A DNA stretch of 45,922 nucleotides, filler included, from Jimgerdemannia flammicorona (Eukaryota): the NCBI GenBank assembly GCA_003990765.1. It is 2 parts of 2 records of this genome, joined end to end, with 100 filler letters (N's around TTAATTAATTAA, not from the genome) between each part and the next. Parts side by side here need not be neighbours in the genome. Positions count along the whole stretch, not along the records: positions 23,018 to 45,922 come from RBNJ01001187.1; 1 more part is not named here. One strand, written 5' to 3'. Under the pieces are notes generated by a model. The model saw only the letters and a list, made by a program, of their open reading frames with translations, was not told the origin of the DNA and ran no database searches. Shown here piece after piece: positions 1 through 45,922 of the stretch. Position numbers and translations under genes: made by a program. The stretch's first letter is position 1. Each line of letters opens with the position of its first letter.

Positions 1-315
1 AAGGAGAATTGGGTTCCCAAGAGCAAACGGTGTGCTTAAGCATTCGCTAGAGCATTCAGAATTGTTTGGCGAGTGCGGGGATTTACAAATTCGAAACATA
101 TTGGAGATGGCATCCAAAATTTTGTTTCACCACCCCAAAACATGTGAATCCCACAACCGCGCGGGAGGGGGTCAAAACTAGTGTTGATAAGCTGGCGTCT
201 TCCGTATCGATTTTAAGTGTCGTTGGTAACGAGGCACTCTAAAATACGTCGACCAGCGCTTAAGGGCGGGCACGGCTTTGTGGTCGGTCCGGGAGCTTAA
301 TAAGTTCGGACCGGG

Positions 316-567
316 TAAAGCCTAGCCTGAGGGCCTTCTTCTTTTCGCTTCCTGGGATATATTTTTTACAGTTTTTGCAACCTCACTTTGGCCGCTTACG
401 AACAGGTAAGCCTGGCCTTTGGGCATCCTTTTTTTCACTTCCGGAGATATACGTTTTTCACAGTTTTTGCAACCCCACTTTTGCGTTTGTGAATAAATAA
501 AGCCTGGCCTTCGGGCCTCCTTCTTCTCACTTCCCTGGGGTTTCCCAGTTTTTGCGACCTCACTTTT
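316..567. repeat. Imperfect tandem repeat, 3 copies, ~91-bp period
   Basis: Units start at 316, 407 and 498 (taa(a)gcct(a/g)gcc...cttcc...cagtttttgc(a/g)acc(t/c)cacttt). Confidence 0.8.
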
Positions 568-2618
568 CATGTATATACGGTTCAGCCACAACAGACGCGT
601 GTTTACTTAATGACAGTCCCCCAACTCTCGAAACCCCTCCATCAACTACGTGTTCCCGCCATCACGCGCTCCGCTGTCCCCCCTCGGGCACCTCAAACAC
701 CATCAACAGCAGTTCAAGACCCATGCTATACAACGCGCTCTGCAACAGCACGACGACTTCTCACCCCAGCGGGCGCGGGCGCCATCGCTGACCTGACCCG
801 TCCACTCGAATGATCCTTTGCCACAAGTTGTCTGCATCATCTATGCGGTCGGTGTCCATGAACGCAGAATCCCGGCGTCCAGACGTTGTTGCAGAATGGC
901 GGAACTAGGGACCCGGTAGGGGGCAAGAGAATTGAGGTGTACATATGTGGATCAGGTGGGTTTTCTAAAATAGCGGAGTGGTGTCGTATGGTGAAGTTTC
1001 GCATGGGTAATTTCTCAGTCGTCTTTAAATCGTTCATATACTCGAACCTCTCCAATTCCCTCCTCCACCAATTCAGCCCGATCCTTCCGCCACTCCTCCT
1101 GACCGCACCTCACCTCAGCCAGCGGGCCTGGTGCTCCACACCGCTGCCAAGCCGAGCTGCTCAAGAAGAATCCGTTCAAGAACTTCGACTCTGAATCTGA
1201 TCCGCGCGCCGTTAAGCCGTCTTCGCGTATCAAGACCCCCGCTGCCCCTTACATGAGTCGGTACTATATTCCTTATTTTTCAATCCACTCAATCACAGAA
1301 CATCCCTGCTAATGCTCCTCAAGTCGTAGGTCAATCCCATTCTTTCCCCAATTGTGCTAGCATCACAGCCCACGCTAACGTCAGCCCTCCAGCAGGGAGC
1401 GGAGGACAATTGAGGGCGATGAGTGGATCGACGGAACCGGCGAGCGGGGAAGGATCTGACCTCTCTCTATATAATGCGTAGAGGTCAATAGCTGAAATCT
1501 ATGGCACCGCTGGACTCCGATGACGAGGACGACGGCGACGGTAATGGCGATGGCAGTGATGGTGATGGTGGCGGGGAGGGGGGTGACGCAGACGATGGAT
1601 ACGGCGCGGAAACAAGAGATGAGTGGTTGTGGCGCAAGGTGATGAGGAATATTGCTATTCGTGTTTTGTACCAATTCCTCGATTCGGTTTCCCTGCTCGC
1701 ATTTGACGACTCAACATATAAAAATGATACCGAGGATGACAGAGACTGCCGTAACCGAGTTTAGAAAAGATGACGGACGTTCTTCAGAGCCAACTGTGTT
1801 CGGACTTGCTCTTATTTTCACACTTACGACCACGATGTTGTTGATGACATTTTGGACAGTGGAAGAGTGGTGCAATGCGAAATGTCGACCTAGTGCGTCA
1901 CCCAACAAGCAGCGGATAATTGTAAAAGGTCATGCGATTGCATTTGTTAAACACCGACCGCCGCATAAACGGCCGGAACAACATATACGTGTATTCAACA
2001 AATATGCAAGCTCGTGTAACACATTGCGGACTCACACAATTCCAAGTGCCAAAGTGGAAAGCCGATACTCATAGATTCGCACTCGCTTTCACTTTCATCC
2101 GTATCGATACCTTCGCCCGCGTCGCTATCTACATCCTCCTCATCGATGCGTATCTTGCACTCGTTTTGGATGGTGTATTCATTACCTGTAGTCGTGCTCA
2201 AGCACTTTTATAATATAGTTTTTTGCTTAGTTCATATATTGTCGTTGTGTAACTGAGCTTGTATGTTTGCCGCACTTGGTTGTCTGTATGTTTCTTGCCC
2301 AAGTGAAATGCCATGTCCGCATGCGAGCATGAATCGGCTGGATGACAATTCAACGATATCTTCGCATATAATTAGTTCACAAAGTTGCTTTTCGAATTAT
2401 ATATGTTCTGCATTCCACCTATCCTATCTCACCTTTCATTCCTTGTTAACATTTAGTAATTTCTCACGAAGCGGGTTTAAATTTGCCATTGCAATATTTT
2501 TTTATGGCAATATTGTTATTTTCTGATGACATCTTTTACGTTTGTAATTCATTGTTTTAGACATAATTGACCATTGAATTATCATTTATATTTTTATCAC
2601 ACTAGAAACGCTCTACAA

Positions 2619-3643
<1,025 letters not shown>

Positions 3644-4050
3644 TTTGTGAGAAGGAGACGACAGGACTTACCTTTTACACCAATTTCTAGTGCCCATTTC
3701 GGGTGCTACTTCATATATGCATTACACCCCGCCGCTTCATACATACTTAGCCATACGCTTGCTCGCCTATCGCTCTACGCTACATCCATTACGACTCCTA
3801 CTTTACATAACATTGTATCCCTTATTTATTTTCCCACCCGCCTCTCCTCTTTCTCTCAGGACCGCTCTCCTTCGGTTCCTGCGCATCTTTTAGCGCGACT
3901 CGCTTCAATACATGTTTTGCTCTCCCCCAACACACATACAACTTTAATTATCATCCAAATGAGTGGGCGGTGTGGGCCGTACGCATAGAACGCGTAGGAC
4001 GCGTACGGATGGGTATCGTTCGCCTTTTGAAGAGTTGACCAATTGTATGG

Positions 4051-4185
4051 TATTTTGGCCAATGTCAGCAAATGCGCGATTTTATGGCCGATGGCAGCTT
4101 CTTTTGGCCGATGGTGGCAATCGCGTGGTTTTTTTTTTGGCCGATGGTAGCAATTGCGCGGTTTTTATGGCCAATAGTAGCAATA
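4051..4185. repeat. Degenerate short tandem repeat, 5 copies of ttt(t/a)tggcc(g/a)at core, ~20-35 bp spacing
   Basis: ttttggccaatg, tttatggccgatgg, ttttggccgatgg, ttttggccgatgg and tttatggccaatag read directly in the sequence. Confidence 0.7.
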
Positions 4186-4264
4186 AAATGCTGGATTAGA
4201 TGGCTTATAGTTCATGGCTCATTTTAAAAAAAAATGCGTAGCAATAACCTTGGTTATTTGACAT

Positions 4265-4802
4265 TCACACATAGAGAATATTACATGTGTCATCATATAA
4301 CCTAGATTTGCCAAATCGATCTCCAGAGAGACGGAGGTGAGAGCATTTTGCAGACGTTGAGCAATCAATTGTTTTACGAATACTGAGATGACGGACCCCC
4401 TCCCCGACGTTTCTCTGCTGATGTTGATGGTGAACTCTCCAGACGCGAGCCGCGTCCTTGAGGCCGACGGCGGTGTAGCTAAGCGAGAACATGATTGCCG
4501 GCGGGTTAACCGACGCCAAGTAAAGCTAAACGCAAGGTTGCGCAGGATCGATCGTGCTTATTGCAGGATTTCAGCGAAGAGGAGAGTTATGATGGGAGGA
4601 TTGGACGGATGGAGGCGTATTATATACAATGCCCGATTAGGAGCTTGAAGTGCCAAACATGCCGATTTCCTTGGGATCCATTGCTGGCATCTTATCCTCG
4701 CCATCTTCGGTCCGCGCGCTTCTGCCCGGGGTCGAGGGTAGCCGCGTAACGGACATGGCGATCCCTGAAGACAGGGAGGGAGGTAGTAATGTCGGTGCTC
4801 AT
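4265..4802 (-). pseudogene. Flavin-reductase-like (FMN-binding split barrel, DIM6/NTAB type) pseudogene
   Basis: Fragments in shifting frames follow the family order: ATG 4802 MSTDITTSLPVFRD..., MDPKEIGMFG / FKLLIG, a probable intron, STIDP..RNLAFSF / LASVNPPAIMFSLSYTAVGLKDAARV / GEFTINISRE. Family pattern recalled: YKLL..PRPI..ST..NLAPFS.F..DPP..KDT..GEFTVNI. Confidence 0.55.
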
Positions 4803-5475
4803 TTTGAGTAGGATTGAATAAGAAGTATGGTCGAGGCGAATGGTTATATGGATCGTGGAGGAGCTACTCAGTTACTTTGGTAGCAGGATAAGGGCGGACA
4901 TGTTTGGCAGCAGGCCGATCGGTAATTGAGCGGACTTTTTTTTAATGGAGTTACTCGGGCATCTTGCCCGTTGACGGCTTGTATTCTGACGAATTTCGCC
5001 TGGCCTTCGAGTTATCCCTTAGTGTGTCACATTATGAAGGCAAATTTGCCTGCCTGTTTTATTATCATTATTATTATTATTATTATTTAGTACTTTTATA
5101 TAAGGCGATGCAAATTTGCCTACCAGATGTATATACTAAGAGATACTGGCTTGAATAGACAATGTTATCAGAAGGCCCGTTTTGCTGAGTAATCGTGTCT
5201 ATGGCGATGAATGGCGTGCTTGGGACGGACACCAGCTGGTATTAAAAGGGAAACAAAGCATCGAAACAAACACTGCAGTATATCTCTTACCGTAAGCCTA
5301 TTTATCAGATGGCATCATCAAGGATCTTTTACGTCGGAATTAGTAAATATATGATGTTTCGATTTCGCATTGTGAGGCAAACGTGAGCGCTATTGCAGTC
5401 GACCCCCTTTCCATCTTGGGTATCTTTTAGAAGTTTAGGTGTAGATTGGCCATTTACACTTTTATGTCATTTTCA

Positions 5476-6400
5476 TCATCGTCGAAGTCTGGTGATAGCC
5501 AGGTTGCCCAGATATTTTTCCGTGTCTGGGTCTGATCTCAACACCATCTCACTAATCGCCAGCGCCCGTTCGTACAATGGCTCTGCCTTGTCGTACTTGC
5601 CCTGGCTTCTGTGGAACACAGCCAGATGTTCAGAGATGTTGCCGTGGCTGAGTGTCTTATTACTAGTTTTGCTTCCAATATGGACACAGCCAGCTATGCG
5701 AGCTCTTCAGCGCCCTGGTAAGCAGCATTTGCCATCAAGTACTGAATAGTTTGGCCAAGGAAACTGATGAGAAAGACCCGGGAGTCAGCAGCCATTTGAT
5801 CCAGATCCTTCAGTTGTATAGGACATGTGGAAGGTGTACTTCATTTGATGTTCGGGTTGTAGATTGTGGTACTCCGCTAAGACGATTTCCTCTCTCAGCG
5901 CCGCAACAATGCGTTCTAACCACTGAATATGCTTACTGTTTTCCGTAGTATTACGAACGACTGTTTGAACCATTCGATCGCCAGCATATCGCTTGTTGGG
6001 TCAAATTTATTAATGTCAGCATTGGCGTCAGTATTGTCAGCATTTCTGATATTGTCTGTGGTAGTCCGCCGAACAAACGAAAAACTCGGCTAGCATATCA
6101 ATCGCGGAAAGAACAACCTGCTCGGCCAATTTGTCGAGTAGTTTACTTGTTTGTTCTAGGAAAGCTCAAGGGCATCATGTTTTCTTTGGAAAATGGATGT
6201 AGGTATTGCGTCCGGTTGGATAAAGGCCCAAGCATCAAGATTCGTGTTGCCAACGGATCTCGCTCCTTGATTTTATCAAACGACAATTTCCACGTCATAG
6301 TCACTGATATTTTGGTAGTTTCGATGTAGGAACGTGCTATATTGATGGCCAGCAGAAAATCAATCGAGCTCATGTACATTAATTTTAGCAGATAGACCAT
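5476..6400 (-). pseudogene. NLR-like NB-ARC (C-terminal helical/winged-helix part) + TPR pseudogene
   Basis: LAINIARSYIETTKISVTMTWKLSFDKIKERDPLATRILML, DMLAEFSFVRR, MLAI../MVQTVVR, then a kinesin-light-chain-type TPR ATATSLN/LAVFHRSQGKYDKAEPLYERALAISEMVL..DPDT. Multiple frameshifts and deletions; no P-loop is visible. Confidence 0.8.
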
Positions 6401-6505
6401 TCATGCATTTATTACAGCAGGGTACACCTTGTCGGGAAGATTGCTCCAGGCCGTCCCGTAGATAATTCTGTAAATCGAAAGAGCACAGGTATGGTCATTC
6501 AGGTT

Positions 6506-7440
6506 TCATGACATCGCCATTTTCAATCTGTTGCCGTAATGGGAAACAATATTTACTTTGGTCGACGCCGTAGGATTGAAAAGTTCAAGCATACGGTTTT
6601 CTTGCCATGTGGCTGTCGAAATCTGTGAATTCCTCTCCAACAAGTCCAACCATACAGATACCCCAGTTGCCAAACGATCCAATGGATTCAACGACAATGT
6701 CCCATTCGTATAGATCGCTGTAAACCTTTGTCTCTGGAACGGGAAGCCGTGCTGTCTTCCTTGTCATTTTCGAAGGTCCTGATGAAAACTCCCACAACCT
6801 GGTCATTTTCCGAAATGACCACTTGCGAACCGACTTTTGATCGATCTCACCGGGGACGCATCTTTTTACGACAAGCAAACGGATGCTCCGTAGTGCATAT
6901 GGTGTTCTTGCAGGCATGGTGGCAAAACGCCATGTAGTGTGGAGAAGACTCCGCAAATGTTTCGACTGCCTCCACGAGGCTCTTGAGTCGATGCGGGCAG
7001 ATGAGCGTAAGGTCAAAGTGGTTCAGAAGTTTGAGGAGCAAGGCGCGCGACATGCCATCTCCCAGCCGGGCTGTGCCGTTGCACCCTGCCACCATATCGT
7101 TAATGTTATGTAGGACAGCACGGCGCGCGTTCTCGTTACGTGCCCAAACCCAGTCAATGACGCAAAGCAACAGGTCGTGGCTGCCTCGGTGAGGAGTAGC
7201 TTGAGGGCCTCTTCGGAAAGGTCGGTCAGCTCGCCGATGGCGAATTTGTGAGCGCGGAAGGGAAAAAACAATGTGCTGCAGATGGGAGAGGAAATGATTG
7301 TGGGATCGGGGTACTCATTTTTTTTGCAATATACGGAATGGATGATATGGCCAGATGGTCCTCGGATTGTATGTTGCAAATACATAATCTCACTCCCGAC
7401 AGCCTCTTTTGCTTTGGAGCCCTTCCTACCTATGGCCAAA
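6506..7440 (-). pseudogene. BTB/BACK-SPRY-like protein pseudogene (BACK-like and SPRY-like parts)
   Basis: BACK-like LTDLSEEALKLLL../LCVIDWVWARNE..LLNHFDLTLICPHRLKSLVE, then R*(W)DRSKVGSQVVISENDQVV and YEWDIVVESIGSFGNWGICMVGLVGEEFTDFD. This resembles the WD..CGS.LIIEDN..FEWDVIIE..WVGV pattern of fungal BTB-SPRY proteins. In-frame TGA at 6847-6849 plus frameshifts. Confidence 0.55.
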
Positions 7441-7879
7441 ATTGTGATGTCAGCTCAAAGCACTTGCAACCAAAAAAAACCTCCGGGATATACGGTGCAA
7501 GAATCCCAACACCATTGTTGAGACGGTTACGCTGCGCCGGATTCGTGGAACCGGGGCCTGCTGACTTCTGGAATATCATCGCCATACCTAACAGAACGAC
7601 TCCAACTTGAGATTCGGTCATGTGACACAGCCCGGTTAATTGGGTGAGCCACGTTCGGAAATGTGTATGCATTTCTAATCATGTATTTGCTTCGAGCACT
7701 TTTTTTTTTTTTTTTTTTTTTTTTTTGCAAATCAAAAATATGGTTGCCACAGAACGAAGATTGCAAGGTGGTGAAGGGGTATTTTAAATTGAAAGCGCGG
7801 ACTCATCCTGACCTCATGCAACCGATCCACTCAGTTGAAATCCAAATCATCTCACCGCCAATAGAATCACTTGTTCCTT

Positions 7880-8040
7880 AACGAGATACGTTTACACCAC
7901 CCATCGACAAGCTGCCGCGCCTCCACATCCTTCTCCACACACAAGCCTCTGCGCGCGCCGCAATTTTCACCGCTCGGTAGGCCCCTTCTGTCCAAATCGA
8001 TGTTCATCGATGCCCACTTTCATAGCATAGTCTTATGCCC
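7880..8040 (-). pseudogene. Possible Sel1-like repeat relic
   Basis: Frameshifted fragments IRLCYESG../NIDLDR and GLCVEKDVEARQL resemble two Sel1 repeats (LG.CY..G.G...D...A). Confidence 0.3.
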
Positions 8041-9079
8041 ATTCTCTTTCTGGATCGTATTATTTTGGATGACATGATCACTCCCGTTAAAACGAAAAAA
8101 GGTGGCACTGGACACGTTAACAGTGGAATCGGTAATGCTCACCCTGTAAGTACACCCACTTTTCGGATATGGATCCCCTGTAGTTGCATATGTCTATACG
8201 ACATGCAACTCTATTCTTCGTGAAATCTCACATTTCGGTCACGCATGGCTTCCCATCAAAATACCCTACCCCCATTCAGCCACGACCACCAAGCAGTACA
8301 TCACATCCGAAGCCCAGACGACCACTCGCCATAACAAGCCACCCCGTCCCACGAGCAATGAACCTAAGATCTGACGAAAGCAGTGATACAGGGCGTGCGA
8401 AGATCTTTTGTCATGTATGATTGTGCGCAAAAGCATTATGAAAGGAAACGACGAAAGGAGCTTTGATAAACGCTCAATAAAGCACGGACCGGAGCGCGGA
8501 AGTGGGCGATGTCGCGAACGAAATGAAAAAGGTGTAAGGGGGAGAACAGAGGGGAAAAGGCAACGTTTTCGACCACGACGCGACAAAATGCACCGGAAGA
8601 ATTATAAGGTATTCTGGAGTGACGCAGCACCGCTTGGGGGCGGGCCTGCCGCCAGGATGAAATGGAGTTCGGGAAGGGTTCCACACGCGCCCAGATGTCG
8701 GGTGTATATACATACACATGCGGCAGGGGAGGGGTGCGGTGGGATGTGGGAAAATAATACACACAAGAAGGGGGGAGGGGGAGAATGAAAATAAAACGGA
8801 AAGGCATTGTCCGGGACCGATATATCACGAATTGATGGTTGTATTAACATCTCACAAAGAGTTTGGGAAGGTAGTGGACGAAACGGGTGGATAACAACGT
8901 GGGCAAAAGCCCGATGAAGAAAAAGAATAATGGAAAAACAGAAAATAGCAGTCAAACCAACGCCTGATCAGCCCCGCGCAGAAAGAAAAACAGGCGAGCA
9001 AAGCACAAGAAACCCGATGACGCCAAAGTAAAGGAAACCCACAAACGACAAAAAGAAGTGTGCACTTCCACCGTGGAAT

Positions 9080-10507
9080 TTAAGCAGTCGCCTTCGGTGC
9101 TTCCCCAACTTCCTCCTCCTCGTCATCATCATCGCCGTCATCATCATCTCCCGACTCTGCCTCTTTCTGGGAAGGGGGAGGCGCGTCACCAGAGAGAGCA
9201 ATGTTCATCTTCTGGACCTCCTCGAATTTTTCCTTGAACTGCTGAGCGTCTAGTTATATCAAAGAACATGAGAATTAATTTCAAATACACGCAATGTCAA
9301 GGATAATGACTTACAAATGCCACGTCTGGAGAGACTTCCCAAGTTCAACACCAATAAAATCTGCTCCTGCCCAAATCCAAATAAAAAAATAAAAGATCGA
9401 ACACTCACTGTCGGTATTGGCGAAGCGGATGGCCAGGGTCTGCTGCTCGGGCTGGCCGTCGGAGACATCGGCGGTAACGCTCCACACCCACGAACGGTCG
9501 GAGCCGACGTTGGGTGAGAGGATCATGTCGGGTGTGACTGTATGCAAAATGTACGGATGACGATTATTCCAACGCACGTTTTCCTCTTCGTTATATTGTC
9601 GTCACTCAACGACGGCAATTTTTCCGACCCGGCGAGATGAAAAGCGCCAACGATCCCGCGATCCTGACATCCAAAAAGAAAAGAAAAATCGCGGGGAAAA
9701 GAGGGCAAAAATACATACCGAGATGGTTGGCGCACACTTTGTAGGTCTTGTCACGGCGCATTACAAGACGGACCTTCTTGGTCTCCTTGTGCTGCAGGAA
9801 CTTGACGTCGCCTGTGCCACGCTCCTTCCACTCATTGAGGGCTTTGTCGAAGCGGAAGAGTTTGGCGCGCCTGGGGGGGTTGGGTTCGGGTCGTTAAGAG
9901 TCGGGTTAAATACCGACGCATGACTACCACTTCAGTGAGAGTGCCAAGCCAGCCCTCAAGAATTTAAAAAAACACCACTTACATCTTGAACAGGACGTCC
10001 TCGTCCTCCTCGAGGGTCTTGACCTCGACCTCGTCCAGCTTGACGACGGGCACAAAGTCCACTTCCGGAGAGGGTTCAACTTCCTAGTGATGATATGACG
10101 CGTCGGGGCATGCGAAAAAAAAAAAAAAAAAAAAAAACGGGCTGGCGGTTAGAGAGATGTTGCAGGCAAGATCCAAAGGGGAAGCGGGTTATGGTGACGC
10201 GTTGGTAGCTGTGAGGTGTTGCACGATGCACAAGAATGTGGCGGTCCGTTTCAGATCCCGAACGACAATGCGCGTCGCGTTCGTATAATCCTGGGCTGAC
10301 GTGTAGGTGAGACATAGGGAAACAGTCCACAAGCTGTATCCAATGTGCATTGCATGCGAGTGTACATTGACCGTGTCGGGCCCCGATGCGCGTCCTACGT
10401 AGTGATTCGCCACCAAATCTAGGAACATAGTTACAGGTTTAAACGGTGCAGATAATCACCTCAGGCGTCTCGTGCGCCTCGTGCTTGTCGGCAGGGGTCT
10501 TGTCCAT
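9080..10507 (-). CDS. YRB1: Ran-binding protein 1 (RanBP1/Yrb1), 5 exons, 199 aa
   Basis: Exons 10460-10507, 9983-10083, 9719-9870, 9409-9537 and 9080-9249 total 600 nt; all introns are GT-AG. Translation contains [64 protein letters not shown]...[11 protein letters not shown]...[20 protein letters not shown] plus an acidic tail. Confidence 0.97.
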
Positions 10508-11107
10508 GGTAGTTTGGGGTTTAATGTGGGTTGGACGGAGAAGTGGGGTGAGGGGTCGATGGAAGAGGGGGAGGGGTGGATTGGGGTGGATAGATGGATG
10601 GATGGATGGATGTGTTGAGAGGGGTGGAGGGGCTGAGGGGTTTGCTTATGAGAAAATACGTCATTCGGACTGTTTCACAACCGACCCAAATCAGATGCTC
10701 TGTCCATGTGAGCCTTTTCGTCAATGTCGACGTGGTGAACCGTGCGTTGACTTTATGTTGTCCCCTTTTGCACATCTCCATGTAATTGTATGACCAAGTC
10801 ATGTTGAAACCTCGTGGCAAACCAGAAGATGAATATTAAGGTTTGAGATGATGTGTTCACAATAACACTTTCCGGATGTCCGAACAATCCTGTTAAAAGT
10901 GACCAAAGTGGTTGGAAGCAAGGGTAGACATGGGAGCAGGCGGGATAATGAATGATGGGTTCTTTTCAAGGGTGTTTTATAGATCAAGCATGAGAATGCC
11001 AGCCTTTTATAATTATATCCAAATAATTCACCGATCACGTGTTCCCAACCTACACAGCTTCCTTCGCCCCTTTGTCTTCCCCCACCCCGCCATCCCATTC
11101 CTTCCCT

Positions 11108-11947
11108 ATGCCCGACCCATCTACCCTCCACCTCCACTACTCTGCTAGCCTCGCTGGTCTGCCGCTCGAGCTCGTGCGCCACATCCTCATGCACCTGACC
11201 GCCCGCGAAATGTGGCCCTGCCGCTTAACCTGCAAGCCTCTCCGCGCCGTCTGCTTAGAGCTAGTCCACCACCGTCTTCGTCGCTTCTTCGATACCGAAC
11301 GTTGGATGGTAAAGCTCTGGGCGGGAGTCGAGCGACCATTTGTTGTCTCCCGTCCGTTCGCACTCCACCCACCCACCCGCCTCCCCCGCGCCCCACCACG
11401 CCGTCTGGATTCCGCTTCCACCGACACGGACGACCCACCCGCGGTGCTGCACCTTCTGGGTCAGTTCTCGCACTTGGATCCCTTAACGTGCTCTGCATTC
11501 TTTGAACTCGCGGGCGTGACACGTGGGCACCCTATGACGGAGATACGAGTTGAGGTCGGGGGTCCACGGAGCCTGACGCTGTCGCGGACCAAGCACCAGG
11601 GGTTTACTGCGTTCATGTCATTTGTGGCAGGATCGGAGGGGAGGTTGGTGAATGTGTTCCCAATGACGCGGGAGCGGGTGCGGTTCGGAGTTGATTCGGC
11701 GCCCGAGAGGGAAGTCATGATTTGGAGGGAAGGGGGCTCGTCCAGGGTGTGGGAGGCTGTGTTTGTCGTGAGGGATGGTTCGACGGGTGGTGAAGAGGCG
11801 GCCAGGTGGGGACCCGTGCGGGGGGTGAGGAGGTGTGGCCCCGGGAAAGAGGCGCCGGATTCGTATGTCGTAGAGTTTGAGGGAGTGATGTGTGATACGC
11901 GGTGGTTGTTGGAGAAACTGGCACGTTGGAGTGAGGTTAGACAGTGA
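11108..11947 (+). CDS. F-box protein, intronless, ~279 aa, unknown C-terminal domain
   Basis: Open frame from ATG 11108 (the ORF-track start at 11039 is GTG). N-terminal LAGLPLELVRHILMHLTAREMWPCRLTCKPLRAVC matches the F-box consensus. Confidence 0.8.
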   Translation: MPDPSTLHLHYSASLAGLPLELVRHILMHLTAREMWPCRLTCKPLRAVCLELVHHRLRRFFDTERWMVKLWAGVERPFVVSRPFALHPPTRLPRAPPRRLDSASTDTDDPPAVLHLLGQFSHLDPLTCSAFFELAGVTRGHPMTEIRVEVGGPRSLTLSRTKHQGFTAFMSFVAGSEGRLVNVFPMTRERVRFGVDSAPEREVMIWREGGSSRVWEAVFVVRDGSTGGEEAARWGPVRGVRRCGPGKEAPDSYVVEFEGVMCDTRWLLEKLARWSEVRQ

Positions 11948-12220
11948 ATTCCCAAGTACGAACATAATGACAGTATGATAATCCCTCTCTCATACTTATT
12001 ACCGTCATTTAATGATTTCGTGTTATTGAGCCCGGTAATAACTACTTACAAACTATGCTGCCATCTGATCTCCTCAAACTACAAAGGTCCGACATACCTC
12101 GCCCTTTGCGAATCTAATCAGTGATAAACCGACGTTCAGGCCACACATAGCTTACGGGCCCACCGGTTGTACCGTCGTACACCCGAGCTTGGAATGCCAC
12201 GTGACCTAAAAGAATCAGGA

Positions 12221-12239
12221 TATATATAAACTATATAAA
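12221..12239 (+). promoter_or_regulatory. Tandem TATA boxes upstream of the GNAT pseudogene
   Basis: tatatataaactatataaa lies ~45-65 bp upstream of ATG 12285. Confidence 0.5.
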
Positions 12240-12284
12240 CAGCAGATTTTACGCCCTTCGTCTCAAATCTATTACAAGCAAGCA

Positions 12285-13417
12285 ATGTCCCCAACAGCAA
12301 CTCCATTGTCCGATGCACCACCCACGGCCTCCATCCCCACTCTCCATTTCCGCTGGTCGACCGCCTTAGACACGGCCCCTATCGCGCGGCTAGTCGATTC
12401 AGTTTTCGGCGCAAACCCGGACCTCCGCGGGATTTCCACATGCCAGTGTGTCGCTTGATGAGCGAGCGCATCCCGCGGTGCGGGCCGACAGACGTGTTGT
12501 TGGCCGTGGATCCCGCCCGGGAAAAGGAGGTCGGAGCGGATTACGTGGTGACGACCCTCGCAAGAGGTCGAGGTGGAGGGATGCCGGTTTACGGTGTTTC
12601 AGCCCGAGCTGGTCACATCAAATCCCGAGTATCGGAAGCAAGGCGCCGTGAGGAGGCTGTTTGAGATGGCGCATCAAAGATGTGACGAGGAGGGGTTTTT
12701 TGTGCAGGTGAGGAGTTGAGTTCATTCGCAATCATTACCCAATTTTCATCCTCTTTCGCTCAAACCATGTCTTCCTTCGACTACCATAGAGAATCATGAA
12801 CATCTCCCACTTCTATTGCCGCTTTGGCTACGATTACAGCACTCCCCTCCTCGCACACCGTACCGGCAGCCAAGCACATTCCTACCCTGAAATCCGACAC
12901 CCATCCTACGCGAGGCCACTCCTTCCGACATCCCGGATATTACACGTATCTACGCTAACCTCCAACGGCGCTCTCTCCTCTCGACGTACCTTCCCCCCAT
13001 TTCCTCGTCGCGGAATCTCTTGGCCCGCGCGACCTTACTGCCGCCACGCCTATCAAGTCCACCGAGGCTATGTACCTTTTCCACATGCTCGTTGACGCGC
13101 GCACCGGGGAGACGGTCGGGATAGTAGTTTTGTGGGACCCGCGGTGGACCGAGTACGTGCGCGTCTCGGTGGTGGAGGTCGACAAGGAGCGGGGGATCGG
13201 GATGCATACTGTTCTGCCGTCGTTGATGCGCGGGGTGAAGGCCATTGGAAAGGCGATTCCCAGGATGGAGACGACGGTTCCCGAGGAGATTGGCGGGATC
13301 AAGTGGACGCTTGGTGAAGAGCACCCGTTGTACGACGCTTTGAGCAAGCCACAGCTGGACCTCGTTGAGCGGTCCGATCGGTGGTACGTTTGGGGAGCGA
13401 TCACGCTGCACTTCTGA
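12285..13417 (+). pseudogene. Eis-like GNAT N-acetyltransferase pseudogene
   Basis: ATG 12285 MSPTAT..LHFRWSTALDTAPIARLV; acetyl-CoA motif A QPELVTSNPEYRKQGAVRRLFEMAHQRCDEEGFFVQ, intron (gtgagg ~12708), ISHFYCRFGYDY, and C-terminal IKWTLGEEHPLYDAL..WYV. Several frameshifts and deletions. Confidence 0.75.
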
Positions 13418-13939
13418 GGACGATGGGTCCCGTGTTTGAGGGGCGATTGGCCGCATCGGTAACGTGTCGTGGGTGGTTTTAATTAATCTGTATTCGAAGG
13501 CGGTGAGGGTTGAATTTGTGACGGGAAGTTTGTTACGGCGGAGAAGGAGAATGAGGCGGATGTGTGTATTCCCGAGCTGATGTTTGTAAAGATGGCGTTT
13601 GGATATTGGAGTTTGGATGAATTGATGTATATACATGTTTACAGATGTGAGCGTGAAGGATGGCATGAAGAACGTGATTGAGACTCTGTTTCCTAAGAGG
13701 CCGTCGGATGCTATACCGTTGCCAATGTAGATTGAGTTACAATAGGAATAAATGATCGCGTCGTGATGTTTTTTATATCGAGCATGAAAAGGTTCGAGCC
13801 TTATAATCTAGTCAGTGAATGCGACGGTTGGACAAATTATGAGCAAGGTCAAATTATCCTGTCACTTGCTGCCAGTGGATAGCTCCACTGTATGCTGTTA
13901 TGATAGATTCAAAAAAAAAAAAAAAAAAAAAAAAAAAGG

Positions 13940-16600
13940 TATATTAATATTGATTATTGACCTACTGATGTGCATATTTTTCTGAGATAATTGATACTCT
14001 GTAATTGTCACCGAGCTCTAATTTAGTATAATCTCATACTATGAACAACAATTTGTCTAAGAATTTAGATGAGAATGGTAGCTTGACAAAGGTGAACCTG
14101 GGTCTACATTATTCAGAAATTATCTGGATAGATGATATAAAATATATAAACTATATTCATTTTTTATTTTTATTTTTATTTTTATCTGTTATAATTTCTT
14201 GATCTATCAGTATGTTAATTTTATAAGTTGGTCTTTAAGGTCTGAGAATATTGAGAATATATCTCAAATAGTATTTTTATTTATTTTTTACTTTTTATTA
14301 GTATAGTATATATATATCATAACACTTATTTTGGTTAACGTCTGTCATATCAGGACCGCGCGGAGGTCCGTCACATGCTCGAGGTGGCGAAGGGACCGGA
14401 CGAGGATGTGATGATGGTGTAAGTGGCAGGACGGAAAAAAAAAAAAAAAAAAAAAAAAAGAGGAAAAGGTACCCACGGGCGCAATAGAACTGGCGTACTC
14501 CGGTGGAGCGTCCTTGAAATCTCAGCTGCAGGGTCTCTTCGTCGGCTCCTCAGCGGCGCTGAACTTGGTGGGCGTCCATTCTCTACTAAATCCTCTCTGC
14601 CTTCTCTACTCTTCTCGACCGCCCTTACCTCCATCCTGCTATCCTGGTCGCCGAAAACAACGGCTGTCCCAGATCCCTTCCCCCCGTTTCTTATTCTCGC
14701 TTCATAAACAATTACATACCACTACAATCAAACTCGCAAGCCGAGCTGCCGAACGTATATACCTTGTACCAGGCCTACGGAAAGATGCGTGAAACCATGT
14801 GTCAATCACATTAGCTTCGGGCTGGAGGGTCAAACGAATTTGGTTTCGATAGCGCAGATTTCGTAGTCCGGTTATTATTGACCTTGTAAATTTTGATGGT
14901 GTTGGTGTACGGGTGGGATGTGGGGTGTTGAACGAAGAAATGAAAGGAGCAGAAAGTGAAGTATCCGGGTGGTTTTGTTCTGCGGCAAGCTCTTTGATGC
15001 GAGCTTACGTCTATGACTGATATCATCACATCCCGTGAACATCGACTATCCCGAAGACGCGTGCGACAACACCGCCGGCGCAACCTCTACCTCGCTACCT
15101 TCACCGCGATATCTGGTTGCCCTCAAGGAGTGTGTTCTTATCGACTTTGAGCACGGAGACCGCGGGAGAAAATTCAACCTGTGTATCAACTGGCGGAATT
15201 GTTGTAGAGGGAATATAATCTCATGCACTTCGGAGAGTGGAAACTGAAACGGTTATCGGCGACGGAGATTCTGGAAAATAATGGTTATGCGATTATATAT
15301 ATATATATATTCCAAGAGTTTCTTTTGCAAGTAACACAGTTTATGTTGTGCATGGAGACAGTAGCCAATGGCACAACATCACCTTGATAGGAAATGGAGA
15401 TGACATCCTTGATTTAAGTGCGGATAAATAATATTAAGATATATTTCAAGGGTATTTTATCATAGTGATCACAACTGTTATATTTTTTTGTTATTTTAGT
15501 TAATATATACAATACTTCTACTGAACTAAATGCAATTGAATTATTGTCTAATATGAGCTAATTTATTATAAAATAGGTCAAAATAGTTCAAATTTAGATA
15601 TTTATAATTATAACTTTATAATATACTCATTATATTATTATTAATTATATAATTCTAATAAGCTTAATAATATTAAAGTAAAAAATATATTACTAAATTA
15701 TATAATTATAAATATTTAATATCTAATTTAAACCAAGTAAAATAATTTAATATATATTAATCTTACTTAATATAGCTGAAGTTTATATAAAAATTTAAAA
15801 ATAATATTCTTATTAATAGAGATTTTATATATTTAAAACTAAAGATTTTAGTTCTTATTTACTTTATTACTAAAAGTAGATTCTAGCTATTATTGTAATA
15901 ATACTTATTTCAATCTCTCTTGCAACTTTGAATAACTTAAATAATAAGATATTACTTAGAAACTTAATATATATATATATTAAGAAGACTTTCAATTGTT
16001 CTTTCTCTTAGTGATATTTACTAAGATTTGAGAAAGTACTATTTCTTTATAATAGAATAAAGTATTGCTCTATACAGATATATCTGTTGAAATCTTTACT
16101 TTAATATCTCAGTATATATAATATTCAGTACCAATCTCTTTAATAAAGTAAAATTATTTTCAACTACTATATATATCTGAGCCAGAGTTGTCTAAGTCAA
16201 GAATAACAGAAATTAAGAATAGCAAGACCTCTGATAATGATAAGAAGTTCTTTATAAAGAGTAAGCAAAAGTACTCTAATGTTTACTAAGAAACTTATAC
16301 TAATTTAGAGAGTTATTAGGATATATCAAAGATATCTCAATATAAGGACCATATAAGCTATACTGAGATACATATATAAATGTATGTTTATTATAACTTC
16401 TAGTAAGCTAAATACATTGTGACAGTTAATCTGAATTAGTAATATAAATCAGGAGAATAGATATTTGATCATGGTACCTGAATCTGATTTTCAAATATAG
16501 TATAGTCTTATAAATAGCAGTTATATTTAATATATGAAAACTTTAACAGATGTTAAAGTATTTATAGATGTTAAAGTATTTACAGATGTTAAAGTATTCA
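13940..16600. other. Mostly very AT-rich, CpG-depleted degenerate repeat DNA, interrupted by a GC-normal island at ~14345-15290
   Basis: Near absence of CG, excess of TA/TAG/CTA and no ORFs in 13940-14340 and 15300-16600. Confidence 0.6.
16546..16599. repeat. 18-bp tandem repeat x3 (a(c/t)agatgttaaagtatt(t/c))
   Basis: Units at 16546, 16564 and 16582, immediately upstream of the LINE 5' UTR. Confidence 0.85.
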
Positions 16601-16694
16601 CAACAAGATACACATCTTTCTCCAGTATCATTTGGGTTATACAACCTTTGAAAAGCACTTACAATATTGTTTTTGAAGAAAAGAGACTAATAAC

Positions 16695-18719
16695 ATGGTA
16701 ACCGACAGGTAATCTGAGGTATGTACTGGGCAGGGTGGCCCTAGTATGTTTGACTGGCAGCATGTAGAGAGAGGCCCTGGCCTGGGGGGGAGTATGAGGG
16801 GGTTACTGGCAGAAGGATGTGAGAGGAGAGGAGGAGGTGGTGGAGGACAGGGGTCTGGGAGGGCAAGCTTTACAGAGGTGGTGAAGAGGAGGTGGCAGGC
16901 ATCTGGGCTAGAGGGATGGCTGAGGAAAGGCAAGGAGATGGAGAAGGCAGCAGTTCATAGAGGAGTAGCTCTTGGCAGTGGGAGCAGTAGTACTGGGGGT
17001 GTAGTAGCTGGGACAAGTATGATGGCTGATGGCAACAGGATTACCAATCTGGAAAAAAATCCAGATATAACTACTGATAGTACAGCTGAGTAGCAGGGGC
17101 TTAGAGGGCAGGGAAATTTGGCAGATGGTGTGATAGGCCTAGTGGTGGCCCTGTTACTCAAAAAATCAATCTTAGTATTTGTAGTTACACTATACTTCTG
17201 GGGCCTAGCAGTAACAGCAAAAATGGTGCTAGGGCTTATCACTAAGCAGATGGCTGGAGGAGCATCAGTGAAGTTTCTGAAGGGATTGGAGGAAGTAGAG
17301 GTGGGCTTTGAGGAGGCTGAACCTTTAGAGGTGGTGCTGAAGATTGGTTTGACTGTTAGAGAGGTGTATATCCCTATGGCATGCTGCCTGAGATGAGATC
17401 CCAGGGTAGTACAACTGCTGGTAAAAGAAGTGCCCATGGTGACAGTAGTGGAGATGAGAAGGAGAGTCAAGGAGGTTATGGCAGAGTATGGTGAGGTGGT
17501 AGATATTAGATTCAGGGTCTAGGAGGAGACCTTGCTCAGGACTGGAGATGTTGATGTACAGATTCAGCTGGCAGAGAAGGAAGCTACTGGGAAGGTGAGG
17601 GACTGGTCTTCGGTGATGGTCTGGGGGGTAATCTTGTGTAAGGTGATAAGAGTGAAGGAGAGTAAGAAGGAGGAAGAGGACTTGTTGGAAGCACTAGAAG
17701 AGCTGAGTGAGGTGGTGGAGCAGTGAGCAAAGGCTTGGAAGGCTTTTATGGAGTCAACTCACTTAGAAGTAGTGGATGGAAAGCAGATTAGAATGGACAA
17801 GGGACAGTGGGAAAGAGCTCAGGGATGTAAGCATTAGAAAGAGCTACTGGCTAAGCTGGAAGGTAGACCACAGAAGGATGCAGGTGGAATGGTGGAGACA
17901 GGGGGAGCCAAAGTGAGTGTCTGGGCTAGTGAGAATGGTGGGAGTGTAGAGAAGGAGACAGGAGTGGACAGGAAAGTGACTAGTGATGATCCATATGCTG
18001 ATGGTATATTTAAGGTCTGAGAGGAGAACTGGGAGGGATTGCCTACCCCTACTCTTCTTATCAGGTGAGGTCTGACTTCTTGAAGCAGGGTGGTAGAGGA
18101 TGTACTAATGTGGAGGGTCCAGCAAGTACAATTTGGAGTTCCTAAGGTGGCAAATGGGGGACAAGTAGTGGCAGTTAGGGAGGAGGAACTGGTGGATGTC
18201 CCAGAGGTGTGAGATGAGTCTGCAAGTGCTGGGGCTAATATCATGATGTTGGATGGAGAGAGGCTGACAACTCCTGGGGGGAAGGAGGTGGAGAACTTAC
18301 TCTGGATGTATAGGATAATAAATAACCTAGTGGCTAAGAAGTTGGGGAAGGTGGACTTAAGAGTAATGAGTAATGAGCATTAGATGCAAATTCTGCAGTG
18401 GGATGGTGTGGAGTTGGCATTGAAGGCAGAAATCCTTGCAGTATATCTGGAGAAGGAAGGGTATGAGGTGGATAAGGAGTGGGAGGCAGAGCTGGCAAGG
18501 GTTACTGATGAGAGGGCTAAATACTGCTGGGCCAAGTGCCATGGGTTACAGCTCTGACAGGAGGTCTGCCTAGAGTACTGAGAGGAGTTTGAGAAGAAGG
18601 TAGATGGGAAGATGAATGAACTATTGGCTGGATTGGAGGCTCAGAAGGCTGAAGAGGAGAAGGTGACTGTAGAACATAATCTGGATATGGTGTAGGAAGA
18701 GATGAACATGGAGTAGTAG
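16695..18719 (+). pseudogene. LINE copy A ORF1 (nucleic-acid-binding protein), disrupted
   Basis: ATG 16695. Same-frame fragments (FDWQHV.., ADGVIGLVVALLLKKSILVF.., VQIQLAEKEATGKVRDW..) align to copy B ORF1. Confidence 0.75.
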
Positions 18720-18750
18720 GGACAGACTGGATTATACATTGTATTTCACT

Positions 18751-21700
18751 ATGAATAGTATAACCAACATTTTCTCTTTGAACATAAATGGGTTACAGAG
18801 TACTTCTCGATGTCAGAACATTTTTACTTGGCTGAAGGGATTGGAGGCTGATCTCTTCCTCTTGCAGGATATCAGGTGTGAGGATGATTTGGATAGGCTG
18901 GAATAGATGAAGGAATGGGGAGGTGAGGCTGTTTGGAGGGGCAAGGTTGGGATTCTGGTCTGAAAAGATAGAGGGGAGGTATGGGATATGAGGAGCTAGG
19001 GAGATAGATTGATCTGGGGAGAGTGAATATGTAAAGGTTAGGAACTGGTCACAGTGGGCTCCTGTTACTGCCCTATTGTATGGGGTGAGCAAGTAGATTG
19101 GATGAAGGGTCTCAAGGAGAGTGGAGTCCTAGCAGAGGCTGGGGTAGATGTGCTTAGTAGAGACTTCAATATGGTCAGAGATGTACTGAGGGATAGAATA
19201 GATGGCAGCCAGGAAGCTGAGAGTAAGAATGGAGGGTTGGCAGTGTGGGAGGATGTGGAAAGGCTTAGTGCTCTGGTAGATGCTGGTAGGGAGTATTGGG
19301 GGGATAAGAGGGTATACATGCACTGGACAGGGGGTTTGGGGACAAGGATTGACTGGATGTTGATGGCCAGCTGCTGGGGCTTGGATATTTGGAAGTCACT
19401 GGAGGTAGAATGGTGTCCTTGGTTGGATCATTGGGGGTTATTAGGGCAGGGATATTTTGGGGGGAGTGGGGATGGGCCTGGATATTGGTGTCTCAATTCC
19501 TCTTTATTAGATGATAGAATCCAGTAGGATGAGTGGGTGGAGGACATTCAACTGAGGGTGGAGAGCTGGAGGCGGGAGGGTACCCCAGTTGGTGTTCAGT
19601 AAATGAGAATGAAAGAGATGGCCAGGGTCTACTGGAGTGAGGCTGGCAGAGAGGCTGGGAAGCAGAGGAAGTAATGGGTGAGATGGGCTTCTGTTAGACT
19701 GACTAGACTCTTGGAAGATTAGACAGGGCTAATGATGGTGGAGGGGAGAGAGAATTGGAGATTATTGAGGGCAAAATTGGAGGTTGGCAAATTACAATAG
19801 ATGCTGCGGGATGAGGAGGAGGCAAGAGTACAGAGCTTGGCAGCACAGCTTTGTTGGCAAGGTTTGGAGGAAGGAAAGAGGCTCTCTAAGTATCTCATGA
19901 GAGCCTTTCAGGCAAGAAGGGTACAGCAAAGGTGGAAGGGGGTGCTTGACTCTGATGATATACTGGTGCATGATATACAAGACATTCTTGATACATTAAA
20001 GGAGCAATGGAGTGGATTGTGGAGAGAGGAGGAGGGTGGGGTGGATGCTGCTGCCATTGACTGGGCATTGGAGGATTGGCACCCTCCACAAGTAGATGGG
20101 CTGGACAACTTGATGTTGCTGGTACAAGAGGAAGAGATCCACTAGGTTCTTGCTATGACAACCCCAGATATAGCACCTGGGGAGGATGGTCTGCCCTGGG
20201 ACTTCTGGAAGAAAATGATAGAAGTCTCAGAAGTACTGGGTAAGATGATGGCATTGTGTGACCTTATATTACAGACAGGGAGATGGGTGAGAGAGCAGGA
20301 CCTGGGGCTGGTGATACTGCTTTATAAGAACAAAAGAAGATAAGAGAACTGAAAGAACTGGCAGCTGATTATGCTGCTGGACATAGACAGAAAGTTGGTG
20401 ACTAAGGTGGTGGTTGCAAGACTTCAGAAGGTGGCCTAGCAAGTCTTAGGAGTTGAGCAGAGGGGCATTGTAGGAGGCTGGCTTATTAGAGATGGTACAG
20501 CCTGGGTACATGGAGTTATTTAAGGAGCATGAGCTTGTGGACTGGATGGGTGACTGGTCTTCTTGGACCAGGAGAAGGCTTATGACTGGGTGCAGCAAGT
20601 CTGGCTGGTGAAAGTTTTAGATAGGACTGGGATACTATACCAGTTCCGGTCAGCAATGATCAGCCTACTGGAAGGAAGTAGGGCTGCACTCATATATAAT
20701 AGACATAGAGGGATATCATTTCCCCTAGATAGGGGGGTGCCCCAGGGGGACCCACTGTCTCCCATTCTATATGCTCTTTCCCTGGAGCCCCTGATGGACA
20801 GAATCAGGCAGAAGATAGGGGGACTCTCCATCTTTGGAATTGGGTGGAAAGTGGGAGCCTTTGCAGATGATATAGTGATTGGCCTGGGGTTTATTGTAGA
20901 TATTGAGGAGCTTAAGAAGATGATAGAGTGGTATGAGGAGAACTTTGGGGCTAAGCTCAATTGGTATAAGTGTGAAACAATGGTGTTGGGCAATAACCTG
21001 ATGGGAGGGGATGTTATTGGAACAATCATCCCTACTGGCAAGGTAGTGTGGTACTTGGGCATTTATTTGTCAGTATATGGATTAGTTCTATCAAGGCTCT
21101 AGTGGGAGCAGAGGGTTGGAATCTGGGGAGAGGCCCTGTGGAGCTGGGGGGGTTGCCACTTATCTCTAGCAGAGTGTGTCTTGATTTTGAACACCTATTG
21201 GCTGCCAAAGTTGTGATATCTGGCATATCATCTGGACTTTCTGGCCTGGGTAGTGAAGTAACTGATAAAGCTGGCCAAGGAGTGGATCTGGGCTAGAAGA
21301 AGGAGTCAGATCAGTTGGGAGGTCTTATCCTTACTGATGGTAAGAGGAGGGCTTGAGCTGGTCAACTTTCTGAAGAGACTACACTACTTGAGAGCATGGT
21401 GGTTAAAGAGAGCAGTAGAATTGAGAGGGAGCAGTTGGGTTCCCCTATTGCAGAAGGTCTGAGAGATGAGGTTCTCACTAAGAGACTCAATAGGAGATCT
21501 TCTATCATTGATTGGGCTTTAGAATACTACACAATTGCATTATAAAGGCTTTTGGTGGAGAATAGCAGAGAGGGCACACTGTATTGAAATTAATTGGCAG
21601 AGTAATGAAGGAGAGGTAGCTTGGGACCCAGCAATGTAGAGATGGGACCAAGTGTTGCTGAGAGGTATTCCCTTAATTGAGTTCAACATTAGTGATGGGA

Positions 21701-21972
21701 TAGACTACCAAAGGAGACAAGGCCAGGATCTGTAGCCTAGTAGATGGCAGGGAGTAGGTATTGGAGAAGAGTGGAACTAGCATAGTGTGTGGGCCTAGAG
21801 TGCTGAGGTGAGGAGATGGATGCCACTGAAGTACTGAGTGGTCTGGTGGTGCATGCTGAGGAGGAATGTAATGCTCAACTTCCACTTGAGTCACCTTATC
21901 AAGGGGGGTTGCTTCAATTGTGAGGAGTGCCACAATATAGGGCAGGAAGAGGAATATGTGCAGATGTCAGAA
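18751..21972 (+). pseudogene. LINE copy A ORF2 (APE endonuclease + reverse transcriptase), disrupted
   Basis: MNSITNIFSLNING, DFN, RIDW, WLDH, APGEDGLP, DQEKAYDWV, GVPQGDPLSPILY, AFADD, YLGI and C-terminal CEEC. Confidence 0.92.
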
Positions 21973-22348
21973 TAGTGCTCCGAATGAGTCAATTTGAATC
22001 AAATCCAGATTCGATTCATCACATGACAGTTTGATCTGAATCTCAAATCTGAAGTTATCTGAATCAACTCAGATTAATCCGAATTGCCCCATCTGAATTG
22101 CTCCATCCGAATCACCCATCTGAACCACCCCAATCCGAATTACTCAATCCAAATCACTCAATCCGAATCACTCAATCTGAATCCTCCAATTTGAATCCTC
22201 CAATTCGAATCCTCCAATTCGAATCCTTTAATCCAAATCCAAATCCAAATCCTTCAACCAAATCCTCCAATCCAAATTCTCCACATGACTCATATACCAG
22301 ACACATCTACATTACAATACATATACACACATACACAATACACACATA
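21973..22348 (+). mobile_element. Left end of a hAT-like DNA transposon (terminus TAGTGCTCCG, CCGAAT/GAATC subterminal microrepeats)
   Basis: Begins exactly where LINE A homology to LINE B stops. Same terminus as the elements at 22349 and 30421-30429. 15-bp-period ccgaatcactcaat-like repeats over ~22075-22280. Confidence 0.6.
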
Positions 22349-22917
22349 TAGTGCTCCGCAAACCCGACCCGATTAACCCGAAACCCAACCTGTAAAACAG
22401 CCAACCCAGAATTAGACGTCACCCATCTTTAACCCAACCCGGAATTATACGTCACCCGTCTTTAACCCGACCCGGAATTATACGTCACCCGTCTTTAACC
22501 CGACCCAGAATTGTACATCACCCGTCTTTAACCCGACCCGGAATAATACGTCACCCATCTTTAACCCGACCTGGAAATGTATGTCACCCGACCCGTTATT
22601 TACCCTTAACCCAAACCTGAACCCGACCCCTGAACCCGACCCTGAACCCGACCCCTGAACCCGACCCTGAACCTGACCCCTGAACCCGACCCTGAACCCG
22701 ACCCTCTGAACTCTGCTCTGAAAAAATGATTCGGAAAATATTTGGATAATATTCAGAGTAATTGAAAGTGAAAAATATCTGAAGACTACCAAGAATCCAA
22801 ACACATGCATGCACGAATTGTATTTACACACAAGCTGTTTCGACGTTCAGTCACTAGCTCACCAGCAATAGAAAAAATACGTTCAGATGGAACAGATGTT
22901 GCCGAAATAGCAAGATA
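22349..22917 (+). mobile_element. Left end of a second, nested hAT-like element (terminus TAGTGCTCCG, AACCCG subterminal repeats)
   Basis: tagtgctccgcaaacccgacccg at 22349, followed by AACCCG-rich arrays. CpGs are largely retained, so it is younger. It runs into the assembly gap. Confidence 0.6.
22404..22705. repeat. Subterminal tandem arrays: ~5.5 x 33 bp (acccggaattatacgtcacccgtctttaacccg), then ~7 x 12-13 bp (cctgaacccgac(c))
   Basis: Read directly; head-to-tail with no spacers. Confidence 0.9.
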
Positions 22918-23017
22918 NNNNNNNNNNNNNNNNNNNNNNNNNNNNNNNNNNNNNNNNNNNNTTAATTAATTAANNNNNNNNNNNNNNNNNNNNNNNNNNN
23001 NNNNNNNNNNNNNNNNN
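22918..23017. other. Assembly gap with artificial linker N44-TTAATTAATTAA-N44
   Basis: 44 N + 12-mer with stops in all six frames (22962-22973) + 44 N = 100 bp. Confidence 0.97.
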
Positions 23018-23059
23018 CCCTCCCTACCCTTTCCCTGTGAAAGACCACTCTATCGAACA

Positions 23060-26000
23060 CTATCCCCACCCTCCCACTACTCTGCTCACAGATCCTCATC
23101 ACCAAACTGCAATGTCATCCTCTCTGAGGACCCCAACCCACCCACCATCTGGTCAGCAGATCCCCCACCAGCTCCTCCCATCTTAATACCTTCTCACACA
23201 GCCCCAACTGCTGCCCCTCCTCAAATATAAAAAGCCAATGGCTTGCCATTCTCACCCATACTGCTAATACCTATCCTACAGTGAGCCAACTATCCCCAAC
23301 CCTGCCCACAAGCCGAGATCTTAAGTCCTCCCAGCAACCCCCCTCCCCCACCTGCTGATGCCCCACACTCAGTCTATCCCCTATCTCAGCCCAAAATTCC
23401 CCCAAGACCTCACACTCTTCCAGCCAATGTTCCGGTGTCTGTACATAACCCCCAGTCTACCCAACATCATAACACTCCTCACAGTCAAATTGTCCACCCT
23501 CTACTAAATGCCCCACGTGGAAATTCAGCATGACATTCCTCTGCAACATTCGCCACCAGACCACCCAGAACTTGGGAGGAAGCCACTGCTGTACCTCAGT
23601 ACTCCAAGACCAGATGCCTGCCCAGTCCCACTCCTCTCCAATTCCAACTGCCTGCCAGCTACTTGGCCAAAGGTTCTGGCCAAGCCCCTGCTGACACTCC
23701 ACTCCCTCCCCAATATCAAACAAAGCCAGTGGAGTACCCCCCAGGAGCAGTCTATCCCAACACTACATATTAGGCCCCCACGCTGCCTCCCTCTCGTTAC
23801 TCTGCTATTGCAGGCCAATTCAGTGTGCTCCATCGGTCACACTCCACTAAAAGCCCTTGAACCACAGTCTCTGAACTCTATTCAGCCCCACCAAAGAGAG
23901 CAGATCTCCAGAGGACTCTCGGGGGGATGTTTGTATCTCCCATACCTTCTGCAGCAGAGGCACCCAACCTCTGCCCTGCAATTGCACAGCTCTCTTCAAC
24001 CACCAGGCTCTCAAGCAGTACAGCCTCTTAGGGAAATCTACCAGGCCAAGACCTCCTCTGACTACTGGTCTCGCAAGAGTATCCCAACTGACCTGGGACC
24101 TCCTCCCTGCCCAAATCCAATCCCTAGCCACCTTTGTCAGCCTCTTCACCACCCATGCTGGGAAATCGAGGTGATATGCCACATACCATAGCTTTGGGAA
24201 CCAATATACATTCAGGATCAACATCCGCCCTGCTAGAGAGATATGGCAGCCTCCCCATCCTCAAAGGGCCTCCCCCCAACTATTCACCCTGCTCTCCCAC
24301 CACACTCGCGGCAAGACAGACCCATATATAGAGAGGAAGATGCCCAGATACCACACCACCTCACCAGTAGGGACAATCATTCCAATGACGTCCCCACCCA
24401 CTAGCCCATTCCCTAGCACCATTGTCTCACACTTATGCCAGTTGAGTTTCACTCCTGAGTGAGCCTCATACCATTCCACAGTCTCCTGAAGTGCTACTAC
24501 ATCCACCACAGACCCAAGGCCAACCACCATATCATTAGCAAAGGCCCCCACCTTCCACACTATATCATAAATAGAGAGCCCTGCTACCTTCTGGCGAATC
24601 CTATCCATCAATGGCTCCAGGGACAGGGCATAGAGAATTGGGGATAGAGGGTCCCCCTGAGGTACTCCTCTTCCCAAGGGAAATGCCCTCCTGTGGTGAC
24701 CATTACACATCAGAGCTGCCCTACTACTCTCTAGCAGACTCAATATAGAGGCTCTAAATGTTGGGGGAACACCAATTCAGTCCAACACCTTCCCCAGCCA
24801 CACCTGCCATATACGGTTGTAGGCCTTCTCCTGGTCCAGAAAGACCAACCTTCCATCCAGTCCACAGGTCCGGGCCTCTTCAATAACACCATGAACCCAT
24901 GCAGTCCCATCTCTTATTAGCCTGCCCCCAACAAAGCCCCTCTGCTCTTCCCCCAGCACCTGTTGGGCAACCTTCTGCAGCCTTGCGACAATCACCTTAG
25001 TCACCATCTTCCTGTCTATATTCAGAAGCATGATTGGCCTCCAGTTCTTCCAGTCTTCCCTCCTTCCCTTGTCTTTGTACAGTAAGGCCACCAGCCCCAG
25101 ATCCTGCTCTCCAACCCACGCACCACTCTGAAGGACATGGTCACAAAGATCAGCCATCTCGCCCAACACTCTGGGGATATTTACCATCTTCTTCCAGAAG
25201 TCCCAAGGCAATCCATCCTTCCCTGGCACCGTCCCAAGCTTAGTTGCTGCCAGGACACTCTGGATCTCCTCCCTCTGTACTGGTAAGATCAAGTCCCCCA
25301 GGCCAGCAACCTGCGGAGGCCCCCACTCATCTAGTGTAGTCACAATCTCTGCCTCATCTGCACCCCCTTCTCTCTCACTCCACAAACCCTGCCATCTCTC
25401 CTTCAAGACCTCCAGGATTTGTTGCATGCCATGAACCATGTCCTTATCAGCATCCAGGACCCCATCCCACCAATGATGCACTCTCCTAGCTTTGAGAAGT
25501 CTTGATAAGTATCTAGTAGGCTGCTCACCCTCCTCAAGCCCCTGCCACCGCAGCCTAGTGGCTATGCCCCGCATATGGGTCTCCTCCTCTTCCCTCAGCA
25601 CCTGTTGTAGTTCCACTATCTCCAATTTCGCCCTTTCTATCCTCCAGTCCTCCACCCCTACAATAGTGAGCAAATCCACCCAATCTATTTGTAGTCTCCT
25701 CAGCCTGCTGAAAGCACACCTCGTGCACCTCCTTCTCTGCCTCCCAGCCTCTCTACCAGCCTCTCCCCAATAAACCCTTGCAGCCTCTTTCAACCTCATC
25801 CAGCAGACAGCCACAGGCAAACCCTCATGCTTCCAGATAAAAACTTTTGCCTGAATGTCCTCCACCCACAGTTCCCACAGCCCCTTCTCAGTCAGCAGGG
25901 AGGAGTTAAGGCACCAATGTCCGGGTCCATCTCCACTCTCCCCAAACTGCCCCTGCCCCAACAGTTCCCAGTGATCAGACCATGGGCACCACTCTACTTC

Positions 26001-26651
26001 CAATGCCTTCTAAACATCTGAACCCCAGCACTCTGCCATCAGAATCCAGTCAATCCTTGTACCCAGGCCATTCACCCAATGTGTGTAAACCCTGGTGTCA
26101 CCCCACCTCGTTCTGTCCATATCCCCCAAGGAGCTCAATGTCTCCACCTTCTCCCATACATCCAGATCTCCACTTCTACCCCTGGCACTCCTCCCTCCAT
26201 CAGTTCTGTCCAGATGCTGATCCCGAACCATATTAAAGTCCCCACCGAGAACATCGACCCCTTCCTCCAAGAGAATACCCTCCTCCAGTAATCCTCTAAT
26301 CTATGCAATCCTCTCACCCCTAGCTGTAGGGCAGTAGCAAGAGCCCACCTTCACCGATTCCCACCCTGGCCAATGCCAATCTCCCCAGACCAAGCGATCG
26401 CCCCAGCTCCTGATTCCCCCCAAGTCCCCCCTGCCCTTCTTCACCAGGATTGCTACCTTTCCAAACCAAGCAGCAGCCCCCCCCCACTCCCTAGTCCACT
26501 CTGCCCAATTATCCTCATCCTCACATCGAACATCCTGCAATAAAAAGAGATCAGCCTCCAATCCCTTGAGCCAAGTAAAAATGTTTCTATGCTGCCCAGA
26601 TCCCCTTAGCCCATTCACATTCAAGGAAAAAATGTTAGTTGTACTATTCAT
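23060..26651 (-). pseudogene. LINE copy B ORF2 (APE endonuclease + RT + C-terminal zinc motif), disrupted
   Basis: MNSTTNIFSLNVNGL, LQDV, GGDFN, RIDW, WSDH, PGKDGLP, NWRPIMLLNIDRK, LDQEKAYNR, GVPQGDPLSPILY, AFAND (DD mutated) and YLGI, with stops and frameshifts. Confidence 0.95.
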
Positions 26652-26698
26652 AAAGAATAATGATATATATCAAAGCCCACCCTCTATAAGTCAGTATC

Positions 26699-28718
26699 CT
26701 ACCTCTCCTGCACTAAGTCTAGGTTAAGTTCAGCAGCCAGTTCCCTCTCCCCAGCTTCCCTTGCCTCCAGCTCTCCCAGAAGTTCTACCATTGCCCCATC
26801 CTCACACTCCTCAAAATCCTTGCGATACTCCAGACAGGCCTCCTGCCAGAGCTGCAGACCCCAACACTCTGCCCAACAGTAGTCTGCCCACTCAGCGGCA
26901 ACCACCCTCAGCTCCACCTTCCTCACCTTGTCAACCTCATATCCCTCCTCTTCCAGCAAAATCGCCAGAATCTCCACCTTCAGTGCCTCCACCATTCCAT
27001 CCCCATGCAGGATCCTTGCCCAATGCTCCTCAGGCATCACCCACAGGTCAACCTCCCCCAATGCTTCTGCTGCGAGGTTATCTATCACCTTGCGTACCCA
27101 CAACAAGTTCCCCACCTCCTTCCCTCCTGGAGTCCCTGGTCGCCCAGCATCCAACATCATTGTGTCAGCTCCTACACTAGCAGCCTCATCCCACTCCTCC
27201 TCAGGGACATCCACCAGCTCATCCTCGCCAACTGCCACCACCTGATCCCTAAGAGCCACATCAGGGACCCCAAAGTGCACCTGCTGGGCCCCCTGTATCT
27301 GTATATCCTCTGTCCTCCCTCTCTTCCCCACTGGGCCCCTCCTGATAAGTGGGGGGGGGGGTGGTATCCAACTCTGGCTCCCACACTTCAAAGGTACCAT
27401 CAGCAAATGGGTCCTTGGCCAGCCCCTTCCCAGCCCCTGCCCCCTTTGCTTCTACCTCCTCTCCTCCCTTACCAGCCCAGACACTGGCCTCAGCACCTCC
27501 AGACTCCTTAGCTTCATCCGACTGCTCCTTCCCCCCACCTGTCATACTTGCCAACAGCTCCTTCTGCCTCTTATATCCCTGGACCCACTCCCACTGCTTC
27601 TTATCCATACAGATACGCCTCCCACCCACAATCTTCAGATGCGTCGATTCCTCATACAGTTTCCAGGTCTTTGCCCTCCTCTCTACAGCACCACCCAACT
27701 CCTCCAGCACCTCCAACAAGTCCTCCTCCTCCTCTTCACTCCCCTTCACCCTCGACACCTTGCAGATGATGGCCCCCCACATCAGCACTGAGGGCCAGTC
27801 ACTCATCTTCCCTGTGGCCTCCTTCCCTGCCAACCAAATTCTGACATTGATGTTGTTCGTCCTGATAGTCGTCCCCTCCCACAACTGAAATCCAATGTCC
27901 ACCACATCTCCATACTCTACCATCACCTCCTCTACCCTCCTCCTAGTCTCCTCCTTAGTCACCATGGGCACCCCCCTCACCAGAAGCTGCACCACCCTGG
28001 GGTCCCACCTCAAGCACCTTACCATGGGGACCACTACCTCTCCAACCACCACTCCTGTCTTCATGGCCTCATCCAGTAGGCCTGCCTCCTCAAAGCCCAC
28101 CTCGATCCCCTCCATGCCCTTCAAGAACTTTACTGAGGCCGCACCAGCCACCTGCCCTGAGATAAGCCCCAGGACCATTCTCGCCATCACTGCCAAGCCC
28201 CAGAAATACAAGGTAGCCATGAACTCCAAGATTGACTTCTTGAGCAATGGGGCCACCGCCAGTCCCATTACACCATCAGCCAGGTCCCCCTTCCACATCA
28301 GGCACCCCTGTCCCCCCTGGCCATCAGCCGTCACATCTCTTTTTCTTTCCAGATTCACCATCACACCACCATCAGCAGTCCCGCCACTACCCCCAGCCAC
28401 TACTCCACTCTCTCCACCTCCTACCAGTGAAGGCCCAGCTCCCCCAGTATCACCAGCCTTCTGCTTCCCCTTTCCTTCTGCCTGTCCACTGTGGGCACCC
28501 CTCGGCCAACCCCCAGCCTTAAGTGCATCTGCAAAGCTCCCTCCCTACTGCCCTTCAGCCCCCCCACCAGTGCCTCCTCCACCCCCTGAGCTGCCCAGTC
28601 CACTCGATCCACCGAAAGATCCCATCCCCAGTCCATACTCTCTCCCGACATACTGCCAGTCGAAGGCCCCAGGTCCATCCGACCTAGGACATGCATTGGC
28701 TCACTTGCTAGTTGATAT
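26699..28718 (-). pseudogene. LINE copy B ORF1, disrupted
   Basis: Long fragments 27261-28400 and 26699-27406 (frameshift at the G run ~27350-27362). RRM-like VVQLLVRGVPM..EYGDVVDIGF..TNNINVRI. The start codon equivalent to copy A ATG is ATA at 28718. Confidence 0.8.
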
Positions 28719-30196
28719 CTCCTTAATATCTTTCTCTAATAAATGATTTAAAAGTGTGTTGAAAAGTATGTGTAACATAAATTATAGTGGAGAGAGATAT
28801 TGGTCTATATGTTTACCTAAATGAGTTTGTAAGTCTATAGTATCAATTTTATAGTATCTGAGAATTATTATTAGTTTACTATATAAAGATATTTTAGGAT
28901 ATTATTATATTATTATTATATCTATTATTAGAAGATAAATTAAAAGAAAAATAGAAAAAGTAATTATAATTTTTAAGAGTTCTGATCACTAACTCTGATA
29001 TTTTTAAAATAATATAATTAGAATTAAATATATATTAATTTTTATCTTATATAGAATATAATTAATAAATATCTATAATGAGTTTATATATATATATTTC
29101 TTTATCTATAAATAAGAATATCTTTTAAAATCATTTAGTAAATAAGTTAAAGTTTGAAAAAATAATTTTCTGAAATATTGTTTTTCTATTAAATATATAA
29201 CTCAATTTGTTTAAAAAAAAAAGATTATTGATAATTTTTTTTTAAAGACTATTATAATTTTAAAAGATATAAACTTTTAAAATCTTATATCTAAATATAG
29301 ATACAAAATAAATAAAGAGATATATATTAGAGATTAGTTATAGATACTAAAAGACATTAGTTCTTAAAACTTCAAAATCTATTTATTATTTATAAAAGTA
29401 GAAAGCTTAAATTATTAGAAATTATAGTTGTCTCTTTCTCTACTATTATACTAGTTATAAGATATTGGTAAGTAACTATCTGGATTCTTTTTCTTTTAAC
29501 TTCACTCTCTTTACCTTAATATAGTTTACTATATCTATTAAAAGATAGTAAGAGGAAGACAATAGTAATAAGTTATCTCTTTATTAGTATCAGATCAGTG
29601 CTTTTTCTATTTTTTTACAGTTTCTAGTATACCTTTGACTATATCTGGAATATATTCATTTTAGTATAGTATCTGTTTTCTTTTATTATTATCAATAAGA
29701 TATTATTTTAGTATATTATAAGTTATATAGGAAATTAGTTAATTATAGATATCAAGTACTAATATAGGTTACCTATAGATTATTGATATCTATAGTAAAA
29801 CTATCTGAGCTTTGATAAGCTTTTTAACAAGTATGGTTCTAGTATAAGTGGCTTTTTTTTCAGATAAAGTCAGGATAAGAGAGGAGATAACTATTATAAA
29901 TAAGAAAATGAGCAATTATGATAAACTAGTTAGATGTCAGGCTAAGGATAATTATTAGAGTTAGTATAAATACTGTATTAGTAGGGTCTTCTGATTAGTA
30001 TAGAGTGGTTAGATGATAGATATTACTCTCAGTAACTCTCAGTAATCAGTAAGGTTAGGCTCTAGTCATTTAGAGTTATTATAAGATCTAAGGCTACCTA
30101 GGTCAAACATTTAGGCTGTACTCAACTAGAACTGAGAGTTGATATAATAACATAATTGAGATCTGTAGACTTGAGTAGTAGAGTACATATTGAGAG

Positions 30197-30429
30197 TAGT
30201 ATACTTAATAAATCAAATTGAATCAAAGGTTCAATTTAATTTAAGATTTAATTCAAACTCTATTTTTTAAAATATAATAACTTAATAAAAATATGTCTAA
30301 ATTTAATGATCTTTAGCTTGTTAAATTTTGACATATTTTTGTCAAGTTATTATATTTTGAAAAATAGGGTTTGAATCAGATTCTCAATTTAATTCAATTT
30401 GAATTAATTCAATTTATTTAGGAGCACTA
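30197..30429. mobile_element. Palindromic MITE, hAT-type, 233 bp
   Basis: Long imperfect inverted repeat centred near 30312. Right terminus ggagcacta is the reverse complement of TAGTGCTCC. 8-bp flanks attgagag (30189-30196) and attgaaag (30430-30437) differ by one transition. Confidence 0.75.
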
Positions 30430-31349
30430 ATTGAAAGTCTCTTCTTACTTTATATATAAGTCCTTCACTTACTCTATTAGAGAGAACTAAATTCTATCTA
30501 CTACTCTATATCTTGAGGAGAGTTTTTTATTTGTCTGTTGCTTTATTTGAAGTAGTAGAGACTTTTAGCTATTTAGCTCTAATATGATCTTATATATTAT
30601 CACATAGTAGGTACTAAGTTCTCCAAGTATATCAGATTCTCTTTAAGATATATCTCTTAGACTAACTATAAGTTTCTTATAAGCAAGTTCTATTAGAGTA
30701 TCTTCTTAAGGTCTTATAGTCCTCAAACTTCTTATCTTTAAACTATTCTGTTGTCTCTTAGATTTGCTTGCTTGGAATTGAGTAGAGGACTGGAACTTCT
30801 ATACTTCTTGAGTAGTTGGGTGCTCAAATGCTTGAGTGTTTTGATACTTGACTACTGACTTTATTTCAAAAGAAATGAGAGGGGTATTTATACAAAATAT
30901 AATTTAATAGTTGCTAAGTTATAAAACTAAATATAAATTCCAATAACCAAATAAATGAGGTACTTGAACACAGAAAACTTCAGTTGTAAATATAAATTCA
31001 AGTATCTATACAATTGGTTGTATAAGATCAGAATGCTGGAATAATTTCTAATAGTTATATAAGATCAGAATACTAGAAGAATTTCAACAGTTATATAAAG
31101 AACTTAGAGCAGAATATTCAGAATTCTTGAGACTTCATCTTCATCACTATCATTAAGACTAGAGGTTGGAATGTCCTTAAAGGAAATGAGGTTGATAAAT
31201 ATTTTGTCTATTTCATATATTTTATATATATTATACATATCAATCAGTGGAATGATATCATTACTGATGACATTATCACATTTGGTAGTAGTGGTGGGGA
31301 GAGTAAGGAGATCAAGAGCTCTCTAATTTATGATATTTTTCTCTACAAA

Positions 31350-33391
31350 TATAAGAGGGTTGCTTTTTAGGGTAACCATTACATAGTTCTGAAAGGGTTT
31401 TCTAGAAGTTCTGGATATTCTGGAAGACTATTTTCTTATGATCAAGATCAATTTTATATGGAGTATGTTCTCTATGTTTATTGATTTTTAAATCGGGTTG
31501 ACGTCTCAACCAAAGTCCTTTTTTGGACTAGTTCTGGATGTTCAGAATTTTTTGTATTTCAGAAAGTTCAAGAAACTAAGACCAGCTTAGTTGAATTGGT
31601 GTATTGCTGCAGACAATACCCAATTAGGAAATTTCATAATAGGGTTAAGAGTAGGACTTAACAGAGAGTGGATTTACTTAAGAATATTTTGTGGGTTATT
31701 AAATAGGTTTATTCGCTATTCATGATATTGCTATACTAGGAGTAGTTGTATAAAGGGATATTGTGGAGAAGTGCTTAGGAGTTGTGTTCAGATTGTTCAG
31801 ATCTATTCAAGTCTGAGATTCTGAGGTCTGAGGGAGGGGGTATTTATACTAGTGAGGGGCTATCTGGACTATATTAGATATGGATGTAGTACTAAGTGCC
31901 TTGCTGAGTTGGAATGTAGTCACATAGTACAAGTGTGATCTGACATATCAAGAGATCATCTGACTACTGAGTCAGTTCACAGTCATGTTGTATAAGGCTA
32001 ATCTAACTATACTATGACTGCTAGGCTATTTATAAGTTTAGACACTGCTTGAGTAGTCTTTGATAACTTCACCATTGATGACATCATCTCTGATAAAGTA
32101 GTCATCCAGGAAGAGTGATTTGTGGATTACTTCTCCTTGTTGGCTGAGGTAGTAATACATTGGAACTTTATCACCATCCTACAGAATAGCATCATCTGTC
32201 TCATATAATGGATAAGGTGTTGGTGAGTGAAGGAGTAGTGCATCATTTTTGCTTTTATTGGATTCACTGTCTGTATACCTTCTATAAGTTACAGTACTAT
32301 GAGTCATGGGATTGTAGTATACTGGTGGCTGTGGTTCATGTTGCTCGTACTTAGGTGGTAGAGTGGTTGGTTCAATCTTGAGGGTTGTCTGAAGGTACAG
32401 GTTGTGTTCTCCAGTCTCTTTATTATAGTTGAAGTAATTGGGGATGAACATAGGTTGATATTCATGCCAGTGGTCATTGTCCCAGTAGGTCTCATAGGTG
32501 GTTATGAACTGTTGCAAGTTTATTGGCAAGGTTGGTGGTGTGATTAGGGTTGGCAGAGATCTTTGGCTGGAGGTCATGTTGGCATCAGAGGGATCATTGT
32601 CTTCTGCTTCATCTTCATCGAAGTGGATTATATCATAGACATCCTTCATGGCATATCCAACTTGAGGCATTTGCAGGATATGGTTATTGGGGTGTGGAAA
32701 GGTTCTGTCTGTAGTCTTAACATACTCAAGGTACTTCTAGTTGAGTTCTTGTATCATGTCATTGATTTGGCCATAGGACAAGGTAGTAATCATTTTGCTG
32801 GTAGTAACTTGGAGGCAGGGAATAATGGTGCTGTACTTATAAAAGAGTTCTTGGTGTTTGTAGGTGATGAGTTTCTGGTGTTGGGATATCTGGGTAATAT
32901 CTGTATCATAGTGGTATTCGATCATATCTTCCAGAAGGCAGCTGATCTGGTAGTAGCTTGAGATTTGTCCAATTCAGTGGACCTCGCTAAGTATGTTCAG
33001 GGTATTCTATCAGACTTTTATGAAGTAGAGGGGTACTAGGCTATAGATATTCATGAGGGACAGAGGGGGTGTAGCTTAGTTAATAATGGCATTCCAAATG
33101 TCAGTATAAATGTGGTTGTAAATCTTGGTGGTCATATTTGTGTATTTGGAAGTTGTGGTTATTGTTTGTTTTGGTTCTCTGTTTCGATATGTCTTGGTAC
33201 TTGGTATATATATATTTGGTTCTGATTGGTAAGATTCTGTTTGTGTGAATCTTGTATTCCATGACTTCATGTTGACTCAGCTTTATACACTGTAACTTCG
33301 GTTTGACTCAGCTTTGTGATTATACAGGTGATTTTCAGATTTGTTCAGAGGTTGCATGTGATTTCAGTGGCTTAGAGATTGTGTGCTTACA
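31350..33391 (-). repeat. 3' LTR (2042 bp)
   Basis: Direct repeat of 39882-42050. Begins TGTAAG on the minus strand next to the PPT. TATAAATA at 31841-31848 and AATAAA at 31708-31713 (minus). Confidence 0.95.
32026..33135 (-). pseudogene. Orphan ORF in the U3 region of the 3' LTR (370 codons in one frame, interrupted only by transition-derived stops)
   Basis: ORF-track pieces 33076-33270, 32737-32925 and 32179-32670 are all in one frame. Most stops are sense codons in the other LTR (TAG/TGG, TGA/CAA, TAG/CAG, TAA/CAA). TATA-like run at 33205-33214 upstream of ATG 33135. Confidence 0.75.
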
Positions 33392-33403
33392 ACTCTCCCC
33401 TTC
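33392..33403 (-). other. Polypurine tract
   Basis: gaaggggagagt immediately precedes the 3' LTR TGTAAG on the minus strand. Confidence 0.85.
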
Positions 33404-33839
33404 TTAGCTTTTGACATCCTCATCAGAGCCTTCTAATTTGTTCTAGTATTGTTATATTGTTTGGGAGGTCAAAAGTCTGGTAAGGTCCATTTTTCTCAGA
33501 AAGTGGCATGCTCATAGTACAGTTGCCTAATACATTGGATTCACATGTTAAAGGATCATATGTTTGATGCTATATGCCAGAAGTGATTCTGACATCATTT
33601 ACTGCTGGAGAATTTTCTCTAAGGAATCTTCTTAAATGTCTATACCTCATTTTCCACCAGTGGTATGGGGAGAATAGGCTTGCTTTCAGTTTTGCTATTT
33701 TTCCAGAGGGTCGGTATTCTTTTGTCTTGACTTGCTGAGTTCTTGATTTGGTTTGTAATAATTATACTGTTTGGAAGATAATATATAGTATATACTGATA
33801 GATGTTGGAGTGTTCAGGTTTCAGTTATTCAGGGAATCA

Positions 33840-33990
33840 TATTCCTAAACTAGGTTGGTAGCATTCTGGAGGTTGGTCTTGAGTTTCCATGTTGCATCAT
33901 GGATCAGATAACCTTTCTATTTGACAAGATACTCAGGGTGGTTCTTGTGGCCATACTTGTTGAGGATTTGTTTAACTTCATATTCTTCTT
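33840..33990 (-). other. Chromodomain at the integrase C-terminus
   Basis: EEYEVKQILNKYGHKNHPEYLVK*KGYLIHDATWKLKTNLQNA. Confidence 0.85.
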
Positions 33991-36900
33991 GGTCATTAAT
34001 AATGACAGGTGCAGGTGGTTTGGTGGTTCAGTTTGGGAATAGCTCATCATCATTTTCATTATATTGCTTGAGACATTGAACATTGAAGACTGGGTAAATA
34101 TTAATGATATCTGGTAGTGCCAATTTGTAGGAAGTAGGAGAGACTTGTATAATGACTTCAAATGGTCTGATAAATTTGCTGTTCAACTTTGTATATGGTC
34201 TGTGCTTGAGGTTGTCAACTTGGTATCCTTGGATGTCTAGTAGAACTTTTTCTCCAATATCAAAGGTTTCTTCTTGGCAGTATTGATTAATATACTATGA
34301 CTGTTGTTCTTGAGCTTATGATAAATTCTCAATTGCAATCTGACTTAGATTATATATTTGGAGTAAGAATTCTTCAACAGCTTCGACTGTAGAGGGTTCT
34401 TCAGTAGTTCAGATAAGTGTCAAAGGGGTGTTTGGGTTTTGTCCAGTATTGGCAAAGAATGGGGTCATTCCTAGGGAGGCTTGCTTGCTGTTATTATAGG
34501 CAAACTCAACTACAGTGAGGTGTTCATGCCAATCATCTTGTCTGTAAGAAACATAGTTCCTTAGCATTTTTTTCAGAGTTCAGTTCATTCTTTCAGTTTG
34601 GTCATCAGTTTCAGGGTGAAAGGCTGTAGATAGTGTAAGTTTCATTCCAAGGTATGCATAGAGGGCTTTCCAAAAATAGCTAGTGAATTTCAGATCTCGG
34701 TCACTAATAATGATCTTAGGAAGACCATGATAGTGGAAGATGTTGTCAAACAAGATAGTTAGCATGAAGTGGGCTTGTTTGCTAAGATAATCCACACAGA
34801 CAATGATTGCATCTTTCCTGTTCTTAGTTCAGGGTAGTTATACAATGAAGTCCATAGAGATTTATTCCCAATTAGCAGATGGTACTGGAATAGGGTATAG
34901 TAAACCAGGTTTTGCTAGTGTTGAGAACTTGTTATGTTGGCAGGCATTACAGGAAGTAATGTAGGTCTTTAGCTGATCTGCCATGCAGGGCCAATAGAAG
35001 TTTTGGGAAATAACTTCATAATATTTGTCAAATCCTAAATGTCTAGCTGTAGGGACATTATGACATTCAAATAGGATAGTTCTTTGGAGGTCTCAGTTGT
35101 TTGGAACATACAATCTATTCTTGTAGTAGATAGCATTGTCCTTCAGTTGGTATTGATGATACTAAGTATACTTGTCAGCATCATCACTGTTCAGAATTTC
35201 TCGGAGTGCTTGAGCTTTCTTATCATCAGCACATGCTGTGATAATTTGTTCCATGATGGAGTTTGTAACCAGGGTGAGGGTTTGGATAACTTCTTTGATT
35301 GGTGGTCTGGAGATTGCATCAGCAACAATATTTTCCTTGCTAGGGCAATACTGAATTTCATAGTCAAAGTTAGTGAGGACTTTTATCTATCTGGCTTGCT
35401 TTCAAAAAAGGGTAGCCTGTGTCTTGATGTTGACTAATGACTTGTGGTCAGTCAATAGTGAAGTGTGCTCCTTCTAGGTATGGTTGCCATTTGATCAGAG
35501 TATCTACGATGGCTAACATTTCCTTCTCGTGAGTTGTGTAGTTGATTTCAGCATCATTGAACTTACAGGAGTGATAGGCCACAGGGTGTCCTTCTTGCAT
35601 GAGTACTGCTCCAAGGGCTAGGTCAGAGACATCAGTAGTAACTTTATATGGTAGGGTAGGGTTTGCCACTTGAAGTACTGGAGTAGTTATCAAGACATCT
35701 TTCAGTACTTGAAAGGCAGTATCTTGCTCAGGTCCCCAATTTATAAGATTGTTGAAGTCTTTCTCTTGTTTCATAGTCCAGGGCTGTTCTTCTTTCTTGC
35801 TATGCTTGGTCATTTGGGTAAGAGCAGTGGCAATTTTAGCAAAGTTGGTAACAAATCGCCTATAGTAATTTGCTAATCCCAGGAATGACTGGAGGTCTTT
35901 CAGCTTCTTGGGTCTGGGCTAATCCTTAATTGCAGAAATTTTTCTGGAGTTTACTTTGATTCCATTTGGTGTAACAATGTGTCCAAGGAATTGAATTTCC
36001 TTCAGAAGGAATTCATACTTGCTGAGTTTTGCAAAGAGTTGGTTTTCTCAGAGTTTCAGTAGTACTAGTTCAAGATATTCAAGATACTCCTCCAGGGTTT
36101 TGCTGAAGACTAGGATGTCATTAATGTAGACAATAACAAATTTGTCCAGGTATGGGTGCAGAATGGTGTTCATCAATATCTGGAAGGTTGCAGGAGCATT
36201 AGTTAAGCCAAAGGGCATAACTAGAAACTCGAAGTGTCCATAGCAAGTTTGGAAGGCTATCTTGTAGATATCTTCTTCTTTTATGGCAATTTGCCAGTAA
36301 CTATTTTGCAGGTCAAAAGAGCTCATGCATTGTGGGTTGGTAAGCCTGTCAAATATTTCATCGATTCTGGGTAGTGGATAACAGTTCTTGATGGTCTATT
36401 CATTGAGATTACAGTAATCAATGCATATTCACAGATCTCCTTCTTTCTTTACAATAAAGAGAACTGGTGCACCATAGGGTGATATACTGGGTCTGATGAA
36501 TTCTTGTTCTAAGAGTTCATTGATTTCCTTCTTGAGTGCATCAATTTCTCTTGAAGACATATGGTAGATTGACTTGAAGGCTGGTTTGGCATCTAGGATA
36601 GTCTTGATGACATAGTCCACTGCTCATTTAGGTGGTAGGCCTTTCGGAAGCTTCTTTGGAAATATGTCTCAGAATTTCTGGAGTAAGGGTCTAATCTGGC
36701 TGTCAACTTTGAAAAAGTCTTCTTTAGAGTTTTCAGGTTCTCCTTTGGATGGATGGATGGAGATGGCAAAAAGAGGGCATTTCTTGGCCAATTTCTTGAG
36801 TTGCAGCTTGTTGATGTGGGTGATCTTTGGTCCAGGGTCACTAGAGTTGAGTGGGTCTTTTTTGTCTTACAGTTTAAAGTTGTGGCATTCTTTCTTGATG

Positions 36901-37444
36901 GTCAGAGAATGATTTACCCAATTGATTATGGGGTTCTCTTATTTTAACCATGGAGTTCCAAGGATGATTTCATTGTCTGAAAGTGGTACTATCTGCAGGG
37001 TAACATATACTCAATAGTCACTAATTCGGAAGAGTAGATTGTGGATTTCCTTACTGATAACATGAGAGGTTCCATCAGCTGTGGCAACTGCTTGAGTTTG
37101 TTGTACCAGAGAGGTGAAGACCTTGAGTCTGTTAGCTGTTTCTTTATTGATGAAGTTGCCTGAGGCACTACTGTCTATCATAATCTTGACAGGTGCTCAG
37201 TTGACAAAAGCTTTAAGTATAAGCAGTTTGTCTAATCCAATGGTGGTGATTTTAGTTGTAAGAGCTTTCCTTCTGTTGGTTCTTCTTTGAGCCAGTTTAT
37301 TGACACAAGAGAAGCAATTATCAATTATTTGGGAAGAGTACATTCCAATGCCATGAGGGTATTGATCACTTGATACATATCCATCTTCAATTTTCTTGTA
37401 GAATTGTTCTTCTTTGTTTATAGTAGGTTGGACTGAGGCCTTGT

Positions 37445-37856
37445 TTGATAAGCTAAATCCTTTAGATCCTTGGATGGTAGGTAGTAGTTCAGGGACTTCC
37501 TTGACTGTCAGAGTTGACTCGATTTTTTTGAATAGGATCTGGGCAATGCAGAAACCAATGGGAATCTTGAAGAGTATCCAACTGTGGTTTTGGATGAGGA
37601 TAATAATTTTGCCTGTATAATCCTTGTCAATGACTCTTCCTTCTACTGAGAGTCCTTTCAATGCTAGGCTGCTGTAATAACATATTCTTCCAACATATCT
37701 TTCAGGGATTTGGATACTGATTCCTGTGTAGACTTGCTTGACTTCTTGGTTAGAAACTATAGCTTCTTCAACTGCATATAGGTCATATCTAGCTACTTTT
37801 TGACTTCCTTTAGTTGGGGCCTTAGCAGTTTGTCTTAACTTGACAAAGTCTAGTAT
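37445..37856 (-). pseudogene. dut: Trimeric dUTPase domain within the retroelement polyprotein
   Basis: All five motifs are recognisable: ARYDLYA, GRICYYSSLALKG, GRVIDKDYTGKI, CIAQILF and TIQGSKGFSLS. In frame with the upstream zinc knuckle and the downstream protease. Confidence 0.9.
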
Positions 37857-39869
37857 TCTGGTGGTCAGGTTGTTGAGGTGGTACAGAGTGGTAATAGTTG
37901 CTTGTATTGCTGTTTGGAGTTTTCAGTTAGGGCAGGCACTGGCCATGTATCTTGTCTTTCAGCAATAGAAGCATGCTCCACTTCTTCGAAGTTCATTCCT
38001 TTCCCCTTCAGTGAGTTTCTTGAAGGTACTCAGCTAGGTGGATTCATGATTTCTGGGTGTCCATGAGGTGGATGTAGAGGGAGCTCAGGATGCTTCATGC
38101 TTGGGTTCTTCTTTCTTGGTTTAAGTTTTTTTCCTTATTGTTGAATTGTCTTTGGGGTAGAATCGGTCCAGCTGTTAGGATTCACTTGACCATAGTCTTG
38201 ATTCTTGCCAGGTACTATTGTTGGTAATCACAACCAACTGGGCAGTCTTATTCTTGGATTTTTCTAGTAAGCCATTCAGGCAGGGTATTGAATAAATAGT
38301 CTGCTCTTGTATCATTTCATACTTCATCATTGGTAATATATTCTAGACCAACAGTATTCAGGAGTGACTTGAGTTTTATACAGAAGATTTTGAATTCTTC
38401 TTTGCCATATACATCAAATTTGAGATTGTGGAGTTTTACTTAAGATTCAGTAATCATGGTTTCACTGCAATATTGAGCAATCATGAGTTGTTTGAGTCCA
38501 GAGGCTACAGGATGGACTCCATATCCTGGGGTATTATTTGCTGCATTCTGAGCAACTACTGCAGGTTGGGTGTCCCACATAAGGGTTTTTTCAGGAAGGG
38601 TTCACTACCATTCTTTGGCAGGTCCTCAGAAGAATGTAACAACTCAGTGGACATAGGCTGTGGTTGTTACAAAGAGTTGTTCTAGAGTGTGGTCTTAATT
38701 GTTTATTAGAACGCAGTCAGCAACTTACTCATTGGTCCATTGATTGGCTTTAAAATTGGTATCAACTATACTAATGAAGCTTTGGACTTCTTGTACAGTA
38801 CCATTGAAGGTAGGTAGGCTCAGGTTTTTAGTAGGTCAGGTCTGTTCAGCTAAGGCAGTAATGGTTGCTGCCATTATAGTTACCTGGGCTGTAAGGTCTA
38901 GAATCTGTTAGTTCACCATATTGTTTACTGAAGGTAGTTGGACTACTGGTAGTAGTGTTACTGGTACTACTTGAGGTACTGGTGCAGAGTGTGAGAGTGT
39001 TCTTTGTATCTGTGTAAGTTGCTGGAGTAGTAGTTGTGGGTCTGGAGTAAGAGCTTGATAGATAACTGTTTATTGCTGTGTAGGTATGTTCTGGCCTGAT
39101 GAAGGTACATCTCCTTCAGTGGTGTATCCAGGATCGAATTCACTGAGATACTCCTCCTCTTCTTCAGTTTGGTCTCCATGTAATTGGGTTTGCTTGGCAT
39201 CAAAGTAGATAGAATTGGTTATATATCTGATTTCAGATGGACTTAATTCAAAGTCAAGTTCAGGTTCAGTGTTAGTTTCAGGTTCAGGTAAGGCTATAGC
39301 AGGGCCTGCTTTAGGTTCAGGGTCAGGTAGTTGATGAAGGATTTCTCTTACTTCTTCTTTAAGAATATGGTGGGCCTTGCTGTTCTGGAATCAATTGTAT
39401 AATGCAGTCTTAGTTCTGGTACAGTGAAAGTCAGTAGAGTTGAGCCACTTGGCTACAGAGGCTTGGGCTTCATGAGGAACTAAGGCTAGAAAGACTGCTG
39501 ATGGTTGTCCTAGATCGCTCGGATTTGTGGAGCTGACAAAACTCTTATTGAGAAGAGTAAAGAAGACTTCTATAAGACTTTCTTCATCTTGACTTGCTGG
39601 GTATAGAGCAAGGAGTTTGATGAATAGGGTTTTGCCTATTTGCTGATTTAACTGAAGTATTTCTTTCTTCGAATGAAGTTTGTCCCACTTGTTGTAGGTA
39701 TGGAGATCAAATTATCCTTATACATCAGGTTCAATTCTCTCCAGATTGTCAGATGGTTCAGGATAAATTTCAGTTCAGAGGTTGGGCTTTATACTAACTT
39801 ATAGGAATTCTCAGAAGGGTTTGTAGTGAGGTGAGGAAGCATCTTGAAGTAGGATTGGATTGTAAACTG

Positions 39870-39878
39870 CTGCTATCA
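39870..39878 (-). other. Putative primer-binding site (tRNA-iMet-like)
   Basis: tgatagcag lies 3 nt after the 5' LTR, one transition away from TGGTAGCAG. Confidence 0.5.
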
Positions 39879-40301
39879 AGTTATAAGAGAGTTGCTTTTT
39901 AGGGTAACCATTATATAGTTCTGAAAGGGTTTTCTAGAAGTTCTAGATATTCTAGAAGACTGTTTTCTTATAATCAAGATCAATTTCATATGGAGTACAT
40001 CCTCTATGCTTATTGATTTCTAGATCAGGTTGATGTCTCAACCAAAGTCCTTTTTTGGACTAGTTCTGGATGTTTAGAATTTTCTATATTTCAGAAAGTT
40101 CAAGAAACTAAGACCAGTTTAGTTGAATTAGTGTATTTCTGCAGACAATACCCAATTAGAAAATTTCATAATGGGGTTAGGAGTGGGACCTAACAGGGAG
40201 CAGATTTACTTAAGAGTATTTTGTAGATTATTAAATAGGTTTATTTACTATTCATAATATTGCTATACTAGGAGTAGTTGTGTGAAGGGATATTATGGAG
40301 A

Positions 40302-40389
40302 GGAGGGGCCCCCCTGTGGGAATTGGATAGTGGGTAGGAATGATGTATATTTATTCATAAACTGGTAATAAAGGTGGAGTCCAAGTGAC

Positions 40390-40420
<31 letters not shown>
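40302..40420 (+). mobile_element. Short poly(A) retroposed insertion (5'-truncated LINE/SINE 3' end) with TSD
   Basis: Absent from the other LTR. Contains AATAAA, ends in A28, and is flanked by gggatattatggaga at 40287-40301 and 40421-40435. Confidence 0.9.
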
Positions 40421-40423
<3 letters not shown>

Positions 40424-40691
40424 ATATTATGGAGAAGTGCTCAGGAGTTGTGTTCAGATTGTTTAAATCTGTTCAAGTCTGAGATTCTGAGGTCTGGGAG
40501 AGGGGGTATTTATACTAGTAAGGGGCTATCTGAACTATGCTAGATATGGATATAGCACTAAGTGCCTTACTGAGTCAGAATGCAGTCATATAATACAAGT
40601 GTGATCTGATATATCAAGAGATCATCTGACTACTGAGTCAGTTTACAGTCATGTTGTACAAGGCTAATCTAACTATACTATAACTGCTAGG

Positions 40692-41794
40692 CTATTTATA
40701 AGTTTGGACACTGCCTGGGTAGTCTTCAATGACTTCACTATCAATGACATTATCTCTGATGAAGTAGTCATCCAGGAAGAGTGGTTTGTAGATTACTTCT
40801 CCTTATTGATTGAGGTAGTAATACATTGGGACTTCATCACTGTCCCACAGGATAGCATTATCTGTCTCATATACTGAATAAGGCATTGGTGAGTGAAGGA
40901 GTGGTGCATCATCTTCACTTATTCACTGTCTGCATATCTTCTATAAGTTACAGTACTATAAGTTGTGAGATTGTAGTATGCTGGCAGCTGTGGTTCATGT
41001 CACTCATACTTAGGTGGTGGAGTGGTTGGTTCAATCTTGAGGGTTGTCTGAAGGTACAGGTTGTGTTCTCTGATCTCTTCATTATAGTTGAAGTAATCAG
41101 AGGTGAATGTGGGTTGGTATTTGTGCCAGTGGTCATTGTCCCAGTAGGTCTCATAGGTGGTTATAAACTATTGCAAGTTTATTGGTAAGGTTAGCAGTGT
41201 GATCAGGGTTGGCAGAGATCCTTGGCTGGAGGTCATATCAGCATCAGAGGGATCATTGTCTTCTGCTTCATCTTCATTGAAGTGAATTATATCATAGACA
41301 TCCTTCATGATATATCCAACTTAAGGCATTTGCAGGATATGGTCATTGAGGTGTGGAAAGGTTCTGTCTGTGGTCTCAACATACTCGAGGTACTTCTGGT
41401 TGAGTTCTTGTATCATATCATCAATTTGGCCATAGGACAAGGTAGTAACCATTTCGCTGGTAGTAACTCAGAGGCAGGGAATAATGGTACTATACTCATA
41501 AAAGAGTTCTCAGTATTTGTGGGCAATGAGTTTCTGGTGTTGGGACATCTGGGTAATATCTGTATCATAGTGGTATTCAACCATGTCTTCTAGGAGGCAG
41601 CTGATCTGATAGTAGCTTGAGATTTGTCTGATTTGGTGAGTCTCACTAAGTATGTTCAGGGCATTCCATCAGGCTTCCACAAAGTAGAGGGGTGCTAGGC
41701 TATAGATATTCATGAGGGGCAGAGGGGGTGTAGCTCAGTTGACAATAGCATTCCAAATGTCAGCACAGATGTAGTTGTAGATCTTGGTGGTCAT
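40692..41794 (-). pseudogene. Second copy of the U3 orphan ORF (5' LTR), with a 7-bp deletion near 40920
   Basis: Collinear with 32026-33135; 1103 vs 1110 nt. Confidence 0.72.
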
Positions 41795-42699
41795 ATTTGT
41801 GTGTTTGGAAGTTATGGTTGTTGTTTGTTTTGATTCTCTGTTTTGATACATCTTGGTGCTTGGTATATATATATTTGGTCCTGATTGATAAGATTCCATT
41901 TGTGTGAATCTTATATTCTGTGACTTCATGTTGACTCAGCTTTGTGCACTGTGACTTCAGTTTGACTCAGCTTTATGATCATACAGGTGATTTCCAGATT
42001 TGTTCAGAGGTCACATGTGATTTCGGTGGCTTAGAGGTTGTGTACTTATAACAAAGTAGAGGACAAAGGTGAAATCTTGAGGGGATTGAACCTGGATACT
42101 GGAGCCTTGAAATACTGAGATTAATCCTTGTAGGAATTGATCTGGGTTATTCTCAAGAATGGGATTTCAGAACTCTTCTACCTTATTACTTTTGAGAGTG
42201 ATATATAGTGAATTGGACTTCTGTGACTGATAGTCATCAGAGTTGAAGTAGACATTATCTTAATAGAGTCTTTTAATTAGCTGGTAGATAGTAGAGTAGT
42301 ATAGTGGCTGATATTCTAGCTGTACCCAACTAGAACTAGGAGCTAACACAGTAATATAATCAAAGTATATAGGTTTAGAGAGTGAAATCTTTCTCATTTA
42401 ATAATATCTGACTAAAACTAAGAGCTAATATAATAATGTAATCAAGACCTATAGGCTCAGAGAGTGGAATTGAGATCTTTTCAGATCTTATTCTATATAT
42501 CAGTCTTTTTGAGAGAGTCTCATATATAAGTTCTTTACTCATCTATTATAAATCTATTCTACTTCTTATTAGTTAGTTGGGGGGTTTTTCTTTGTCTCAG
42601 AATTTTTTTTAAGATTCAGAGAGCTATTTTTTATTTAGTCTCAGTATTGCTAGATCTAATATATAAGTGTGCTCTTATATTATTAATATAATGATCCAA

Positions 42700-44995
42700 T
42701 CTTAGTGAGCAGATAAGTCTGATCTATATAGTAGGAGTTGATATATCTAATAGATATATATAGCTAGAATAGTAGAACTACTCGATAATTTAATAGCCTA
42801 GGTTAATAAAGGGATAATGTTTGGAGTAGTGAGATGGGAGAGAGTTTTGGTCTATATAGTCTAGATTCTCTTCTAATAAAAATCTGCAAGGAGAATAATT
42901 CTATTATAAAAAAAAAAAGAAAAAAAAAAAATAAAATAAAAAAAAAAAAAAAAAGAAAAAAAAAAAAAATCACATTTTGATCAGTATAAATAGAAGAGCT
43001 GATATATTATTTAAAGAATATATTATTGACTTTTATCATATTTTGCTCAAATCAAAATTCTTTAAGTTAAAAATATATTCTAAATTAATTTTAATTTATT
43101 TAACCTTAATCTATTTCAGACAATTTCAGAACTGAGAAGAATATTAATATTAAAGTTGAGAATATTAGTACTGAAGTTGAGAATGCTGATACCAAAGATA
43201 TCAAAGTTAAAAAAATAAGATACCTCTAGAAATTATATCTGGAGATAGATAATAAGAAGTATATATTAAACTGATCAAAGATTAGATAAAGTAGAGAAAC
43301 TTGTTATTACATTTAATAAGAGATATTAAAGAGAAGTAAAGCTATCTCCATAATAGCTATTTTGTTTTATTTTTATTTATTTTGATTAATTTTTAATTAA
43401 AAATTATTGAGAGAGATAATATATATATAGTAATATATTTTACTAATATAAGTTAATATATAGTAGCTAATATATAAAACCAAGTTTTAGCTTAAGTTTT
43501 ACTATATAATCTAGCCTACTAAACTTCAAAAGCCTCTTTATAAATATTTATCAAAATCTAACTTATCTGATCTTCTAAAATTTCTCTCTAAACTACTAAT
43601 ATTACTTTCTCTATATTAGTATCTAGAATAATATAATTGTAATATAAATTTAAAATACCAATTGATAAAATAGAGAATTCTAAAAATATCATAGTTTAAA
43701 ATTAATTTTAATACTTTTCTGAAATTTAATAGAATATAATGTTCTACTTTTTCAAGATTCTATATGTAGAGTATTAAAGTTTATCTAACTATAAAATTGA
43801 GTCTTGGAATTCTTAATATTTTAAAATTCACCAGACTTGAAATTCAGAACTGAGTTTAAATAAATTTTACTTTAAGATTCTGCTGATCTTATTAGTATTA
43901 CTGTTATTAATTCAAAAAATCTATCAGTTATATTTTCTATTAGTCCTTCTTAACTTTTTAAAAAATAAAATAAAAATAAAATAATCTCATTAATAATTTA
44001 TAGTTAACAGATATCTTGCTCTCTTAGAAACTATATCTAGAAATCACTTAATCTTATCTGAATAGTTAAAAGATACTAAAAAATTTAGTTATATATCTTC
44101 TGATCTATTAGGAAAAAGCTCTCAGAAAAATAAAAATACTATAGCTCAGACAACTCTTTATGATAAGATCTCTGAAATATCTTTTAAAGTATATTAATTC
44201 TCTATTTCATATTGATAATATAAGTCAGAGAGCTCAAAAATATTTCTAAAATATTACATTCTAGAGGTTTTCTAAAATCTAACTCCAGGGTAGTTCTATT
44301 TAGTAAAAGAGTAATAGATATTGATATAGCAGTCTCTAACTTCTATCTTGAAGTAGTTAGAGATTCACTCAGATTAAAGTTAATTGAGATAAAATTATCT
44401 TTTATTTCAAAAAACTGATAGAAAAGAAACTGATAAGGGAGAAACTGTAGAATAGAAAAGAAACTAAAAAAAAAAAAAATAGAAGAGAAGAAAAAAAAAG
44501 AATAAAAGTAAAGTTAATTATAAAAAAAAAAAAAAAATCTAGCCTCTATATTATCTAAGACTGATACCAAAGACTGATCACAAGAGATTCTTTTTGAGGA
44601 AAGAAAGTACATATATCAGTAGTACAAATTAAAGAACACTCTTCTGACTAATCTCTACGAATATATATATATTATGAGAAATTTATCATTACTGCTATAT
44701 ATCAGTAGAATTATTATAGAAATATATATATATATATTATTAAGATTTTTATTAAGTCTAAGACTCATGAGACTGTCTCATCAGTGAAAAAATAGGACAT
44801 TAATAATATATTGTTATTTATATCTAGTTATGATCTGAATCTAGTAAAGAAGAGCAGAGGCTGATTATAATAGCTTTAGTAATCTATCAGAGAAACTTAG
44901 TATACTTGGCCAGGGTGATCTGATCTGATTGTATTACTGTTGAAGTTATTTATCATTCATAATCAATATTAGAGAGAGAATTATAATTTTCTTAT
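42700..44995. other. Very AT-rich, CpG-depleted degenerate repeat DNA
   Basis: No ORFs, almost no CG, TA excess and A-tracts. 28810-30100 has the same character. Confidence 0.6.
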
Positions 44996-45422
44996 ATTAC
45001 AAGAAGGTGAACTGCCAAGCTTTCAATATGACTAAGAGACTCCATAGAAGTTCAAGATGCCTTTTATTACATGAATGTCTCACACTTACACCATATCTTA
45101 GATACAGGGAAATTAGCATATACACTATGTTTAAGACAAAATAAAGCATGCCAACACTTTCAAGATGGCAGAAACCAACTCTGAAATGGTCTGGAACAAA
45201 GCGAGGCTTAGTCATGACAAGTTTGATGGACAAAATAAGTGATACTTGAAAATCGTTGCACGACTTTATTTACTACTTTGTGATTGAGTTTTCATCTGTT
45301 TCTAATGCTATGAATAGTATATCACTATGAACATATGTACAGACTACTACTATGAAAACGTATACAGATGACCTTGGTTTTATTTACACAGCCAACCCTC
45401 TTTAACAGCTTACCACACCGAT

Positions 45423-45922
45423 TCAGATGGTGTTAAGAAAGCAATTGGCCGCACAATCGCTACGGCAGGCGTCCTTGTTTGCGCAATACGCTGTGTCGCA
45501 GTCCTTGCACACGTTGCAGGAAACGTGCTTGCAGTTCTCGCACGCCACGTTGCCGCAGCACTGGCCGGCGTTGTTGCAGGCAGCGTTGGAGCTCACCACG
45601 TATGGGCCACAGGAACCGCAGGAGCCATACCCGCCGCATGGAACACCATAGCCGTAACCGAAACCGTAGGGGGTGCCGCACCGTTTTTCCTTGGAGAGGT
45701 CACGCTTCTTGAGGCAGCCGTAACCGAAGCCACAAGTACCATCGCAGGGAAGACCGCAGGCGCCGAGACCATAGGTACCAAAAGCTTCGCAACTATCACA
45801 GCCATAGCCGCACGCACCAAGGCCGCAGGGGGAGCCGCACGCACCAAGGCCGCAGGGGGAGCCGCACGCACCAAGGCCGCAGGGGGAGCCGCACGCACCA
45901 AGGCCGCAGGGGGAGCCGCACG
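45423..45922 (-). CDS. Cys/Gly/Tyr-rich repeat protein with dibasic (Kex2-type) sites; 5' end outside the window
   Basis: 166 codons open from 45920 to TGA 45423: (CGSPCGLGA)x4 CGYGCDSCEAFGTYGLGACGLPCDGTCGFGYGCLKKRDLSKEKRCGTPYGFGYGYGVPCGGYGSCGSCGPYVVSSNAACNNAGQCCGNVACENCKHVSCNVCKDCDTAYCANKDACRSDCAANCFLNTI*. GC-rich, CpG-retaining coding-like composition. Confidence 0.85.
   Translation of the reverse strand, partial: CGSPCGLGACGSPCGLGACGSPCGLGACGSPCGLGACGYGCDSCEAFGTYGLGACGLPCDGTCGFGYGCLKKRDLSKEKRCGTPYGFGYGYGVPCGGYGSCGSCGPYVVSSNAACNNAGQCCGNVACENCKHVSCNVCKDCDTAYCANKDACRSDCAANCFLNTI
45806..45922. repeat. Perfect 27-bp coding tandem repeat, at least 4.3 copies
   Basis: agccgcacgcaccaaggccgcaggggg at 45806, 45833, 45860 and 45887, partial at 45914. 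Confidence 0.95.

Follow-up and report, generated by a model that had tools for sequence, protein, structure and literature searches.

A probable decayed accessory gene lying wholly inside both ~2-kb LTRs of a chromovirus of Jimgerdemannia flammicorona

Annotation pipelines mask the long terminal repeats (LTRs) of retrotransposons, which are regarded as non-coding regions with a control function, and reviews of additional ORFs (aORFs) place these between the LTRs, not inside them. A long minus-strand frame within both LTRs of a chromovirus of Jimgerdemannia flammicorona raises the question of whether such a repeat can itself carry a protein-coding gene. The original prediction for this DNA was that it can, and that the frame had been a genuine, once-intact gene. 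The window analysed here is the whole stretch of 45,922 nucleotides, filler included.

The element was delimited by self-BLAST and by MAFFT alignment of the LTR pair, with the boundaries, the target-site duplication, the polypurine tract and the primer-binding-site region taken into account. The domains of the internal region were assigned by Pfam scans of translations in which stops were read as X. The short motifs, the gag knuckle included, were taken from the sequence. The features are as follows.

42050-31350, minus strand: complete chromovirus (Ty3/gypsy) with gag, dUTPase, protease (PR), reverse transcriptase (RT), RNase H, integrase (IN) and chromodomain
42051..42055, minus strand: target-site duplication TTTGT (5 bp), upstream copy
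39882..42050, minus strand: 5' LTR, 2169 bp
39860..39881, minus strand: primer-binding-site (PBS) region, a PBS-like stretch directly after the 5' LTR
33392..39881, minus strand: internal region, interrupted by many stops and by one or more frame changes
37973-37932, minus strand: decayed CCHC-like knuckle of gag
37826-37449, minus strand: dUTPase
37226-36888, minus strand: protease (RVP_2/gag-asp_proteas)
36431-35973, minus strand: RT (RVT_1, E 3e-25)
35738-35454, minus strand: RNase H (RT_RNaseH_2, E 2.5e-30)
35095-34928, minus strand: integrase zinc domain (Integrase_H2C2, E 1e-15)
34255-34061, minus strand: Tf2-type SH3 domain (SH3_Tf2-1)
33982-33836, minus strand: chromodomain PF00385, 3' of SH3_Tf2-1 (26.8 bits, cut-off 25.1, E 5e-6)
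33393..33405, minus strand: polypurine tract adjoining the 3' LTR
31350..33391, minus strand: 3' LTR, 2042 bp, ends TG...TA
31345..31349, minus strand: target-site duplication TTTGT (5 bp), downstream copy

The LTR pair with its target-site duplication, the order of the pol domains in the Pfam scan (PR-RT-RNase H-IN, as in Ty3/Gypsy chromoviruses) and the chromodomain after the integrase identify the element as a Ty3/Gypsy chromovirus. For the integrase core domain there was no scoring Pfam match in the stop-as-X translations of the internal region, and no tRNA or Rfam match was obtained within the window. The two LTRs, unusually long as predicted (2042 and 2169 bp), are 89-91% identical by self-BLAST and MAFFT; the 5' LTR contains an additional segment of 134 bp at 40284-40417. 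The PBS region presumably fits initiator tRNA-Met, and a less mutated form of it is seen at the loose end of contigs of another run (X3) at the LTR edge. Self-priming was considered as a guide to the transcription start and was dropped because the PBS region looks tRNA-type. The ORF at 37197-37922 matched dUTPase clusters only in an Atlas search; dUTPase-bearing chromoviruses are described in fungi (PMC2864245; here and below, the cited papers are represented by extracts).

The frame under study was followed in both LTRs, with comparison to two environmental proteins, P0003 and P0001.

32041..33135, minus strand: LTR-embedded ORF, 3' LTR copy, codons 1-365, a pseudogene (translation; codon table of the sister LTR; matches to P0003 and P0001)
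32026..32040, minus strand: end of the ORF in the 3' LTR copy, TAA at codon 366, three codons, and TAG at codon 370 (codon table of the sister LTR; the C-terminus of P0001 aligns with codon 365)
40692..41794, minus strand: LTR-embedded ORF, 5' LTR copy, a pseudogene (LTR alignment and codon table)

Translation of the 3' LTR reproduced the full frame of 370 codons on the minus strand, from the ATG at 33135 to 32026, and contained the peptide blocks that had been quoted for the reconstructed protein. The ORF spans LTR positions 257-1366 and lies wholly within the LTR in both copies; the element therefore has two copies of it. Six premature stops interrupt the 3' LTR copy (codons 20, 42, 43, 54, 133 and 319). 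As had been claimed for the interrupting stops, the sister LTR has sense codons at 43, 54, 133 and 319, and likewise at 366 (TAA in the 3' LTR, CAA in the sister); at codons 20 and 42 the two LTRs both have stops, where P0003 has Arg. The TAG at codon 370 is common to both LTRs. The 5' LTR copy has eight premature stops (seven in codons 1-291 and one in 40919-40707) and a 7-bp deletion at ~40921/40920 (codons 292-294), which shifts the frame; homology picks up again at 40919-40707 in another frame. Relative to the intact P0003 and P0001, the 3' LTR copy has no frameshift, the gaps being two in-frame 2-codon gaps only. The earlier statement that the frame is free of indels thus stands for the 3' LTR copy and fails for the 5' LTR copy.

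Between the LTRs, 214 of 216 differences (2037 columns) are transitions. The observed/expected ratio of CpG is 0.13 and 0.04 in the two LTRs and 0.08 in the internal region, and 1.04 in the host DNA at 1-14000. The amino-acid differences from P0003 are one-way: C>T/G>A changes alone in the window codon can produce 34 of 37 (3' LTR) and 20 of 23 (5' LTR), and a change in the reverse direction explains only one of the 37 and one of the 23. All eight stops in codons 1-128 (four per LTR copy) are explained by C>T/G>A. The transitions and the one-way differences bear out the claim that the frame was broken by C>T/G>A hypermutation. The hypermutation of the element is mainly CpG-directed, unlike classical CpA-directed repeat-induced point mutation (RIP). 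The transitions expected of RIP (C:G to T:A in duplicated DNA) are present, and its CpA>TpA bias is absent: (CpA+TpG)/(ApC+GpT) is 1.19-1.35 in the element, the threshold for classical RIP being below ~1.03. In adjacent AT-rich blocks this index is 0.83-1.04. After insertion, both LTRs and the rest of the element underwent C>T/G>A hypermutation centred on CpG, and the outcome is the six premature stops of the 3' copy and the eight stops and 7-bp deletion of the 5' copy.

Whether the frame had coded for protein before this decay was judged from its stops. It contains 8 stops, the other sense frames having 17 and 36, and dinucleotide-preserving shuffles (n = 3000) gave a mean of 25.3 (sd 4.6) and never fewer than 12. 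Among aligned codons, stops common to both LTRs number 3 in the flagged frame (codons 20, 42 and the terminal 370) and 13 and 32 in the other frames, from which it follows that the frame was open or nearly open at insertion; private stops outnumber shared ones in the flagged frame only. Since so few stops are shared, most of those in the flagged frame arose after insertion. Stops 20 and 42 are common to both LTRs, and the inserted copy may therefore have been broken N-terminally already.

The environmental relatives, which come from soil metagenomes, are stop-free. P0003 (128 aa) has the same start Met and aligns with ORF residues 1-128 without gaps, at 71% identity to the 3' LTR copy (E 8e-67) and 82% to the 5' LTR copy. 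P0001 (247 aa) aligns with residues 115-365 (144/251 identical, 57%; 198/251 positive; E 9e-102) with two 2-codon gaps, and its conservation is in blocks. As the first residue of P0001 aligns with Met115, some family members may lack the N-terminal region. No more than two relatives were found, both as lone sequences on ~1-kb contigs, and they form a sample biased to intact copies because gene callers report open frames only. Both are singletons in the cluster look-up with uninformative names, and scans with a few peptide patterns found no DNA of relatives in metagenome, viral or genome contigs.

These observations also bear on a reading in which the frame is open by chance in a non-coding, A/C-rich LTR and gene callers produced the environmental 'proteins' as artefacts of that repeat. 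Fewer stops are expected on a sense strand rich in A and poor in G, the in-phase frame on the antisense strand has few stops as well (9), and the structure models given below are of low confidence. However, the shuffles never reached the observed number of stops, the excess of private over shared stops is confined to the flagged frame, the differences from P0003 run one way, and a relative at 57% identity keeps 247 open codons with in-frame gaps only and block-wise conservation; we consider a chance frame very improbable. The stop counts, the shared-stop counts and the stop-free P0001 and P0003 sustain the prediction of a once-intact gene in both LTRs, and we conclude that the frame is very probably what decay has left of a genuine protein-coding gene, 365-369 codons long and wholly inside a ~2-kb chromovirus LTR, which would have encoded an accessory protein of the element belonging to a new family.

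The ORF also recurs elsewhere. LTR contigs at 80% identity or more were obtained from four other runs (X1, 2615; X2, 332; X3, 383; X6, 346) and covered 30, 30, 30 and 28 of 30 LTR bins, respectively. X6 contigs span the ATG (32958-33188) and the stretch from the ORF end to the downstream TATA box (31811-32099). At position 32739, where the window has TAG (codon 133), the letter giving CAG accounts for 1746 of a depth of 1786 in X1 and for the whole depth, or almost the whole, in X2, X3 and X6. In X6, which is an RNA run only by guess, contig depth sums to 1400-6000 across 31488-31763 and, for the greater part of the ORF, to 10-30; contig depth shows neither RNA starts nor levels.

That the stretch is a piece of some unrelated transposon, nested in no copy but this one, had been named in the original prediction as a finding that would overturn it; such a reading has nothing in its favour except the unusual LTR length. 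The ORF is placed identically in the two LTRs, contigs of a run from another organism link it to the same flanking LTR sequence, and Pfam gave no transposon domain in the six LTR frames; we regard such an origin as negligibly probable. Capture of a host gene or gene fragment into the LTR by transduction, as a passenger with no role in the life cycle of the element, deserves slightly more weight and is still improbable. Capture of host sequence by retrotransposons is known, but captured ORFs are typically limited to one or a few copies (PMC7264820), whereas LTR pieces with this ORF recur in all four other runs and the frame is open in both P0001 and P0003, with identity only 57% across the family. 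The searches of Pfam, Atlas and PDB described below assigned no function, as would suit a passenger; against this, a cellular homologue was found neither among 301, 20 and 1938 word-sharing candidates nor in the representative library (1.84 billion), which was searched with a profile of the C-terminal 247 positions. The library search returned P0001 itself and P0002 only; P0002, a 1324-aa tandem-repeat protein with a 24-residue match (E 1.4e-4), was treated as spurious. No longer (fused) homologue scored among the 1938 word-sharing candidates (0/1938), which is weak evidence against fused forms.

As to the product, Pfam searches (E up to 1) with the ORF and all six LTR frames returned a single family, GrpE, whose 11.8 bits fall below its cut-off of 25.8 bits. 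A profile search of the PDB sequences gave no match below E 0.13, and P0001 had no usable feature match in the Atlas (structural TM 0.30 or less; model pLDDT 0.39). The protein thus falls in none of the families of these three resources, in keeping with the first impression that it resembles no recognised one. AF2 models from two alignments had mean pLDDT of 31.8 and 43.1 with no confident fold; the N-terminal model was all-helical, with six helices at low confidence. P0001 is strongly acidic (pI 4.05; D+E 46 versus K+R 10) and rich in Pro (9.7%) and Tyr (9.3%). The last 40 residues have a net charge of -10 and 8 aromatic residues, and 40-residue windows have net charges of -9 to -10 with 3-8 W/F/Y; this is a composition heuristic of acidic activation domains and not a classifier. 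In acidic transcription-activation domains, strong negative charge is interleaved with aromatic or bulky hydrophobic residues. No hydrophobic segment was found, the maximum 19-residue Kyte-Doolittle mean being 0.57 in P0003 and 0.97 in P0001 (usual threshold, ~1.6), and a simple scan for nuclear localisation signals found no K[KR]x[KR] pattern in the ORF protein. An env-like role was dropped because signal peptide and membrane segment are absent.

The product would thus be an element-encoded accessory protein ('additional ORF') of a new family and probably not an enzyme, with a helical N-terminal region of ~140 aa; the remaining ~225 aa, strongly acidic and rich in Pro and Tyr, are probably disordered. 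For the anti-silencing or host-manipulation factor of the original prediction, the searches yielded neither a fold nor a domain or homologue of known function. From the composition, we tentatively propose a regulator or adaptor that brings in host factors through its acidic-aromatic tail, one example being a transactivator that acts on the LTR promoter by analogy with foamy-virus Tas. Other adaptor roles (chromatin or anti-silencing, particle assembly) are jointly about as likely as the transactivator-type role.

Three motifs bear on how the gene would be expressed and on which part of the LTR it occupies.

33204..33214, minus strand: TATA-like (TA)n run ~70 bp 5' of the ATG, putative ORF promoter, identical in both LTRs
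31841..31848, minus strand: TATAAATA, ~180 bp 3' of the ORF, putative main LTR promoter, identical in both LTRs
31708..31713, minus strand: AATAAA, ~135 nt 3' of TATAAATA, putative poly(A) signal

The first two had been predicted at these distances from the ORF and were found there; no ATG lies between the TATA-like run and the start codon. If TATAAATA is used as the main promoter, the ORF is in U3, and the TATA and AATAAA motifs suggest U3 rather than R/U5. A separate mRNA would start at the TATA-like run and take its 3' end from the poly(A) signal of the LTR itself, which would place the gene in U3 upstream of the main TATAAATA; judged from these motifs, we put the chance of this scheme at about even. 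The same gene might instead lie in R/U5, with the genomic RNA starting at the upstream TATA-like run (~33185) and the ORF as its first cistron, like the 5' aORF of plant Tekay elements but within the repeat. The run 70 bp 5' of the ATG, with no intervening ATG, would serve such a transcript equally, and the ~400-aa, Pro-rich and largely disordered products of plant chromovirus 5' aORFs (PMC11728184) offer a parallel. A 9601-nt contig of X6 matches ORF codons 205-303 in sense at its positions 68-364 and continues for 9.2 kb, which is a hint, as contigs show no RNA ends and X6 is taken as RNA by guess. This arrangement, however, needs an R or U5 of at least ~1.5 kb, far longer than usual, and gag would follow a 365-codon upstream ORF on one RNA; moreover, the consensus TATAAATA and the AATAAA 135 nt 3' of it are located after the ORF and are identical in both LTRs. 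Placement in R/U5 is accordingly the less probable, though a serious, alternative. On the U3 placement, a more far-reaching and rather speculative reading is that of an LTR-resident regulatory gene evolved independently of retroviruses, a promoter-ORF-poly(A) unit that would be copied to both ends in each cycle and left in every solo LTR, its product, a helical domain with an acidic-aromatic tail, acting in trans, either at the LTR promoter or upon the silencing or chromatin machinery of the host.

Among known systems, MMTV sag (the 'LTR ORF') is likewise a complete frame of ~320-370 codons in a long U3 and hence in both LTRs, the U3 placement being a candidate one here. In that vertebrate retrovirus, the product Sag is a membrane glycoprotein of type II, whereas the protein described here has no hydrophobic segment (maximum means 0.57 and 0.97) and no Pfam match, and the element carrying it belongs to the Ty3/gypsy retrotransposons. 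Neither Pfam nor the PDB sequences (below E 0.13) gave a match that would place it in the Sag family. The foamy-virus tas/bet genes are accessory/regulatory genes at the 3' end that reach into U3 and have a dedicated internal promoter, and Tas, a transactivator, contains an acidic activation domain. They provide a functional analogy for the proposed transactivator mechanism, being vertebrate retrovirus genes only partly in U3. In the extracts of the open-access literature, 'LTR ORF' is used almost wholly in papers on MMTV.

The Tekay 5' aORF and the ORF described here are both extra ORFs of chromodomain-bearing Ty3/gypsy elements. The Tekay protein (~400 aa), for which neither a domain nor a function is known, is Pro-rich, mostly disordered with a few helices, and conserved in its family (PMC11728184); it carries nuclear localisation signals (PMC11728184), whereas K[KR]x[KR] is absent from the protein here. 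Plant aORFs sit in the internal region, either ahead of gag or behind pol (PMC7264820), whereas our ORF is inside the LTR and hence duplicated. With regard to the retention within a family that characterises aORFs, the ORF is in both LTRs, is open in two relatives and is found in contigs of all four other runs. No Pfam match was found to Athila ORF-1 (PF03078), Transposase_32 (PF20167) or another described aORF or env-like family (names from extracts of PMC11728184). The non-autonomous Cassandra, and Helenus and Ajax, carry in each LTR a gene unit that is complete in itself and transcribed independently (10.1101/2023.07.14.548913, PMC10886601); this unit is a Pol III-transcribed small RNA gene (5S or other), in contrast to the protein-coding ORF here. 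The brtn ORF of Boty-like (BcGypsy1) of Botrytis cinerea, likewise additional and of unknown function, belongs to a fungal Ty3/gypsy element; in the extract of PMC8365987 (citing Zhao et al. 2011) it is antisense and is not described as inside the LTR, whereas the present ORF is sense and intra-LTR. Exact-phrase searches of open-access main text returned MMTV, foamy viruses, Cassandra, plant aORFs and brtn; a retrotransposon LTR with a protein ORF within it was not among the results. Additional file 1 of PMC2864245, which gives structures of fungal elements including 'add. ORF', may bear on precedent. The best label for the ORF is a new intra-LTR variant of the 'additional ORFs' of retrotransposons.

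A gene embedded in the LTR is present twice per element and would survive LTR-LTR recombination in solo LTRs, so that its dosage would reflect everything the family has inserted over time; with a promoter of its own, such a gene could be expressed while gag-pol is silent. To our knowledge, an intra-LTR layout of accessory genes has so far been a hallmark of a few complex retroviruses (MMTV sag, the foamy-virus bel genes and part of nef). If true in a chromovirus, such an architecture arises outside Retroviridae as well. The finding would also add an orphan protein family to be tested in transcriptional feedback, silencing evasion and integration targeting, and annotators may wish to check long LTRs for decayed coding frames prior to masking. 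If the trans-acting, LTR-resident regulator is true, thousands of LTRs could form a dispersed gene family that feeds back on the activity of the element.

The comparison of the window with itself gave just two long direct repeats, 31350-33393 and 39882-42052 (88.6-91% identity), and the element strand was fixed as minus by the global alignment of these LTRs together with their flanks. The features of the element are as follows.

42050-39882, minus strand: 5' LTR (2169 bp)
39881-33392, minus strand: internal region between the LTRs
33391-31350, minus strand: 3' LTR (2042 bp)
33214-33204, minus strand: TATA-like run upstream of the ORF start codon
31848, minus strand: TATAAATA, candidate main LTR promoter motif downstream of the ORF
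31713, minus strand: AATAAA, downstream of TATAAATA

The LTR termini are TG...TA, and a 5-bp target duplication (TTTGT) flanks the element at both ends. The internal region has a PBS-like stretch next to the 5' LTR and a polypurine tract that abuts the 3' LTR. A Pfam scan of the internal region, performed on translations in which stops were written as X, gave dUTPase, aspartic protease, reverse transcriptase (RT), RNase H, integrase zinc domain, Tf2-type SH3, and chromodomain in this order, and a decayed CCHC-like knuckle was found at the end of gag. Together with the LTR structure, these domains identify a complete but dead Ty3/gypsy chromovirus. The dUTPase domain (37449-37826, minus strand; Pfam E = 2.4e-23) lies between gag and protease, an arrangement reported for some fungal chromoviruses; dUTPase-bearing chromoviruses are described there from Postia, Phanerochaete, and Tuber (PMC2864245). 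An extra segment of 134 bp (40284-40417), present in the 5' LTR only, starts on the sense strand with a run of 28 T and has a 16-bp direct repeat on both sides; it resembles a small retroposed (SINE-like) antisense insert, later than the element. The tRNA and Rfam scans of the whole window gave no matches.

The location of the ORF inside both LTRs, as claimed in the original prediction, was borne out: the minus-strand frame of 370 codons runs from ATG 33135 to 32026, corresponding to LTR positions 257-1366, and the same frame starts at ATG 41794 in the sister LTR. Premature stops in the 3' LTR copy are at codons 20, 42, 43, 54, 133, and 319, and the frame ends with TAA at codon 366 and TAG at codon 370. 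The predicted absence of indels holds for this copy and fails for the 5' LTR copy, which has eight premature stops and lacks 7 bp at codons 292-294, with the homology beyond that point lying in another frame. The TATA-like run and TATAAATA match the sequence as predicted, exactly or nearly, and no ATG occurs from the TATA-like run to the start codon.

Over the span of the ORF, its frame has eight stops, and the other two sense frames have 17 and 36; 3000 shuffles that preserved dinucleotide content had 25.3 stops on average (sd 4.6) and never fewer than 12. When the stops arose is more informative than how many there are. Among aligned codons, three stops are common to both LTRs in the ORF frame (codons 20 and 42 and the terminal stop), compared with 13 and 32 in the other two frames. 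Because the LTRs are identical at insertion, this scarcity of shared stops means that most stops of the ORF frame, and of this frame only, arose after insertion. The ORF is shown to be a real gene inside the LTR, two per element, now dead in this copy.

The gene was broken by C>T/G>A hypermutation, mainly at CpG. Transitions account for 214 of the 216 differences between the LTRs (2037 aligned columns), and from the only two transversions we conclude that the insertion is young, yet heavily hypermutated. The observed/expected ratio of CpG is 0.13 and 0.04 in the two LTRs and 0.08 in the internal region, whereas it is 1.04 at 1-14000, where the DNA carries genes, and the classical RIP index, (CpA+TpG)/(ApC+GpT), is 1.19-1.35 within the element, so that the decay was mainly CpG-directed, not CpA-directed. 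At several codons the two LTRs differ as CAA versus TGA, a pattern that would be expected if CpG had been deaminated on one strand in one copy and on the opposite strand in the other. With respect to the stops shared at codons 20 and 42, the inserting copy may already have been damaged; parallel hits are plausible, since both ORF copies are mutated at each of the six CGA-type positions.

The AT-rich blocks around the element (28800-31344, 42056-45700, and 14500-16500; GC 0.24-0.33) have RIP-type indices of 1.03-1.16 (TpA/ApT) and 0.83-1.04 ((CpA+TpG)/(ApC+GpT)), whereas CpG loss prevails in the element; the neighbouring stretches differ in decay regime or in age. An RT-bearing element of a second kind occurs at 17119-21929 and 23473-28282, head to head around the N gaps 22918-22961 and 22974-23017. 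These copies have 66% identity over 4806 columns with only nine gap columns and, on their shared strand, are very rich in G and poor in C (35-38% G and 13-15% C, with a GC skew of roughly +/-0.35-0.5). A GC-rich tandem repeat (27 bp, 4.3 perfect copies) occupies 45806-45922 and continues past the window end. The part of the window with 50% GC and normal CpG, presumably host genes, contains a 306-aa open frame (11027-11947, plus strand) with a weak match to F-box (23.0 bits, cut-off 20.5) and F-box-like (24.2, cut-off 24.3).

Two environmental proteins are related to the ORF product. P0001 (247 aa, from a 998-bp contig), the sole match among 301 candidates in a search of 5.8 billion proteins, aligns with ORF residues 115-365 (144/251 identical, 198/251 positive, E = 9e-102) with two 2-codon gaps and a common end point. 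P0003 (128 aa, from a 1180-bp contig), the sole match among 20 candidates in a search of shorter proteins, starts with the same Met, aligns gap-free over residues 1-128, and has sense residues at all ORF stops in that range (Arg at 20, 42, and 54; Trp at 43). Both are stop-free and jointly span the whole ORF frame; they are singletons from short contigs, and the sample is biased, gene callers listing open frames only. Changes of C>T or G>A in the window codon alone account for 34 of the 37 amino-acid differences from P0003 in the 3' LTR and 20 of the 23 in the 5' LTR, and the reverse direction for one in each; the window copies therefore descend, by deamination, from an intact gene similar to P0003. 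The family represented by P0001 is more distant and has kept 247 codons open. An exhaustive profile search of a representative library, with the C-terminal 247 positions only, returned just P0001 and a spurious repeat protein, and no longer, fused form of the ORF was found among 1938 candidates.

The 3' LTR was also compared, at an identity of at least 80%, with contigs from a soil metagenome, 'organism A' (two runs), and 'organism B' (one run). The matching contigs numbered 2615, 332, 383, and 346 in the four runs and covered 30, 30, 30, and 28 of 30 bins, which shows that the LTR repeat, including the ORF, is abundant elsewhere. That the ORF is a fragment nested in this copy only is excluded by these contigs. 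Contigs of X6 (the run of 'organism B') span the start codon and link the ORF end with the TATA box, and at position 32739 nearly all other copies have the letter that turns the window TAG (codon 133) into CAG. One X6 contig of 9601 nt (depth 369, in a run of 34 million letters) aligned at 32227-32523 with ~80% identity to ORF codons 205-303 (contig positions 68-364, sense), followed by 9.2 kb of LTR-unlike sequence; this contig may represent a related element of full length, or a transcript, in which the ORF lies close to the 5' end. In X2, another run, single low-depth contigs join ~31720 (just before AATAAA) back to the LTR start at 33391, and 33373 to 32626; such junctions may reflect LTR copies that, in another organism, are rearranged or stand in tandem.

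The family had been called unrecognised, in agreement with our searches: the ORF protein gave no Pfam family, no PDB sequence match (best E = 0.13), and no Atlas look-alike. The N-terminal region (P0003) is near-neutral (pI 6.28) and was modeled as six helices with low confidence (mean pLDDT 43.1). The rest (P0001) has a pI of 4.05, 46 acidic and 10 basic residues, 9.7% Pro, 9.3% Tyr, and no hydrophobic segment by hydropathy; its models were without confidence (pLDDT 31.8 with AF2; 0.39 in the Atlas). In 40-residue windows the net charge falls to -9 to -10, and aromatic residues are clustered. Between the two families the conserved residues form blocks; the linkers joining these are variable, acidic or Ser-rich, and contain the in-frame gaps. 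The product resembles an adaptor or regulator without enzymatic activity rather than an envelope or capsid protein.

As for expression, we give about an even chance to a self-contained unit: the ORF would be located in U3, upstream of the main TATAAATA, and its mRNA of ~1.5 kb would be transcribed from a basal promoter at the TATA-like run and end at the LTR AATAAA. Alternatively, the genomic RNA would start upstream of the ORF, which would then be a 5' additional ORF in an exceptionally long R/U5; we regard this as rather doubtful. Translation from the 3' part of the genomic RNA is unlikely, and so is a spliced subgenomic RNA, because an intron of 6.5 kb would be needed in what is apparently a fungus. 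The product of the ORF, with its helical domain and acidic-aromatic tail, might be a transactivator-like regulator of the LTR promoter, by analogy with foamy-virus Tas; this is our leading guess, though of low probability, and a chromatin, anti-silencing, or assembly-adaptor role may apply instead.

Genes inside LTRs are known in complex retroviruses; the foremost case is sag of MMTV, the virus that dominated each literature search on LTR ORFs. In open-access text searched by exact phrases, no protein-coding ORF was reported from within a retrotransposon LTR. LTR-internal genes for small RNAs are described in Cassandra (10.1101/2023.07.14.548913, PMC10886601), and an antisense gene, brtn, in Boty-like fungal elements (PMC8365987). 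In plant LTR retrotransposons, extra ORFs are a familiar feature, such as the 5' aORFs of Tekay chromoviruses (~400 aa, Pro-rich, largely disordered; PMC11728184). These plant ORFs are placed between LTR and gag or between pol and LTR (PMC7264820), whereas the present one is within the LTR itself. We therefore file it as an additional ORF of an orphan family, of which the new feature is the placement within the LTR.
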